DNA of 64,000 nt from an uncultured virus (IMG/VR IMGVR_UViG_3300027805_000007) (Duplodnaviria > Heunggongvirae > Uroviricota > Caudoviricetes), in IMG/VR virus record IMGVR_UViG_3300027805_000007; one strand, written 5' to 3'. Positions 1 through 64,000 of this stretch are shown here, one piece after another (positions within the stretch are counted from its first letter, which is position 1; every line of letters starts with the position of its first letter). The position numbers were made by a program, and so were the translations under genes. The notes under the pieces were generated by a model that saw only the letters and a program-made list of their open reading frames with translations, was not told where the DNA came from and did not search any database.

Positions 1-102
1 GCGGATTGTGTCAGGATCCGAGATAGCCGTCTGCAACGCCATGTCAACGAGCATCTCAGAATGAGACTGCCATGGGCGTGCGGTAGGCATCTGTTGAGCC
101 AT
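1..102 (-). CDS. Hypothetical protein, 5' part only (MAQQMPTARPWQSHSEMLVDMALQ...), runs off the window edge
   Basis: ATG at 102, 3 nt after the stop of the upstream gene; frame open to position 1. Confidence 0.65.
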   Translation of the reverse strand, partial: MAQQMPTARPWQSHSEMLVDMALQTAISDPDTIR

Positions 103-105
103 TAT

Positions 106-321
106 TTAATCCTGAAACCAGTCTGTGTTTGGGCGTGGTATGCCATAAGGATTTGCATGGTCGTCACCATATGGCTCTTTACCACTACCACCTGTTTGGG
201 TGTATGGCTTCTTTGGTGGCTTACCACCAGCACCACCAGAGGCAGGGTGATTACGCATCTTCCATGTCTTCATGTCAACGATGCGTGCCTCGTTGCGTGA
301 TTCGTCAGTACCATTTGCCAT
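106..321 (-). CDS. Small hypothetical protein (G/P/K-rich)
   Basis: Tightly packed in the minus-strand operon; start overlaps upstream stop. Confidence 0.7.
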   Translation of the reverse strand: MANGTDESRNEARIVDMKTWKMRNHPASGGAGGKPPKKPYTQTGGSGKEPYGDDHANPYGIPRPNTDWFQD

Positions 322-527
322 TAGTAGTCTTCTCGTCTTTCTTCAATTGACAAATACTTAGATTCTTCTGGACCCATTCGCCTTTTTGACGCTTCGTATT
401 CATCCATAGCATCTTGCTTGGTTTCATGGATTCCAAACGTTTCACCATCATGCAAAACATGCCATTTAGAAAATGAACGACCCACTTGACGGTTAGGGTG
501 CCGTCCTGTGTCTTCTCCACGTGCCAT
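321..527 (-). CDS. Small hypothetical protein
   Basis: Operon packing; GGAGA RBS inside the end of the upstream gene. Confidence 0.7.
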   Translation of the reverse strand: MARGEDTGRHPNRQVGRSFSKWHVLHDGETFGIHETKQDAMDEYEASKRRMGPEESKYLSIEERREDY

Positions 528-529
528 TG

Positions 530-1021
530 TTATCTCCAGTTAGGGGCTAGTGCTTTAAGTTTTGATTTGCGTTCAAGGCTCATTTCCATAGCCTCATCAC
601 GCTTTTGATCTCGTGAAATACCACGAGGACCAACCTTGCCATCATTAGTAAGACGCACAGGCTCTGCGCCCTGTGGCGCAAACTTCAAACCTTGTGCTTG
701 ATACTGAAGGGCAGTATAAAGGTTGAACTCATCGGGCCATAGATAATCGCCCGCATTAATGCGTTCACCTTTGTGCACACCACGTGAGTACTGGCGAGCA
801 TTCATTCGGCTAAGTGAGCCAAGGATCTTGTCTTGACGGCGGTTAGCCGACATGGTTCCTAGGTATCCGTCTGGATACTGTGTGTCAGCGCCACGCTGGT
901 AACCAGAGAGCGCTAGATCTTTGGCGTTACGGAATACTGGCTGTGGACCAAAGTCAGCCTGCGAGTTACCACCTGGGGGTGCCGATGGTGTCTGCCAAGA
1001 CGTAAAAGTGTTTTTACTCAT
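530..1021 (-). CDS. Hypothetical phage protein
   Basis: 163-aa ORF with ATGA overlap with upstream small ORF. Confidence 0.8.
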   Translation of the reverse strand: MSKNTFTSWQTPSAPPGGNSQADFGPQPVFRNAKDLALSGYQRGADTQYPDGYLGTMSANRRQDKILGSLSRMNARQYSRGVHKGERINAGDYLWPDEFNLYTALQYQAQGLKFAPQGAEPVRLTNDGKVGPRGISRDQKRDEAMEMSLERKSKLKALAPNWR

Positions 1022-1185
1022 ATGTTTGTTTGACCTTGTCCACTTGGTGTAAGTAGTCCTCCCATTGTACCTCCACCTAGGGGTGAGATTGGGCGAGGTG
1101 AGTATCGTGCACCATTACGCTCTTTAGACAACGATGGAGGCACACGAGTTCCTCTTGTCTTGCGGGGCTTCTTCTTGGAAGCCAC
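1018..1185 (-). CDS. Small basic protein, 55 aa (MASKKKPRKTRGTRVPPSLSKERNG...), absent from the ORF track
   Basis: GTG start 2 nt after upstream stop; ATGA overlap with the next gene; fills the gap exactly. Confidence 0.65.
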   Translation of the reverse strand: MASKKKPRKTRGTRVPPSLSKERNGARYSPRPISPLGGGTMGGLLTPSGQGQTNI

Positions 1186-1187
1186 AA

Positions 1188-1817
1188 TCACATCTCGTTA
1201 GGCTTTTTTGCCCTAGGGTTTGGGATTGTTGCTTGCGGGTAATCTTTAGTTGCTACTGAAGGTGCCTCAATGCGCTTAGTGCGCTTCCTAGGCTTCTCAT
1301 TAGGCAACAAAGCCATACGCCGTTCACGCTTTGCTTTGCTTCCTTGCTTTTTCTTGGCGGCTTTTTGTTGGTCTGCCCATGCAAGTTTGTCTGCAACGTA
1401 CTTATCTCTGCCAGCCATGTACTCATCATCTGTAGCAGGAGCACCTACCGCCTTACCCAGTTGGCGTGGGTGCTGACGCTCTAGTGCTTCTGGATCTGTA
1501 GTGGTCATACCACGACCTGCAAGGCTTTCAACGGTGCGTGTGTTTGGATCACGCAATGCAATGCGGACGTTTCCTACATCACCAATCTTGCTTGTCTTAG
1601 TGGTAGTGCCACGCTCAATTTTGATGCGGTTAGTCCATTTAACTGGGAACCCAGCATCATCTGGACCCAGTGTGCCTGCTTCACGAGCAGGCGTGTGGAT
1701 CATAGGAACAACAATCTCACGAGGTTCTTCCGAAGATTTAGCGGTGTTAGGTTGATCCCAAATCTTAAATGGAGATTCTGAACCCGCTCCAGATGCGAAG
1801 TGGTCTTTACGAGCCAT
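1188..1817 (-). CDS. Hypothetical protein with K/R-rich C-terminus
   Basis: 209-aa ORF, TAATG coupling. Confidence 0.8.
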   Translation of the reverse strand: MARKDHFASGAGSESPFKIWDQPNTAKSSEEPREIVVPMIHTPAREAGTLGPDDAGFPVKWTNRIKIERGTTTKTSKIGDVGNVRIALRDPNTRTVESLAGRGMTTTDPEALERQHPRQLGKAVGAPATDDEYMAGRDKYVADKLAWADQQKAAKKKQGSKAKRERRMALLPNEKPRKRTKRIEAPSVATKDYPQATIPNPRAKKPNEM

Positions 1818-2419
1818 TAACGCTTTTTGTTTTCGTCCATGATTCGCTTAGTACGCACTTCTTGTGCATCAACTGCCATCTCTGGGTTCTTCTTTACTTT
1901 CTTCTGCATGGCTTTAATGCCACCAGTCTTCATGGTTCTAACGGTTTCGTTGTCAGCGGTTTCTTGTTCGCTACCGATGTAGCGAGTATCTGGCTTAGTC
2001 CAGTTCTCATTCAAACGGTTGTCAGCGGCTTTGGCGGCATCATATGCCTGACCTGCTTTTGCTGACTTTGCCATTGCCTTAGGCTTGTTAATACTCTTCA
2101 AAGCCTTTGCGGTACGCTTATCCGATTTGACTTGGGCTTTTCCTGCTGGGGTGTCATCACCAATCCATACTTTACCACCGTCTACGGAGTCCATGGAATT
2201 GATATAAACCTTATTGGTTACCGATGACTTGTAACTTGATGGACCTTCACGGCGAAGACCAACTTCATTACGATCTTCTGTCATGTTGTAACGAGTATTA
2301 GGACCTGTTGAGCGAGTTGTGACTGGTCCAAAAGGAGTTTGAGAGGTAGAAGTTACACCATGTGGATCGTCTCCACGTCCGTAACTTGTACCACCACGAA
2401 GTTTATTAAAAATGCCCAT
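1817..2419 (-). CDS. Hypothetical basic protein
   Basis: 200-aa ORF, GAGG RBS, operon packing. Confidence 0.8.
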   Translation of the reverse strand: MGIFNKLRGGTSYGRGDDPHGVTSTSQTPFGPVTTRSTGPNTRYNMTEDRNEVGLRREGPSSYKSSVTNKVYINSMDSVDGGKVWIGDDTPAGKAQVKSDKRTAKALKSINKPKAMAKSAKAGQAYDAAKAADNRLNENWTKPDTRYIGSEQETADNETVRTMKTGGIKAMQKKVKKNPEMAVDAQEVRTKRIMDENKKR

Positions 2420-2421
2420 GA

Positions 2422-2712
2422 CTACCTCACTACTGGTTTAAATGAGATAGCCGAGATGGCTTCTCCGTTATCTCCAATAATATCATCAAAGCCAATAATG
2501 TAAGTAAGATCAACACCACGTGGGGCAACAAAGCCTCTAGCAATTGCAGCGGCTTTTGCTGCTTGGTTGACTGCACTTGCACCAATGGCTCGCATCTTTG
2601 GTGCTTGCCCTGCATTTACTGCACGAGCAAGAATAGATCCAACGCTTTGAGGGTTACTGGAACCTGAGACTTTGAGGACGTCTTCAATTGCAGAATTAAG
2701 TTCTTGTGACAT
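2422..2712 (-). CDS. spoVS: SpoVS-family protein (Alba-like fold)
   Basis: LKVSGSSNPQSVGS..., AIGASAVNQAAKAAAIARGFVAPRGVDL closely matches SpoVS consensus; AGGAG RBS. Confidence 0.9.
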   Translation of the reverse strand: MSQELNSAIEDVLKVSGSSNPQSVGSILARAVNAGQAPKMRAIGASAVNQAAKAAAIARGFVAPRGVDLTYIIGFDDIIGDNGEAISAISFKPVVR

Positions 2713-2757
2713 AGTAGTACTCCTAATAGAACAAAGTGTTTAAATTGTTCCCAAAGT

Positions 2758-3123
2758 TTAGAAGTACTCTGCCTCTTTCAAGAGGTCTATCAGGTCATCT
2801 AGCCTCATCACAGCGTATGAGTCACCCAACGCTTTTTCCCCTTTACCTTTCCTCTTCACAACCAACGCAGGAACGCCGTCACCTAAACGGTCTGCCTGCT
2901 CTACGGTGTCGTTGAGCCAGCCACTGATGTTGAATGATTTATCGTTCTTACACTGGATTGCAACCTCACGTTCGGTTACACGGCGCACAATGCCATTGAT
3001 GTCACCTGTGTCCTGTGCTCCAGCAAGGGCTGTTCTACGAGCGTTCTTGAAACCTGCGCTGATCAAGTACTCCTTGACCAAAGTCTCAAAGGCTGTCCCT
3101 TTGGCTTTATGTTTATTTCCCAC
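2758..3123 (-). CDS. Holliday-junction resolvase, Hjc-like PD-(D/E)XK nuclease
   Basis: KAKGTAFE, DTGDI, AIQCKN, and C-terminal YAVMRLDDL motifs. Confidence 0.8.
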   Translation of the reverse strand: MGNKHKAKGTAFETLVKEYLISAGFKNARRTALAGAQDTGDINGIVRRVTEREVAIQCKNDKSFNISGWLNDTVEQADRLGDGVPALVVKRKGKGEKALGDSYAVMRLDDLIDLLKEAEYF

Positions 3124-3134
3124 TGCGTACTCCT

Positions 3135-3920
3135 TTACTTGTACTTAGTGATAACAGGGTATCCAGTAGTTGGGCACATCTCTAAATCTGGTGATATTGG
3201 GCTGGTGTAACTACGGACAAGCAAGCGCTGTACCCAACGATCGGTACCGTCATAGCGGGCTTGAAATGGTTTGCGACCATGAACAGTATTGGAGTTATCA
3301 ATAATAAAAAGATCCCCAGTAGCCAGCGCTACCTCTTGAGTGTGTTTTTCTACAACACGCCCAAATTCTTCTAAAGCATCTTGAGCCGCCGCCGTTGTGC
3401 CATGCATAACAGACTTGTCGTAGCACATGGTGCTACGCCCGTCTTTAACGCCAAGTATGGACGTAGTGACAATGGTGTCAGACTCTCCGTTAGTTCTAAA
3501 ACTCTCATCAACAGATGTTTCAAATAAGGGCATTGATAAAAGAGCAATACAAACATCGTCTAACTCAGGCAAGATGTCATGCAACTGCGCATAAGTTGTA
3601 AAGGCTTGCGGATCACCTCGTAGACACAACAACATAATGTAGTCAGGCTTGTAAGGGTGAAAGGCTGTCTCTGTATGTAGGTCAAGGTTGACTTTAGATG
3701 ACGATGAGATCTGCGAGTACTCGGTCTTTGGGTTAGGCACGATGTTCTGAATCAACCTGCCGTTTTGTTCTTGCTTGTAACCAACTGGAATGCCAAAGTT
3801 CTTTGCGTAATGAAACATAGTGTGACGAGCAACGTGACACGTATTTTCATCAATGTGTGGCGTAATGGGAGTTGCTGGAATAGGACCAATCGGCAGGTCT
3901 TTAAACAAGAAGATGGTCAT
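3135..3920 (-). CDS. TauD/TfdA-family, clavaminate-synthase-like Fe(II)/2OG dioxygenase (AsnO/VioC-like)
   Basis: LHTETAFHPYKPDYIMLLCLR (HxE iron motif) and IDN..TVHGRKPFQARYDGTDRWVQR. Confidence 0.85.
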   Translation of the reverse strand: MTIFLFKDLPIGPIPATPITPHIDENTCHVARHTMFHYAKNFGIPVGYKQEQNGRLIQNIVPNPKTEYSQISSSSKVNLDLHTETAFHPYKPDYIMLLCLRGDPQAFTTYAQLHDILPELDDVCIALLSMPLFETSVDESFRTNGESDTIVTTSILGVKDGRSTMCYDKSVMHGTTAAAQDALEEFGRVVEKHTQEVALATGDLFIIDNSNTVHGRKPFQARYDGTDRWVQRLLVRSYTSPISPDLEMCPTTGYPVITKYK

Positions 3921-4438
3921 GGGTTGTATCGTGCTTGTCTGCGCTCCTGCGGAGCGATGCTGATACGGCGACTGAGTTCTCGGGACAACACTTGTGCGCC
4001 ACGCTCACAGCGTTCAAACACAGCGTCCACCATCTTGCGATAAGCACGAGAATTCAGGTGCTCTTCTTGTTGTTCAATTACTTCAGGGTCTACGTCTCGG
4101 CGGGCTTTAGCCAGCGTTACGGTGTCACCTTTAGCGGTGTCACTCCACTGACCGATTAAACACTTGGCTTCAACGATCCGACAGTTGTTTGCTTGTCGCT
4201 CTTCGTTGATTTCTGCTTCAACCAATTCTGCTTTGGCGTATGAAACCCATGCCATGAACTCTCCGTAGAGAGACATCAACTCAGCGTCTGATAACTCGTC
4301 CAGATACTGGGGTACCTGTGGCATTTCCCCCGCTGGTCGTGGGGGCATCGTGAACTTCTGATTGAACTTCTCCCTCACTGACGAGTCGTTCTGTGGCTTT
4401 GTCAATGTCATCGGTTCTGGGCGCAGTATTGTTCTCAT
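3917..4438 (-). CDS. Coiled-coil protein, possible UvsY-like recombination mediator
   Basis: Helical, ends LSRELSRR; near RecA and nuclease; GGAAGG RBS before 4438, though the start could be further in. Confidence 0.55.
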   Translation of the reverse strand: MRTILRPEPMTLTKPQNDSSVREKFNQKFTMPPRPAGEMPQVPQYLDELSDAELMSLYGEFMAWVSYAKAELVEAEINEERQANNCRIVEAKCLIGQWSDTAKGDTVTLAKARRDVDPEVIEQQEEHLNSRAYRKMVDAVFERCERGAQVLSRELSRRISIAPQERRQARYNP

Positions 4439-5306
4439 CGTTTTCCTTCCAGCATGTGTTTTTGTATGGGCATTGTTTGCATGTTTTATGTTCTGAGTCC
4501 GTTACCCACGCTGGGCGCATGGGTGGGACTGAAGAATCTAGCGCCCGAACTACAGTTTCGCAAGCGCTTAAGATTGGGTCAACTAATTCCTGCTGGAACT
4601 GGACTACGAACTCTTTAACTTCTTGGGTGGCTTTCCACTCATAGATAAAGACCATGGTGTCAATACCTGTGCAGTACATGTACAACATGGCTTGACGCAC
4701 ATGGGACTGGAACGGCTGTCGGATGCGCTTCCACATCTCATCGGGATTACCTTCAGAATCTTTAAATATGTCGTAACTCTCAAAGCGAATAGTGCCAGCG
4801 CCAACACTTTTAATCTCAATAAGAAATGGCTTGTCCTTACCGTTGTTTACAATGCCGTCAGCATGTCCAAGGATGTGGAACTGCTCGTTGGTTACAGGTA
4901 CCTCACGGTAGATGGGATTAGGAGTGCCACATGATGGACATTTTTGTGGACTCAAATCCACCCATTTGTGACTACAAATATCATTCTTGCATTGCCATGT
5001 GCCATGTAGTACGCCAGCGTCACGAAGCCATCCTTGCCACTTGGCGTGGATTGCATGTCCTTCTGCAAAGACGTTTAAACGTTGGAACGCAAACTTCTCG
5101 TCCTCTTTCTCATAACCCTTGATGGTGTACCAAGATGAACGAGGACACCAATCCTTCTTAGCGATCTCGCTCGGGTGCAAGTGAGCGGTGTCTCGTGTAG
5201 ATGACAAGCGCTCTTTAATTAACTGAGCCTGCACAATAGGAAGCACCTTGCCTTTACTGGTGAGTGCCTTTTTATATTCCTGTAAGTGCCATGGTGTTTC
5301 AGCCAT
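4281..5306 (-). CDS. Cas4/RecB-like PD-(D/E)XK exonuclease with Fe-S staple cysteines and a Zn-ribbon insert
   Basis: HPSE..WCPR, GHAIH, GHADG, IEIKS, QAMLY, CKQCPYKNTC; extra CxxxxC...CPSC. Confidence 0.85.
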   Translation of the reverse strand: MAETPWHLQEYKKALTSKGKVLPIVQAQLIKERLSSTRDTAHLHPSEIAKKDWCPRSSWYTIKGYEKEDEKFAFQRLNVFAEGHAIHAKWQGWLRDAGVLHGTWQCKNDICSHKWVDLSPQKCPSCGTPNPIYREVPVTNEQFHILGHADGIVNNGKDKPFLIEIKSVGAGTIRFESYDIFKDSEGNPDEMWKRIRQPFQSHVRQAMLYMYCTGIDTMVFIYEWKATQEVKEFVVQFQQELVDPILSACETVVRALDSSVPPMRPAWVTDSEHKTCKQCPYKNTCWKENDENNTAPRTDDIDKATERLVSEGEVQSEVHDAPTTSGGNATGTPVSGRVIRR

Positions 5307-5634
5307 CGTTTAGTCCTGTCATCTCTATGAAATCGTCTTCTGTTAAAACCACATACCGTCTGTTATTTAAATCAAATTGTAAGACTGGAAGGCGGTCTTC
5401 TAATATGGCACGCTCCACCAGTTCTGACAAGTCTTTGTGCTTAAGTGTGATCTGCTTGGCATTTGTGGTGAACTTGTTTTCAATCAAGATCTCGCTAGTG
5501 CGGACGTCATTCTTCCGTAGCCAACCTGAGCCTGATCCAGCGTTACGACTTCCTTTGTAGGTTTTAGCGCTTCGCTGTTCCTGCTTCTTGGAAGTCTTGT
5601 TGATGGCTTTGCGGTCATCTCCGCCAAGGATCAT
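5299..5634 (-). CDS. Small PD-(D/E)XK nuclease, resolvase-like
   Basis: SKKQE..SGSG..KNDV..LIENKFT pattern. Confidence 0.7.
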   Translation of the reverse strand: MILGGDDRKAINKTSKKQEQRSAKTYKGSRNAGSGSGWLRKNDVRTSEILIENKFTTNAKQITLKHKDLSELVERAILEDRLPVLQFDLNNRRYVVLTEDDFIEMTGLNDG

Positions 5635-6647
5635 TCAAGACCAAACTTAGTGAAGACTTCTTTAGTGATCTTGTCTCGGAGGTCTGCGTCTTCACGAACT
5701 GCTTGGAGCACACCGTCCTTGCCTTGCCACTTCTGATCGCCGTACGAGTAGTAAGCGCCAGCACGAGTAATCAACTCGTATGCAATAGCAATGTTGACAA
5801 CATCCTTGGTTGTATCAAAGTCACCACGATTAAATCCTGTGGTATCTGCAAAGTAATAATCAACTACAGCAACTTGTTGTGGTCTGTAGGTTTTGTTCTT
5901 CATGGTGCGAGCCTTGATGGTTTGACCAACAGTCTCGTCTTTGGCTTTAATCCATTCGTCACGCTTTACTTCAACACGGCAGAAGTAGTGGAAGTTCTTA
6001 GCCTTACCACCTGGGGTCGTGCGGTTGTCTCCCCACATAACACCAATCTTCTCACGCCACTGGTTAATCATGATGCCTGTGCACTGGCGCTCGTCATGGA
6101 TCAATGAGCGTTTCTGTGACTTAGAAGACTTACGGAAGAACTTACCTGTGAGACGAGCACCAAGACCTACAGTGAACTCTTCCATCATCTTTTCTGATTC
6201 ATCACTTGGTACAAGTGCAGGCAACGAATCAATAACAATCATGTCAACAGCACGGTTATCAAGTGTCTTGATGACAAGGTCATATACCTGTTCCATGATG
6301 TTGGACTCAACAACCCACAGTCGTTCAAGGTCTACGCCAATGCTCTTGGCATAGTCAGGTACGTATTCTTCAGCCGCAACCCAAAGTGCTGTGAAATCTG
6401 GGTCAAGTGCTTGATTAGCCGCAATTGTTTTGTACGCAAGAGCAGTTTTACCCGATGACTCTTCACCAATAATTTCACTCCATTGATTAGCAGGCCACCC
6501 TCCACCAAGCATGAGGTCATACGCAAGAACGCCTGTCGTGATACGTGGCATGAGTTCACGCACTTCACTGCCTTTGACGATGGCTCCATCGCCGTACTTC
6601 TTGTTCATCGCATTGATGATTGAATTAAGCGACTCGTAGTCTGACAT
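5631..6647 (-). CDS. recA: RecA recombinase
   Basis: Walker A GEESSGKT, IVIDSLPAL, INQWREKIGVMWG..TTPGGKA, GAYYSY..WQGK. Confidence 0.96.
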   Translation of the reverse strand: MSDYESLNSIINAMNKKYGDGAIVKGSEVRELMPRITTGVLAYDLMLGGGWPANQWSEIIGEESSGKTALAYKTIAANQALDPDFTALWVAAEEYVPDYAKSIGVDLERLWVVESNIMEQVYDLVIKTLDNRAVDMIVIDSLPALVPSDESEKMMEEFTVGLGARLTGKFFRKSSKSQKRSLIHDERQCTGIMINQWREKIGVMWGDNRTTPGGKAKNFHYFCRVEVKRDEWIKAKDETVGQTIKARTMKNKTYRPQQVAVVDYYFADTTGFNRGDFDTTKDVVNIAIAYELITRAGAYYSYGDQKWQGKDGVLQAVREDADLRDKITKEVFTKFGLE

Positions 6648-7049
6648 TTATACTCCCCAGTTGGATTGGTCTGCTTGTGAATATCTTCCGTTCCAACCAC
6701 ACGAATAACATCGTGGGGCTGGCTGTGCTCCGTTGATCATACTGTTGGAACCACGCCCAACACGACTAAATACATAAATACTTCCGCACTCTGGACAAGT
6801 GGCGTCACCTTCTTTACGAGCGGCTTCACCACCTTTCCATAAACGCAATGCTTCACCCATGGAGATTTGTTCTGTGGGTGCACGGTTTGGATCTAAAACA
6901 TTTTGATTATGCGCTGTTTGATGCACCTGCGGAGCAGTCTGTTGTTGTGGCGCAGGGAAACGCAAAGGAGGAGTAGTAGGTGGGGTTGCTGTTGTCCGTG
7001 TAGGCGCTGGCTTCTCTCCTGCGATCTTTTTGCTCCACCAATCACTCAT
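6648..7049 (-). CDS. Zinc-ribbon protein
   Basis: CPECGS...CYSCGW motifs. Confidence 0.75.
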   Translation of the reverse strand: MSDWWSKKIAGEKPAPTRTTATPPTTPPLRFPAPQQQTAPQVHQTAHNQNVLDPNRAPTEQISMGEALRLWKGGEAARKEGDATCPECGSIYVFSRVGRGSNSMINGAQPAPRCYSCGWNGRYSQADQSNWGV

Positions 7050-7398
7050 ACTCTTCTCCGTAAAGTATATCGTCCAACATAATTAACACTTTTTCAGCCT
7101 CAGCAAGTTTATTTACTACAGCCATACCAAAGACAGTCAGCACCGCAGTAAGTTCATCTTTAGGGGAAACTAGTTTATCGGATTTTTCTAAGAAATCAGC
7201 AAACCAATTTGCTCCTTCTAGTATTTCGTTGTATATCTCGGTTGCCAAGAAAACTCCCCAACGTGACAAGATGTCTGCATATTCAACTTCTCGCACGTCC
7301 TCAGATGGTGGTGAAAACCCCATAGTCTCGGCGTACCCCTGACCATCAGGAACTGACAGCATTAAATAAAAGTTACGCCGATCTATGTCGGTCATCAC
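7042..7398 (-). CDS. Hypothetical protein
   Basis: GTGA overlap with the polymerase stop; operon packing. Confidence 0.75.
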   Translation of the reverse strand: MMTDIDRRNFYLMLSVPDGQGYAETMGFSPPSEDVREVEYADILSRWGVFLATEIYNEILEGANWFADFLEKSDKLVSPKDELTAVLTVFGMAVVNKLAEAEKVLIMLDDILYGEEYE

Positions 7399-9476
7399 TT
7401 AGCGTCTGCCCAGTTATGAGCGACATTGCATGACACCCGTAGCGGTACGCCTTTGAGGATGACGCCGTCACCCATTGCTTCCATAAATCGTGGCATGATT
7501 GCCTCCCATGAGTCTTCTGGTACTGCGGTCACGATTTCGTCATGAACCTGGACCAACATCCTAGTATCAGTTCCTCGTAGGGCTTTTTCAATGTCAATCA
7601 TGGCAATCTTGCAGATGTCAGCCGCACTACCTTGGACTACGGCGTTAACAGCCTGTCTCTCTGCTCTGGAGCGCTTCTCATCGTCTGTGGACTTAATATC
7701 GGGCAAATGGCGCCTACGCCCCGTTAAAGTCGTTACATAGCCTTTAGCACGGGCTTGGGACACCACATGGCGCTTCCACTGGGTCAATCCTGCAAACTGC
7801 TCGTAATAGCGGTTGATCATGTACTTGGCACGCTCTTCAGGAATCCCTGTGGTGCGAGCCAGTTTCATATAACCACCGCCGTAAGCGGTCAAGAAGTTCA
7901 CACCTTTACCAATCTGGCGTTCGTCATCAGTTACCTCGGTAACGTCCTTGCCAAACAATAAAGCCGCCGCACCAGCATGAATGTCAATGTTGTTATTAAA
8001 AATGTAAATTAACTCAGGATCCTTGGAGAACATCGCCATAACTCGGAGTTCAATCTGGTCGTAGTCAGCCACCAGCATGGTGTATCCCTCAGGGGCTGTA
8101 AATAAACTACGGATACTGGACTCTCGTGGGATGTTCTGTAGATTTGGGTTAGACGATGACAGACGCCCTGTTGCAGTTCGGTGCAAATTGAATGAAGGAT
8201 GCAGGCGCCCTTTGGACAATTTAGGCAATAAGCCGTCAACATATGTTGATTTAAGTTTCTGCGTTTCTGACCACTGCAATAGCAAAGTAATGGCTGGGTG
8301 CTTTGACTCAAGACGCTTTAGTGACTCTTCGTCAACGGATGGGGCGCCACCTTTTGTTTCTTTAAATGGTTTTAGTCCCAGTCCACCCTCACGCTTTTTA
8401 TTAAACAAAAAGACTTGCTTGTGCTTGGTGGAATCAGGGTTAAAGCCCACAGGTGCGTACTTAGACAATTCCAACAAGATGTCTCGCATCTTGCCATCTA
8501 GTTCTTTACCTAGGCTTTTGAGGCGGTACTGATCAACAGGGATGCCTTCGTTTTCCATGAGCATGAGCACACGAAGCACTTCAGAGTCCTGTACAACAAC
8601 ACGCTGTAGATCAGCGTGATGCTTTAAGTAACTAGATAGGCGCTCATAAAGCATCCAAGTCCAACGAGCATCAAGATGTACATAGCGAGCCGCCACGTCA
8701 AATGGCACCTCGTCAATGATCTTGCCCAACTTACCTTCACGGGAGTATGCGTTGTGCTTGTCGTAATTTTGTTGAATGAGACTCTCTAACGAGTATGACA
8801 TCATGTTCTCATTAATAGCGTGTTGCAAAAGCATGGTGTCTCGGTATGGACCATCGGGTACGGTGCCGTAGTACTTGCTTAGTGAGCGAGCGTCAAACTT
8901 TACGTTGTGCCCTACTTTAATGAGGTCACTAAAAAACAAGGGGCGAAGCGCTTCCAACACAACTGAGCGAGACAACTGCTCGGGCACTGGTGAATACTGC
9001 GCTGGGATGTGGTACTTGGCTTTAGCAGTGGACTCTTGACCGTTCTTGAGAACCTTACGGTAACCCTCAGGTGGTACGGTACTGCCATCACCAATCTCTT
9101 CAGGCACCAAGATAGTGCCATGGCTGTGACCCATAGGGATTGCCCACGACTGTCCTTTGGTAGCGATACCAATCCAAAACACCTCATTGCGCAATGGGTC
9201 AAGCGCCAGCATCTTGCGATAGTCACCTTCTATCTTCTCTCGTGCTTTACGAGCAATGTCTGGTGAAGCGCTCTTTAGTTTTGAGACGTGCGCTTTCCAT
9301 TCCGCTTCAATGTGCTCAAGAAGGTCGGGATGGCGATCAAGTACTCCACGGGTTTCAAGGTCAAATGCAAAAGCACCAGTGCCTTGGATAATGGAGACGA
9401 TTTCATGTAGTTCCTCGGTGGTAGACACAACATGGGGCGCTAGGCGCCCCATGTCATTATCTTTAATAGTTGTCAC
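7395..9476 (-). CDS. polA: Family A DNA polymerase (3'-5' exonuclease plus polymerase, no 5' nuclease)
   Basis: FDLET, GHNVKFD, YVHLDA; TATGRLSSSNPNLQNIP; DYDQIELR; RQIGKGVNFLTAYG (Phe at the 762-equivalent position); QVHDE. Confidence 0.96.
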   Translation of the reverse strand: MTTIKDNDMGRLAPHVVSTTEELHEIVSIIQGTGAFAFDLETRGVLDRHPDLLEHIEAEWKAHVSKLKSASPDIARKAREKIEGDYRKMLALDPLRNEVFWIGIATKGQSWAIPMGHSHGTILVPEEIGDGSTVPPEGYRKVLKNGQESTAKAKYHIPAQYSPVPEQLSRSVVLEALRPLFFSDLIKVGHNVKFDARSLSKYYGTVPDGPYRDTMLLQHAINENMMSYSLESLIQQNYDKHNAYSREGKLGKIIDEVPFDVAARYVHLDARWTWMLYERLSSYLKHHADLQRVVVQDSEVLRVLMLMENEGIPVDQYRLKSLGKELDGKMRDILLELSKYAPVGFNPDSTKHKQVFLFNKKREGGLGLKPFKETKGGAPSVDEESLKRLESKHPAITLLLQWSETQKLKSTYVDGLLPKLSKGRLHPSFNLHRTATGRLSSSNPNLQNIPRESSIRSLFTAPEGYTMLVADYDQIELRVMAMFSKDPELIYIFNNNIDIHAGAAALLFGKDVTEVTDDERQIGKGVNFLTAYGGGYMKLARTTGIPEERAKYMINRYYEQFAGLTQWKRHVVSQARAKGYVTTLTGRRRHLPDIKSTDDEKRSRAERQAVNAVVQGSAADICKIAMIDIEKALRGTDTRMLVQVHDEIVTAVPEDSWEAIMPRFMEAMGDGVILKGVPLRVSCNVAHNWADAK
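9430..9454. promoter_or_regulatory. Perfect 11-bp hairpin at the polymerase 5' end
   Basis: ACATGGGGCGC-TAG-GCGCCCCATGT. Confidence 0.5.
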
Positions 9477-9479
9477 GGC

Positions 9480-10208
9480 TTAGTTGTTAAAGCCGAGTTC
9501 TTCTGATGCGATCTGCATCAAGTCACGCTTTGAAGGCACCTGAATGATGTCTTCTGTGTACGCAGTTTCTGAGAACTCTGCAAGTTGATCTGCGGTAAGT
9601 GCGGACAAGCCCCACTCCTCAAGATCTGATGCCTTAACCATCTGAAGCAAGGTGGACGAGGTTGCGCCCTTACCTGTGCGTGAGATTGCCCAGTAGTGCT
9701 TGTCCAACGGACCAGTGCGGTCTGAGTTGTGAAAGTTCTTCAACTGATCAATCACTCGTGGACCAATCTCCAACGAACGGAGCGCTGGCTCTTCACCTTC
9801 GGTAAGGAGTGCAACGTTGAAGTTGTGGCGCTTGGATGGGCGGTTGCCTGCTTTGCAAAGTGGGCAGTCCTCACCAATGCAAACGAATGACTTCTGACCA
9901 GAACGCTCAAGCCAGTGCTGACCATACGAAGCGTATGGGGCGTCACCGATAAAGCGAATGATCTGAGTGTCTTCGGTCAACTTAAGACGGACAGCGTAGT
10001 CACTGTTACCAGTCTTTACGGAATCAACACCGCTCCAACCACTGCGAACAACACGGCGTGCTTTTGGTGAGGCTTCGCCGTCTTCTTCAAGAACGATCGC
10101 TGGTCGTGGATTGCGTGTGATTTCTACATTGCCAGTTGCTTGTGCTGGCTTCTTGCGGACGACTGGTTGGAATTCCTGTTCGTCATCTTCAAATTCATTG
10201 AATGGCAT
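9480..10208 (-). CDS. Single-stranded DNA-binding protein (gp32-like)
   Basis: IRF..QHW..FVCIGEDCPLC pattern; ISRTGKGATS; position upstream of the polymerase. Confidence 0.7.
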   Translation of the reverse strand: MPFNEFEDDEQEFQPVVRKKPAQATGNVEITRNPRPAIVLEEDGEASPKARRVVRSGWSGVDSVKTGNSDYAVRLKLTEDTQIIRFIGDAPYASYGQHWLERSGQKSFVCIGEDCPLCKAGNRPSKRHNFNVALLTEGEEPALRSLEIGPRVIDQLKNFHNSDRTGPLDKHYWAISRTGKGATSSTLLQMVKASDLEEWGLSALTADQLAEFSETAYTEDIIQVPSKRDLMQIASEELGFNN

Positions 10209-10226
10209 CGTTTTTCCTTCGTGTGT

Positions 10227-10664
10227 TTATTTTGGATAATTGCTTCTTACGTGATTTCTAAATGAGTCCCATTGAGGACTTGTCGTGTTGAGGCGAAATC
10301 GCTCCAACGCTTCAAGCAGGAACTCTACCTGTTCAAGGCTGTATAACCTACGTCCTTGGACACTTTTGTCAGGAATTTGTACACCCTTTGGTTTAGGCGT
10401 ACGGTACGTGGCTTTTGGTATCCAACCACGTGATTCCCACATGCGAAGCGTAACAGGACGGCGTCCCAACGCTTTAGCAAGTTCACCAATGCTAAAGAAC
10501 AACTTGTCTTCACCATTGACTTTAAAACTCTTTCCTTTGGCACCGTTGAGTCGGTCGTTGATACCGAGATCGTTAGTGCGCTTAGTTGTCGGTCTGTTTT
10601 TAGGCGCACGCTTACCTGGAAAGTCAGGCAGGTCACCAAACATCTCCAAGGCTTTATCGGTCAT
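10227..10664 (-). CDS. MerR-type HTH DNA-binding protein
   Basis: FSIGELAKALGRRPVTLRMWESRGWIP...GRRLYS; ATGA overlap supports start at 10664. Confidence 0.8.
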   Translation of the reverse strand: MTDKALEMFGDLPDFPGKRAPKNRPTTKRTNDLGINDRLNGAKGKSFKVNGEDKLFFSIGELAKALGRRPVTLRMWESRGWIPKATYRTPKPKGVQIPDKSVQGRRLYSLEQVEFLLEALERFRLNTTSPQWDSFRNHVRSNYPK

Positions 10665-11092
10665 GCTTTGAATGCCCAAGTCTCTTTCTCAGTGTAGAAG
10701 GCACTTACAGTGTCCATGTAATCCTTGTTCTCCCATGCGAGGCGAAGCAAGTTGGCTTCACTGGTTACCTCTACAACTTCTTTGACTTCATCCCACAAAC
10801 CATTTGCTTTAGCCCATGCTTCAGCAGATGCAAGATCAAATGAACGAGCAACACGGCGCTCACGCTTTAGTTCGTAAGAACCAACTTTGAGCCACTGGTG
10901 TCCTTTGTCGTCACTGTAACCAAAGGTTGTCACAGCCTCGGTAAGTTGCTTTTTCATTTCGTTGTGGCGCTTCTCCAGAATTTCAATAGTCTCTTTGGAC
11001 TTCTTGAATTCTTCTGCAAGGCGCTCTAGGTGCATCTCATCAAAGTTCTCAATGATGGAGTCTTGCGGTTTCTCTCTCTTTACTGTTGCCAT
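10661..11092 (-). CDS. Hypothetical coiled-coil protein
   Basis: GGAGG RBS; 143 aa; operon packing. Confidence 0.75.
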   Translation of the reverse strand: MATVKREKPQDSIIENFDEMHLERLAEEFKKSKETIEILEKRHNEMKKQLTEAVTTFGYSDDKGHQWLKVGSYELKRERRVARSFDLASAEAWAKANGLWDEVKEVVEVTSEANLLRLAWENKDYMDTVSAFYTEKETWAFKA

Positions 11093-11094
11093 AT

Positions 11095-12654
11095 TTATAC
11101 CTCCGAGTTTGATAAAAAGTCAGACAAGGTACCAATCGTTAATTCGTACTTTCCCTGACTGTCGTAGTTGCCATCAATAAAGGCTTCGTTAATACCCCGC
11201 TTCTGTTGAAGCATTTCGTATTGACGTTCCTCAATTGATCCCTTCATAACGAAGGATGCAACTGTAACATGGGGGTGTACTGAAGACAACCTAATGATTC
11301 GGGCTTCCCGCTGATCCAGTTTTCCAGCGCTCCATGGCAGGTCATAAGAGATGAGGTAGTTGGCGTTGGGCAAGTCCACGCCGTAGCCACCAGCGTCTGA
11401 CGATAGGAACAGGCGGGTATGCGGGTCAGTAGCAAACTGTTGTTTGGCGGCGTCTCGCTCTTCGGCGGTCATACCGCCCATGAACAGCACGCTGTTGGTG
11501 GTTGACGCCATAGCCTCTTGTATGAGTTTAAGGTTTCGTTTAAAGAATGAAAAGAGAACAACCTTGCTGGTCGTATCACTGTCAAGGATGTTCTTGATGT
11601 ATTCCATAACCGACTCTAACTTTGGTGACTTTGCTGTCTCACTCAACCAACCTAGTTTGATGATGTTGTCTGCATAGAGACTTCCTGTGGAGCCACCAGT
11701 GGTTCGGTAGTTTTGGGCAGATTCATACACAAGCGCTGGGTTGTCACAGAGCATACGAAGAATGGTGAGGCGGGACATAATCTGCCCTTGTGCCTCACCA
11801 CCCTTGTCTCCCCCGTTGTAATGAGACCACAGATCAAAACCACGTCCGTGTTGACTAATGGCGTTTTGTATCTCCTTTACAAGGTCTTTAGTAATTGCAC
11901 GGTATGCATTAGCACCAGCAGTATCAAATACAACTGGGATGAGTTGGTGCACAACTTTAGGAAGTTGGTCAGCGATGTCGGCACGGGTCTTGCGTACCAT
12001 TACCTCGGTCAGGCTTTCTTGCAGGCTCTTTAGGTTGCGATAGCGAACTGGCTTACCAAAGTGGTCACGCTGGATGAAGGTGCGGTCAAAGATGTCAAAG
12101 CGACCAAGCACTGTCTTGTCAACAAACTCCATAATAGAAAACAGTTCTTCTGGCTTGTTTTCAATTGGCTGACCTGTTAATGCAAAGCGATAGTGGCACT
12201 TGGAACCAAGGCGCTTAAGTAACTTGGAACGTTTTGCTTTTGGTGACTTAATGATGGTTGCTTCGTCAATCACCATGGCGTTGCACTTCAGCGCCAAGAA
12301 CTCTTTCTCATCATTAACCAACATCTCAGGGTTGACAATGACGTACTTGCACATACGTGCCATGCGCCAAAGGTTTGCACGAGCCGCTTTAGAGCCATCA
12401 ATAACAATTGCTTTAGAGTCTGTGAACTTCTTGATTTCACGAAGCCACTGGAACTTCAATGATGATGGTACGACAATGGCAACACGATCAATCTCTTTGT
12501 TATCAAACAAGTGCTCTAGCGTTGAAAGAGTGGTTGGTGTCTTTCCAGCACCCATCACCATGGCAAGCAACATCTGACCACGGTCGCTCATGCGCTCCAT
12601 GGCTTCTTGTTGGAACGGGTACAGTTCGCCCTTAAAGGTCACGTCATCCACCAT
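11095..12654 (-). CDS. SNF2-family (SF2) helicase
   Basis: LYPFQ, MGAGKT, IDEA, LTGQPIEN, KVVLFS, AGGYGVDL, QREARIIR. Confidence 0.92.
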   Translation of the reverse strand: MVDDVTFKGELYPFQQEAMERMSDRGQMLLAMVMGAGKTPTTLSTLEHLFDNKEIDRVAIVVPSSLKFQWLREIKKFTDSKAIVIDGSKAARANLWRMARMCKYVIVNPEMLVNDEKEFLALKCNAMVIDEATIIKSPKAKRSKLLKRLGSKCHYRFALTGQPIENKPEELFSIMEFVDKTVLGRFDIFDRTFIQRDHFGKPVRYRNLKSLQESLTEVMVRKTRADIADQLPKVVHQLIPVVFDTAGANAYRAITKDLVKEIQNAISQHGRGFDLWSHYNGGDKGGEAQGQIMSRLTILRMLCDNPALVYESAQNYRTTGGSTGSLYADNIIKLGWLSETAKSPKLESVMEYIKNILDSDTTSKVVLFSFFKRNLKLIQEAMASTTNSVLFMGGMTAEERDAAKQQFATDPHTRLFLSSDAGGYGVDLPNANYLISYDLPWSAGKLDQREARIIRLSSVHPHVTVASFVMKGSIEERQYEMLQQKRGINEAFIDGNYDSQGKYELTIGTLSDFLSNSEV

Positions 12655-13562
12655 GGCAACACAGACGCATTACCTATTGCATAACTTACTTCATCGTCTG
12701 TCATATCGCCAATATCTTTTGCATCTGTCCGTGAATAATCTAACCAAAAGATACCACTGCGGAAGCGTGGGAGTGTCTTGAACAAAGTCTTTGCTGATTC
12801 AGTTCCTGCTTTATCGTGATCCATTGCGATTATCACACGATCTGCAACACTCACCAATATGTTGATTTGTTCTTTGCTTACATGAGCGCCAAACGTGGCG
12901 AGTGCTTGCATGCCCCCGAATGCAGATGCAAACCTCACCACGTCCAGCGGTGATTCAACAAGGACAGCAGTGCGTGACTGAAAACGCTCAATGCCAAAAA
13001 GAGTGTTGCTCTTCTTAACACCCGCAGGTTCATTGTTGAAATAATCAGGACCTTTTTCCTGCCAGCCCATAAGTTCTCCGAGTGGGGAAACAATAGGAAT
13101 GACCCATGCATGTTTACGCACGTTCCACTTAACTCCGTGCGCTAGTGCGACATCAGGATCTAGGTTGCGCTTAACGATCTCATGTAATGGTGGGTTCTCA
13201 TAGCGACTGTATGACACCCAGTCAACCTCTGGCTTGTACTCAACACGTTCTGGGGCGGTGAGACGGTTGATGCCTGTCTCAATCAGCAACTGATTAACAG
13301 CAGAGACGCTGTCAGGGTTACCTGTGAGTTCAGATACGAGCGAGGCAAGGGTTCCTTTACCACCGCATGAATGACAGATCCATAGACCTGTTTCTGAGTT
13401 CATTGACCATGATGGAGAACCATCTGCACGACCCGTGCGCTTCTCGTGTACTGGACAGCATCCTGAAATCTCTCGTCCATTTGTTCGGCGTACATCTACG
13501 CCAAGTTCTAAAAGAACGCTGTAGAGATCAGTAGTACCAGTTGTCATGATCGCCTGTGTCAT
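12639..13562 (-). CDS. DNA primase (CHC2 zinc finger plus TOPRIM)
   Basis: CPVH...WICHSCG; LVESPLD; MDHDKAG; KDIGD; start may be 13547. Confidence 0.9.
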   Translation of the reverse strand: MTQAIMTTGTTDLYSVLLELGVDVRRTNGREISGCCPVHEKRTGRADGSPSWSMNSETGLWICHSCGGKGTLASLVSELTGNPDSVSAVNQLLIETGINRLTAPERVEYKPEVDWVSYSRYENPPLHEIVKRNLDPDVALAHGVKWNVRKHAWVIPIVSPLGELMGWQEKGPDYFNNEPAGVKKSNTLFGIERFQSRTAVLVESPLDVVRFASAFGGMQALATFGAHVSKEQINILVSVADRVIIAMDHDKAGTESAKTLFKTLPRFRSGIFWLDYSRTDAKDIGDMTDDEVSYAIGNASVLPWWMT

Positions 13563-14784
13563 TTTCGTCTACCTCCGTGAAATTCATTGTGTCCCAATCC
13601 CATTTGATTCTTACTTCTCCCTTTGGGGATGAGCGGGACAAAATTACTCTGATGATTGCTTGGTTGTCTACATCGGGGTCTGACTCAACGCCCAACACAA
13701 GGTCTGAGTCTTGTGCAAATGATGAGGTATATCCGATTGCTTCCGCAGTAATTTGACGTGACTTCTTGTTACCAAGTTTCCACGACAGCACCTGCGTAGT
13801 TCCGATGATAGGGATATCAAAGCGCTGTGCCAACCTCTTTAATGCTCGTGTGATATTTGTCAGTGCTTGAGGTGAACCTTTTGGTTCTCCGTTTTCATCG
13901 TCCATCAAATACACACCGTCAACGATGAGCAAGCGTGGTCGGTGCTGTTGTACTTTTCCAGCAAGTGCGCTTACTGTAGTTAATGAGTGCGCATCTTCTG
14001 TCATGATGAATGGTTGCATGTTCTTACGGATACTAAGTGCCTTGCTTAATTTCTCCATGTCACTTGCAGTCAAATCACCTCGGATGATCCGTGTATGAGG
14101 AATACCTGAGATGATGGCGTCATAACGAGCCGCTTGTTCTTCAATACTCATTTCAAATGAAACATACATTGGCGTGATGCCGTGGTTGTGAGCCGCATCA
14201 GCCATGATCAAGGTCATTAATGATTTACCTTTTTTTGCTTCACCAACGAACGTAACCAACTGCTGAGGCCGAAGACCAGCAGTGATCCGATCAAGACCCA
14301 AGAAGCCTGTCGGAATGCCACGTAGACCGTTCGGGGTGTTACGCATTTCTTCATATTTTGCTAACCGTCCTTCCCACGATTGCGTGAGGTCAACGTCTCG
14401 TAGTCGTGCAACCTCTACTGATGCTTTTTGTAAACCTTCTGACAGTTTGTTGAATGCTTCTTCTGTCTCGTTGTTGTTCAGTGCTGGTAGTGCAGATGTA
14501 ATTGCTTGCACCAAGTGCTGTTGTTTGTAGGCAATGTAGATCTCATCAATGAGCGCCTGGAATGGTTCATTCTCTGCGTTGAGCAAACGAACATCTGCGT
14601 ACTCTTGTTTAAACGCACGAGCCGTTGGAATAGTGCTGTATTCACGCCAGTAGTTAAGAACCCATAGCCAGATGTCAGACCACTCACCGCTGAAGTGCTC
14701 GGGGCGAATACCTGCATCAATGACTTCGCTGAGGTCTGAGGTTTGGATTACCTTACTGATTAAGAGATGTTCAGTTGATGCCAT
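13528..14784 (-). CDS. dnaB: DnaB-like replicative helicase
   Basis: GIPTGF..LD, GEAKKGKS, SFEMS, LIVDG, LKRLA..TQ, AQDSD. Confidence 0.93.
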   Translation of the reverse strand: MASTEHLLISKVIQTSDLSEVIDAGIRPEHFSGEWSDIWLWVLNYWREYSTIPTARAFKQEYADVRLLNAENEPFQALIDEIYIAYKQQHLVQAITSALPALNNNETEEAFNKLSEGLQKASVEVARLRDVDLTQSWEGRLAKYEEMRNTPNGLRGIPTGFLGLDRITAGLRPQQLVTFVGEAKKGKSLMTLIMADAAHNHGITPMYVSFEMSIEEQAARYDAIISGIPHTRIIRGDLTASDMEKLSKALSIRKNMQPFIMTEDAHSLTTVSALAGKVQQHRPRLLIVDGVYLMDDENGEPKGSPQALTNITRALKRLAQRFDIPIIGTTQVLSWKLGNKKSRQITAEAIGYTSSFAQDSDLVLGVESDPDVDNQAIIRVILSRSSPKGEVRIKWDWDTMNFTEVDENDTGDHDNWYY

Positions 14785-15224
14785 TAGAGAACCCAAGCGC
14801 TAGTAGGAGGTGTGACTGTTGCACGCATCCCAAGCACTGAGGCTTGTTCTTTGTGCGGAACGAAGATTGTACGAATTGCTCGCTTGAAACGCAAGTCATA
14901 TTCCAAATCTTCTACCGCTTTGTAGTAAAGAACGGGAACAGAAATATCTTTGCGAAATAAGAATTGTTCAATTGCAGGCACAGCATCAGGATGTAAGAAA
15001 GTAAATACTTCTGCTCCTATGCCCAACCGATTGGTTGTGTCGTACAGCGCTTTCAATGGCATGTCGTTTGGCTTCCATTGTTCAATGACACGGTTCCAAT
15101 TGTTGCGTGCCTGATACAACGATGCACCTAGTGCTTTTAATTTTACAGGTGGTGTAGCAAGAAGGTCTTCAAACACCACTCCGAATCCGATGTAGTCGTA
15201 AGACTGAATATCGTTACCGAGCAT
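14784..15224 (-). CDS. Hypothetical protein (possibly a degenerate HAD-like fold)
   Basis: 146 aa; TAATG coupling on both sides. Confidence 0.7.
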   Translation of the reverse strand: MLGNDIQSYDYIGFGVVFEDLLATPPVKLKALGASLYQARNNWNRVIEQWKPNDMPLKALYDTTNRLGIGAEVFTFLHPDAVPAIEQFLFRKDISVPVLYYKAVEDLEYDLRFKRAIRTIFVPHKEQASVLGMRATVTPPTSAWVL

Positions 15225-15856
15225 TAATCCCTCGTTCTGTAGTCTTCACCAGTTACACCAACCATGAAGCATGACTGCTTAATGATGGAGTGAACTCGTG
15301 GACTGTAGATCGCTGGAAGTTTGTCAGGAATAATCTCAGTTGTAAAGATTGTTGGCAATTGCATCTCGTAGCGAGACTCAATCATGTTTGACACCGTCTT
15401 TGCCATGTACTCAGTTAAGCGGTCGGCGTTCAAGTTGTCAATTACAACGATGTCATAAACACGTCGCATGTACTTAAGTAGATTTGGATCGCCGTACATC
15501 TCTGGCAGTTCACCGTCATTGTTGCGAGAGTCATGAACCATCTCAGTGAATATGTCATAAGACAAGAACAGTCCACTTAATTGCTTTGTTGAGATGATCT
15601 GGTTAAGTGCAGAAACTGCCATGTGAGTTTTACCAAGACCAGTCTTACCGTAAATGTACAAACCCATTCCATCTTCCATGCGCTTGTCAATGCTTGTAGA
15701 CCATTTCTCTACAGCACTTTTGAATGCTGGAGAACCTTCCTCTTCGTCATAGTTCTCAAACGTGCAAGTCTTATAGCGAGGTGGAACACGTAGGTTGCGC
15801 ACTCGCTCTTCTACTGGACGGTTGCGCCAGTACTTATTACTCTTCCAGTCAGTCAT
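15224..15856 (-). CDS. DnaC/IstB-like AAA+ helicase loader
   Basis: PPRYKTCTFENY, GLYIYGKTGLGKTH, IVVIDNL, RYEMQLPTIFTT, GEDYR; start taken at ATG 15856. Confidence 0.88.
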   Translation of the reverse strand: MTDWKSNKYWRNRPVEERVRNLRVPPRYKTCTFENYDEEEGSPAFKSAVEKWSTSIDKRMEDGMGLYIYGKTGLGKTHMAVSALNQIISTKQLSGLFLSYDIFTEMVHDSRNNDGELPEMYGDPNLLKYMRRVYDIVVIDNLNADRLTEYMAKTVSNMIESRYEMQLPTIFTTEIIPDKLPAIYSPRVHSIIKQSCFMVGVTGEDYRTRD

Positions 15857-15863
15857 GGTGTAC

Positions 15864-16037
15864 TTATGCTCGTTTCTTATACACGGGGGTTTGCATGTTA
15901 CAGCCAATGCTTGAGAAATGCATCGCATAATCTTCTGGTCGCATAAAAAGAACCCCACAACCAAGGCAACGAACTGCTAATAGTTTTTTATTCTCCGATG
16001 AGACGGGGGTCAATGGAGGTTGTTGTTGGTTCAACAT
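15864..16037 (-). CDS. 57-aa C2HC zinc-finger protein (MLNQQQPPL...RCLGCGVLFMRPEDYAMHFSSIGCN...), absent from the ORF track
   Basis: C-x2-C-x3-F-x5-Y-x2-H-x5-C; AAGGA upstream of ATG; fills the gap before the loader gene. Confidence 0.6.
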   Translation of the reverse strand: MLNQQQPPLTPVSSENKKLLAVRCLGCGVLFMRPEDYAMHFSSIGCNMQTPVYKKRA

Positions 16038-16389
16038 CGTTAGTCATCCTTTGCTGTTTTGCGTATTTATCTAAATTCGCAAGGAACGCTCTCCATGGTG
16101 CCACTTCTATTGGCAATGGTCGGCGTGTGATCTCCTTAACGAAGTCCAAGATCATCTCACGAATCTGTTCGTTTGTAAAGCCTTTGTCTGTAAGTTTCTT
16201 AAACCCTTTCATCATGGCGGGACCATTTACAGGGGCGGTGATTCTCATCAGGTTCTCGGTTGGCAAACTGTCACGAAAGAAATGAACTAGAGAGCCTCGG
16301 GAATCTTGGCGCATCTGTTTTGGGGCTGGTTCTTTTCTATCGGGGTCTTCGCCTAAACCAGTTCCCCAGTCGTCAAATTGTTTCTTCAT
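15988..16389 (-). CDS. Hypothetical protein, possible C-terminal partner of the replication initiator
   Basis: Located between the HTH initiator and the loader. Confidence 0.7.
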   Translation of the reverse strand: MKKQFDDWGTGLGEDPDRKEPAPKQMRQDSRGSLVHFFRDSLPTENLMRITAPVNGPAMMKGFKKLTDKGFTNEQIREMILDFVKEITRRPLPIEVAPWRAFLANLDKYAKQQRMTNDVEPTTTSIDPRLIGE

Positions 16390-16858
16390 CCACCAACCTC
16401 TGATCCACTTTTGTTAAAATTTCCCTCTTCTTGATTTTCTTACTCTTGATAGATACTCTTGATTGGGTGTCACGGGAGACACTACTAGTGGTGTCTGTGG
16501 TGACACTACCTAGTGTCTCCAGTGTCACCACTAGGGGTGACTCGTGTGACACTAGTGGATTGTTAAAATTGACATAGTAACTATTCGTCAGGTTCTTATT
16601 TGACCTAGTGACACGGTGCTGTTTGACGATCAAACCAATTTCCTCAAGTCGTTTTATTGAGCGCATAACCGTACGGCGATCACAACCCATTTGGTCAGCA
16701 ATGTGCTGGTAGGACGTCGTCAGTTCCTGGGTATCAGGGTGGAGGTACTGAAGGAAGTGGTTCAGTACTGCATGGGATACATAGTCAGTTGCAATGTATG
16801 GCAACACCCATCTTGGGACTGGTAAAAAGGGGCCACTCAGTCGGTTGTTCTTTGCCAT
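16373..16858 (-). CDS. Winged-HTH replication initiator-like protein
   Basis: SYQHIADQMGCDRRTVMRSIKRLEEIGLI..N.Y HTH; internal iteron array; first gene of the replication operon; GAGGAG RBS. Confidence 0.8.
   Translation of the reverse strand: MAKNNRLSGPFLPVPRWVLPYIATDYVSHAVLNHFLQYLHPDTQELTTSYQHIADQMGCDRRTVMRSIKRLEEIGLIVKQHRVTRSNKNLTNSYYVNFNNPLVSHESPLVVTLETLGSVTTDTTSSVSRDTQSRVSIKSKKIKKREILTKVDQRLVDEETI
16467..16552. repeat. Four 16-bp palindromic iterons (GTGTC-N6-GACAC), putative replication origin
   Basis: Units at 16467, 16491, 16513 and 16537; adjacent AT-rich tract with TACTCTTGAT repeats. Confidence 0.75.
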
Positions 16859-16896
16859 TTCTTGTGCTCCTCAGGTTGTCATTTCTCGGGGCGCCC

Positions 16897-16948
16897 ATGT
16901 TACACTCTCGGCGTTGCTTTAACACTTCCTGATCGGGTGTTAAAGTAA
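16897..16948. promoter_or_regulatory. Divergent promoter region with an inverted-repeat operator
   Basis: Minus-strand TAACAT (16897-16902); plus-strand TAAAGT (16941-16946); TTGCTTTAACAC-N11-GTGTTAAAGTAA. Confidence 0.55.
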
Positions 16949-16955
16949 TAAGAGT

Positions 16956-17044
16956 GTTGGGAGGAGAGCGACCTCCTCAGGACGACAGAGCAGGGGCTTT
17001 ACCTCCTTTCTCCCCTGCCCGTGTTAAATGGCTCTCCTCCCAAC
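16956..17044 (+). ncRNA. Candidate structured small RNA displaying anti-Shine-Dalgarno loops
   Basis: Perfect 14-bp closing stem; inner 7-bp stem with loop CUUUACCUCCUUUCU; TANNNT hexamer about 10 nt upstream; no ORF with a standard start. Confidence 0.55.
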
Positions 17045-17059
17045 CGCTAAACTATTCCC

Positions 17060-17224
17060 ATGGCATCTAAAAAAGAAGTATGGGACAAACCCAATCCAAA
17101 GAAGAAGTCAACTAAGTTGACACCTGACCAGAAGTCAGAAGCAAAGGCTCGTGCTAAAGCCGCTGGTCGTCCGTATCCAAACCTTGTTGACAACATGGCT
17201 GTCTCCAAGAAAGGTAAGAAGTAA
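17060..17224 (+). CDS. 54-aa basic protein (MASKKEVWDKPNPKKK...AGRPYPNLVDNM), probably leaderless; absent from the ORF track
   Basis: TAAACT 6 nt before ATG; TAATG coupling to the next gene. Confidence 0.8.
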   Translation: MASKKEVWDKPNPKKKSTKLTPDQKSEAKARAKAAGRPYPNLVDNMAVSKKGKK

Positions 17225-17493
17225 TGGCTGAGAGTAAGAAAGACCCACGACTTACACGTGCAGGTGTATCTGGTTTTAATAAACCAAAAGCAACACCTGA
17301 TCACCCAACCAAGTCACATGTTGTTGTTGCTAAAGAAGGCGATCAAGTTAAGACGATTCGCTTTGGTCAACAGGGCGTTAAAGGTTCACCTGATGGTTCT
17401 GCACGTAACGCTTCATTTAAAGCACGTCACGCTAAGAACATCTCTAAAGGCAAGATGTCTGCCGCTTATTGGGCTGACAAGGTTAAGTGGTAA
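17224..17493 (+). CDS. Small basic phage protein (KSHVV..KTIRFGQQG..SFKARH..AAYWADKVKW)
   Basis: Coupled to 17060 gene; converges tail-to-tail with 17494 gene. Confidence 0.8.
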   Translation: MAESKKDPRLTRAGVSGFNKPKATPDHPTKSHVVVAKEGDQVKTIRFGQQGVKGSPDGSARNASFKARHAKNISKGKMSAAYWADKVKW

Positions 17494-18315
17494 CTAAACA
17501 GTTGAACCAAAGCCAAACAACTGTTTGACTTCTTCCACATTTGCAGGACGGCTCATAATCACTCCACTAGGGAATGTTGCCGTAAGCATGCAGGTGTTGT
17601 AAGAACTAGTGATTGCTCGGTCGTTCTGAGCGCTACTTACAACATGAAAAGTACCTAGATCAATTGGTGGAAGGATGTCCACTTCCTCTACCTCGGTATC
17701 TTCAATGATTGGGTCTGGCATTGGTACGTCATTAAGGATTGCATCCACGATCTGTTCCTTAGACATAGATGTACCTACCTGGATCCCTTGGGACTTTGCT
17801 GTACGGCGAAGAACACCAATGGACATTGACAGCATCTCATCACGAGTAAAGGCTTCAATCTCAACTTCTTCAGTTTGAACTGGTGCTGTCTTTTCTTCAG
17901 TAGTAATGTCCACAACAATTGGTACAAGACCATTAGTCAAATCAAGGATAGTGACACCAGCATCAGCCGCATCAAAACAGATTTCTTCCATCTCAGGTAC
18001 TACTGTGTCATCCCAAAGAAGTAAAAGAGTTCCTTTTTTCTTAGCAAGTTGGCGAATCATTTCCCGTGCTGGGTTTACCTCTAATTGTTCAACCGAGGCA
18101 CTCTCAATAAACTTTGTTGGAGCCTTACCTGCATGAATGATTTCGTAATTGACTTCCATGTCAATCAACCAGTTGATTACTCGTGCCTCGGATTCAGATG
18201 GCTTGGCACCACAGGTAACAATGAAGTCATTGTCCACACCTAGTTCATTGAGGGCATCTTCAATTACATTCTTGCTTGTTATGCCACTACCGAGAATTCC
18301 ATACTTCTTGAGCAT
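17494..18315 (-). CDS. Hypothetical protein with a possible small Rho-N/HeH-like nucleic-acid-binding motif
   Basis: LSMSIGVLRRTAKSQGI..MSKEQIVDAIL; AAGGA RBS. Confidence 0.7.
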   Translation of the reverse strand: MLKKYGILGSGITSKNVIEDALNELGVDNDFIVTCGAKPSESEARVINWLIDMEVNYEIIHAGKAPTKFIESASVEQLEVNPAREMIRQLAKKKGTLLLLWDDTVVPEMEEICFDAADAGVTILDLTNGLVPIVVDITTEEKTAPVQTEEVEIEAFTRDEMLSMSIGVLRRTAKSQGIQVGTSMSKEQIVDAILNDVPMPDPIIEDTEVEEVDILPPIDLGTFHVVSSAQNDRAITSSYNTCMLTATFPSGVIMSRPANVEEVKQLFGFGSTV

Positions 18316-18329
18316 CGTTTTTGATCCTT

Positions 18330-18596
18330 TTATTTAAGTGATTTTTTGTGCGCCATGTCCCCTGTTAAGGTCAGCAACCGTAGCAAGGAGTGGGTGGCTC
18401 CCGCCAGTGTAGCGATGCCAAGACCTGCCACAACTTGTTCTGCGGGATTTCCATCTAGGTCTATAACAAAAGCAGCACCCACAGATACCAATACGGTCAG
18501 TAGGATCTTGACCCATGGCATGGCTTCTCTTGGTGAAAGGGCATCAGCCAATTGGATTATTTTATATACGGCTAAACCTGCAATGATATAGGTCAT
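18330..18596 (-). CDS. Small membrane protein (2-3 hydrophobic segments), holin candidate
   Basis: Hydrophobic segments, basic C-terminus; ATGA overlap. Confidence 0.65.
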   Translation of the reverse strand: MTYIIAGLAVYKIIQLADALSPREAMPWVKILLTVLVSVGAAFVIDLDGNPAEQVVAGLGIATLAGATHSLLRLLTLTGDMAHKKSLK

Positions 18597-20242
18597 AATG
18601 TTCTTCCAGGAATCCAATCAAACAACACTTCATACTTAGGTTGCCCACTGTCGGTACCTAGAAGTGTAACTGGAAGGATCTTTGGAAGCAAGCGCTCAAT
18701 AGAGTCTTGGGTCTTTTTTCTGTTAGCCGTATAGATGGAATACGAGGCGTAGGCCGTCCCTGTCCATCTAAAGTCGGGCGAGAAACCTTGGTATAGGTAA
18801 CCACCAAACACTGAGTCTCCATCAAAGAAGTCTCCATAACTATTGGGTTCTACCATCCATTTTTTAAGAGTAATGGATTGGTTAGCCCCTAGATACAAAA
18901 CTAATACTGGATATAAGGAAGCACTGGACCCTGCGGTATCCATTTCGTAGATACGCCTACCAGTAATACCAGCAGGGATCTCATCAACTTGAGTGGTTGT
19001 TGAACCCCATGCAGACCAGTTATTAGCGGTGTGCCACAGACTGCCATAAACAACGGGAGCAGACGCACCACTGAATTCACCAGACATATAATATGTATGT
19101 TCTGAAGAAACTGGTACAGCCACAGTTGAACGTACGGCTACCTTTGTTGCTGTAGCGCCAGCAGTAATTGTGATTCCGCTAGACGCACTGGTAGTTGTTA
19201 CTGAATACTCTGAAGCAACCGACCATGAAGAAGACCCTACAAATTGTGGATTAGCAACTAAGTTTGCTTTTTGAGAATGAACCGCAAACGTATAGTACGG
19301 AGCGCTTGCTCCAGTAAAAACAGATACGTCTCCACCACTTACGGCTGTTAGGTATGCCACTGTGGCGTTTTCTGTACCTTTTTGTCGTCGGATATATCCG
19401 ATGTCATGGAGTAGCGCACGAGTACGTGATACACCAATGTCAGTCACATTTAGTTCAAGACCAAGCATGTTTGCTAATTCTTCTACAGCATCTGCCTCAG
19501 CAAGTAGTGGGTCGTATTGAACCATCAATGAATCAATCAGAGTTCTTGTTCTATCTATCTCAAAACCAAACACGTCAATAAAACGTTCAAGTTGACCACG
19601 ATTAAGTTGATTAGGGTCTAACGATGCATTAACAGAGTCCATCTCTCGGTAGTACTGCGGTACTCGTTTCCACAAAGCACTACGTGAACCATAATCAAAG
19701 GGAAGCAGTACCTCTAAAGAAGCAAGACGCTCATAGAAATAAGAACCGTCAACACCATCGGTGTTGTAATAACCAAACAGTGTGTAATAAGCCCATTTAC
19801 CAGGTTCTGGTTCTGACTTAATTACGGTACCTGTATCTGTAATGATGGGAATTTGCTCTTGGTGTATATAACTAAGAACGTCACTGTTAACCAATAACTT
19901 ACCGTCAGCCACTGTTTCTGGATAACCAGTGGTTGAATATACAATGGCAACCCCTATTAGCCCAGAATCACCTTCTGTAATATCTTCTACCGCTACAAAT
20001 GGGCTTGTGAGAAGCCATGCTAGTTCTACAGCGTTGTATTCAATTGGTATTGCTGAAAATACAGAAGCATCTGCGGTTTCAGATATTGTAATAATGCCAG
20101 TTGAACGAAGTGCGGCGTCTTGATCAGCGGCTGATACACCAAGAAGGCGCTGTGTACTAGGAAGACCTCGTACAAATGAACCGACCCCTACGGCGTCACC
20201 GACTCCAGAAACACGCCTAAGCCTAAAAGACTTTCTTGCCAT
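18593..20242 (-). CDS. Baseplate wedge/tail protein (P2 gpI-like core)
   Basis: VPQYY..LERFIDVFGFE..LANMLG..RQKGT; follows baseplate J. Confidence 0.75.
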   Translation of the reverse strand: MARKSFRLRRVSGVGDAVGVGSFVRGLPSTQRLLGVSAADQDAALRSTGIITISETADASVFSAIPIEYNAVELAWLLTSPFVAVEDITEGDSGLIGVAIVYSTTGYPETVADGKLLVNSDVLSYIHQEQIPIITDTGTVIKSEPEPGKWAYYTLFGYYNTDGVDGSYFYERLASLEVLLPFDYGSRSALWKRVPQYYREMDSVNASLDPNQLNRGQLERFIDVFGFEIDRTRTLIDSLMVQYDPLLAEADAVEELANMLGLELNVTDIGVSRTRALLHDIGYIRRQKGTENATVAYLTAVSGGDVSVFTGASAPYYTFAVHSQKANLVANPQFVGSSSWSVASEYSVTTTSASSGITITAGATATKVAVRSTVAVPVSSEHTYYMSGEFSGASAPVVYGSLWHTANNWSAWGSTTTQVDEIPAGITGRRIYEMDTAGSSASLYPVLVLYLGANQSITLKKWMVEPNSYGDFFDGDSVFGGYLYQGFSPDFRWTGTAYASYSIYTANRKKTQDSIERLLPKILPVTLLGTDSGQPKYEVLFDWIPGRTL

Positions 20243-20244
20243 GA

Positions 20245-21816
20245 TTACCCGCCAGATGCGGTAATGCCACCGCTAGGTGTAAGTGTAAAGGATGATGTAG
20301 AGCCAAGTACTAACAATGATTGTGCGTTAGGAGTAACACCTATAAAGGAACCACTGCTGTCAATAACGTTTGACCCAGTAATTGTAAATTTAGTAATGTT
20401 GGTGTAATCAACACCATCTACGTCAAGAATAGCCCGATAAACACTACCAAGCGATACAGTTGTACCAAAATCTAAGTTATCAAAGTCAAACAATGAATAG
20501 ATAGCATCTACAACTTTGTTGTACACAACTTCTTGAATATAGCCATCTTTAATTTGAACAGTTCCTGCAAAGTTGACAGGCGTTAAACTTACAGATGCTC
20601 CTACTGAAGATGTAACAAAAGCAATTTCACGTGGCGCTAAGTAATTAACAATATCTGTAACTTTTTCACTAGTTAATACCAATGTGTTTGATGATCCATA
20701 GTCAGAGGGCTGAGTGGTTGCTTTAATGTATACGGTACTACCACTAACATACGACGTTGCTCGTACGATCCCTGGAACACGCAGTACAAGGTCACGATAG
20801 TCTTGCAAAGACACAGCACGGTCTTGAGACCTAAAAGATGCTGGGATGTTCTGTTTAAGTGAAGCCATTGATTCAATGTCAACACCACCTGAGGCTTTCA
20901 AGGAGTTTGGAACAACTACTAAACCATCTAATGATGGCTTGTTAGGTACTGTAGTGCTTTCTATTTCTTTGACAGCGCCTATAACAACGTTACCTGCACT
21001 ACCACGACTTTTACGGTAAGTAATGGTAATAGCGGAGTTAACGGCTGGTACAGATCCGTTAACGTTGTTTCCAAATGCAATAACACTATAGTTATCTGCC
21101 GTGATATCTACGGCATAGATTTTGTCATTGTTTGTTCCATTGATGATTCGTTCAACATATGCGTAGGTCACTGTGGACCCAGCGCCACCCTCGTTTGTTG
21201 TAACCGTAATACTGTCCGTAACAACGCCTGTTTGTCGCAAGGTAATTCGTTGCCCAACCAAACCAGTAGAGGTATACGTTTCAGTAAAGCGTTCTCCTTC
21301 GGTAAGAGCCACTGAAATTACTTGTGTTTTTGGATAGGTTGCATACGTAACACCGTCAGAAACCACGCTTGTACTGGCACCGTTACTTGTTCCTACAAAA
21401 GCAATTGGAGTGTCTAACAGGAATATAACAGGGGAAGCAGTGTCCACTAATGGAGTTGCTTTAAATCGGGTGTACTTAGGGATGAATACAGGGTTTGTAT
21501 CAGTAGCCGTTGTAAGATTGGCGTCCAGTTGAATGTTTACTTTTGCTGACCTACGACCAGACGGCAAGTAATCCAATAGGTTTGCAATTGCAAGAACACT
21601 TTCACGTTGTGTTGCAGTATTAAGGAAAGATTCGCCAGCGGCACGGTCCACATAGTAATGAAGGATGTCTCCCATATACGCCCACAGGTCAACCATGAGC
21701 ACTCCAAAGTCACCACTATCACGAGATGTCCATTCAGGAATTTGCGTCTGCGCACGAGCAAATAAGTCGTTTTGAATGGACGTATAGTCCCTGCTGGTAT
21801 AGTCAAAGGTTGTCAT
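20245..21816 (-). CDS. Baseplate wedge protein (J / T4 gp6-like)
   Basis: DYTSRDY..PEWT..DFGV..AYMGDILHYYVDR..ESFL.TA; QDRAVSLQDY. Confidence 0.9.
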   Translation of the reverse strand: MTTFDYTSRDYTSIQNDLFARAQTQIPEWTSRDSGDFGVLMVDLWAYMGDILHYYVDRAAGESFLNTATQRESVLAIANLLDYLPSGRRSAKVNIQLDANLTTATDTNPVFIPKYTRFKATPLVDTASPVIFLLDTPIAFVGTSNGASTSVVSDGVTYATYPKTQVISVALTEGERFTETYTSTGLVGQRITLRQTGVVTDSITVTTNEGGAGSTVTYAYVERIINGTNNDKIYAVDITADNYSVIAFGNNVNGSVPAVNSAITITYRKSRGSAGNVVIGAVKEIESTTVPNKPSLDGLVVVPNSLKASGGVDIESMASLKQNIPASFRSQDRAVSLQDYRDLVLRVPGIVRATSYVSGSTVYIKATTQPSDYGSSNTLVLTSEKVTDIVNYLAPREIAFVTSSVGASVSLTPVNFAGTVQIKDGYIQEVVYNKVVDAIYSLFDFDNLDFGTTVSLGSVYRAILDVDGVDYTNITKFTITGSNVIDSSGSFIGVTPNAQSLLVLGSTSSFTLTPSGGITASGG

Positions 21817-22226
21817 ATTACCGATTCCTCAGTGAGAGCGCCAGGGGTGGCGATGTTAAATGAAAAAGATTGAACGCCTGGAGAAGCAGTTCGGTAGTAA
21901 ACCGAAATCTCAATTGTATTACTAAGATCATCTGCAAAGTAAGGGGTACTAGAAGCACCTACACGGACGTCAATAATACTTGCAATGTTTATTCTTTTGT
22001 TAAGTTCTAATAGAGCGTCGGCTTTAAATTCACCATAGATAAGATCATCTACTGGCTCGTAAAGCAAATCATTAGCGCCCGCACCATACCCAGGGCGCAT
22101 GGTTCGCTCAAACTTAGATGTTGTAAGAACATCAATGATCTGTTGACGGGCTATAGCGTTCTGGTCCATGACACGCTCAACTCGCCCTGATGGTGCAATA
22201 GCAAATGGGGTTTTGATCGTTGCCAT
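21813..22226 (-). CDS. Baseplate gp25/gpW-like sheath initiator
   Basis: LTTSKFERTMRPGYG..LLYEP motif. Confidence 0.88.
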   Translation of the reverse strand: MATIKTPFAIAPSGRVERVMDQNAIARQQIIDVLTTSKFERTMRPGYGAGANDLLYEPVDDLIYGEFKADALLELNKRINIASIIDVRVGASSTPYFADDLSNTIEISVYYRTASPGVQSFSFNIATPGALTEESVI

Positions 22227-22228
22227 GG

Positions 22229-22600
22229 TTAATTAAAGACTCCTAATAGAAATGCGTCCCTATACGATTCTAGTTCATTAATACGGGTGGTTAACCCATT
22301 TACATCCGTAGTAAGCCCTACTACGTCTGCTTCAATAGAGGCAGTAGACACAGGGGTTACTGGGTTTGTTTGAACCCAAAATAGGTTGGTAAGGTTAACG
22401 TCATCAGCCGTGACGACTATTTGTTCCCCGATTGCTGGTACTACCCAACTACCATTGTACGCTGATCTGCCCACCGTAGATAGCGCTACAACGTCCAGTA
22501 CCCCAGATAGTGCAGGGATTCGGACTTTTATCTCCCCATTAACGCTATTTGAGTAGGTGACAATGGCTCTGTATACAGGGCTACTAAACATATACATCAC
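22229..22600 (-). CDS. Short baseplate spike (gp5/gpV OB-fold)
   Basis: YRAIV..GEIKVRIP..VPAIGEQIVV. Confidence 0.75.
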   Translation of the reverse strand: MMYMFSSPVYRAIVTYSNSVNGEIKVRIPALSGVLDVVALSTVGRSAYNGSWVVPAIGEQIVVTADDVNLTNLFWVQTNPVTPVSTASIEADVVGLTTDVNGLTTRINELESYRDAFLLGVFN

Positions 22601-23753
22601 TAAATTCTAAAGAAGCAGACCATTTGCCGTCAACTAAAATAGGTAGTGGAGGCGCTTGAAAAGCAGCCCCTGGTTGATTAACTGGAATTACACCATTGGT
22701 AGAGTCAGTAGATAGCGTCAATTCTGTTAGATAGTTTGACCTTGTTACCATATGTTTGGCACCCCTAACAATCCAATATCCATCAAAGTAGGAGTCGTAG
22801 TTATCAATTTTAACTACAGACCCTGGGACAGGATCTGGAACTCCAGTAACCAATGCGGTGGCGTTGTACGGGTAATTTTGTTTAGTAGACGCTTTAGCAA
22901 GTTTATTTAACATTTCAACAGACGTAACGTTTGTGGCTACTTCGTTGGTATATCGCCGTTCAACAAGTTCACCAAGTTTGGTAAAGTCATCATCAGAAGT
23001 AGAGGCTTGTACAACAGTGCCAGATGAATCAATACCAACATAGTTATATTTAGAAACAGCCCCGTCTAAAGTAATATCTCCAAATAATCCTCTAAACTCC
23101 ATAATCCGACCAGGCGCATATTCTAAGTCTCCAAATGCCCCACGCACAGTGAGTAACTCTACATAAGGAAGTTGCCGTGCAATTGCTTTGTACGGGTCAT
23201 AGATGTGTATGTGGGTTCCTGACGTAGTCATGTAATACCCAATTGAATTACAAGCGTCTTTTAAAAACTGCCAATCAGACTTTTGGTTTTGTAATAGTCG
23301 TTTCCATACAAAACGATCATCTGGAACTGCAAGCGAATACCCATAAGTAGTTGCTATCTTTTCAACAATATTTGCAAGGGTAACGTTTTCCCACACTCTG
23401 TACTTATTGTTGCTCATATCATAGGATGCACCCATACAGGTCAGCACAGCAGTTTGAACAGGGCTGTTGTTTATTAAACCCTTTCTTGTTTCCATAACAG
23501 GTTCAACAAACGAGACATAACCGTAAAACTCAATTACTCGGCTTTCATTAACCCCAATAGAAATATAAACAGGAACACCCACATAATCAGTAATACCTTT
23601 AGTCAGAAAACCGCTAAAAGTAATAGTTGCCATATCATGCATGTTTTCATGCACGTCAATACTTACAGATTGTATTGTTGCGTAATCTACTGAAACATCA
23701 CTTAAGATAACTGATACATCAGGAGAGTTAGGATGATTACTTTTAAAAATCAT
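22584..23753 (-). CDS. Baseplate hub (gp27/Mu gp44/gpD-like)
   Basis: Q..SDWQFL; GYWIV...H; position in the baseplate cluster. Confidence 0.8.
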   Translation of the reverse strand: MIFKSNHPNSPDVSVILSDVSVDYATIQSVSIDVHENMHDMATITFSGFLTKGITDYVGVPVYISIGVNESRVIEFYGYVSFVEPVMETRKGLINNSPVQTAVLTCMGASYDMSNNKYRVWENVTLANIVEKIATTYGYSLAVPDDRFVWKRLLQNQKSDWQFLKDACNSIGYYMTTSGTHIHIYDPYKAIARQLPYVELLTVRGAFGDLEYAPGRIMEFRGLFGDITLDGAVSKYNYVGIDSSGTVVQASTSDDDFTKLGELVERRYTNEVATNVTSVEMLNKLAKASTKQNYPYNATALVTGVPDPVPGSVVKIDNYDSYFDGYWIVRGAKHMVTRSNYLTELTLSTDSTNGVIPVNQPGAAFQAPPLPILVDGKWSASLEFSDVYV

Positions 23754-24001
23754 GCAGGCAGCCGAATGATCGTTCCTGTAGGTATTACATCGGGGAATTT
23801 AACATGTGGGTTCATATCAGCAATTCGCCAATATTGAGTACCATCACGAAATATACGATTAGCAAGACTTTCAAATGATTCTTCTGAACGTGTTACATAG
23901 TTTGTGTAACGTACTGAAGTAGTGTCTCTACGAACAGCAATAATATTAGTAGAGGAAGTATCAATGACTGTTGTGTACCGTGAGGATGTATTAATAGCCA
24001 T
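23750..24001 (-). CDS. LysM/tail-X baseplate protein
   Basis: ESFESLA...YWRIADMNP...IPTGTIIRLP. Confidence 0.85.
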   Translation of the reverse strand: MAINTSSRYTTVIDTSSTNIIAVRRDTTSVRYTNYVTRSEESFESLANRIFRDGTQYWRIADMNPHVKFPDVIPTGTIIRLPA

Positions 24002-24003
24002 AA

Positions 24004-25656
24004 TTAATTTAACTTTGTTGAAGACTGTATAGTTTTAACATTGAATGAATCACCGTCTATCCAATTATCATATAACACTTCTGTAAGTGCTTGAGCGTAT
24101 TGTTTTGAAGTTGCTTGACCACCTTGAGTACCAGAAACAACATAACCAATATTGACTTCAATAAGGTATTTAGCAGCCGATGACGTGTCATATTTATTTG
24201 CAATACTTGGGTTTAATTTTGTTATTTCAAAAGTAGTTGGCCTTGCGTTAACTAATGGAATAGCAGAGTCCCAAGTAACTTCTGATTGAGCAGACGTTTC
24301 GTAGATAATTTTACCAATACTACCTGTAAAGTCAGGGTCTTGAGGAACACCTTGACGACCTTTGTACGTTATTCTAATAGTCATAGTGGCATCTGTTTTA
24401 GCAATAAAATCTTTATTAACATCGTAAGTATTAGTAGGGACCATAGATACTTCAAAAAACGTACTGTCACCCTTACTTAAAATGTCTGATATTTTAAGTT
24501 CTTTTCTGTTGCTGTCATTACTAAATGGGTTTATTTTTGATGGTATAGAACTCTTAGAGCGCACAACTCTATTAACAAGGTCATCAGCAAGCGGCTGTAA
24601 CTTTATGGCTTCTTGCTCTACATCACTACTGCCCTGACCTGGTTGAGTGTCTTCTAGCGCAACTTTAAGACTACGTGTAAGAAACGTATCCCTAGTTGCA
24701 AATCCAATGTACATTGCTTCCATTTGAATTTCTACAGTGCATTGTGTTGGCACCATGGCTAGGTTAAATTTGTTAAACGTAACAGTTGAACTGCTTATAA
24801 ACCCTTCAACCATGTACAAAGAAGAAAACACTATTCGTACTGGTTGAGCGATGAGAAACGCAGAGTTACCAATATTCCCAGACAGATACTCGCCTAAGTC
24901 TGATGGCATTACAAGTGGTTGTTGGTCTTGAGCATCTGCTGTTCCTGCGGATGCATTTGTAGGGTTATTAATGTTGTATTCTTTTGTGTAGTCAGTAATC
25001 TTTCCTAACAGTTTGTTTGCTAAATCTTGATTTAATCCCTGACCAATAACTTGGTCAAATACCATAAGGTCTGCTAGAACACCGATATCAGTTACTGACG
25101 ATGGGTTATATTCACCAACAGTAGTGCCAACTTTGCCACCCCCACCGCCAGGTGAAGCCGCATAAACATCTCGTACTTCTCCAGGTATTGTTGTAGGACG
25201 ATTATTAGTAGTAATAACGTTTGAATTATTACGGTAAGTTCCTGACGCTACCTCTGCCTCACGGTTTAATATGAAACTAAAAGCAAAGTTAGATTGTCCT
25301 GGGATTGGATTAACAAACTGACTAGGGTCTTGGTTCATCCAAAACTGAACATCATTACGAGCAGTTACGGAACGTACAAGAACGTCAGGGTTAAATTGAA
25401 AGTTAAAACGTCGTTTAGACAAGTTTTGACTTGCTGCATCTGTCCCATATGCTTCCGCAATCATACGCATATACCCACGCTGTAGTTTGATGTTTGTTCC
25501 TGTAACAGCATTCTTATAATTACTGGCAGGCCATAAAAAACCAGGGTTGTCTTTATCTCCAATAGCCTTTTCGCTACCTGGTTTGATGCCACCTTCATAT
25601 TTAGTAAAGTTATAAAACTGGTCATTTTGATAACGTGCTGGGAATTTATTAGCCAT
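24004..25656 (-). CDS. Tail tube initiator/baseplate protein
   Basis: FNFQFNP motif; immediately downstream of the tape measure. Confidence 0.65.
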   Translation of the reverse strand: MANKFPARYQNDQFYNFTKYEGGIKPGSEKAIGDKDNPGFLWPASNYKNAVTGTNIKLQRGYMRMIAEAYGTDAASQNLSKRRFNFQFNPDVLVRSVTARNDVQFWMNQDPSQFVNPIPGQSNFAFSFILNREAEVASGTYRNNSNVITTNNRPTTIPGEVRDVYAASPGGGGGKVGTTVGEYNPSSVTDIGVLADLMVFDQVIGQGLNQDLANKLLGKITDYTKEYNINNPTNASAGTADAQDQQPLVMPSDLGEYLSGNIGNSAFLIAQPVRIVFSSLYMVEGFISSSTVTFNKFNLAMVPTQCTVEIQMEAMYIGFATRDTFLTRSLKVALEDTQPGQGSSDVEQEAIKLQPLADDLVNRVVRSKSSIPSKINPFSNDSNRKELKISDILSKGDSTFFEVSMVPTNTYDVNKDFIAKTDATMTIRITYKGRQGVPQDPDFTGSIGKIIYETSAQSEVTWDSAIPLVNARPTTFEITKLNPSIANKYDTSSAAKYLIEVNIGYVVSGTQGGQATSKQYAQALTEVLYDNWIDGDSFNVKTIQSSTKLN

Positions 25657-28364
25657 TACATACCCCTTAGAGCAGTTGTTTTAACTTTACGAGAAATGAT
25701 ATCTGCAATCTCTTGAGCGGCACGGTTTGCGTCTGCCACATTGTTACCTGCTGATTGAATGTAAATGTTTGGAGCAATTGTAATACCACCTCCATTGCCC
25801 TCTACGATCACAGTGTTACCACCGCCACCACGAGAAGGTGCGCTAATAGGGTCACCTGAAGAACCCTTTGTAGTACTAATAGGGGTTCCAGGAGGAAGAT
25901 CAATTGATTTAAGTTTTCCTGCACCAGGCCATGTTATGTTGCCTCGTACAATAGATTCAAAGCCATCGTGCGCCCAAAGTTGTTCTAATAGAACTTTGGC
26001 TACTTTCTTTTGATCTTCAGGAGTTGCTAGTGCAGGATTCTTTGCATACTTTAAACCACCACCTCGGTTCCAGTTATATTGATTCATGGCAAATCCGCCC
26101 ATAAGCGTGCCGTCACGATTCTTTACAGTTCTAGTCCAATCCTTTTGCTCGTGTAGGTGTAAGGCTTCTAGATCAGCGTCGGTAAATGATTGTGGAACAA
26201 AATAACCCCAACCTTGGTAGTTTGGAGTTGTTCGGTACATGAATCCCGCAGGGATGGTTCCTGGTTTAAACCCTGGTGCAGAACCTTTACCTTTATTTTC
26301 CCCAGTTTTTGGCGCTCCTGTACGTAATGTAACTACACGACCACCAATGCCACCTCCTCCAATTTTCAGCACATTACTAGCACGAGAATAAGTAATGGAA
26401 TCAGCAATACTCATTTGAGAATTAACAGTGATACCACCACTAGCGCCATATGAATCTTCTGGAGTTCCTTCAAAGGTAGCGTCAAATGGGTAAGCAATAG
26501 TTCCCGCAGGACCACGTCCCCACGGCGCTCCATCTTTTTCATATTGCCTTCTGCTATTTGCAAGTTCTGCTGGTTGTACGTGCCAAGGTTCAGCAATGCT
26601 TGAGATAGTCTTCAAACCAAAGCGTGAAGCGTTTCGCATGAACCATTCTTCGTCAGCCTTTGTTGGATAGTTAAGGTCAACTGCCAAACCAAGTTCGTGC
26701 ATTGACATTCCTGGGGGAGCCGCATCTGGAACACCAGCATGCTTCTTCCAGTATGAACCGTCCCAGTACACACCTGTCTTTTCAGAGGTCTTTGAATAGC
26801 GGGACAAGAACATTGTTCGCTGATCCGCTGAGGAACGGAAACCAGTTCCAATTGTGATGCTTGGGCGCTCTGACATCATTTGACGCAAACGATCACCAAA
26901 CGTTTTATTTAAACTACTTGGTACATTTACCGATCCTCTGCCACCCCTAGCACCATTAGTTGCTTTAGATCCTGTTCCATCTTCTAAAGCATCTCCACCA
27001 ATTAAACCTAACGCATCTTTAATTGGACCAAAAGCCGCACCAAAACCTTTACCAAGAGCATTGGTTAACGGGTTATTTCGGGTACTAATACGAGCACCAA
27101 TAATGGCGGCAGTTAACTCCTCAACCTTACGTGTGAGGTCTTCCATCTTCTGGGTATTGCGCTCTAAAGATGCGTAGTTGTCTTTTTGTTTGTTATAGAA
27201 CGACTCATCACGTTGTGTTCTACGAACATCTGTTACTTCTCGTTCAGTAGCAAAGTTCTTATCAATACCCATGACACCCAACTGCTTACGGTCAGCAGGG
27301 TTGTACATCCCCTTCTTTCCGCCAGTCTTTTTCTGGTATTGAATGTTTTGCATTGCGTATTGAATAACAACATCTTGCATTTCTGGAGGTACACCCATAG
27401 CGCTCAAACGAGCACGGGTCATAGATCCAGGTTGTAGCGCACCACGAACTACGTTTTCATTAGTCAAACCAGCACCACGAACAATTGCCTGAATGACTTC
27501 TACTGGAGAGCGTTGCTTACCACCAGGTCCATACAGACCCGTACCCAACGTCATTGTTAAACGATTGTTTACTTCTGGAGAAGCCAACGTAGAAAGCATG
27601 TTGCTTACATCGCCAGTGCTTAAACCAAAACCAGTCATGGTGCGGATTGCTTCCACACCTGGAGCCATTATTTGAGCGTTAAGACCAGTAGTTGCTTGAA
27701 GACTAAGCATCTGGTTAATACCACCAGGACCAAGTCGGTAATTGTTAATTGGCTTTCTAAATTGGTTGTAATTCTGTTGTTGAGATATTCCATACATTTG
27801 TTGGAACATCACGCTCTGACGGTCTGCTTCTAAAGATGGACCATAACCACGATCAATGCGGGCATCTAACTTTTGCAGTTGTTCTTGGACTTTGTCCAAA
27901 TTCTTAGTGATTGATTTAGCCGCTAATGACGCCGCCATTGCATAAGGGTTCCCACTAGCCATAGCGGCGCCACTAAGACCACCACCGCCTCCACCTCCTC
28001 CAAGGTTTCCGAGTCCGCCACCAAGCCCACCACCGCTACCACCACCTGTACCTGCTACTAGGCGTGCAGTTGTAGCAGTAGCATTAGAAGTTGCGGCGGC
28101 TGTAGTAGTTGATGCTGAAGATGGCGCACCGCCACCTGAACCAGTGATTGCCCCAGTGGTACGGCTTGCTTCGGTGTTTAGTTGCCTAATTTCATTACGT
28201 AACGTTCTTACTCTTCTAGTAAGATCATCGTACGTTGTCATCCATAAACGGGCAATAGACCTATCAAGGCGCATGCCAACGTTAGCGTTTACATTGGAAA
28301 CATTGTTTCCAGTGCGTGGACTACCGCCAAAAGCACCATCACCTACGCCACGTTCTTCAGGCAT
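25656..28364 (-). CDS. Tape measure protein with M15 peptidase and Rpf-like transglycosylase domains
   Basis: Long A/G-rich helical region; GFRS..AAPPGMSMHELGLAVD..EPWH; HE..GGFAM..W..GG..YA..P..ATPEDQ..VA. Confidence 0.85.
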   Translation of the reverse strand: MPEERGVGDGAFGGSPRTGNNVSNVNANVGMRLDRSIARLWMTTYDDLTRRVRTLRNEIRQLNTEASRTTGAITGSGGGAPSSASTTTAAATSNATATTARLVAGTGGGSGGGLGGGLGNLGGGGGGGGLSGAAMASGNPYAMAASLAAKSITKNLDKVQEQLQKLDARIDRGYGPSLEADRQSVMFQQMYGISQQQNYNQFRKPINNYRLGPGGINQMLSLQATTGLNAQIMAPGVEAIRTMTGFGLSTGDVSNMLSTLASPEVNNRLTMTLGTGLYGPGGKQRSPVEVIQAIVRGAGLTNENVVRGALQPGSMTRARLSAMGVPPEMQDVVIQYAMQNIQYQKKTGGKKGMYNPADRKQLGVMGIDKNFATEREVTDVRRTQRDESFYNKQKDNYASLERNTQKMEDLTRKVEELTAAIIGARISTRNNPLTNALGKGFGAAFGPIKDALGLIGGDALEDGTGSKATNGARGGRGSVNVPSSLNKTFGDRLRQMMSERPSITIGTGFRSSADQRTMFLSRYSKTSEKTGVYWDGSYWKKHAGVPDAAPPGMSMHELGLAVDLNYPTKADEEWFMRNASRFGLKTISSIAEPWHVQPAELANSRRQYEKDGAPWGRGPAGTIAYPFDATFEGTPEDSYGASGGITVNSQMSIADSITYSRASNVLKIGGGGIGGRVVTLRTGAPKTGENKGKGSAPGFKPGTIPAGFMYRTTPNYQGWGYFVPQSFTDADLEALHLHEQKDWTRTVKNRDGTLMGGFAMNQYNWNRGGGLKYAKNPALATPEDQKKVAKVLLEQLWAHDGFESIVRGNITWPGAGKLKSIDLPPGTPISTTKGSSGDPISAPSRGGGGNTVIVEGNGGGITIAPNIYIQSAGNNVADANRAAQEIADIISRKVKTTALRGM

Positions 28365-28370
28365 GTTTCA

Positions 28371-28517
28371 TCAGTCTCCAGAGTTACGCCATTTACCCAT
28401 TGCGGACCAGTACTCCCGTTGGCGTACTGCCATATTTTGTATGTCGTTGAGCGTAAAGCCCTTGTAAACCGTGGCTATCAAATCGTATTCCCAGTATATA
28501 TGAGTTAGATTAACCGA
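28371..28517 (-). CDS. Frameshift extension of the tail assembly chaperone (SVNLTHIYWEYDLIATVYKGFTLNDIQNMAVRQREYW...)
   Basis: 48 open codons in the +1/-2 frame overlapping the chaperone end at TCC CTT TTA; ends 6 nt before the TMP start. Confidence 0.7.
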   Translation of the reverse strand, partial: SVNLTHIYWEYDLIATVYKGFTLNDIQNMAVRQREYWSAMGKWRNSGD

Positions 28518-29292
28518 ATAAAAGGGATGCCCAATCAAGCACGATGTTCAGATCTGAGCCACACGTAGCGCATTGGGCATTCACCTCCCCTACTTCAGGG
28601 CCAGGTTGGCTGTCCATTAGTACCCGAACCAACTCATTGCGGTCCTTCATACCAAGTCCTTTAGCCCATTGCTGTGGGTTAGACATGGCTGGGGATTCAA
28701 CACAACGAGCCAGCATTAACGTATTTTGTTCTGCGGTTGACTTTGCTTTTTTAGCAACGATCTGGCTGTCCATACCGTTAGGAAGACGCATCCGAATCTT
28801 AGTGCCGTCAGATAAGGTTGCTTCTAAAGGTGTTTGAGGGTCATGGTCTACCTTGCGGTTCTCAAACTCATTCATTGGAACAACAATGTCGTTCATAGCC
28901 TTGCATGAACCACAGGTCACTTGGTACTCACGGTTTACACCGTAGGTTGCTTCAACGATCTTCAGAAACAACAAATCACGATCACCAATAATTAAATTAT
29001 CAATGACAGTTGGGTTATCTTTAACAGAGAAGGACCCGACTGAAACTACAGCCCGCTTTAACAGTACGGACATGTACTCAGAATAAACTATGTTTTGATT
29101 ATCTAAAGCAGCCAGTGCTTCTTCGTCAAAACCGTTTAATTCCCGAACGTATGCGGTGTTTTCCCATGAGTTAGTTTCCGAGTTAAAGACACCACGCAAC
29201 AACTCTATAGAGGTTGAGGGTGGTGCTTTAACTTCAGGAATCTCTTCTGCAAGGGCGGCATTAAGCGCATCGGCTTGTTGTTTATCATCCAT
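28510..29292 (-). CDS. Tail assembly chaperone (T4 gp26/gp51-like, zinc-binding)
   Basis: VRELNGFDEE, LIIGDRD.L, CGSC and CATCG; between tube and TMP. Confidence 0.8.
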   Translation of the reverse strand: MDDKQQADALNAALAEEIPEVKAPPSTSIELLRGVFNSETNSWENTAYVRELNGFDEEALAALDNQNIVYSEYMSVLLKRAVVSVGSFSVKDNPTVIDNLIIGDRDLLFLKIVEATYGVNREYQVTCGSCKAMNDIVVPMNEFENRKVDHDPQTPLEATLSDGTKIRMRLPNGMDSQIVAKKAKSTAEQNTLMLARCVESPAMSNPQQWAKGLGMKDRNELVRVLMDSQPGPEVGEVNAQCATCGSDLNIVLDWASLLFG

Positions 29293-29327
29293 CTTCTTAT
29301 ACTCCTTAAATAGTGGTACTGGTTATA

Positions 29328-29981
29328 CTACATGGTTGCGAGGTCTTGAGTACCGTTCCAGTCAATGTAGAAACCTTCGTGGTGAACGGTCATTGATTGA
29401 ATCAAGATACCGTTGTCTCCAGCATTAAGGTCGGTCAAAGCATAAGCGCCAGGCCATGCATTAAACAGTTTAAATTGAAACTTAACGTTTCCAGGTACAA
29501 CTGGCTTGTTAGAAGTTCCCTGTTGTCCACCGTCATACTGGTAGAACAAAGAGTTTCCACTCTGAGCATCTACTTCACTTGCGGTGTGTGGGTGGTCGTA
29601 TACTTTTACGAGAATGTCGCAACGGTATTCTGAGTCGCCATTTGACAATCCAGGTTCTCCACCAACGCCTTGTCCCAACCAAGCATGGAGGAACTTCTGC
29701 CACTGGAACAACTGATCTTGACCACTGAAGGCACCACGAGCAAATGAGACAGGGGCAAAGTCTGACTGTGCCACCATCTTGTGTGGGTGGGTGTTCATTC
29801 CACCTTCACGATAGGTGATGATTTCGTTGGTTACGGAGATACCGCTTACCTGAGCAAAACCAAGTTCACTAACTTGGCTTAACTTTTGAGCAATAGGACC
29901 TGAGGATGACTTAGGAATAATCTGCACACGGAACTTAAAGTTACGTAGCGGATCAGTTCGCATTGTTTTTGCTGTTACCAT
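29328..29981 (-). CDS. Tail tube protein (T4 gp19-like)
   Basis: DPLRNFKFRV, GFAQVSG, YREGG, NAWP..L.A. Confidence 0.92.
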   Translation of the reverse strand: MVTAKTMRTDPLRNFKFRVQIIPKSSSGPIAQKLSQVSELGFAQVSGISVTNEIITYREGGMNTHPHKMVAQSDFAPVSFARGAFSGQDQLFQWQKFLHAWLGQGVGGEPGLSNGDSEYRCDILVKVYDHPHTASEVDAQSGNSLFYQYDGGQQGTSNKPVVPGNVKFQFKLFNAWPGAYALTDLNAGDNGILIQSMTVHHEGFYIDWNGTQDLATM

Positions 29982-30001
29982 TTTTTAAATAACTCCTTGG
30001 A

Positions 30002-31579
30002 TTAGAGGTTTCCAGCAGAGCCGTTGCCAGCCCACTGTGTGAGGTTAATTACGACAAACTCGGCTGGGTACTGCAATGCGACACCAACCTCAATATTTAC
30101 GTATCCATCTTCAATACTTGCCTGAGTGTTGTTTGTTGAGTCACAGATGATGTAGAAAGCACTTGTTGAGTTAGCACCCTTCAAGTTCCCCTTAGCCCAG
30201 AAATCAGTAAGAGTGCTGGACAATGAGACTTTGATGCGATCCCACAAACGTTCGTCGTTAGGTTCAAAAACAGCAAACTGAGTTTGTGCATCAAGAACCG
30301 TGCGTAGGTACGAAAGGGTACGGCGGATCGTGATGTACTTGTCTGGACGGTTCTTAGCCAAGGTGCGAGCACCGTTGATGATTGTTCCACCACCAGCAAT
30401 CGTGCGGATGCAGTTAACATGGTTAGTGTTATACAAAGTACCTTGATCAGCATCTGACACAGTTGCTACCAAGCCGAATACGTTCTGCAAGTCCAAGAAG
30501 TAACCAGCAGGTGCTTTAGCAACACCACGGAGGTTCTCCGAACGTACGTACGCTCCAGCAATTGCTCCACCTGGGTAGGTGTTGCGGATAGCGGTTGGAC
30601 CACTCTTTGATGGGTCATACATCTTCAATGCTGGGAAGTACACAGCGCCAAAGCCACCATTGCTGGTGCTGTATGACGAGATTGCGGTCTGCACGTCAGC
30701 CTTAGTTGCAGCGTCAATTGGGCAATCAATGATGACAAAAGCGTCAGCACGGTTTGCTGCATATGACAACGCTTGGTTAACACGGGTGCTTGATGTCTGA
30801 CCAACAAGGTTAATCAACAAAGGACCACTTACTGCATCAAGATTTGATACTGAGGTAGCCCATTCAGTGTCAGCACTTACTGACGAAGCGTTAGTAGCGT
30901 CTGAACCATTAGCCAATGTAAGTGTTGTTGAGTATGTACCTGCGGTAATACCAGAAACAGCAATAGTGGTGTTTGTACCAATTGTTGCTGGGGTTCCCTG
31001 TACATTTACGTACGACGAATAAAGTTCAAGAACTTGCTTGAAATAACGGCTTGCTGAAGGATCAAACGAAAGTTCTTGCCAACGCTCTACTTCAATTGTA
31101 GAACCGTTTCGTTCTTGCGAAACAATCATTGAGAACAACGTTGATGCCTGTACTTTTGGTGCGCTTGATGCATCAACCAAAGTGTTTGTATCAAAACTCA
31201 AAGTAACTGAAACGTCGTCACCCCAAGCACCTTTTGAAGATGCTTGCAAAGTAAACAAAGTTGATGATCCAGAAGCACCAGTTACTGTACCTGTGTACGC
31301 AACTGTAGATGCAACGGCGGTGGTGTCAATTACACGTGAAACATAAGCGTCACGACCACCGTTTGCAAAGTAATGGTAAACAGCATAACCAAGGTCGTAA
31401 CCTTGTGCCAATTCACCAAACTTTGCCTTGTAGTCATTCCACGAGGTAATGAGGGTTGGAACAGCAGGACCACGCTCTGCGGTACCGACAAATGCGGCAG
31501 CCGTTGTAGCGGTGCGTGGGCTGATGTTGCTTGTAAATGGAGTCTCACGTACGTAGACTCCTGGGCGTTCGTATGCCAT
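30002..31579 (-). CDS. Contractile tail sheath protein
   Basis: RPGVYVRE, AFVG.AERGP, YFANGG, GVAKAPAG, GARTL, VFEPND, PAEFV. Confidence 0.95.
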   Translation of the reverse strand: MAYERPGVYVRETPFTSNISPRTATTAAAFVGTAERGPAVPTLITSWNDYKAKFGELAQGYDLGYAVYHYFANGGRDAYVSRVIDTTAVASTVAYTGTVTGASGSSTLFTLQASSKGAWGDDVSVTLSFDTNTLVDASSAPKVQASTLFSMIVSQERNGSTIEVERWQELSFDPSASRYFKQVLELYSSYVNVQGTPATIGTNTTIAVSGITAGTYSTTLTLANGSDATNASSVSADTEWATSVSNLDAVSGPLLINLVGQTSSTRVNQALSYAANRADAFVIIDCPIDAATKADVQTAISSYSTSNGGFGAVYFPALKMYDPSKSGPTAIRNTYPGGAIAGAYVRSENLRGVAKAPAGYFLDLQNVFGLVATVSDADQGTLYNTNHVNCIRTIAGGGTIINGARTLAKNRPDKYITIRRTLSYLRTVLDAQTQFAVFEPNDERLWDRIKVSLSSTLTDFWAKGNLKGANSTSAFYIICDSTNNTQASIEDGYVNIEVGVALQYPAEFVVINLTQWAGNGSAGNL

Positions 31580-31616
31580 TTTTACTCCTAAATCAAAGGT
31601 GACAGGGTTTCAATAA

Positions 31617-32252
31617 TTAATTCGTCTGTTCAAGTGTAGTTGATACAGACGTTACTTTCTTGAGGCCGATTAGTGCAGACGTTGGTAGTTCCGACGTCAT
31701 TTGTAGTGTGTATACCTTACGGAAGATACGCTTTCTGTAGCCCGCTTCAGGGTCAAGAAGGTCTGCTGTAGACCAATCTAGTAGGTCCAAACGACGAGAG
31801 GTTCCGTCTGCCTCAATGTTGATTGAACTGTACCTAAAGGGGATAACTGTAGTTAACATCTGGGTGGCTATTTGTCGGTCATGTATGGCGCTTCTTGTAA
31901 ACGTAGAAACTTGATATAAAAGATCTATTGGGGTAAACTCAGTAGTTTTGTATGAGTCAAATCCTTCAATATTTGGGGAACTAGCGGAAGAGGTGCTAGG
32001 CCAATAGTCAATATTGTTGGGATGCCCCGTACGGTGAGTATCTAAGAAGTTCTCAGAATGCTGACGGTTCTTTGCATGCACAATGTCAATTAGTTCAATT
32101 GTGATGAAAGGGTAGTAGCGTTCTGTTTCACCTTCTGGGTATCGGAAGAACACTTGAACTGGGCGTGAGGCATCACGGTCGTCACTGACGGTAAGACCTG
32201 TAAACAACTTTTTGATTGCCTCGTCTTCGGCAAAGAGGAACCCAGTCTTCAT
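31617..32252 (-). CDS. Tail terminator / head-tail connector-like protein
   Basis: YPFITIEL..P.DLLYQV; position upstream of the sheath. Confidence 0.65.
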   Translation of the reverse strand: MKTGFLFAEDEAIKKLFTGLTVSDDRDASRPVQVFFRYPEGETERYYPFITIELIDIVHAKNRQHSENFLDTHRTGHPNNIDYWPSTSSASSPNIEGFDSYKTTEFTPIDLLYQVSTFTRSAIHDRQIATQMLTTVIPFRYSSINIEADGTSRRLDLLDWSTADLLDPEAGYRKRIFRKVYTLQMTSELPTSALIGLKKVTSVSTTLEQTN

Positions 32253-32629
32253 ACTTTTAAGCCTTTACTGATTACCTTTTCAATGGTCTTTGTCATAGCG
32301 TCAGCGTCACGAACCACAGATTTGCGCAAGAGTGCCCGTGCTGTAGAGGTAGGTCCGCCGTACTCTGCTTCAACGACCTCAGCCCCTGATGCCGTAACTT
32401 CAAACCTATTATTGTTAACGTTGTACGTGACTGACACATCAGCAGAAATACCTTGATCTGCATAGGTACGTCGTAACCTGTCTTCCTCTTCTTGAGCGGC
32501 GGCATATAAAGCCGATGCTACGAGTTTGGGAAAGTTGAGCGTAGTAGACATCATGTTCTTAAGAACCCAAGGTTCTCCAGATATAAAGTCACTAGAACTT
32601 GAGGGTATAGGGGCATCAAAGCCAGGCAT
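32249..32629 (-). CDS. Hypothetical morphogenesis protein
   Basis: AAGGAG RBS; neck-gene cluster. Confidence 0.7.
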   Translation of the reverse strand: MPGFDAPIPSSSSDFISGEPWVLKNMMSTTLNFPKLVASALYAAAQEEEDRLRRTYADQGISADVSVTYNVNNNRFEVTASGAEVVEAEYGGPTSTARALLRKSVVRDADAMTKTIEKVISKGLKV

Positions 32630-32692
32630 TGGCTTCTCCTTAAGTTCTAGGCGTTGGACCTCTTGGCGCTCACCAAGATTGCTTTAAGTTTA

Positions 32693-33229
32693 TCAAATAC
32701 TAGGCAACGCTGTAGGCCAAGGAAGGTTTTGCACACCCATTGCGGTTGGACCTGGGTCAAAAGGCATTTCTTGGTTGATGTAAACCTCAATACCTTCAAC
32801 GACTACAAGGACGTCATCACGTAAGCGTCCACGAACACGGTATGTAGCAAGACTAAAATAACGACCGTCATACAAGAACATATCGTTTAGATGCTTCTGG
32901 TATTCAAAAGGATCGGTCACCCCAGCGGTTCTAAAGTCCTCAATGGATGCCACAAAGTTAGTGAGTTCCACAGGCTGACGACCTTCAGGAATGGCTCGTT
33001 TCTGGTCTTCAGTTTCCGTAATCATCAATACGGGAATAGTCACACCCGACTTGTACTTGCGTCCGTTAGGTCCTGCTATGCCTTCGTCGTATACGTCATC
33101 GTATAGTGACCCAGCGCTGGCTGGAGTAGTGGCTGTTAGGTATTCAAACCAGACCACCGTCTCACCATAGTTTCTGGTGTATTCACGGTAATGGCGGCGA
33201 ATACTATTTAGTTCACGCCGAAGATCCAT
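32693..33229 (-). CDS. Head-tail joining (stopper/neck) protein
   Basis: Size and position after the adaptor; GETVVWF..YDDVYDE. Confidence 0.6.
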   Translation of the reverse strand: MDLRRELNSIRRHYREYTRNYGETVVWFEYLTATTPASAGSLYDDVYDEGIAGPNGRKYKSGVTIPVLMITETEDQKRAIPEGRQPVELTNFVASIEDFRTAGVTDPFEYQKHLNDMFLYDGRYFSLATYRVRGRLRDDVLVVVEGIEVYINQEMPFDPGPTAMGVQNLPWPTALPSI

Positions 33230-34041
33230 TAGATGTATGTGTTATTCGTGTAGCCCGTTGGGGGATCCATGTCAATGTATACATCTTCACGCAACTTATC
33301 CAGTGGGTCTTCCTCAAGTTGAATAACTTCTTTGTCTTGATTTGGGAAGATGCGCTCAATTGGACCGTACTCACCAAGTTCTTTAGCCTTAAAGATTGGT
33401 ACATAACGGTTAGTTGTGCGGGATACACGGCGTAGATTAAATATTTCAATTCTGTCAACACCAATGTTAAGCGCACGAGCCTGTGACTGATACTGACCAG
33501 TCCAATAGGCAAGGAGGCTTTGTACCATGCGGAAACGCTGGCTGGCTGGGATATGAATGGACTCAGAGGTCATAACGTCAATGTCACGGCTGAACTCAGA
33601 CATCAAAGCACCTAGGGCTTCTACGATGGTGCCAATACCAATCGTTTCAATGATAAGCGCAGACATGTTCTCAAGAGGTATTTCAAGACTGAAAGTGTGC
33701 TGAGAAATAGCCTGCTTGGCATAGAACTCAAGGTCTTGTGGGGACACCCATTCGTAGTGGTACCCCTCAACCATAATCTTTGCTCCTGATGCAGGGGTAG
33801 AAGCAAGGCGGAGAATGCCGTTACGGCTGTCTAGTGAATACTGAGACGATGTTAGTTCAGTTACAGAAGCACCAACGTTTGTGGCAATCCACATGGTGCT
33901 GGTGTCAATGTTAGGCTGACCTAACTCGTAGGTACGCCCAACAGCGTCAAAAGAGACCTGAAAGAACTTTGGAAAGTCCCGCAAGTAGTTTCTGGCTACC
34001 GTGGTAACCTCATCCATGATCTGCTGTGAGTAGATAGCCAT
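33229..34041 (-). CDS. Head-tail adaptor (neck) protein
   Basis: Position; IPASQRF motif; leaderless TAAACT promoter. Confidence 0.6.
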   Translation of the reverse strand: MAIYSQQIMDEVTTVARNYLRDFPKFFQVSFDAVGRTYELGQPNIDTSTMWIATNVGASVTELTSSQYSLDSRNGILRLASTPASGAKIMVEGYHYEWVSPQDLEFYAKQAISQHTFSLEIPLENMSALIIETIGIGTIVEALGALMSEFSRDIDVMTSESIHIPASQRFRMVQSLLAYWTGQYQSQARALNIGVDRIEIFNLRRVSRTTNRYVPIFKAKELGEYGPIERIFPNQDKEVIQLEEDPLDKLREDVYIDMDPPTGYTNNTYI

Positions 34042-34060
34042 GCTTACAGTTTACTTCAAA

Positions 34061-34216
34061 TTACTGATCGCCTGAGCCTGCGCCAGGGACAGTGTCTCTG
34101 TAGGGCTGATTTACCTCTGGTTGTTGTTCTCTGTGGCGATGGGACATAACGCCCAACACTCTGGTGATGTCGGCAACGGTGCCCGTTGGTTTAGGGATAG
34201 GACGTTCAGTTGTCAT
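34061..34216 (-). CDS. 51-aa hypothetical protein (MTTERPIPKPTG...), absent from the ORF track
   Basis: GGAG RBS; ATGA overlap. Confidence 0.6.
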   Translation of the reverse strand: MTTERPIPKPTGTVADITRVLGVMSHRHREQQPEVNQPYRDTVPGAGSGDQ

Positions 34217-34518
34217 TTATTCTCCATCACCTGTCTGTATTGGGGCCAAGGACCAGATATAAAAGAAATGTATTGGGTTGCTGAAGATATGTAGGCATTG
34301 ATTTTTGGAGAATGAAAGTTCATTTTCATCTCAAAGGCATCAAGTTGATCTTTAAAAGCAGACGCCATCCCTTGTTGAATAGCCTTATATAAATCATTTA
34401 AAAAGTTAGGATTAGCGTAGGCAATATCTAAAAGCACAGGAATATCCTGAAGGGTTACTAACTGGTCTTTCCACTTAGTAATTGGACCAACCGTTGTTTC
34501 AATAATCTCGTAATCCAT
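34213..34518 (-). CDS. Hypothetical protein
   Basis: ATG at 34518, 2 nt after the upstream stop. Confidence 0.7.
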   Translation of the reverse strand: MDYEIIETTVGPITKWKDQLVTLQDIPVLLDIAYANPNFLNDLYKAIQQGMASAFKDQLDAFEMKMNFHSPKINAYISSATQYISFISGPWPQYRQVMENK

Positions 34519-34520
34519 AT

Positions 34521-34673
34521 TTACCATTTTCCTATTGGGCACTTTGACCCTTTGAGTTGTGCTTTTACTTTCATGAAGCAACCACATTCTTTACAAGTAA
34601 AGGTGGGTTTGAATAACCTTGGGCATTCTTTACAGATGTCCAAACGTTCTTCTGCTGTTAGTTGTGTTTCCAT
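34521..34673 (-). CDS. 50-aa Cys-rich protein (ERLDICKECPRL..TCKECGCFMKVK..KCPIGKW), DUF6171-like; absent from the ORF track
   Basis: CxxC..CxxCGC..CPxGKW pattern; tight packing. Confidence 0.8.
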   Translation of the reverse strand: METQLTAEERLDICKECPRLFKPTFTCKECGCFMKVKAQLKGSKCPIGKW

Positions 34674-34675
34674 TT

Positions 34676-35689
34676 TTATCCAAAGTAGTAGAAGTCATCA
34701 ATTCGTGAACCCTGATTACGTGAAGCAGGTGCCAATATAATACCGTGGTTATCCGCTACAAGTGGGCTAACCGCTGTGTGGCTAAACGAAACATTTAAAC
34801 CGTTACGAACACCACTAAGTGTCAACTGGTTTTCGTTAGTTACAACAGACAAAGTATTAATGTAAGTACCGTCAGTTAAGTCAGTACCATGCTCTTGTGT
34901 AGCAACAACAGACACGGTTCCCGCAACCTTTTTGATCAATTTCATTGTGTACGTATACGTAGTGGTGTTGGCAGTAGCAAGAGTTGCAGCGTACGTGTAA
35001 TCAGTTGTAAGGGTTCCATAAACAGGACCGCAACCTGGGGCTTGGTACGTGTACGGAGGGCACCAAAACACTGGATAATAATAACAAAGGTCTCCGTCTT
35101 TATAAGACCCCCCTGAACCAAGACAGTTACCAACACCAGGAACTACGTCTAGATAACAATTCCCATCAGACGCAAGGTAACCATCACATGGCTGGCAGTT
35201 GTCGTTACAGGTACAGTCACCACTAGCGGCGTCAATGGTGTAGTCATAGGCATGGTTGTTTACACAACCATCTCCGTTTGTGTAAAAACGAATGTATTGT
35301 TCAGTTACTGTGTTGTAGCAGGTAGTTCCTGAAAGGTAACCACCTTGAGGGCATGTGTAGTAAGAATAAGAACCAGTAGTCGTAGTGCTGTCACTAACTA
35401 ATGCCCACCAGTTATTGGTGTCTTGCACCCAGAAGGCAACACCAAACCCAGCCTTGTTATCTCCGTTAGTTGCCCGTAAAGACACATTGTATTTTTGAGA
35501 GTCAAAAGTTGCTATTGGGTATAAAGAAGCAGAGGTAGCGGTGTAGGCAGTGTTGGTATCAATTACCCAATCACCCGTAATCTCAGTCCATTCAACATCT
35601 GTAGTGCTAAGGCTAGACGTGTTAGCACGGTTAAATGTTTCTAAGAAAGGGTTTACTGACCTAGACGATTCAACGATTCCTGGAATCAT
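34676..35689 (-). CDS. Virion-associated beta-sandwich protein with a 12-Cys insert
   Basis: ETFNRAN..W..GDW..RIDDF frame with a central YTCPQGG..TTCY...YTYAAT Cys-rich segment. Confidence 0.65.
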   Translation of the reverse strand: MIPGIVESSRSVNPFLETFNRANTSSLSTTDVEWTEITGDWVIDTNTAYTATSASLYPIATFDSQKYNVSLRATNGDNKAGFGVAFWVQDTNNWWALVSDSTTTTGSYSYYTCPQGGYLSGTTCYNTVTEQYIRFYTNGDGCVNNHAYDYTIDAASGDCTCNDNCQPCDGYLASDGNCYLDVVPGVGNCLGSGGSYKDGDLCYYYPVFWCPPYTYQAPGCGPVYGTLTTDYTYAATLATANTTTYTYTMKLIKKVAGTVSVVATQEHGTDLTDGTYINTLSVVTNENQLTLSGVRNGLNVSFSHTAVSPLVADNHGIILAPASRNQGSRIDDFYYFG

Positions 35690-35695
35690 CAGAGG

Positions 35696-36868
35696 CTACG
35701 CAGTCAAGTTGCCGATAAGAACCCACGTGTTGGTACCACGATTAATCAAAGTGGCCCCAGCCCATTGCGCTTTTAGTGTTCTTTTGTTACCTTCTGCACT
35801 CACAGTAACACCTGTGTCACCTTGAATAGTGACACGGTAGGTGTTAGAGGAGGTTTGAAGAAGGTCAATATGATCACCGTCAGCAAAACCAGTTCCTGGA
35901 ACGGTTACGGTAATGTCTGCACTAGTTGCACTTAACTCCACCAACTTACCTACATCAGAAGTAGACACTGTGTAGTTTCCAGTAGTTGTTGAACGAGTAG
36001 AGTTAAAACCTGCACGTGGCGCTCCAGTAGCAAGTTTGGCAACAGTGATGGCACCATCAGCAATCTTTCCAGTCGCCACAGATGTGTTGTCTAATGCAGA
36101 CCCTGGGATGTTTGTAAGAGATGCGCCTGATCCTGAGAAGGTAGTTGCCGTAATAGTTCCTGCTGTAAAGTTACCGCTACCATCACGTTGTACTAAAGCA
36201 TTAGCCGTATTGGCTGAAGCCATTGCTACGTATGTAGCGAGGTTTACCCATGATGAAGCACCAGTCTTTACGTAGATCTGTGATTGACCATTATTTGACG
36301 GGCTAGTCGTGTTTAAATAAACATCTCCAACATTTCCAAGACTGCCTGCTGGTGCACCGCTTGCAGAACGGGTTAGAGAAGTAAGATCAAAAATGCGCTT
36401 ATCTACAAGGAGTTCAGTGGTGTAGGTGGTGTTAAAAGTGTTCTTTACATACACCGCATACAGCGGGATTTGAGTGTCTGGAAGCGTTGGGAATACTGGG
36501 TTTGTACTACTTGCAGTACCTGATACTACGGCGTATTGAAAGGTACCACCGTTGTTATAAGCAACAATTAAATCAAAGCGAGCATCGCTGTTAACCTCAG
36601 CAAGGGGGACGATAACTGTGCCACTAGCGATAGTGCTATACACTCCATCAATGCGAACCTCTGAAGCAGCAAGTACTACGTTGAGATAAGCGGGCGTAGG
36701 GTTACCTGACGCCGTTGTAACAGAGGTATAGCCACCACCACTAAGTACCGCATCACGGCGGTCAGATAATGACGAGAAGTCAAGTGAGTCTGGTTCTGCT
36801 TGATCCAGCGATGCAATGATCCCACCAACTGCATAGTCGGTTGCATTGGGGACTGTAAAACCAGCCAT
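35696..36868 (-). CDS. Fibre-like structural protein
   Basis: ARFDLIV; LVQRDGSGNFTAGTITA; KIADGAITVAKLA repeats; C-terminal TNTWVLIGNL. Confidence 0.7.
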   Translation of the reverse strand: MAGFTVPNATDYAVGGIIASLDQAEPDSLDFSSLSDRRDAVLSGGGYTSVTTASGNPTPAYLNVVLAASEVRIDGVYSTIASGTVIVPLAEVNSDARFDLIVAYNNGGTFQYAVVSGTASSTNPVFPTLPDTQIPLYAVYVKNTFNTTYTTELLVDKRIFDLTSLTRSASGAPAGSLGNVGDVYLNTTSPSNNGQSQIYVKTGASSWVNLATYVAMASANTANALVQRDGSGNFTAGTITATTFSGSGASLTNIPGSALDNTSVATGKIADGAITVAKLATGAPRAGFNSTRSTTTGNYTVSTSDVGKLVELSATSADITVTVPGTGFADGDHIDLLQTSSNTYRVTIQGDTGVTVSAEGNKRTLKAQWAGATLINRGTNTWVLIGNLTA

Positions 36869-36876
36869 TATTTACC

Positions 36877-37113
36877 TCAGAGAGTGTCGTAGATATTTCC
36901 GCTTTTGCGCAAATAATTGTAGAGGTCACGTGGAAGTGTGTAGCGTGAACCATCCTCAAAATTAAATGAATGCTGTCCCCAGAACATCGTCCATGTACCC
37001 TTCACACGGGCACTGATCGTGTCACTGTTAACAACAGTTGGCTGTACTTCTACAGCAGGTGCTTCGTCTGCTTCCACAGGTTCAGCAAAGATATTGGCTT
37101 TTTTTATTGCCAT
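36877..37113 (-). CDS. Small capsid-associated protein
   Basis: AGGAG RBS; directly after the capsid gene. Confidence 0.7.
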   Translation of the reverse strand: MAIKKANIFAEPVEADEAPAVEVQPTVVNSDTISARVKGTWTMFWGQHSFNFEDGSRYTLPRDLYNYLRKSGNIYDTL

Positions 37114-37149
37114 TACATTCTCCTAGTTGTTTGAGTTAATTATGAGATA

Positions 37150-37173
37150 AAGGGCGGGGTTTCCCCCGCCCTT
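37150..37173 (-). terminator. Intrinsic terminator after the major capsid gene
   Basis: 10-bp GC-rich stem with GAAA loop, followed by an A/U-rich tail on the minus strand. Confidence 0.75.
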
Positions 37174-37202
37174 ACACTCTACTTCATTTTTCTTCTAAGA
37201 AA

Positions 37203-38291
37203 TTAGAAGGAGTCGTTGATTGCTCCACCCTTGGTGTTGATCAATACTCGGGATTCGTGTGTAAGAACACCGAAGCCCCAGATTGCGTACCAAGCGAGAC
37301 CATGCTCACGACCGAAGTCAATTACGCCACCGTCACGGAGTTCAACTGGCAGGGCAATTGCCTGACCGAATGCGTTGTCACCGATCATCATTGCGCTGTA
37401 CGAAGTTTCAGTTGGATCCTGGTAACCAGCGGTTCCTGGAGCCAAGTCAACAATGTCCGTACCGCCCTTGAGTACTTGGGTGGTTTCAATGAACACTACG
37501 TCGTAAATACGACCGATTTCACCGAGCATGAAGTTTCCTGGAGCGGCATACTTCGTTACTTCAATGAACTCAGGCCAGTCACGGAGTGAACGTGCCTGTG
37601 CTGGGTGTACGAAGCAAACATAAGTGTCGCCAAGACGTGGGATGTTTTGACCTGCAAGTACTTCAACAGCGTCCTTAATGGTTGCTGGTGAGAGGTAGCC
37701 AGGAGCCGAAGCCGAACCTGCTGCCGAGTACTCGTAAGGAGCAATTGATCCACGGGTTGAACCGTTGGTCTTGCGACCAAAGACTACGTTTGGAGCAACT
37801 GCGGCACCGCCACCGAATGGAACGCCAGTGCTGTACAGCGTGTTGCGTGCCTGAACGTCCATGGACTGTGCCATGTGACGACCGAGCAAGCGGCTGGACG
37901 ATGCCATAACGTCATCAAACGAAGCGTTCAAGAGAAGTTCGGTTACTGCAACCGACTTACCTTGTTCTTTAACGGTGATTTGGATCTGGGAAGCCGAGAG
38001 AGCCGATGGTTCCATGCGGACGCCTTCAACCAATTCTGAACCGTTAGCATCAACCGAAAGGTTGTTGTAACGCATGAAGTTAACAGTGAGACCTGGCATC
38101 ACGCCGAGTTCGGTCTTCTTCACTGCGAACTGTTCAAAACGGAGTACTGGCATTGCTTGGAACAAGATTTCCTTGGACCAGATTTGCTGAATTGCGGGTG
38201 AAAGTGTTGAGTCACTTGAGTAACCAGTGGTCGTAATTGACCCTAGGTTTGCTCCTGTAACCGCACCACCTGTTGGGGCTGGAAAAGCCAT
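37203..38291 (-). CDS. Major capsid protein (HK97 fold, N4 gp56-like)
   Basis: WSKEILFQA, YVCFVHP, GEIGRIYDVVFIET, DFGRE..AWY; AGGAGG RBS; follows the scaffold. Confidence 0.9.
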   Translation of the reverse strand: MAFPAPTGGAVTGANLGSITTTGYSSDSTLSPAIQQIWSKEILFQAMPVLRFEQFAVKKTELGVMPGLTVNFMRYNNLSVDANGSELVEGVRMEPSALSASQIQITVKEQGKSVAVTELLLNASFDDVMASSSRLLGRHMAQSMDVQARNTLYSTGVPFGGGAAVAPNVVFGRKTNGSTRGSIAPYEYSAAGSASAPGYLSPATIKDAVEVLAGQNIPRLGDTYVCFVHPAQARSLRDWPEFIEVTKYAAPGNFMLGEIGRIYDVVFIETTQVLKGGTDIVDLAPGTAGYQDPTETSYSAMMIGDNAFGQAIALPVELRDGGVIDFGREHGLAWYAIWGFGVLTHESRVLINTKGGAINDSF

Positions 38292-38329
38292 GTTCTAATC
38301 CTCCTAAGGATTAATGGTTGTTATAGGTT

Positions 38330-39127
38330 TTAGAACCTACCCCTATTGGGGCGGGCATTAAGTAGCCGATCACGCATTTTCGCATACTGATCCATTGTCA
38401 TGTTACGGATGTCATCCGCATTCAACTGTTGGTATTCCGTCTGAGTTTCCATTGGCCCTACAGAGGGAGCCGTTACTGGCACCCCTCTCAAACGACTTTG
38501 CTGTTGCGCCGTCGCTTGTTGGATTGATTCAATAATAGCAGCACTTCGGTCACGAAGTACACTAATGGATGTTTCAATCTCGTCTTCCGAATTACCAGAC
38601 ACTAGGTCTATTAATTCTGGAATGATCGCTTCTTGTTCCTCTGCCAACCTACGGTTGCGGTAGGACCCAAGTTCTTGAAGACGGCGCTCTTTTTCAATGA
38701 TCGCCTCTTGTGCTTGACGCTGTGCTTCAATCTCGTCAAAGCGGCGCTTGTAGTCTCCGTCAATCTCTTGCAGTTTCTGGTTGAATTCCTCTTCACGCTT
38801 GGCAAGGAGGTCCTTGGCGCTGAGTTCTTCAATCTCCCGTTGACGCAGGATGTCGGCTTCTTTACTAGCACGCTCCTCTGCTTCTTTGCGGGCGGCTTCA
38901 CGCTCTGCGGCGATCTGGCTCATCTGCTCTTCCATAGTCCTTACACGGGTGTCGGCTTCTTCAATCCGCTTGTAGAGTTTGTCTTTCTCCTGCTTGCGGA
39001 TCTGTTCCACGTCATCTTCCGTGAAGATCTTGCTGTTCTTAGTAGCGTTCTCTACAAACTTCTCCACTGCTGGAGCGTCTACAGGAACGGTAATGATGTC
39101 CCCTTCGGGACCTACGTTCTTTGCCAT
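38330..39127 (-). CDS. Scaffolding protein
   Basis: E/K/R-rich coiled coil between portal and capsid; C-terminal IRNMTMDQYAKMR. Confidence 0.8.
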   Translation of the reverse strand: MAKNVGPEGDIITVPVDAPAVEKFVENATKNSKIFTEDDVEQIRKQEKDKLYKRIEEADTRVRTMEEQMSQIAAEREAARKEAEERASKEADILRQREIEELSAKDLLAKREEEFNQKLQEIDGDYKRRFDEIEAQRQAQEAIIEKERRLQELGSYRNRRLAEEQEAIIPELIDLVSGNSEDEIETSISVLRDRSAAIIESIQQATAQQQSRLRGVPVTAPSVGPMETQTEYQQLNADDIRNMTMDQYAKMRDRLLNARPNRGRF

Positions 39128-39178
39128 ATGTCTTATCCTTATAGGTTGTTTGGCGGTTAATAACTGTTTTTCTAAACC

Positions 39179-40876
39179 TTAATTGTCTTCGTCTGGGTTA
39201 CGGCGCTGGGCGAACCTTGCTCCGTATGCCCGTGAAACTAATTTGTTTACTATCTCTTCTTCAATTGGTGGAATACCTCCACCAACACCTGGTAATGGAG
39301 AGTTACCATCACTAGATGATGTTACATTACCACTTCCAGAAGGAGCAGGTGCGGGAGACGCACCCTCTGGTCCTGCAATCATTCCTGTAGCAAGCATGAT
39401 GGCTTGCTGAATCTGTGCGTTCATCATGTCAAGAGCACCTTGGTCCAAGGCGTCATTTTGCAACTCTTCAAAGATTTCAAGCATCTTTTCGTTCGGGAAC
39501 TCTTCGCCCAACAAGGCAAGGGCGCCACGCTTGGACTCAAGACCCAAAGCCATCTTGGCTTGAACTTCATTGAGTTTGATGAGTTGGTCAACAGGCAGTG
39601 GTTCAGGCCAGTGCACCGTTGTTTTGTAAGTGACAGGGTCAGCAGGATCCAACTGTGGGAGTTGATCTGGCTCTGGTTCAGCCGCAAGCAATGGGTTATA
39701 CGACAAATACTCAGGCTGGAAAATAGCAACCGTGCGAATGATGATTTCGTTAATACGCTCAAGACCCTTTGTAAAGTGAATCTTTTTCATCATAAAACGG
39801 TTCATCATTGGCTGATATTGGATAGCCAAAGCAACACCTGAAGTGTTAGATACTGGCTGGAATTGACCAAGAGCAGTCTCAGGCACACCAGTGATTTCGT
39901 GCATGGTGCGCTTCAAGAAAGTGATGTATTCCAAAGCGCCAGCCATCTCACCACGTGATTCAAGGTTGAACACGTTTGCGTCCTTAGGAAGACCAGCCCA
40001 AACCTTTTTAGGACCACGCTCTAGTTGTGAAGCCTTAGCGCCAGTAATAATGGTTACAGGAGCGGCGTGATAGTTAATGATGTCTGAGACTTCAACCATC
40101 TTCTCGTTGAGTTCACGGTTGAGAGGGATGATGTCCCAAATGTCCGACTGACCCCAAGGTGACGAAGAGATTGATGTGTTTGGAATATGTACAACAGGGA
40201 TAGTTCCAAGAACGTTTTCGTATTGGTCAACTAATTCGTCGTTAATAAATTGCTGGACAGTGTCGTCAGTAAGGATCTCAGTAAATGTATAAACTTGACG
40301 AGTTCCTTCTGGTGATGTCCCCCAGAAGCGATACTTAAGTTTAAAACGAATCAAACGGTCACGGTCATGCGGGTGGTACTCAGGGAAACAGTGTGCTGGG
40401 TTTAAAGGAATAACACGCACACGACCTTCATGTGGAATACCTACGCTGTCAACAAATGGTTCTTCGTAAGCAACTTTAACGAACACATCACCAGTTACCG
40501 AAGCAAGTTGACCCATTTCCCAAAGCACATAATGTTTGTTGTTATCTTGATCCCAAACTTTATGGAGCAAGTGTGGGGTGATAGCACCGTTTTGCTCAGG
40601 TACTTTAAACTGAACGCCCTTACCAAAACAGAAGTTGGTGATGTAGTCCGACATGGTACGGACATAGTTCATGTAGAACTGTGACTCGCCCATCTCACGG
40701 CGGTATGACCAGTGGTGACCTAGGTACCACGCCCAAGCCGCAGAATAACGGTTTAGACGTGGTCCATGAACTTCAAACTCTTCGTCTGCAAGTTCAACCA
40801 ATCCAAGCGGAGAGATAGCAACTGTGAGGTCACTTGAAGATGCACGATACGAGGGTGACCAAAAATCAATAGCCAT
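39179..40876 (-). CDS. Portal protein (SPP1 gp6-like)
   Basis: NVLGTIPVVHIPN..GQSDI, SNTSGVALAI; head-gene position. Confidence 0.88.
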   Translation of the reverse strand: MAIDFWSPSYRASSSDLTVAISPLGLVELADEEFEVHGPRLNRYSAAWAWYLGHHWSYRREMGESQFYMNYVRTMSDYITNFCFGKGVQFKVPEQNGAITPHLLHKVWDQDNNKHYVLWEMGQLASVTGDVFVKVAYEEPFVDSVGIPHEGRVRVIPLNPAHCFPEYHPHDRDRLIRFKLKYRFWGTSPEGTRQVYTFTEILTDDTVQQFINDELVDQYENVLGTIPVVHIPNTSISSSPWGQSDIWDIIPLNRELNEKMVEVSDIINYHAAPVTIITGAKASQLERGPKKVWAGLPKDANVFNLESRGEMAGALEYITFLKRTMHEITGVPETALGQFQPVSNTSGVALAIQYQPMMNRFMMKKIHFTKGLERINEIIIRTVAIFQPEYLSYNPLLAAEPEPDQLPQLDPADPVTYKTTVHWPEPLPVDQLIKLNEVQAKMALGLESKRGALALLGEEFPNEKMLEIFEELQNDALDQGALDMMNAQIQQAIMLATGMIAGPEGASPAPAPSGSGNVTSSSDGNSPLPGVGGGIPPIEEEIVNKLVSRAYGARFAQRRNPDEDN

Positions 40877-40915
40877 TAGTTATATCTTTCCACAAAAAAG
40901 GAGGATATGAATATC

Positions 40916-41197
40916 TTACTTCTTTTTTGGAGCGGCTTTCTTTGCTGCGGATTTAACAGGTGCTGGTTCTGCTTTAGCAGGGGCGGCGGCAATTGCTTGT
41001 TCAGCAACCTTGAGAAGCAATGTGGTGTTTGCAGGACCAATTTTGGTTGATACCAGCGAAATACCAGTAGCAACAAAAGGCAACAGCAATGCAACCAATT
41101 CAGTTGAGATGCTGTACTTTGCGGCGGCAAACGTTAGGATACCGAGGGCGGCACCTTTAATAGCGGCATCTGCATGGGCGGTCTTTAATTGACTCAT
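40916..41197 (-). CDS. Small membrane protein with an A/K/P-rich tail
   Basis: Two hydrophobic segments; AAGGAG RBS. Confidence 0.7.
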   Translation of the reverse strand: MSQLKTAHADAAIKGAALGILTFAAAKYSISTELVALLLPFVATGISLVSTKIGPANTTLLLKVAEQAIAAAPAKAEPAPVKSAAKKAAPKKK

Positions 41198-41224
41198 AAG
41201 TCTCCTTGATTAGGTTCAAAGAGA

Positions 41225-41857
41225 TTATACCGTTTTACGGGTTCTAATGCTTTCTTGACCTTGTACGTAGGTTTGGTATGGGGGACCCGTGTAGGGGTCA
41301 AACCGAGCCGCAATATTGAGAGCCTTGAGGGCGCTGGTCTTAGCCTGCTGGGCTGTCCATTTCTTTTTATTCATCATGACTTGTAAAGCACCTAGGGCAT
41401 AGTGGGCACCAGATCCAATAGCGTAGATACCACTGGCTTCAGATGACCACGCATAGTCTCCATCAACCATATAGATAACACCATTGACCACAACAAGAAT
41501 GTTGGATCCCTGCTCGGCAATATGCTCTTTGTTTTCGTTGAGGTCAGGTATTGAGTAACCCTGAGCGTCAAAACATTCACGTAACGCAGGAATGAACTTG
41601 GCAGTAAAGAACTGATCTAGTTTTTTACCTTTTAAGTTTGGTGGAACTGCTGGGGGCTGAAAGACATGATGCAAGATATTGATTGCACGCACATCCCCAG
41701 CCGCACCTAACAAGTACTTTCCGTTAGTGGCAACTTTGCTGGAGCCTTCACGAAGTGTTCCAGTTTGAGCAAGACCATCGGAGAACACGGTGGAGATACG
41801 TGAGTCAACACATACCACAGCAAAGCCGTCACCTTGAATTCCAACAATCGTTGTCAT
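41225..41857 (-). CDS. HslV/proteasome-beta-like Ntn threonine protease
   Basis: MTTIVG N-terminal Thr, DSR, K, GAAG, AIGSGA.YALGAL, D.YTG. Confidence 0.85.
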   Translation of the reverse strand: MTTIVGIQGDGFAVVCVDSRISTVFSDGLAQTGTLREGSSKVATNGKYLLGAAGDVRAINILHHVFQPPAVPPNLKGKKLDQFFTAKFIPALRECFDAQGYSIPDLNENKEHIAEQGSNILVVVNGVIYMVDGDYAWSSEASGIYAIGSGAHYALGALQVMMNKKKWTAQQAKTSALKALNIAARFDPYTGPPYQTYVQGQESIRTRKTV

Positions 41858-43011
41858 TAGTCTGCTTGGTATTCTTTACCTTGGTACATGCCCCAACCGT
41901 TGTAAATTGGAATTACATCGTAAGAGAAACGATGCTGATTATCGTCTTCATAACGAACAATACCCAAGCCTTGTTGCCAATTTTCATGGCGAGTAAGCGG
42001 ACGTCCGTCAAGATCTACCCCACCTTTTGTGCTGGGTATGGCGCCGTCAATCCGAGCAAGACAACCAGGTGAAGCAGCCATGATGGTGCGTGGACCATCA
42101 AAGTCTTCACGTGTTTTAAATGCTGTTTCAATGCGATGAATATGCCCATAGATAACGCTTGTCTTTTCATTGTTGAGATAGATGTGCGCCGTTGATCCTG
42201 AGGACTTAACACGATCGCCGTGGATGATTCGCAGTTTCTCATTGACCCAATAATCTGATGCTGGATAACCTGGCTTGTAAATTACATTGAAGTCATCCAT
42301 ACGACAGAGGTATGGAACACTCAAAACAGGCCATGATTCTGGGGTGTTTCCCTTACGCAAACCATAAGCGGCTGATGCGTTAACTAAAAGATATTTAGGC
42401 ATACGCTCTTCGTGGTTACCAGCAAGCCATACGATTTCTGCATCAGGAGCCGCCGCACGCATTTGTGCACAGAACACTGTTGCACGATCAATTGATGCTT
42501 GCGTTGTCTGTGCATACGCAGGGTATGTCAAGTACTTACCCATCTCAGGGAAGTCAAGGTTGTCACCAACACAAATGACTGTGTCAGGGTTCATCTCTTC
42601 AATGATCTTGAGTGCAACATCAAGTGCCTTCTCATCATGAGTTGGTTCTAATGTGCCATCACGACCACGGTAGTAACCAATCTGAATGTCAGGAACAACA
42701 ACACATATTTTAAACTCAGATGCTTTTTTTACTTTTGCTTTAGGTACTGGCATTTTAATTGCAGGACCTTGTTGTACAACAGGCCACTCTGGACCAGTTT
42801 CCCACTTAGGTGAAAACTGAATTGCGGCGAGATCATGAATATGTGCTTCACCGTCTGAGTCTTTTGACATTGCTTGGTACAACTTGACACGTTTGATGTC
42901 ACCAATTTCGTTGATGTCAATGTTCTTGCTCTCAAGCATTTCAACTAACTTGCCAAGCAACTTAGTCTTATCTTGTGGTGTTGTTGTTAATGCTTTTGCT
43001 AATTCACTCAT
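41857..43011 (-). CDS. Calcineurin-like metallophosphoesterase
   Basis: PDIQ, GDNLD, GNHE, HG, GHIHR, WQQG. Confidence 0.88.
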   Translation of the reverse strand: MSELAKALTTTPQDKTKLLGKLVEMLESKNIDINEIGDIKRVKLYQAMSKDSDGEAHIHDLAAIQFSPKWETGPEWPVVQQGPAIKMPVPKAKVKKASEFKICVVVPDIQIGYYRGRDGTLEPTHDEKALDVALKIIEEMNPDTVICVGDNLDFPEMGKYLTYPAYAQTTQASIDRATVFCAQMRAAAPDAEIVWLAGNHEERMPKYLLVNASAAYGLRKGNTPESWPVLSVPYLCRMDDFNVIYKPGYPASDYWVNEKLRIIHGDRVKSSGSTAHIYLNNEKTSVIYGHIHRIETAFKTREDFDGPRTIMAASPGCLARIDGAIPSTKGGVDLDGRPLTRHENWQQGLGIVRYEDDNQHRFSYDVIPIYNGWGMYQGKEYQAD

Positions 43012-43307
43012 TGTGCGCCTCCTTGGTAACAGCAACACTCTTTGTTGACGTGGCGCTGGATTGTACTAATACTCACGTTGTAACCATGTTGACGCATGAC
43101 CTTAGTAAGCCATGATGCACTGTAGGTTTTGCTTTTTCCTAAACCGTTATCCTCACGAATGAGTCCAATGGCTTGGTCTATGGCGTCCTGTTCTTCAGGA
43201 GTCATTTTCATTTTAGTACGGGTGAACTTACATGTATCAGACGAAGTGTTATCCCTCGGGCTGAGTAGGTCCGCCAGTAAACTTGATTTCTGGTCTTCTT
43301 GTTTCAC
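43008..43307 (-). CDS. Small HTH-like protein
   Basis: WLTKVMRQHGYNVSISTIQRHV..CCC. Confidence 0.65.
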   Translation of the reverse strand: MKQEDQKSSLLADLLSPRDNTSSDTCKFTRTKMKMTPEEQDAIDQAIGLIREDNGLGKSKTYSASWLTKVMRQHGYNVSISTIQRHVNKECCCYQGGAQ

Positions 43308-43381
43308 AAGTTCCTAACCTTTTATAATTCAGGATTACGGTCAGGAACATCCTATCACCCTATTCACGGGTGTGCCTAGCA

Positions 43382-43618
43382 TCACTTCTTGGCGTCTAGG
43401 TGCCAATCAATGTGATTGTCAAGACGCTCAGAAACAGATTGGACTTTGTCGCCCACGTTCTCAACACTACGTCTTACAGTTTTTAAATGAAGCATGACCA
43501 TTCCGTGGTCATTGCGGTTTTCTTTACGAAGTTCTTTTAGTTGTTTAATCCCTGCTCCAATGGCTCCAGCAAGGGTGGTAATGAGAGTGGCAATGATGAG
43601 TGCCCATGCATCTGTCAT
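43382..43618 (-). CDS. Single-TM coiled-coil membrane protein (holin-like)
   Basis: N-terminal TM; RKENRNDH..RLDNHIDWH. Confidence 0.7.
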   Translation of the reverse strand: MTDAWALIIATLITTLAGAIGAGIKQLKELRKENRNDHGMVMLHLKTVRRSVENVGDKVQSVSERLDNHIDWHLDAKK

Positions 43619-43620
43619 GA

Positions 43621-44379
43621 TTAATCAACGATTCCTCTCTGGCGGCGCCAGTTTACCCAGCCGATGGCTTGTGCTTGATGCGGGAGTATGCCAAGGTGAC
43701 CAGCGGCATTAAGGTGTGCTTGAACAAATGTGTTGTATCTAGTAGGTGTTTGTAAACCACGATCTTCACTACCGAGCACACGACCTACCGTGATGTCATG
43801 GGCGTGGCGATCAATTGTTACGCCTCTAGCGTCATCTGGGTTAACAATGTTTCTAAAGAAATTACCAGTTTTTCTATCCATTGGTAAGTGTTGTTCTGGG
43901 TCTACAGAACCTTCAAGAACCTCACGAGCCTGACGTACCTGTCTTCCCGTTACAAAACCACCACTAGCAGTTCCTGTATCCCTTAATTGACGTGCCATCC
44001 GTTGGTTGTCATTCCAACCAACTTGTGCACTCAATATTGCAATAGCGCCAGCCCCACGGCGCACATCGCCATTGCCAATTTCAGTTGCAAAGTCGTGAGC
44101 ACGCTTGTACCAATCCATACCAGACTTAACGTCTTCTGGACTAGCGGTTTTTACTGCATGTGTAACGTTGTGAACCATGCGACTAAATTGATTTGGGTGT
44201 AATTTATCCATACGGGAACCCAAGTCATTATTTGGATCCCAAGCCCCAATGTTTTTACTTCCTTTTTTTGGAAGTACTCGCTTATAGCCATGGGCAACAG
44301 GGTCAAAAGCACGACCAGTTGGAAGAGTTAATTCACCAGCGTTTTCTGGTACGTATAGTTCTCCGCCATCTTTAGCCAT
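43621..44379 (-). CDS. DNA-glycosylase-like helical protein (DUF7178-like)
   Basis: GMDWY, AILS..W..N, KT.NF..N, VTIDRHA, P.QAQAI.W. Confidence 0.6.
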   Translation of the reverse strand: MAKDGGELYVPENAGELTLPTGRAFDPVAHGYKRVLPKKGSKNIGAWDPNNDLGSRMDKLHPNQFSRMVHNVTHAVKTASPEDVKSGMDWYKRAHDFATEIGNGDVRRGAGAIAILSAQVGWNDNQRMARQLRDTGTASGGFVTGRQVRQAREVLEGSVDPEQHLPMDRKTGNFFRNIVNPDDARGVTIDRHAHDITVGRVLGSEDRGLQTPTRYNTFVQAHLNAAGHLGILPHQAQAIGWVNWRRQRGIVD

Positions 44380-44837
44380 TAGATACCATCCTCATTCTGT
44401 GGATTGGACTCTACGTAAGCACGGGTTCCTTGGGCACGACGACGCATAGGGTCTTGTGGGCGGTGGTTCATACGAACACCTGTAGAAGTTTTGTTTAAGT
44501 TAGATCGCATTGGCTTAAACAAGTCAAGTGCATCGGCGTAACCTACGCCAAGACCTGACATATTGCGACGCATATCAATCCCACCCTTAGGACCAGGTGT
44601 AGGACCAACCATTGGGTTTCGGTCGCCCGTCCCGTAATCAGGACGACGGTACTGTTGCTGTGATTCGTGGAAGTGTTGCTTACGGGATTTCATTGCTCCC
44701 GTAAAGAATCCAGCACCAGCATAAACCTGTCCAATGCCGATCCCTGAACTGGTATTAGTAGGGGGAGTCCCTAGACTCCCCCCACCATCAACAGCATTGT
44801 CAGTTGTGCTGGCGCCTGCATCGGCGCCGCCTTCCAT
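44379..44837 (-). CDS. Hypothetical low-complexity protein
   Basis: Operon packing. Confidence 0.7.
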   Translation of the reverse strand: MEGGADAGASTTDNAVDGGGSLGTPPTNTSSGIGIGQVYAGAGFFTGAMKSRKQHFHESQQQYRRPDYGTGDRNPMVGPTPGPKGGIDMRRNMSGLGVGYADALDLFKPMRSNLNKTSTGVRMNHRPQDPMRRRAQGTRAYVESNPQNEDGI

Positions 44838-44839
44838 AA

Positions 44840-45241
44840 CTAGTCGTTAACGACTGTTGGGTTCATGCGGTTCATATGACCGCCGCTGTTGTACTCGTAT
44901 TCAAACGATGGCATTCCATCGCCAGCCATTGAGCCTTGAACGAATTCGCTCAAAACCGTTGGGGCTTCAATCCATGAAGCCGAACCTACGTGAGCACGCT
45001 CACGCATTGTCTCTTCTGGGTACTTGTAAAACATTTCAGGGTTGTTGTGGTTCTGACGACCTGGAGCCGATGTCGGATCAAAGTATGCGCCACGAGCAAA
45101 GTCGTTTGGCACGTCGGTGTCAGTAGCGACACCTTCTTCAAAGCGAAGCGGTCCACGGTTACCTGGAATGCTTGGCGCCATTGAACGCTCAAAAACGTTC
45201 GGTGAGCGCTCTGGGAATTGTGGTGCTGGTGCTACGTTCAC
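44840..45241 (-). CDS. Hypothetical phage protein
   Basis: GGAGG RBS; GPLRFEEGVATDTDVP..AHVGSASW. Confidence 0.8.
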   Translation of the reverse strand: MNVAPAPQFPERSPNVFERSMAPSIPGNRGPLRFEEGVATDTDVPNDFARGAYFDPTSAPGRQNHNNPEMFYKYPEETMRERAHVGSASWIEAPTVLSEFVQGSMAGDGMPSFEYEYNSGGHMNRMNPTVVND

Positions 45242-45286
45242 GTAAGCCTCCGTAATAGGGGTTTTATTCTTGTTACTAGATTAGCA

Positions 45287-46849
45287 TCATTTAAAGAATG
45301 GATTTTCTGCCACCTGTATTTGAGGCAAAGTATCGTGTAGTGTCATAGAGCAAGCAATAGCCAGAGAGTCTGGATAGTCATCAAAAGCGCCTTTTTCCTC
45401 AGGAGCAGCCGCCAGCATATATGGACCACGGTAGATCTTTTCAAGGTCATTCATCTGCTGATTAAAGCGTTTCCATCCACGAGTACGGCGAGCCTTTGAG
45501 TGCCCTGGAATTATTAATTGTTCTCTCTGAATCAACTCGGTAAGATGTACCCATCTTTCGTGTTGGGTCTTAGAGTCTGAGGACACGGCAATAACTTCAA
45601 TATCGGGCAAAAGGATTTGCATACGCTCGGCTACAGCGCCACCAACACCCTGAGAGTCAATACCAATTCTCAGAGGGTCATAGTTACGCAAGAAGTCAAT
45701 AATCTGGAAGTACTGCTGTTCCCATTCCTCGTTGTTGATTTCCAACCAGTTGAGGACACGGTGCTCATGGAAGCCGAATGGATCTGGGTGATCCCAGTCC
45801 ACCCAACAAACAGTCACTACGGTGGAGTCATTAGAGCGGGCAACGTCAATACCGACCACAACGGGTGTTCTCCACCATTGCTTTACAAGGGCCATAGAGG
45901 GGTCGTAGAGCCTCTCTAAGCGCTCTTCGGTGACAAACATACCTTTGTCCAGCACCCAGTGGTTTTCATATGACATTCTGAACTCGTCAGAATCTTCACC
46001 AATACGCAGTTTCTCTTTAGCGATGAACTTGGCATAGTTAGGGTTGTACTTGGCGGCGACTCGCCAGTCATACTCAAAGTGACATGGGCGGAACTTACGA
46101 CCACCATTGACGGTGCGTCGCTTGTTGTATTGGATCATCTTGTAGAAATAAGACTTGTTACGGGTAGCCGTTCCTGTTAGGCAAATGCTTCCGTTGTTAA
46201 ACGCCAACATCGGCTTAATTGATTTGGCAATCATGTACTCGTCGGCTTCCTGAGCCTCGTCAATGAGCACGAAGTGATAAGTCTTTGATTCAATCTTTGC
46301 TTTTGGGTTACAGGTCTGCATACGGCAAAGTGAACCAGAATGCTTCAAGGTGATAATGCGACCCTTACCACGAGAACCACCTGATGTTGCTTTGTCACCA
46401 ATCTCTGGATCAAGGAGGAATTCAATTGCGTGGTCACTTGTTAGTTTGCTAACGATACGACTGAATACAGTATCTGCTTGGTCTTCAACTGGGGCGAACA
46501 CACCACACCAGAATCCCTTTTCAAACTTTTCTAGCCATGTTGGATATACCCTTGCCAATTTAGGCAAGATAACCATAAGTGATGCCATGACGTTAGACAA
46601 CACTTCCGATTTACCTGACTGGCGTGTGGCAACTACCGTCATTTCTTCACCGTCACCAAGGATGACAGATTCAATTAAGCGATAGGCAATAGGAATCTGA
46701 TACGGGAACAATTCCACATTACAGAACTCCTCGGTAAACACAATAATGCGTTTAACCAATTCGTCTATGAATTCGGCGGACGTTTCGTCCAGTTCCTCGG
46801 CTATGTCCTCCGCTAAGAGGTTTTCGTCTAGTTCGTCGTCTGTGAGCAC
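45287..46849 (-). CDS. terL: Terminase large subunit
   Basis: RQSGKS Walker A, LIDEAQ Walker B, GIDVAR..DSTV, DDYPDS nuclease motifs. Confidence 0.93.
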   Translation of the reverse strand: MLTDDELDENLLAEDIAEELDETSAEFIDELVKRIIVFTEEFCNVELFPYQIPIAYRLIESVILGDGEEMTVVATRQSGKSEVLSNVMASLMVILPKLARVYPTWLEKFEKGFWCGVFAPVEDQADTVFSRIVSKLTSDHAIEFLLDPEIGDKATSGGSRGKGRIITLKHSGSLCRMQTCNPKAKIESKTYHFVLIDEAQEADEYMIAKSIKPMLAFNNGSICLTGTATRNKSYFYKMIQYNKRRTVNGGRKFRPCHFEYDWRVAAKYNPNYAKFIAKEKLRIGEDSDEFRMSYENHWVLDKGMFVTEERLERLYDPSMALVKQWWRTPVVVGIDVARSNDSTVVTVCWVDWDHPDPFGFHEHRVLNWLEINNEEWEQQYFQIIDFLRNYDPLRIGIDSQGVGGAVAERMQILLPDIEVIAVSSDSKTQHERWVHLTELIQREQLIIPGHSKARRTRGWKRFNQQMNDLEKIYRGPYMLAAAPEEKGAFDDYPDSLAIACSMTLHDTLPQIQVAENPFFK

Positions 46850-46867
46850 AGACCAATCATAGACTAA

Positions 46868-47158
46868 TTAGTAGTCGGTGTTGTCAAACTTCAGTTGAAG
46901 TTGGTTGTCGTTGTGGGCAAATGCACGTGATGGGCGCAGTTCTGAGATCAATGCGGCGGCATCTTCAATAATCATGATGAGGGTTTTGATGTCCACAAGG
47001 GTTCCTTCTTCTACGTCCACATTTGGAGAAGGGATAAAGACCTTAGGGGAGTACCCCTCGGTTACAAGAAACAGGTCGTGGACGGCGTTAGTTAGGCGAC
47101 GCTTATCGCTGTTTTCAAGGTTGGTGATTAGTGCTTTGGTTGTTGTGTTGTTTGACAT
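46868..47158 (-). CDS. Hypothetical protein, probably leaderless
   Basis: TACCAT 7 nt before ATG 47158. Confidence 0.65.
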   Translation of the reverse strand: MSNNTTTKALITNLENSDKRRLTNAVHDLFLVTEGYSPKVFIPSPNVDVEEGTLVDIKTLIMIIEDAAALISELRPSRAFAHNDNQLQLKFDNTDY

Positions 47159-47177
47159 AAATCCGATGGTATCAGTA

Positions 47178-47411
47178 CTAACGCTGATCGTCAACCCTTT
47201 GTTGTAACTCTGCCCAAATTGCAGAAAGTGCTTCTATTGCCTCAGTCACTTCTGCTTCTGGTCCGCCATGAAAGCGCCAACGATCAAATGATGCGCCAAG
47301 GTTCATGATGCTGGTATCAAACCATTGAAGTAAAGAAGAACGGTCAAGATTCTTGATCCGTTTTGGAATGATTGTTTCTTCTTTCTTTTCTTCTTTCTTA
47401 AAGAATGCCAT
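47178..47411 (-). CDS. Hypothetical protein
   Basis: TGATG coupling. Confidence 0.7.
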   Translation of the reverse strand: MAFFKKEEKKEETIIPKRIKNLDRSSLLQWFDTSIMNLGASFDRWRFHGGPEAEVTEAIEALSAIWAELQQRVDDQR

Positions 47412-47710
47412 CACCACAATCCAATCTCACTAGCAGGGGTATTCATCTCACGTCCACCAACTGCTTTTAAGATACCCGCAGTTTCATCAGAAACCTTGAC
47501 CTTTTTACAACGTCCTATTTGTACAGTGTGTTTTTTAGTACGGATCTGTATCCCTTTACCGTGTCGCCAAGGAGGGTCAGTCTCATGCATAAACCCTGTG
47601 CAAATACGAGGGGTTCTTGAATCTACAAAGTCTCTAGTGATCCAGTAAATAGAGAAGAAACTGTGGACTTTGTTTAAACTAAATATCCGTAAAATACGTG
47701 GAAATTTCAT
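47411..47710 (-). CDS. Hypothetical protein (start uncertain)
   Basis: Fills the gap between neighbouring genes. Confidence 0.55.
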   Translation of the reverse strand: MKFPRILRIFSLNKVHSFFSIYWITRDFVDSRTPRICTGFMHETDPPWRHGKGIQIRTKKHTVQIGRCKKVKVSDETAGILKAVGGREMNTPASEIGLW

Positions 47711-48176
47711 CACTTGTAGCCCTGCTGTATGGAAACTTGTTGAGAACGGAATTAATATACTGCCCTTTTGATGGAGACGCCGCAAATGATTCATAAACCT
47801 GCTGTGGAACGTTCATGTACTTCCATGGTGTTCCACCACTGTCTTTGTACTTCCAGAAGCGTACAAATAAGGTACCGTAACGCTGACCAGCCATAATGGA
47901 TCCAGCACCTGTGGTTCTGCGATCTTCGTCTGACAGATCTTCTGTGTTGTAGGTTACAAACTTGTATCCGCTAACACGACTGCTTTCGTTAGTGGCGTGG
48001 TTGTTTCCAGGAACCCATGGAATCTCCACCATCTGATTGGCTTCAGAGCGAGCCAAGTTGTCCTCACGCATGCGCTTGCGTTCGTTTTCAATGTTGGCAG
48101 TACCTGAGTACAGAGTCAGTGCAGCGTTAATTCGCTGCCTACCTGATCCGCTTAAACCTCTGGGGCGTGGTGCCAT
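47679..48176 (-). CDS. KTSC-domain protein
   Basis: LFVRF..YMNVPQQVYESFAASPSKGQYINS. Confidence 0.8.
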   Translation of the reverse strand: MAPRPRGLSGSGRQRINAALTLYSGTANIENERKRMREDNLARSEANQMVEIPWVPGNNHATNESSRVSGYKFVTYNTEDLSDEDRRTTGAGSIMAGQRYGTLFVRFWKYKDSGGTPWKYMNVPQQVYESFAASPSKGQYINSVLNKFPYSRATSDEISTYFTDI

Positions 48177-48180
48177 TTAT

Positions 48181-48963
48181 TTATTTTAGTCCTAAAAGTT
48201 CTTTTACTTTTGGACCAGGGAAGAAGTCAGGCTTTAGACCATTGGCAATTTTAAAAGCCTTGATTGCCTCGTCGGTTGCTGAGTCTTTTTGACCGTTAAT
48301 TTCACCATTGTAGAAACCTTTTGCCTTGAGCGCTTCTTGTAGTTTCTTGATGTCGTCTCCGCCTGCGGCAGGAGCGGCGGCTGGGGCATTACCTACTGGG
48401 GCAACTACGCCGTTAGCGTCCATCCATGCTTTAACCGATGCAGGGATATTGTCTCCGCAGACATAACGCAAGTGCCATGGTTCGCTTGGAACAACTTCCC
48501 ATGAAAAACCAAACTCTTTAACGTTTGCAATAAGCCAGTTGAGACGCTTTGGCTCTGATGCTGAATGAACGTCAACCGCCAAGCCGAGGTTATGCTGTGA
48601 TTTACCAGGTGTAGCCAACATCGCCATACCCTTCTTGAGATACCAAGTCTTACCTTCAAAGGTTTTGGTGCTGGTTCCATCCACTTTGTCAAGTGTGTAG
48701 CGAGTAAGAAATCCCTTTTTTTGGCTTTCGTAATCTCTGTATGTGTCGCCGCTGGAAGTCGGTTTTAATTCAACGCCTTCAGCCTTGGCTTTTTCAACCA
48801 TTGCTGTCCATGCGCATGCGGCGATCCAATGCATCTTTCCGCCACCAGGAACTGCTTTGAGAAGGTTGGCAGGGAGTTTTCCTGGCTCAATACCTTTAAG
48901 GTCTTTTGGAAGAACTACTGGAACAATGTAATCCCATGCAAGTTTGCCCATGATTTCCACCAT
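48181..48963 (-). CDS. Endolysin: M15 (VanY-like) peptidase plus peptidoglycan-binding domain
   Basis: YR...Q, ATPGKSQHNLGLAVD, EPWH; DIKKLQEALKAKGFY.G..AIKAFK..NGL. Confidence 0.88.
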   Translation of the reverse strand: MVEIMGKLAWDYIVPVVLPKDLKGIEPGKLPANLLKAVPGGGKMHWIAACAWTAMVEKAKAEGVELKPTSSGDTYRDYESQKKGFLTRYTLDKVDGTSTKTFEGKTWYLKKGMAMLATPGKSQHNLGLAVDVHSASEPKRLNWLIANVKEFGFSWEVVPSEPWHLRYVCGDNIPASVKAWMDANGVVAPVGNAPAAAPAAGGDDIKKLQEALKAKGFYNGEINGQKDSATDEAIKAFKIANGLKPDFFPGPKVKELLGLK

Positions 48964-49010
48964 CTTTCCTGTTAAATACAGCGTTGTCTTGGCACCATTT
49001 TACACCATAA

Positions 49011-49030
49011 TGCCAGTATTGCTACTGGCA
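49011..49030 (-). terminator. Terminator-like hairpin after the fibre/oxygenase array
   Basis: TGCCAGTA-GCAA-TACTGGCA perfect 8-bp stem. Confidence 0.55.
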
Positions 49031-49059
49031 CAAAGGTTACCCAGCGACTGTAACGCCTT

Positions 49060-49629
49060 TTATATGCCAGTAATATTTATATTCAATACACAGCGTTTTG
49101 TAGAAATTAAAGGCAATTGGGCAGAATGGGGGACATCCGAATTAAAAACAACTAAACAGTTTTCTTTTGGTGTTTGCCTATGGATGATGTTTTTGTTTTC
49201 GTAGAATAATGTATCACCGTCAGAGTCGTTAAAATAATAAAGACCAGTAAAACCATTATTCATATCTGTATGTATTTGCGGTTCAACCTGTTTGCCTACA
49301 TTCAAAGTTAAATTAAGTTTTAATCTAATTAGTTGATAACTGGTTAAACCAAGTGCGTCAACCATTCCATAAACAATTGGCTGAAACAAAGATAAATAGT
49401 TTGATTGACTATCTATTGAATAGGCAATATGAGTAAAACCATGTAACTCTATTGGATACTTTTTGTTTGGTTCATTTTCTAAATGACCTGAATCATGAAA
49501 ATACCAATCAAAGTTATTGCCTAGAACAATGTCTTTAACAACTTTGAAATGGGTATCACCGAGTAAATTGTTTATGAATAGTGGGTTATTAGTTACAACA
49601 CCATCAGTAATTTGTGCAAAATGTGCCAT
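49060..49629 (-). CDS. 2OG-Fe(II) oxygenase
   Basis: HTD..LYYFNDSDGDTLF..VVF..HSA..RCVLNIN; AT-rich. Confidence 0.85.
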   Translation of the reverse strand: MAHFAQITDGVVTNNPLFINNLLGDTHFKVVKDIVLGNNFDWYFHDSGHLENEPNKKYPIELHGFTHIAYSIDSQSNYLSLFQPIVYGMVDALGLTSYQLIRLKLNLTLNVGKQVEPQIHTDMNNGFTGLYYFNDSDGDTLFYENKNIIHRQTPKENCLVVFNSDVPHSAQLPLISTKRCVLNINITGI

Positions 49630-50558
49630 TAAAAAGTAATACTCCCCGAACCAGTCCAAGTATAAACACGATATCCAGAACGAGATGTTGTATTGATTGT
49701 TGGAGAACCAGTAGTTGCAACAGCAGCATCAAAATCTAATGGATAGGCAACAATGACCACACCACTTCCGCCCGATTGACCATTTGTTGTCAAATGCAAA
49801 TATCGGGAGCCACCGCCACCGCCACCGCCCGTGTTTGACGAACCTGCTGTTGGTGTCCATGCTCCTGAACCACCGCCACCTGCGCCTCCAGCACCGCCAC
49901 TACCAAACTCTAAGAAGTTTCCTGCTCCGCCTCCGCCGCCTCGGAATGTAGCGGTTCCGTCTATGGATGACGAACTACCATTACCACCAGCACCACCGTT
50001 TTCACCTTGGTTGTTTTGACCAACTGCTCCAGCACCGCCACCGCCACCGCCAGCCCGTGAACGCCCATTGATTACACCCGCTCCAGAACCACCATTGTTA
50101 CCTTGTGACGGACTTACTGATGGTGTGTTACCTGCACCACCGTTTGAACCATTACCATGACCACCTCCACCTGAACCACCAGCAATAGTTCCACCGCCAC
50201 CGCCACCAGCAGATGAAATAGATGAAAATACAGACGCAGTTCCACTTCCACCGTTTCCAAGTGAGCCTGAAGAACCACCGCCGCCACCGCCAACAGTGAC
50301 AGTTAGTGCAACACCAGCAGAAACAGCAAAAGATGCTGAAGTGCGATAACCGCCCGCACCACCTCCACCACCACCGTCTGTGCCGCCGCCTCCACCGCCA
50401 CCGCCAACAACAAGGTATTCAACGCTAGATGGAGGATTTGGACCACCACCAGACCAGTAAGCAGCAACCTGAGCCGTGTTACCACGGCTACTACGTGGAG
50501 CCAATGACCCACCACTAATGGCTTTACCACCAGATGTGCTTTTTAAAATAGAAGGCAC
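49629..50558 (-). CDS. Glycine-rich adhesin/tail-fibre tip protein
   Basis: VEYLVVGGGGGG...[10 protein letters not shown]...YTWTGSGSITF. Confidence 0.8.
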   Translation of the reverse strand: MPSILKSTSGGKAISGGSLAPRSSRGNTAQVAAYWSGGGPNPPSSVEYLVVGGGGGGGGTDGGGGGGAGGYRTSASFAVSAGVALTVTVGGGGGGSSGSLGNGGSGTASVFSSISSAGGGGGGTIAGGSGGGGHGNGSNGGAGNTPSVSPSQGNNGGSGAGVINGRSRAGGGGGGAGAVGQNNQGENGGAGGNGSSSSIDGTATFRGGGGGAGNFLEFGSGGAGGAGGGGSGAWTPTAGSSNTGGGGGGGSRYLHLTTNGQSGGSGVVIVAYPLDFDAAVATTGSPTINTTSRSGYRVYTWTGSGSITF

Positions 50559-50567
50559 AAAGACCCC

Positions 50568-50939
50568 TTACGCTGTGATGCGGTTAACGTACCCGTGAAT
50601 CACAATTTCGTTTGCTGTTCCAGCAAAAGCACGAACGACCTTAGCGGTTGCGTTACCCTGCAACAAAAGACCTGGAACAATTAGGTAAAGACCGTTCTCA
50701 GCCTTAACCGTGTATTCAATGTTTCCGTTTGGTTCAGTTGCTTCGCCCCACTCAATCGTCAACTTAATGTCCGATGTGTGAGTATTAACTGCGTACAACC
50801 AGATCTCATCAATCGTGGTAGCAGTTGACGACGCTGTGTGTATTGCTGTACCAGCAGTTGCGGTTGCGGCTACAAGGATGCCCAAACCAGTTCCCGTTGT
50901 ACCTGCTGGTTGTAGCGCTAACTTAGTAAATGTTGCCAT
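50568..50939 (-). CDS. Fibre adaptor-like beta protein
   Basis: 123 aa; between a short stalk gene and a Gly-rich gene. Confidence 0.65.
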   Translation of the reverse strand: MATFTKLALQPAGTTGTGLGILVAATATAGTAIHTASSTATTIDEIWLYAVNTHTSDIKLTIEWGEATEPNGNIEYTVKAENGLYLIVPGLLLQGNATAKVVRAFAGTANEIVIHGYVNRITA

Positions 50940-50947
50940 TATTGCTC

Positions 50948-51205
50948 CTAACTAAAAACTTGAGAACTGATGACCGCTTGGTCAGTATCATAGACCGCAT
51001 TGGTACCGTTAGTACCGTTGGTTCCGTTAGCACCAGCCGCCCCAGCAATACCGCCATAAGCAAGACTAGTCCATGCGGTTAGACCATCACCGATCTTAAA
51101 CTGGTCGGTATCTGTTTCAATACCCATTTCACCTTCAGCAAGTGTTGGGTTGGCACTAGTCCATGCGGATGCAGTACCACGGCGAAATTGAATCTGTACA
51201 GCCAT
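50948..51205 (-). CDS. Short fibre protein with an Mtd-N/hyaluronidase-N-like domain and GxN repeats
   Basis: IQFRRGTASAWTSANPTLAEGEMGIETDT..KIGDG..W. Confidence 0.8.
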   Translation of the reverse strand: MAVQIQFRRGTASAWTSANPTLAEGEMGIETDTDQFKIGDGLTAWTSLAYGGIAGAAGANGTNGTNGTNAVYDTDQAVISSQVFS

Positions 51206-51227
51206 AGGGTACTAGTTTACCTTAGAG

Positions 51228-52439
51228 TTACCAAGTGATTGAACCAGTTGACAAGAAGACGTACGTTTTATAACCGTTTGCGTTAGTCATTGTTACACCA
51301 CTTCCTGTAGTTAAAGCAGTTGGGTATGTTGATGAGGTTCTAATCACAACTGCTCCTGAACCACCTGCTCCACCGTTACCAGTAGAGTGGCCTCCACCAC
51401 CACCACCTCCACCAGTGTTTGCGCCACCAGCGCCACCAGGATAGTTAGTATCACTGTTTGTACCACCAGTACCAGCAGCACCTACGTTACGTCCCCCAGT
51501 ACCACCTGCTCCAGGACTTGTAGTTGCTTTTGCACCGCCACCGCCACCGCCTAAACCACCGTTACCACCAGGCATTGCTCCTGTATAACCAGAGCCACCA
51601 CCACCGCCACCGTAGTAAAAACCATCAATAGGGTTAATAACACCAGCGCCACCATTTCCTGGAGTAGACCCTGACACGACTGTGGCTCCGTTTGCTCCTG
51701 CTCCAGCGCCTCCACCACCAGCATAGTTAAGACCATCGGCACCAATACCATTACCACCAGTTCTTCCACCGTAGGCAGTTCCTGTGGCACCTGCTGGGAT
51801 TGTGTCTATCGTTCCAGTTTGTCCTGCTGTCCTTACACCGTCTGAAGAACCACCTGCACCGTTAGCACCACCAGTAGCATTAGCATTATTAAAATAAGAT
51901 GATGCACTTCTGTTCCAACCTGCTCCACCACCTTTACAAGTAGCACCTGCAAAAGAAGAAGAAGCCCCAATACTTCCACCAGTATCAGTACCTTGACCAC
52001 TGCTTATTGTTCCAGCACCACCAGCACCAACTGTAACTGTGTAAGTGTTTCCGTAAACTAGTGAACTAGAACTTACGTACATAGCACCACCGCCACCAGC
52101 GCCACCAGTTAGTGACGTTCCAGCACCACCGCCACCAGCAGCAATGAAGTACTCAGTAGTAATAGAATTATTAAAAATAACGCCATTTGACCAGTTTGTA
52201 CCCGTGTATATTCTCAGTAGGTTAGTATCTGTTTCGTAAATACTTTGCCCTGTATTAGGGGTTGCAGGGCGAGTAGTACTAGTGCAAACAGTAATACCAC
52301 CAGCACCAGCCGCAATCTTTGCAGACGTTACCGCACCATCGGCTAGTTTTGCCGTGGTAATTGAACCGTCAGTTACAGCACCAAGGTTGTACTTGGTTTT
52401 GTTTTCTGCGAATTGAAGTTCAAAATCAAGTGGGTCCAT
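51228..52439 (-). CDS. Glycine-rich adhesin/tail-fibre protein
   Basis: TTAKLADGAVTSAKI; VCTSTTRP..GQSIYETDT; polyglycine domain. Confidence 0.8.
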   Translation of the reverse strand: MDPLDFELQFAENKTKYNLGAVTDGSITTAKLADGAVTSAKIAAGAGGITVCTSTTRPATPNTGQSIYETDTNLLRIYTGTNWSNGVIFNNSITTEYFIAAGGGGAGTSLTGGAGGGGAMYVSSSSLVYGNTYTVTVGAGGAGTISSGQGTDTGGSIGASSSFAGATCKGGGAGWNRSASSYFNNANATGGANGAGGSSDGVRTAGQTGTIDTIPAGATGTAYGGRTGGNGIGADGLNYAGGGGAGAGANGATVVSGSTPGNGGAGVINPIDGFYYGGGGGGSGYTGAMPGGNGGLGGGGGGAKATTSPGAGGTGGRNVGAAGTGGTNSDTNYPGGAGGANTGGGGGGGGHSTGNGGAGGSGAVVIRTSSTYPTALTTGSGVTMTNANGYKTYVFLSTGSITW

Positions 52440-52804
52440 TACGCAGGAAGTGTTACTTCATCCCATTCTTGGTTTGCTTCATCCCAGGTGTAGAAACCTT
52501 CTGTTGGGCGAGCAACTGGTGCTTCCCATTCAGTGGTTTCTTCGTTAAGTGACCATGATGGGTAAGGCTTTGGGGCGATGTAAGCATCCAAATCTGATCG
52601 GTAGGTGTAACCAATACCTGCGTAACGAGCACGCATGTTGCCGTTGTATGAGGTCTGCTTCCATGTTCCACCAAGAAGGTTGCGACAGAATTCAGCGCCT
52701 ACGGCTTCTGATTCGTTGCCCTCTGAGTCCTTACAATCATCGTTAGATACTACGATTACTCGCAATACGATGTTGTCTTCACCAAGTTCTGCAAAATGTG
52801 CCAT
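52439..52804 (-). CDS. Fibre-associated chaperone-like protein (MAHFAE family)
   Basis: MAHFAE..WKQTSYN..YAGIGY..PKPYPSW..WEAP..WDE. Confidence 0.75.
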   Translation of the reverse strand: MAHFAELGEDNIVLRVIVVSNDDCKDSEGNESEAVGAEFCRNLLGGTWKQTSYNGNMRARYAGIGYTYRSDLDAYIAPKPYPSWSLNEETTEWEAPVARPTEGFYTWDEANQEWDEVTLPA

Positions 52805-52815
52805 TTAAGTTTCTC

Positions 52816-53745
52816 CTAGAAAGTAATACTGCCAGACGCAGTAAACGTGTATACATGATAGCCTGAACGAGACACCGAACTGTATGTTGGTGAACCTGTT
52901 GTAGCAGTTGCGGTTGAAAATGTTGATGGGTAAGCAATAATCACTACTCCTGAACCGCCAGCAGCACCAGCAGGTTGAGATGCACCTCCACCACCACCAG
53001 TATTAGCAGTTCCAGCAGAGCCAGAAACACCACCTGCTCCACCTCCACCAGAACCTCCACCAGAACCAAACCATTGAACCAATGGTTCAATTCCGTTTCC
53101 TCCTCCACCACCAGCACGAGTTACAGAAGTTCCAGTAATTGATGATGCAACACCTGCACCGCCACTACCTGCTCCACCACTTGATGAATTACCTCCTACA
53201 GCACCTGCGCCACCGCCACCTGCGCCAATCCATCTGCCTTGTCCAATTGCGTAGTATTGACCGCTACCACCGTTATTTCCTTGACCAGCCGTTCCAGTAC
53301 CAGCAACAGAAGCACCGCCACCACCGCCACCGCCACCTGAACCACCCTGACCAGTATTATTGTTTCCGTAAGCACCGCCTCCTCCACCAGTACTTGTTAT
53401 GGTGCTGAAAGCAGAGTTTCCTCCAGCACCACCATTACCTTTTGAAGTAACAGAACCTCCACCACCAACAGTAACGGTTATTGGGACACCAGCAGAAACA
53501 GCAAAACCAGACGCAGTTCTATATCCACCCGCTCCACCACCGCCACCTGCGGCTCCACCATTACCTTCGGCTCCTGCTCCTCCACCACCACCAGCAATAA
53601 CAAGATATTCAACAGTGGGTGTAGTTAAACTAGGCCAATTAATAGCCCCACGTTCACGTTGAGCATCACGGATAGCCCAAATACCAGATGCAGAGGAGGG
53701 ATTTACTGTTCCTTTTGGACCAATAATGCTTCCATTAGAGCGCAT
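52816..53745 (-). CDS. Glycine-rich adhesin/tail-fibre tip protein
   Basis: ASGIW; VEYLVIAGGGGG; YTFTASGSITF; paralog of 49629 gene. Confidence 0.8.
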   Translation of the reverse strand: MRSNGSIIGPKGTVNPSSASGIWAIRDAQRERGAINWPSLTTPTVEYLVIAGGGGGAGAEGNGGAAGGGGGAGGYRTASGFAVSAGVPITVTVGGGGSVTSKGNGGAGGNSAFSTITSTGGGGGAYGNNNTGQGGSGGGGGGGGASVAGTGTAGQGNNGGSGQYYAIGQGRWIGAGGGGAGAVGGNSSSGGAGSGGAGVASSITGTSVTRAGGGGGNGIEPLVQWFGSGGGSGGGGAGGVSGSAGTANTGGGGGASQPAGAAGGSGVVIIAYPSTFSTATATTGSPTYSSVSRSGYHVYTFTASGSITF

Positions 53746-54098
53746 TAACTAATTTCCTCGTAACTACATACTGCTTCAAGGTCAGAGTTAGCACTTGCGG
53801 TAAGGCGCAGTTCATCGCCTTCTTCTAAATAAATAGATTTACTAATAACATCAAGTGTTGCATCTGCTGGGACTGAGACAGTGTGGGCAATCTCATAGGA
53901 AACAGAAGAACGATGAAGGGCAACAGAAATTTCAGCCGCCGCCGCACCATCAACGTTGGCTATATACAAAGCATTGACTTTAAACACTTTGCCCGAAGCG
54001 GCAGAATTAGTCACAATAGCGGTAGCAGAGGTAGTCACCTGTTGTACTGCGGTCTTACCAATGATGGTTGTTACGTTAACAATATTAGGTGCCGCCAT
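53745..54098 (-). CDS. Fibre adaptor-like beta protein
   Basis: MAAPNIVNV..ANVDG..VPADATL..YLEEGD..SYEEIS. Confidence 0.7.
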   Translation of the reverse strand: MAAPNIVNVTTIIGKTAVQQVTTSATAIVTNSAASGKVFKVNALYIANVDGAAAAEISVALHRSSVSYEIAHTVSVPADATLDVISKSIYLEEGDELRLTASANSDLEAVCSYEEIS

Positions 54099-54101
54099 AA
54101 A

Positions 54102-54332
54102 CTATCCTCCAAAAACTATAGCCATAGCAATGGCTTTACCTGTAGATGCTTTACTGTTTACTTCAGTAGGGGTTGCAGTGGCATAAGCCAAAGAAGCCCA
54201 TGCCGTAGAACCATTTCCAACTTTCATTTTATTTGTGTCAGATTCAACGGCTAATTCACCAGCCGCAAGAATAGGGTTAGTTGCAGTCCACTCAGAAGCA
54301 GTACCTCTACGAATTTGAATTTGGTAATACAT
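54102..54332 (-). CDS. Short Mtd-N-like fibre protein ending KAIAMAIVFGG
   Basis: IQIRRGTASEWTATNPILAAGE..DT..KVGNG. Confidence 0.8.
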   Translation of the reverse strand: MYYQIQIRRGTASEWTATNPILAAGELAVESDTNKMKVGNGSTAWASLAYATATPTEVNSKASTGKAIAMAIVFGG

Positions 54333-54544
54333 CAGGTAACCGTTCCTGCGTCAACAGGCCCCATAACAAAGAATTGAAGTGTATTAGGTCTACCACCATC
54401 TAATGCAGTAGTACTTGGCTCAATAGTAATCTCTGTATTAGAGGTAACCAAAAGCCAAGCAGAACCATCATACCTCCATGTCTTACCACCAGAATTAAAT
54501 ATCTGATTAGTTGTAGGAGAATTGGGAAAATCTATAGCAGGCAT
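54332..54544 (-). CDS. Short fibre-segment protein
   Basis: [20 protein letters not shown], shared with the N-terminus of 54544 gene. Confidence 0.7.
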
Positions 54545-55680
54545 TATGCGATCACCAAACTTCCTGATGCTGTAAATGTACGAACTGTGTATGAACCAGA
54601 AGTTGTGGCGGTACCACCAGTAATGGTAAGACCAACACCGTCAGAGGTTAAATAACGAACTATAACAACGCCAGAACCACCAGCACCACCAGAAGGTGTT
54701 GCACCACCAAAACCTCCAGCGCCTCCGCCTCCGCCTCCTCTATTTGATGTTCCAGCAGTTCCAGCAGTTGCACCACTGCCACCAGCACCACCTCCACCTG
54801 AGCCACCAGCACCACCTGTTGAACTTCCAGTGCCGCCACCGCCACCAGCGTAAGTAACTGATGAACCAGTTATAGATGAAGATACACCGACACCGCCAGC
54901 GCCGCCAATAGAGTTGCCAGTTCTTGTTTCACCTACTGCTCCAGCACCGCCACCGCCAGCATAACTACCGCTTATGCTATTGCCACCAGCAAAACCTTGC
55001 GATGAAGTTCCTGCGCCACCCGTAGTGGTTATGTTGTTTGCACCACCACCTGAACCACCGATATTAGGTGTATTTAATCCCGCACCACGACCACCACCAG
55101 TTGAAGTTATAGAACCAAAAACACTATTTGAACCAACCGCATCAGAAGCACCACCACCACCAACGGTTACACCATACGTTCCAGATGTCAAAACCAACGG
55201 CGACTCTATGGTTCCACCGCCACCAGATGCTTCTCCAGCGACTGATGAGCGGTAACCACCAGCACCACCGCCACCACCGCTGTAAGTAGAACCATCTGTT
55301 TTTCCACCGCCACCGCCACCAGCAATAATGAGATATTCAACAGTTAAACCAGCAATGTGCTTGTACCCATTTGACCAAGCAGAACCTAACCATACCTTTA
55401 AAAGATTCGTGTCAGTTTCAAAAATCTGTTGTCCAGTAAACGGAGACCCTGGTTTAGTTGAAGACGTGCAAATAGTTACGCCCGACAGAGTGGAAGCAAG
55501 TTTTGCCTGGGTTACAGCGTTTTCAGCAATCTTGGCTGTAGTAACGCCCAAGTCTTGTATCTGGGCCGTAACAATCTTACCGCCAGTCATTTCCCATACA
55601 GAACCAGTCCATGTATAGGTACGGTTGTTTACTGTGTATTGATCGTTAACAGCAGGGGAAGCAGGGAAAGAGAATGCCAT
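54544..55680 (-). CDS. Glycine-rich adhesin/tail-fibre protein
   Basis: [28 protein letters not shown]; polyglycine; ends GSLVIA. Confidence 0.8.
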
Positions 55681-55687
55681 TGACTAC

Positions 55688-56344
55688 CTACTTGGCATAC
55701 CCGTAAACAGAGATAGTGCCGCCAGTGATGGTTCCAGTTGAACAAGTCAATGTAAATGCCGTATATTGAGTTGCGTTATCCAAGAATCCAGCATAATCAA
55801 ATCTGTACCATGTTGTTGTAGAACCAGTTGCCTGCGCCCTAACTATTGTTCGCTTTGCAAGGTTGGGGGACTCTAGTTCTATGCGTGAAGATATGGCGTT
55901 TGAGGTCGCATAACCAACATCAAAAAATGTTGCCGTGTTTGTGTTTGTTGCTACAACACCAGCAGAACTATATTGTGCGTAGAAACCTGCATACGAGTAA
56001 CCAGTAGCAGTTGAACCCAGTGTTAGACGCAAGTTGATATTGGTTGAACCAACACCACCAGAAACAAGAATTAAATAGTTGTCGTAGGTGCTGCTAAATA
56101 CGTCTGCCACTTCAACGGTGGATACTGCGCTACCAATCGTTTGTGTTTTGATTAAGTCAAAGCCTACAGGGTTTGCCCGACTTGTTGACAGGAACACCCA
56201 ACCCGTACCGTTCCATACCAAAGTCTTATCCGTGTCAGTCTCATAGATAACTTGACCGTCATATGGTGAAGCAGGGCGAGTCGTAGACGTACAAACACCA
56301 GGTTGCATAATTGAAGATGAGCCGATAACAGAACTAAGAGGCAT
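55688..56344 (-). CDS. Fibre tip protein with a beta-sandwich C-domain
   Basis: VCTSTTRPASPYDGQVIYETDT; FSSTYDNY; GTISVYGY. Confidence 0.75.
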   Translation of the reverse strand: MPLSSVIGSSSIMQPGVCTSTTRPASPYDGQVIYETDTDKTLVWNGTGWVFLSTSRANPVGFDLIKTQTIGSAVSTVEVADVFSSTYDNYLILVSGGVGSTNINLRLTLGSTATGYSYAGFYAQYSSAGVVATNTNTATFFDVGYATSNAISSRIELESPNLAKRTIVRAQATGSTTTWYRFDYAGFLDNATQYTAFTLTCSTGTITGGTISVYGYAK

Positions 56345-57279
56345 TATGCAATTACCAAACTTCCTGAACTAGTAAACGTATGAACAGTATAAGAACCAGA
56401 TGTTGTTTTAGTCCCACCACTGATATTAAAAATTACTGCTTCTGCTGTCAAATAACGAACAATAACCACACCAGACGCACCAGCGTATGTAGTTGCACCC
56501 AATCCAGCACCATCACCACCGTTACCTGTGTTAGCAGTAACAGCAACCATTCCAGTCCAACTATCACCACCACCATCTCCACCTGTTGCGTAAGTAATAG
56601 ATGAACCAGTAATAGAGTTCACCAAACCAACACCACCAGCAGCAAAACTAGATGCACCGTTCGTTGATGCGGCTCCAGCGCCACCTGCACCACCACCGCC
56701 ACCTCCTGTAGCCGCACCACCGTATGCGGCTAAACCTGCACCACCAGCAAAACCTTGATTAGATACTCCTGTTCCTCCAGTGGTTGCGGAACCATACCCA
56801 GAACCACCACCACCAGAACCACCATTAGCACCCGAACCACCGCTATAGTTACCTGCACCACCTCCACCAGTAGAAGTGATTGTGTGGAATACAGAGTTAG
56901 TTCCAGAACCAGCAGTACCACCTGAAGCACCACCAGCACCTCCCGAACCAATAGTTACGGTGTACGTACCTGCACCCAAAACAAGTTGTGATTCTGCGGC
57001 AGTGTTTCCACCAGATGTACCCGTAGTCGTGCGGTAACCTCCAGCGCCTCCACCGCCTCCAACATCAAAACCACCTCCACCGCCTCCTGCTACTACAAGG
57101 TAGTCAAGAGCAACTAATGTGCTGTGTTTTATACCATTTGACCACGAACTACCTAACCATACCTTTTGCAAAAACGTATCAGTTTCAAAAATCATCATGC
57201 CAATGTATGGGTTGGCAGGACGATTAGTAGAAGTACATACTCCTGGGCGCATGCCTTTATCTGATGCTGAAATACTCAT
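56344..57279 (-). CDS. Glycine-rich adhesin/tail-fibre protein
   Basis: VCTSTNRP..IFETDT; polyglycine; ends GSLVIA. Confidence 0.8.
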   Translation of the reverse strand: MSISASDKGMRPGVCTSTNRPANPYIGMMIFETDTFLQKVWLGSSWSNGIKHSTLVALDYLVVAGGGGGGFDVGGGGGAGGYRTTTGTSGGNTAAESQLVLGAGTYTVTIGSGGAGGASGGTAGSGTNSVFHTITSTGGGGAGNYSGGSGANGGSGGGGSGYGSATTGGTGVSNQGFAGGAGLAAYGGAATGGGGGGAGGAGAASTNGASSFAAGGVGLVNSITGSSITYATGGDGGGDSWTGMVAVTANTGNGGDGAGLGATTYAGASGVVIVRYLTAEAVIFNISGGTKTTSGSYTVHTFTSSGSLVIA

Positions 57280-58253
57280 GCGATCACCAAACTACCAGAG
57301 GCTGTAAACGTGTGAATCGTGTATGTACCTGCTGTGGTTTTTGTTCCACCAGTAATTGTAAAACCAGTTGCATCGTTTGTTGTGTAACGACAAATTACAA
57401 CGCCAGAACCACCAGCCTGACCTGTTGTGCTTGTTGCACCGCCACCACCACCTGTGTTCGCTGTTCCAGCCGTACCGCTTGAACCACCATTACCGCCACC
57501 ACCCAAACCACCAGTACCAGGGGTTCTACCAGTTGAGTAGGCACCACCTCCACCACCACCTGCTCGGTATATTGCCGTTCCGTTTATTGATGATTGAACA
57601 CCAATACCACCATCACCAGATTTACCTGCGGCACAGTTGGCACCTACTGCTCCAGCACCGCCACCACCACCAGAGGTGTATTGCGTGTTGCCCGAACCAG
57701 TACCTCCAGCAAAACCTTGTCCTGCTGTTCCAGCCGCACCAGCAATGTAGTCACCACCACCACCAGAACCACCAATGTTCGGTGCTGTGTTACCAATACC
57801 ACCACCGCCACCACCTGTAGAAGTAATTGTATGAAAAACTGTATTTACTCCGTTAGTGCCTTTAGCGTCTGTCCCACCAGCACCACCAGCACCAATAGTC
57901 ACGGCATACGTTCCTATTGACAAACCTAAAACAGATTCAATAGTTCCACCGCCACCACTTATTTCTCCAATAACCGAACTTCTATAACCGCCAGCGCCAC
58001 CACCACCACCAGATGCACCTAAACTAGTGTTAGATGAAGCAGCGCCACCACCGCCAGCAATAACCAAGTACTCAATAGCAAGAGTTATTGAATGCTTAAA
58101 ACCGCTAGACCAACCAGTACCAAGCCAAGACCTAACAAGGTTGGTGTCGGTTTCAAAAATGGTTTGCCCTACAAAAGGTGAAGCAGGGCGTGAAGTACTA
58201 GTGCAAACACCTGTTCTAATAGAACCAAGACCATAAGCAGAACTAAGAGCCAT
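57276..58253 (-). CDS. Glycine-rich adhesin/tail-fibre protein
   Basis: VCTSTSRPASPFVGQTIFETDT; polyglycine; ends GSLVIA. Confidence 0.8.
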   Translation of the reverse strand: MALSSAYGLGSIRTGVCTSTSRPASPFVGQTIFETDTNLVRSWLGTGWSSGFKHSITLAIEYLVIAGGGGAASSNTSLGASGGGGGAGGYRSSVIGEISGGGGTIESVLGLSIGTYAVTIGAGGAGGTDAKGTNGVNTVFHTITSTGGGGGGIGNTAPNIGGSGGGGDYIAGAAGTAGQGFAGGTGSGNTQYTSGGGGGAGAVGANCAAGKSGDGGIGVQSSINGTAIYRAGGGGGGAYSTGRTPGTGGLGGGGNGGSSGTAGTANTGGGGGATSTTGQAGGSGVVICRYTTNDATGFTITGGTKTTAGTYTIHTFTASGSLVIA

Positions 58254-58591
58254 TAAGCGGTTTGCTTCTCCCAGCCAACGGCAGTTACCGTGACTTTAGC
58301 GGCGGTATCGGACAAACCTTGTAATGTCTCTCCTGCGTTTAAAACAATTGCTGTGTCAAAGACCATAAGATCGTTTGCGCCAATAGGTAGCGCAGACATG
58401 AGGCGGTTAGCCGCAGTGGCGGCTGAACCAATAGCCAACGTCACAGTACGGTCAATGGTGTCAGTGTTACAGATAATAATCTGTTTAATGATGTCGGCAT
58501 AACCAGTAGCGGCGGTAACAATCGTAGTTGTAGTTGTTCCTAATTGAACTGGGCCACCTAGTCGTGCTTCGTTTCTGTCTCCGATTGCCAT
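58253..58591 (-). CDS. Fibre adaptor-like beta protein
   Basis: IIKQIIICN..IVLNAGETL..GWE. Confidence 0.7.
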   Translation of the reverse strand: MAIGDRNEARLGGPVQLGTTTTTIVTAATGYADIIKQIIICNTDTIDRTVTLAIGSAATAANRLMSALPIGANDLMVFDTAIVLNAGETLQGLSDTAAKVTVTAVGWEKQTA

Positions 58592-59968
58592 TTACGCTCC
58601 TATAGCCATAGTTACTAGTGCTCCTTCAGATGAAGTATTTAAACCACCACCGCCTGCTGCAATTGTTGCCCATTTTACTCCATAGGTTGCGGCTGGGTCA
58701 ACGGTAAGAACTTGTCCTGTTGTTCCAACAGATAGTTTGGCGGCAGTGTTGTCGGCGCTACCAACAAACATGTCACCTTTAGCATCTAAAAGATTAAGTA
58801 AGTTGTTTACAGGTACAGCACCGACTTCTGTCCAAGCACTGCTGTAATAAATGTAAGTACCACCGTTAAGAGAATTAAACCAAACTTGTCCTGTTACGGG
58901 GCTGGATGGGGCGGTATCTGAAACAATCGCTGTAGGGGCAAGTCCACCAACTTCAACCCAGAATGAGTCATAGTAAACATAAGTACGAGTGGTATCTGAC
59001 TCAAACCACAAGTCACCTGTAGTTGGTGATGCTGGTGGCGTTTCAGAAACGGTAACACTTGCGCCACCTCCACCACTAGCAACTGAAGCCGCAGTCCATA
59101 GTGAGCCGTTGTATGTAAGAACATCCCCAACATTTGGTGATGGGATACTTACGTTGTGTAGTTCATCTAATTCGTACCCGTTTTGTGTAGCAACGTAAAC
59201 AATACCGTTGTTGGTTGCACGGACTACAACACCTATGAATACAAGATGGTCTGGGGCGGTTGGTTTGGTTTTGGTAAACGCACCGTTTTCTCCAAGCCAC
59301 AAAACATCACCAGCGGTATAACCAACAGACAAGTCAATGCCATCAACATAACCACGGGTAACAACTGGACCATCATTGCTTGCTGTAATATTTGCGCCGA
59401 CAAGACCAACGGTTTTAGAAGATGTAGCGTCAGAACTATTGTCTGCTCGTTTTACTGTGGCATGGTCACCAGTAGCGCCAAACAAATAAACAGCGGTACC
59501 AGTAGTAAGAGTTGTTGCTTCGGCATTACGAACATTAGAGACAACAGAAGAATAAGTGTTTACCCAGTTAGTTCCATCATATTCAAGGGTTTGAAATTCT
59601 TCTGGACTGGTAATAACAACATCAGTTAAACCGTCAAGGCTTGTGGCTCCACTAGGAGAAGTTGCGGCAACAAACTTAGTTCCATCAAACTTAAGAACTT
59701 GATCGGTTGTTGCACCCGTTGGGTCAATCTCAATACTGTCTACAAACAGAACAGGTGTTTTAAAAGTGTCATCTGTTTGTAGTACATCAGCAGATGCACG
59801 GTATAGGTTTACGTCACCAGCAGATGCGCCAGAACCCCAAGTAAGACGACCACCCGCTTCAACTTTTAAGCGGGAAAAGGTATCTTGGTCAACATAGACG
59901 GTGACAGCATCAGAACCAGCAGAAGCAAGTTGCTTAACAGTAATAGGTACTGTGAATTTCTGTGCCAC
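58592..59968 (-). CDS. Tail fibre protein
   Basis: LDGLTDV, YDGTNW, ELDELHNV, PxSPxTGxxWF repeats, DAKGD. Confidence 0.8.
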   Translation of the reverse strand: MAQKFTVPITVKQLASAGSDAVTVYVDQDTFSRLKVEAGGRLTWGSGASAGDVNLYRASADVLQTDDTFKTPVLFVDSIEIDPTGATTDQVLKFDGTKFVAATSPSGATSLDGLTDVVITSPEEFQTLEYDGTNWVNTYSSVVSNVRNAEATTLTTGTAVYLFGATGDHATVKRADNSSDATSSKTVGLVGANITASNDGPVVTRGYVDGIDLSVGYTAGDVLWLGENGAFTKTKPTAPDHLVFIGVVVRATNNGIVYVATQNGYELDELHNVSIPSPNVGDVLTYNGSLWTAASVASGGGGASVTVSETPPASPTTGDLWFESDTTRTYVYYDSFWVEVGGLAPTAIVSDTAPSSPVTGQVWFNSLNGGTYIYYSSAWTEVGAVPVNNLLNLLDAKGDMFVGSADNTAAKLSVGTTGQVLTVDPAATYGVKWATIAAGGGGLNTSSEGALVTMAIGA

Positions 59969-60016
59969 GACCTCAATCGCTTCCTATGTTGTGACCCCTC
60001 AAGGTCTATTTAATGG

Positions 60017-61315
60017 TTAACCTACGACAACGATGGTGTAATCGTTAGCGGAAATTGTTCCATAGAGTACTACAGAAAGCGTGTCTCCGTTAGAACGAGT
60101 TACATCACCAATTACCGTTGCGCCAGTTGCTACTTCGTAAATCTGTACGTTTACATCAGTTGTACCAAAGTTGTGAGTAACTGTGGTGGTTGAAACACCT
60201 GTAACGCTTGCGGCGCAACCTTGTTTTGCAATACGGGCAAGGGTTGAAGTTGAGGTTGTAACTGCACCAGCAGTCGTCTTAATACCCAGGTTTGTACGAG
60301 CACTTGCTGCGTCTGATGCACCAGTACCACCGTCTGCAACGGCAACGTCTGTACCATTCCAAACACCCGTGGTAATCGTGCCAAGGGTGGTGATGCTGGA
60401 TTGACCAACATAACTAGAGGAAATGTCTACAGCGTCTGCGCTAACCGAGATACGGTTTGTAGTACCAACAACATTGAGGGTGTTACCAGTCTTGGTGAGA
60501 CCGTCACCAGCAAAGATAGAACCAGCAACTGAGAACAAAGCCCATGTGAGACCCGTTACACCTACGTTGATGGTTCCGTTAGTTGTGAGAACCCAACCGC
60601 TGTCTGCGTTGAGTGTTCCTTCTTCTACGAAGGTAAACGCTCCAGGAGTTACTTCTGCGTTGGAGTCAAAGTCAGTTGCACGAACTGCGGCACCTGAAGC
60701 CTGAACAACGTAGATACCGTTCTCTGATGCGGTGCTCTGGTCTTTAACAAGAACACGATCACCAGCAACAAGTGTTACGTTGGTGTCAAGGGTGTCACCA
60801 GCCTCAAGGTCTGATGCAAGGTTGATTGGAGCAGTGGTTGCGGCACGTACCGAAGCCTTAACGTCAAGACCTGAACGAGCAGCGTCTACGTAAGACTTAG
60901 TTGCGGCATGGTCAGGGTCAGTTGGCGTACCAAACTTGGCTTGACCATTAGCGTCACGGAGAACAAGTTTGTTTGCAGTTGCTTCAGAAGTGGCGTCTGC
61001 CAACTTTGAGAAGTCTGAGGCTGAGAGGAGACCTGCACTTGCTGAGGTAGCAAGGTTTGGCGTAATGGTAATAGCACCATTAGATTCGTTGATAGTAAGG
61101 GCTGTTGACTGGGAACCAGCGGCGGTTACGCCAGTAATCATCTTTCGCCATGCAGAAGCGGTTATATCATAAACTTTAATTACACCTTCAGTGCTATTAA
61201 AGATCATGCGACCATCAAATAGGTTGGTATTAGGGTCGGTGCCTACTACTTCAAACGAACCATTAAGCAGTTGGTTCTGGTTGAGGTCAATATTAGTTAG
61301 AAACTTTTGAGCCAT
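60017..61315 (-). CDS. Tail fibre / structural protein
   Basis: AATKSYVD, GLDVKASVRAATT, GDRVLVKDQ..ENGIY, VADGGTGA..ARTNLG. Confidence 0.8.
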   Translation of the reverse strand: MAQKFLTNIDLNQNQLLNGSFEVVGTDPNTNLFDGRMIFNSTEGVIKVYDITASAWRKMITGVTAAGSQSTALTINESNGAITITPNLATSASAGLLSASDFSKLADATSEATANKLVLRDANGQAKFGTPTDPDHAATKSYVDAARSGLDVKASVRAATTAPINLASDLEAGDTLDTNVTLVAGDRVLVKDQSTASENGIYVVQASGAAVRATDFDSNAEVTPGAFTFVEEGTLNADSGWVLTTNGTINVGVTGLTWALFSVAGSIFAGDGLTKTGNTLNVVGTTNRISVSADAVDISSSYVGQSSITTLGTITTGVWNGTDVAVADGGTGASDAASARTNLGIKTTAGAVTTSTSTLARIAKQGCAASVTGVSTTTVTHNFGTTDVNVQIYEVATGATVIGDVTRSNGDTLSVVLYGTISANDYTIVVVG

Positions 61316-61324
61316 TAAGATTCC

Positions 61325-61756
61325 TTACGTGAGGTAGGCATAGCCTGAGAACGCTGATGAAAAGTTTACTACAACTTGTGTGGTTGACAGGTAGTTAATC
61401 TCCCCATAAACCACCGTTTTAGCACTATCAACAATTGTGACTGACGGGTAACCACCTAGTGCATGCGTTATTGTCCATGCTGTAGAAGCGGTCCCTTGTG
61501 TGTGCACATGGCGAACTGACGCTGGATAAACAAGGTTTAGTACTTGGTTTGGGGAAATACCAGTAATACTGGCGCTGGCTGTTTCAGCAACCGTAACTGT
61601 CCCAATAGTTAGGTTGTTGGCAGGACCAGCAACACCTGGATCATGTATTTCAATTGTCTGATCGGCAGGATCCGTGACAGTAGAAACTGTCTTCTTTTGT
61701 GTAACCGTAACGTATTTGTTCGGTTGCTTGGTTACCTCAACGGTTTTGGTGGTCAT
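61325..61756 (-). CDS. Structural protein
   Basis: HTQGTASTAWTITHALGGYPSV..FSGYAYL; ATGA overlap. Confidence 0.75.
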   Translation of the reverse strand: MTTKTVEVTKQPNKYVTVTQKKTVSTVTDPADQTIEIHDPGVAGPANNLTIGTVTVAETASASITGISPNQVLNLVYPASVRHVHTQGTASTAWTITHALGGYPSVTIVDSAKTVVYGEINYLSTTQVVVNFSSAFSGYAYLT

Positions 61757-62469
61757 GCGGGCGGTGCGGAGATAGCGGCTTCTACAACAACAGTTCCAGA
61801 TGCCAAACAATCCCAATCACCAGCCGAGTCCTGAACAAACAAATCAAAGTTGTAACTGCCCGAAGACACTGTGTTTTTGTCTGAAACATGCATTTCTAGT
61901 GTGGCACCCGATGCAGGAGCAAGATAACCACGGCGTTCTGCTGGGAGAGCAACAACGGTTGATTCCGATGGTGCGGACGAGTACCAGCGCAAGTCCAGCA
62001 CAGTTGTGCCTGCGGTGTCTTTTGCTTGCATGTAGGCGTTCTGAACCGTGAGGATGTCCCCATCGGCATCTTTCCATGTAAAGGTGCGACGGAAGTCCAC
62101 ACGTTGCTTGAAGCGGATTTCCATTGCCTGTGAGTCCTCCAGTGGTGTGATGTTGTCAAGAGCGGATACTACGATTGTACCTTTTGCAACGGGGCGCTGA
62201 ATGTCAGCAATAGTTGCAAAGACATCGTATTCCAACTCACCTAGTGGAAGGTCCTGGGTCTCTTCGCCCGACAAGGACAACATGATGCCCTGTTCAGACG
62301 TGATCTCAACAGTTATTTCTTTTTTAGCCAACCCAACGGTTTGGATAAACGACCGAGCCTCAGTTGGTTTTAGCAGTCTGTGGGTACGGCGATCTTTAAC
62401 AATGATCAGGCGCTCCCATGGAAGCCCACGAGTAATGGAGTAATTGACGGTGTGGGCTGCGTGTGCCAT
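61753..62469 (-). CDS. Structural protein with two tandem BppU-like beta domains
   Basis: Repeated ..YDVF..G.I and ..FDLF..GTV pattern; leaderless promoter. Confidence 0.65.
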   Translation of the reverse strand: MAHAAHTVNYSITRGLPWERLIIVKDRRTHRLLKPTEARSFIQTVGLAKKEITVEITSEQGIMLSLSGEETQDLPLGELEYDVFATIADIQRPVAKGTIVVSALDNITPLEDSQAMEIRFKQRVDFRRTFTWKDADGDILTVQNAYMQAKDTAGTTVLDLRWYSSAPSESTVVALPAERRGYLAPASGATLEMHVSDKNTVSSGSYNFDLFVQDSAGDWDCLASGTVVVEAAISAPPA

Positions 62470-62478
62470 GCTCTAAGT

Positions 62479-62652
62479 TTACTCTACAGAATCGTCGCCT
62501 TTTAGCAAGGCTCCAACAAGGTGGATGCCCAATGAGGCAATCGTAATCCAGATACCCCACTTCAACGTCTGACCGCTTAAGGTAATCAGGACCATGCCCG
62601 TACCACCAAGAGTCCACGCCAAGGCATGCAGTTCATCAATAAGTTTCTTCAC
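62479..62652 (-). CDS. 57-aa two-TM membrane protein (MKKLIDELHALAWTLGGTGMVLITLSG...), absent from the ORF track
   Basis: GTG with AGGAG RBS; two hydrophobic segments. Confidence 0.75.
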   Translation of the reverse strand: MKKLIDELHALAWTLGGTGMVLITLSGQTLKWGIWITIASLGIHLVGALLKGDDSVE

Positions 62653-62673
62653 AGGTCTCCTAGAGAATCAGAT

Positions 62674-63999
62674 TTAAACTATTGATTGACGTCTAGAGAC
62701 GACTGGTGCAGGCAATATAAATGATACCGTAGTCACCGCTACCACTACACGACGAGCACCCACGGAAATCGTAGAGTTTGTCGGCACGTACTCGTCAAAA
62801 CCGCCCTCAAAGACATTGATTTCTTCTTCAAAGGCTTCTTTAACTTCGGTTGGTGCTTCCAAAAGTGCTTCAACAATAGCGGCGGCTTCTTCTCCTGAAA
62901 GTTCACCAGTATCAATAGAAGCAAACACTTCGGTTGCTTGGTCTCCAGTAATGCTTTCTAGAACTGCGGCGCTGGTAGCAAGTTGAGTTGCTTGGTCGCT
63001 AGTGACATCAGTAGCCAAAATGGTGTCCACAATCTCTTGCACTTGTTCTTCAGTAACACTGTCCGATTCCAAAACGTTTAAGACTTCATCCAGAACTTCT
63101 GCGGTTATTTCTTCAAGGGTATCTAAATTCTCAACTACAGCGTCAACAATGGCTTGAACTTGCTCTTCTGTAATGTTGTCTGAGTTAAGAGCGTCTGCAA
63201 CTTCGGACAAAACCTCTGGTGTGATTTCTTCAATATTAGTTAGTTCTTCAACTACAGCCGCTACCTCTTCTTCGGTCAATGGCTCTAAATTTGGCTCTAA
63301 ATTTGGCTCTAACGTTGTAATAGTTGTTTCTTCAACGGTAGTCTCAGGGTATGTTTCAGTTATTGTGGTCTCTGGCTCAGTGGTCTCTGGTTCTGGCTCA
63401 GTTGTTGTGGTTATTTCTTCTGGAAGCGTCGTTTCTGGGGTGGGTTCCTCTACTATTGTCGTTGTGGTGCCTGTCGGCACTTCTACGATCGGTTCAGGGA
63501 CGGGAGGGACTGTAGATGTTGTGGTGGTGCTTGTTGGGGTCACCGTTGACGTGGTACTTGTTTCTGGGACTGTTGTGGAAGTTGAAGAAGTAGACGTTGT
63601 TGTCTGAGGTTCAGTACTTGTTGTGGTCGTGGATTCCGTGGTCGTTGTCGGCGGCTCTGTTGTTATTGTTGTCGTTGTGGAAGTGGTGGAAGAAGTAGAC
63701 GTGGTAGACGTAGTTGTTGTTTGTGAAATACCGTTCCATAAAGATAAATTACTAATTGTTAAATGACCTGGCTGGCAACAACTATCTGTTGAATACTGGC
63801 GGAACGTGAAGATGTCACCCTCGTTCACGGGTACAGAGAGCGAACCTGTTGCATCGTTCTGTTGTGTAAGCAATGTGTATACACCGTTGATGCCGTACTG
63901 TGGCGGGTCATACACCCAACCGTCATAGGTTTGGTATGACCAAGTGAAATCTATTGTGTCCACATCTGCGGGAATTGTGGTCTCAATTTTGACCCAATG
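62674..63999 (-). CDS. Large Thr-rich, acidic repeat protein with a C-terminal hydrophobic anchor (5' end outside the window)
   Basis: Frame open to the window edge; T/S/E/P stalk, acidic helical repeats, ending RRVVVAVTTVSFILPAPVVSRR. Confidence 0.8.
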   Translation of the reverse strand, partial: HWVKIETTIPADVDTIDFTWSYQTYDGWVYDPPQYGINGVYTLLTQQNDATGSLSVPVNEGDIFTFRQYSTDSCCQPGHLTISNLSLWNGISQTTTTSTTSTSSTTSTTTTITTEPPTTTTESTTTTSTEPQTTTSTSSTSTTVPETSTTSTVTPTSTTTTSTVPPVPEPIVEVPTGTTTTIVEEPTPETTLPEEITTTTEPEPETTEPETTITETYPETTVEETTITTLEPNLEPNLEPLTEEEVAAVVEELTNIEEITPEVLSEVADALNSDNITEEQVQAIVDAVVENLDTLEEITAEVLDEVLNVLESDSVTEEQVQEIVDTILATDVTSDQATQLATSAAVLESITGDQATEVFASIDTGELSGEEAAAIVEALLEAPTEVKEAFEEEINVFEGGFDEYVPTNSTISVGARRVVVAVTTVSFILPAPVVSRRQSIV

Positions 64000-64000
64000 C

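Follow-up and report, generated by a model that had tools for sequence, protein, structure and literature searches.

The DNA considered here is a stretch of 64,000 nucleotides (the window), which forms part of the uncultured genome of a phage of about 95-97 kb. Its genes lie nearly all on the minus strand and specify a contractile tail (sheath, tube and baseplate), a portal and a capsid, as well as replication and recombination proteins comprising RecA, a family-A DNA polymerase, a primase, a DnaB-like helicase and a DnaC-like loader. Between the gene for a replication-initiator-like protein (rep), which is the first of the replication module, and a small island of plus-strand genes lies a divergent intergenic region of 201 nt (16859-17059), and it is this region that harbours the hairpin under study (Table 1). 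The island is a variable cassette of two to five very small lysine-rich proteins from several families, which follows the RNA in all relatives, with a gene order and content that differ among close relatives. The families phrog_34011 and phrog_7595 are common to roseophages, HMO-2011 and cyanophages, relatives of the first cassette protein are encoded in at least 562 viral stretches, and the 89-aa protein matches hypothetical viral clusters only in the protein atlas.

Table 1. Features in and around the divergent intergenic region (window coordinates).
Feature	Position	Strand	Description
Replication-initiator-like HTH protein (rep)	16373-16858	-	phrog_270/391, PF13730; first gene of the replication module
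rep RBS	16867-16875	-	mRNA CCUGAGGAG, 8 nt before AUG 16858; complementary to the junction motif
rep -10-like hexamer	16897-16902	-	TAACAT; AGTGTA(A/G/T)(C/G)(A/C)T kept even in distant relatives lacking the RNA
Palindrome	16914-16948		TTGCTTTAACAC / GTGTTAAAGTAA, 12 bp; arms 16914-16925 / 16937-16948; overlaps -35 and -10 of P1
P1 promoter-like site	16919-16946	+	-35 TTAACA, 16-nt spacer, TG-extended -10 TAAAGT at 16941-16946 (sigma-70-type scan)
Structured RNA element	16953-17048	+	about 96 nt; covarying three-way junction
Outer stem	16953-16969 with 17031-17048	+	17 bp, one bulged C
Junction motif (anti-RBS 1)	16970-16981	+	GACCUCCUCAGG; exact complement of the RBS hairpin CCUGAGGAGG(UC)
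Inner stem	16985-16996 with 17012-17024	+	three-way junction arm below the 15-nt loop
Apical loop (anti-RBS 2, 16S-tail look-alike)	16997-17011	+	CUUUACCUCCUUUCU, 15 nt; contains ACCUCCUUUCU
P2, second -10-like hexamer	17048-17053	+	TAAACT, 6 nt before ATG 17060, no SD; TAnAnT invariant
Lysine-rich small protein, 54 aa	17060-17224	+	phrog_34011
Lysine-rich small protein, 89 aa	17224-17493	+	phrog_7595

The host is very probably an actinobacterium, because two WhiB genes are found in each of five related records (G001-G003, G005 and G006, of which four are 100% complete and G001 78%), and because the best matches of the window's DNA polymerase are Streptomyces phages, at about 35% identity. Among 14 control genomes, the WhiB family had a match in Corynebacterium only. 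The tape-measure-like protein encoded at 25656-28364 on the minus strand combines a VanY peptidase domain with a transglycosylase domain of the Rpf type, which fits a Gram-positive or actinobacterial host. A tyrosine integrase was found in none of five related genomes (four 100% and one 99% complete).

The first-pass annotation of the locus had described a perfect 14-bp inverted repeat (16956-16969 with 17031-17044) around an inner stem GCAGGGG/CCCCTGC (16990-16996 with 17012-17018), a 15-nt loop containing ACCUCCUUUCU and a second ACCTCCT at 16971. Each of these elements is present, and the repeat extends by three further pairs and a bulged C to 16953 and 17048. The first-pass annotation had missed an invariant 12-nt junction, to which the second CCUCC motif belongs. 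On the plus strand the element folds at -45.8 kcal/mol (z = -3.7), a stability equalled by one of 200 shuffles. In 15 distinct sequences, the 31 base pairs of the structure include ten compensatory and no broken ones, such that all 465 of 465 cells are standard on the plus strand; since the family is a single shallow clade (rep at least 83% identical), the independent substitution events behind these counts are few. None of 500 column shuffles did as well in pairing, in covariation score or in how many pairs are compensatory, and sliding the 3' partners by one to three columns lowered pairing to 41-56%. The hairpin structure is real and lies far beyond chance.

Which strand is under selection? 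Read as the minus strand, 433 of the 465 cells are standard, and 32 G.U cells at eight pairs turn into A.C. Because all 32 wobble cells are G.U on the plus strand only, the selected molecule is the plus strand, most simply an RNA. A covariance model built from the related phages (R1), a check that the first-pass annotation had proposed, also supports a conserved plus-strand structured RNA, scoring 115 bits on the plus strand of the window versus 21 bits on the minus strand. Compensatory pairs, strand-specific G.U pairs and the lack of a conserved reading frame are the marks of structured non-coding RNAs in general, and the element displays all three. The earlier idea of a minus-strand decoy for the 30S subunit founders on the same 32 cells, which become A.C mismatches there. 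A micro-ORF with a CTG start behind the minus-strand SD, previously listed as a competing explanation, fares no better, because the triplet at the fixed SD spacing is CCT in ten sequences, CCC in two and CTG in three and no frame on either strand is open in 15 of 15; whether CTG or GTG is taken as the start, each frame has stops in some relative and is shifted by indels of 1-2 nt. We likewise discarded a degenerate minus-strand gene start, given the wobble-pair asymmetry and the lack of a conserved start, and a plus-strand ORF of 38 aa (16954-17070), which is likewise not open in all 15 sequences.

Conservation is concentrated in particular segments of the element. The loop sequence CCUCCUUUC is kept in 15 of 15 distinct sequences, which answers the question of loop conservation raised at the outset, and is preceded by A in five of them and by C in ten. 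Junction columns A23-G33 are invariant to the same extent (15/15; ACCUCCUCAGG represents 11 invariant columns), and the stems vary. Together with the rep RBS block GCTCCTCAGGTTG, which is invariant in 14 of 14 sequences, junction and loop CCUCCUUUC make up the main invariant blocks of the intergenic alignment, alongside the rep -10 region with its two shorter invariant runs, CATG and TACACT. In the predicted ensemble, the apical loop is unpaired with a probability of 0.98; the junction has a mean of 0.53 and an opening cost of 3.0 kcal/mol. Following the first-pass annotation, we take ACCUCCUUUCU to be the last 11 nt of actinobacterial 16S rRNA, an assignment made at the level of the group. 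It is consistent with a mycobacterial study, according to which 16S rRNA is cleaved between C and ACCU at 11 nt from its 3' end and has CCUCCU as its anti-SD (PMC12274833). Two further repeats, a third copy of GTGTTAAA at 17021 and an 8/9 match between the loop and the rep leader, are not kept in relatives and were set aside.

Relatives were gathered by their initiator protein, so that the RNA played no part in the choice, and 27 viral loci resulted. The element occurs in 21 of the 27, with initiators 83-94% identical, and is absent from five more distant loci (initiator 36-55%); one locus with too little upstream DNA (L022) was left out of the presence count. A motif scan of viral DNA returned 24 stretches, namely 21 known contigs, one new member (L050) and two chance matches (L030 and L033), and R1 detects one copy per genome in the window and in G001, G002, G003 and G005. 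A pattern scan of metagenomes gave at least 118 stretches with six true R1 members, all from the same clade and partly from the same contigs. The corresponding scan of species genomes gave at least 120 stretches, and none of those listed was an R1 member (best score 16.2 bits, in an archaeal MAG), and no bacterial or prophage copy was among the at least 120 matches listed. Because both pattern scans required both motifs, they would miss diverged members. One relative, L003 (IMGVR_UViG_3300008261_002026), has lost the second -10 hexamer together with the 3' strand of the outer stem in a 26-nt deletion, and its phrog_7595 gene is also frameshifted; this locus is either a defective variant or an assembly error.

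The initial impression that the element belongs to no described family was borne out by Rfam 15, which at gathering thresholds has no match in the whole window. At E <= 10, the segment 16880-17120 gave four noise matches of 12-15 bits, compared with gathering scores of 35-84. The 6C sRNA, alpha-r14 and the c4 antisense RNA all have Rfam models, and none of them matched even at this relaxed threshold. Second by score among the four noise matches was the atoC RNA motif (RF01733; 14.1 bits and E = 6, a chance-level match given its gathering score of 50), whose consensus comprises a GAGG.../...CCUC hairpin followed by a hairpin with the loop CuuuCCCUCCUa. That alignment uses an alternative pairing rather than the covarying structure, and the atoC motif belongs to deltaproteobacterial leaders. 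In our view the RNA family is new, and the principle behind its action is most likely a known one.

How might the RNA be made? All promoter assignments are inferences from sequence. The TANNNT hexamer that had been noted just upstream is present as the -10 of P1, and the predicted start of this promoter, at about 16953, coincides with the first paired base of the clamp stem. The sigma-70-type scan is weak on its own, because shuffles also yield one site; in every clade a TANNNT lies 6-7 nt before the first paired A, even where the surrounding sequence has diverged. Plus-strand transcription of the hairpin RNA would start at P1. The arms of the palindrome that overlaps P1 change together in relatives, and it looks like an operator shared by two divergent promoters, perhaps for the neighbouring HTH protein. 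On the other strand, the rep -10 would give a 5' UTR of about 31 nt, from which the hairpin would be excluded. Further along the plus strand, the arrangement of P2 and the ATG at 17060 looks like that of a leaderless mRNA: all relatives with a first gene starting at this position keep the two 6 nt apart, and the TAnAnT-ATG layout recurs before phrog_34011-type genes in other phages. A scan of the plus strand found no U-tract terminator after the stem, where the next bases are AAACUAUUCCCAUGG. Four sequencing runs were examined for transcripts. A freshwater metatranscriptome contig covers 16714-17000 at about 94% identity, in data that give neither strand nor transcript start or end and may include DNA carry-over, and a contig from a run that is probably DNA (X2) covers 16953-17137; X3 and X4 contained no contig over the site. 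A search for runs listed two RNA libraries with a 0.04 share of sequence words, and the contigs found are relatives at 85-95% identity.

What could the exposed motifs recognise? The 9-mer CTCCTCAGG occurs twice in the 64-kb window, compared with 0.33 expected copies, and four of 100 shuffles have two copies anywhere. The two copies are located in the junction (16973-16981) and in the rep RBS (16867-16875), 106 nt apart. Because both lie on the plus strand, a plus-strand RNA is complementary to the rep mRNA. Five related genomes contain 5-11 copies each, and a backwards control has none. The complementarity is restricted to RBSs: all inspected copies outside the RNA are RBSs in a small-gene cluster, which lies on the strand of the RNA beyond the left end of the window. 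All 18 sites in two such clusters, L292 (G001:C1:66500-75020) and L293 (G002:C1:26000-36000), have the mRNA sequence CCUGAGGAGG, and in each an ATG follows GGAGG at a distance of 4-10 nt. The RBS class CCUGAGGAGG(UC) is thus found at the divergent rep gene, about 100 nt from the RNA, and at about nine small genes in related genomes, one of whose start regions reads CCUGAGGAGGUC...AUG. Complementarity to the junction spans 10 nt in 18 of 18 sites, 11 nt in 12 and 12 nt in seven; for rep it spans 9 nt. The RBS is itself a small hairpin, (x)ACCU-GAGG-AGGU(y), with flanks that covary (9/9 and 8/9 paired in L292), and since its loop is GAGG, a loop-loop start with the CCUC of the junction is conceivable.

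RNAcofold of the RNA with start regions is uninformative, because intermolecular pairs inside loops cannot be placed, and pairing was estimated from duplex and opening energies instead. The median duplex energy with the junction is -26.2 kcal/mol for these RBSs; 69 other start regions in the window have a median of -11.2. The rep site reaches -17.5 kcal/mol, or a net -11.2 after opening costs, and net energies across these sites range from -4.6 to -13.0. A 16S-tail oligonucleotide on the same sites gives -11.5 to -13.6 kcal/mol, and -7.8 on rep. The RNA thus has an unpaired, conserved seed that is complementary to the translation-initiation regions of rep and of 18 of 18 small genes. The full complement of the loop, GAAAGGAGG, is absent as a target from the five related genomes. 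A complete related genome in which R1 finds no RNA (G006) still has 15 CCTGAGGAG sites, which implies that the RBS class does not depend on the RNA. Neither the junction nor the RBS varies, so that RNA and target show no co-variation, and the match between them could in principle be a relic of duplication. In one locus of the clade without the RNA (L023), the translation-initiation region of rep (2895-2919 versus 2969-2995) is directly repeated 74 nt upstream, before a different hairpin; the match is not kept in a close relative (L024) and was not counted as support.

The small-gene clusters L292 and L293 also contain repeated structured leaders before their CCUGAGGAGG RBSs. One type reads TCCCCAG..GGCGTG-NNNN-TTCAAT-NNNN-ACTGGGGAC, with a 7-bp stem around a hairpin that has a covarying 4-bp stem and a T-loop-like TTCAAT, and is reminiscent of a tRNA acceptor/T-arm minihelix. 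In a second type, a long palindrome comes after a hairpin with a GCAA tetraloop. No match to these leaders was obtained with ARAGORN or Rfam, tRNA scans found no tRNA gene in the window or in the small-gene cluster, and the leaders may represent processing or stability signals.

We tentatively favour a scenario, to which we would give slightly less than even confidence, whereby the plus-strand RNA acts in trans, occludes shared RBSs and thereby represses rep, its proposed target next door, together with a class of putative early genes. The molecule, either a transcript of about 96 nt or the leading portion of a longer one, would be made from its own -10-type promoter and begin at the first base of the 17-bp clamp stem, which might protect the 5' end and keep the junction GACCUCCUCAGG and the loop CUUU(A/C)CCUCCUUUC single-stranded. 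The junction would then serve as the specific seed, pairing over 9-12 nt with the CCUGAGGAGG(UC) RBS, and the loop as a second, generic SD contact of 7-8 bp. Such pairing would occlude the SD and block translation initiation of rep and of about nine small genes, whose designation as early is an assumption of ours. Because the RNA gene replicates with the genome, RNA dose would rise in infection, and the mechanism might act as a timer by which the initiator and the early class are shut off. Against this proposal, complementarity to rep spans just 9 nt and the junction is only about half accessible. It also leaves the likeness of the loop to the 16S tail beyond CCUCC unexplained, because the UUUC extension has no phage target. 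The first-pass annotation had suggested that the plus-strand RNA occludes SD-led mRNAs to the benefit of leaderless phage transcripts. The occlusion of SDs is retained in our reading and the general bias towards leaderless messages is not; repression of specific phage genes is indicated instead, because the junction is the exact complement of the RBS of rep and the small genes.

Alternatively, the RNA might be an abundant mimic of the 16S tail that titrates strong SDs at large and so favours mRNAs that are leaderless or have a weak SD. We consider this a weaker rival to targeted repression and an unlikely one. It would account for an invariant loop, 98% unpaired, whose likeness to the 16S tail (CCUCCUUUC) goes further than the CCUCC core, and the adjacent small gene looks leaderless. 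The inferred host group, actinobacteria, has many leaderless mRNAs (PMC12274833). However, most genes of the window are SD-led, and many of them, those for replication and structural proteins included, carry GGAG-type SDs and would be hit as well; it would also take a great deal of one RNA to titrate the mRNAs of a cell stoichiometrically. Moreover, the base before CCUCC is C rather than the A of the 16S tail in ten of 15 sequences, and the invariant CAGG extension of the junction would have no explanation.

Could the hairpin instead act in cis, as the 5' leader of the basic-protein cassette? With transcripts from the upstream promoter running on into the cassette, it might be a stabilising clamp, a binding site through which a lysine-rich protein regulates its own synthesis, or a block to translation of the AUG, which would then be internal. 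This too we judge improbable. The element always heads the plus-strand cassette, whatever the first gene, no terminator follows it, and an AUG without an SD lies 11 nt past the stem; but the conserved -10 hexamer between stem and ATG, at leaderless spacing, points to a separate promoter for the cassette. Among the viral stretches, at least 562, that encode relatives of the first cassette protein, 80 were searched with R1, and the RNA was present in two, both from this clade. The match to the RBS class would also go unexplained.

That the RNA is a true 16S-tail mimic acting on the translation apparatus, be it as a soak for SDs or as a decoy for a factor that recognises the tail, appears to us distinctly unlikely. 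As a soak, it could make host translation collapse while leaderless and weak-SD messages of the phage continue. Neither version is known as a viral strategy, and a 16S mimic would be a new route to manipulating ribosome choice. The decoy version, in which the loop distracts a host toxin or a defence RNase that removes the anti-SD, is highly improbable. It could draw on the up to 11 nt of 16S tail copied in the loop and on two precedents: mycobacterial MazF-mt11 removes the anti-SD (PMC12274833), and cleavage of the anti-SD region is reported for a RelE1 toxin (PMC12620021). Yet CACCU, the MazF-mt11 site as given in PMC12274833, occurs in neither motif: the loop reads UACCU or CCCCU and the junction GACCU. 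No evidence points to such a toxin in the presumed host, and the decoy does not explain the CAGG extension. Very doubtful, finally, is a single-stranded DNA hairpin serving as a priming or loading signal of a replication origin: the site adjoins the initiator, loader, helicase and primase module and G.T pairs are tolerated in DNA hairpins too, but in all clades a promoter-like start coincides exactly with the first base of the paired stem, neither iterons nor an AT-rich tract are seen, and an origin would not predict RBS-complementary loops.

Targeted repression of the phage's own RBSs has parallels in several known systems. Plasmid copy-control antisense RNAs such as CopA/CopT are encoded next to rep, inhibit its translation in a dose-dependent manner and start pairing by loop-loop contact. 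Like them, the element is a small structured RNA beside a rep gene; unlike them, it does not overlap its proposed target, and pairing is limited to a shared RBS motif of 9-12 nt, whereas CopA and CopT overlap and are fully complementary. The c4 antisense RNA of phages P1 and P7 is a structured RNA whose loops block an RBS of the phage's own mRNA, as outlined in a review (PMC12197685). Both RNAs are phage-encoded and structured, with RBS-complementary loops, the pairing being a prediction in our case. However, c4 serves temperate phages as an immunity factor and has a single target operon, whereas about ten dispersed RBSs are concerned here and five of five related genomes lack a tyrosine integrase; there is no relation to c4 in sequence or in Rfam. 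The NfeR1/alpha-r14 ('cuckoo') sRNAs of alpha-proteobacteria carry redundant anti-SD motifs, CCUCCUCCC, in unpaired regions and silence mRNAs by occluding RBSs, and they share with our element several unpaired anti-SD motifs and freely varying stems (PMC10746234). Their identical motifs are displayed by three separate hairpins and encoded in bacterial chromosomes, whereas here two different motifs are presented by one junctioned structure of a phage.

A functional analogy in the presumed host phylum is offered by the 6C sRNA of actinobacteria (B11 in M. tuberculosis and M. smegmatis), whose C-rich loops repress G-rich RBSs, including that of dnaB, independently of a chaperone, through loop-loop or loop-single-strand contacts (PMC6486639). 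The resemblance would extend to unpaired C-rich or pyrimidine loops facing a G-rich RBS, to a replication gene as repressed target and to the presumed host phylum. In contrast to 6C, which is chromosomal and has another sequence and fold, our element is phage-encoded, forms a three-way junction clamped by 17 bp and has one motif tailored to the RBS class of the phage. We found no literature on a phage RNA that targets a shared RBS of the phage's own early genes, which does not prove that none exists. To our knowledge, actinobacteria lack Hfq and sRNA action in them is an open field; we also know of little about regulatory RNAs of actinobacterial phages, or of lytic phages generally. The proposal has the merit of an explicit target set, about ten phage genes that include the replication initiator and share a hairpin-embedded RBS. 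If true, an RNA would be doing here what classical phages achieve with proteins, the translational repressors by which they switch off their early genes, possibly with gene dosage as the timer. For translational control in actinobacteria, the element would then be a small natural building block in which a clamp stem displays two seeds.

Several other features of the window deserve mention. Five paralogues of 309-378 aa, each with a Gly_rich_2 domain (PF21722) and with small ORFs between them, are encoded on the minus strand at 49629-58253 and may constitute a diversified set of fibre or receptor-binding proteins. A 210-aa protein (41225-41857, minus strand) matches the proteasome subunit family PF00227 in its C-terminal part only (E = 3e-8); its gene adjoins a metallophosphoesterase gene and, as transcription runs, comes shortly after that of the portal. 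Two unexpected phage genes, the pair 3135-3920 and 62674-63963, also lie on the minus strand: one encodes a TauD/TfdA-family dioxygenase-like protein (E = 7e-15), the other a protein of 429 aa with a weak match to the GatB/YqeY domain.
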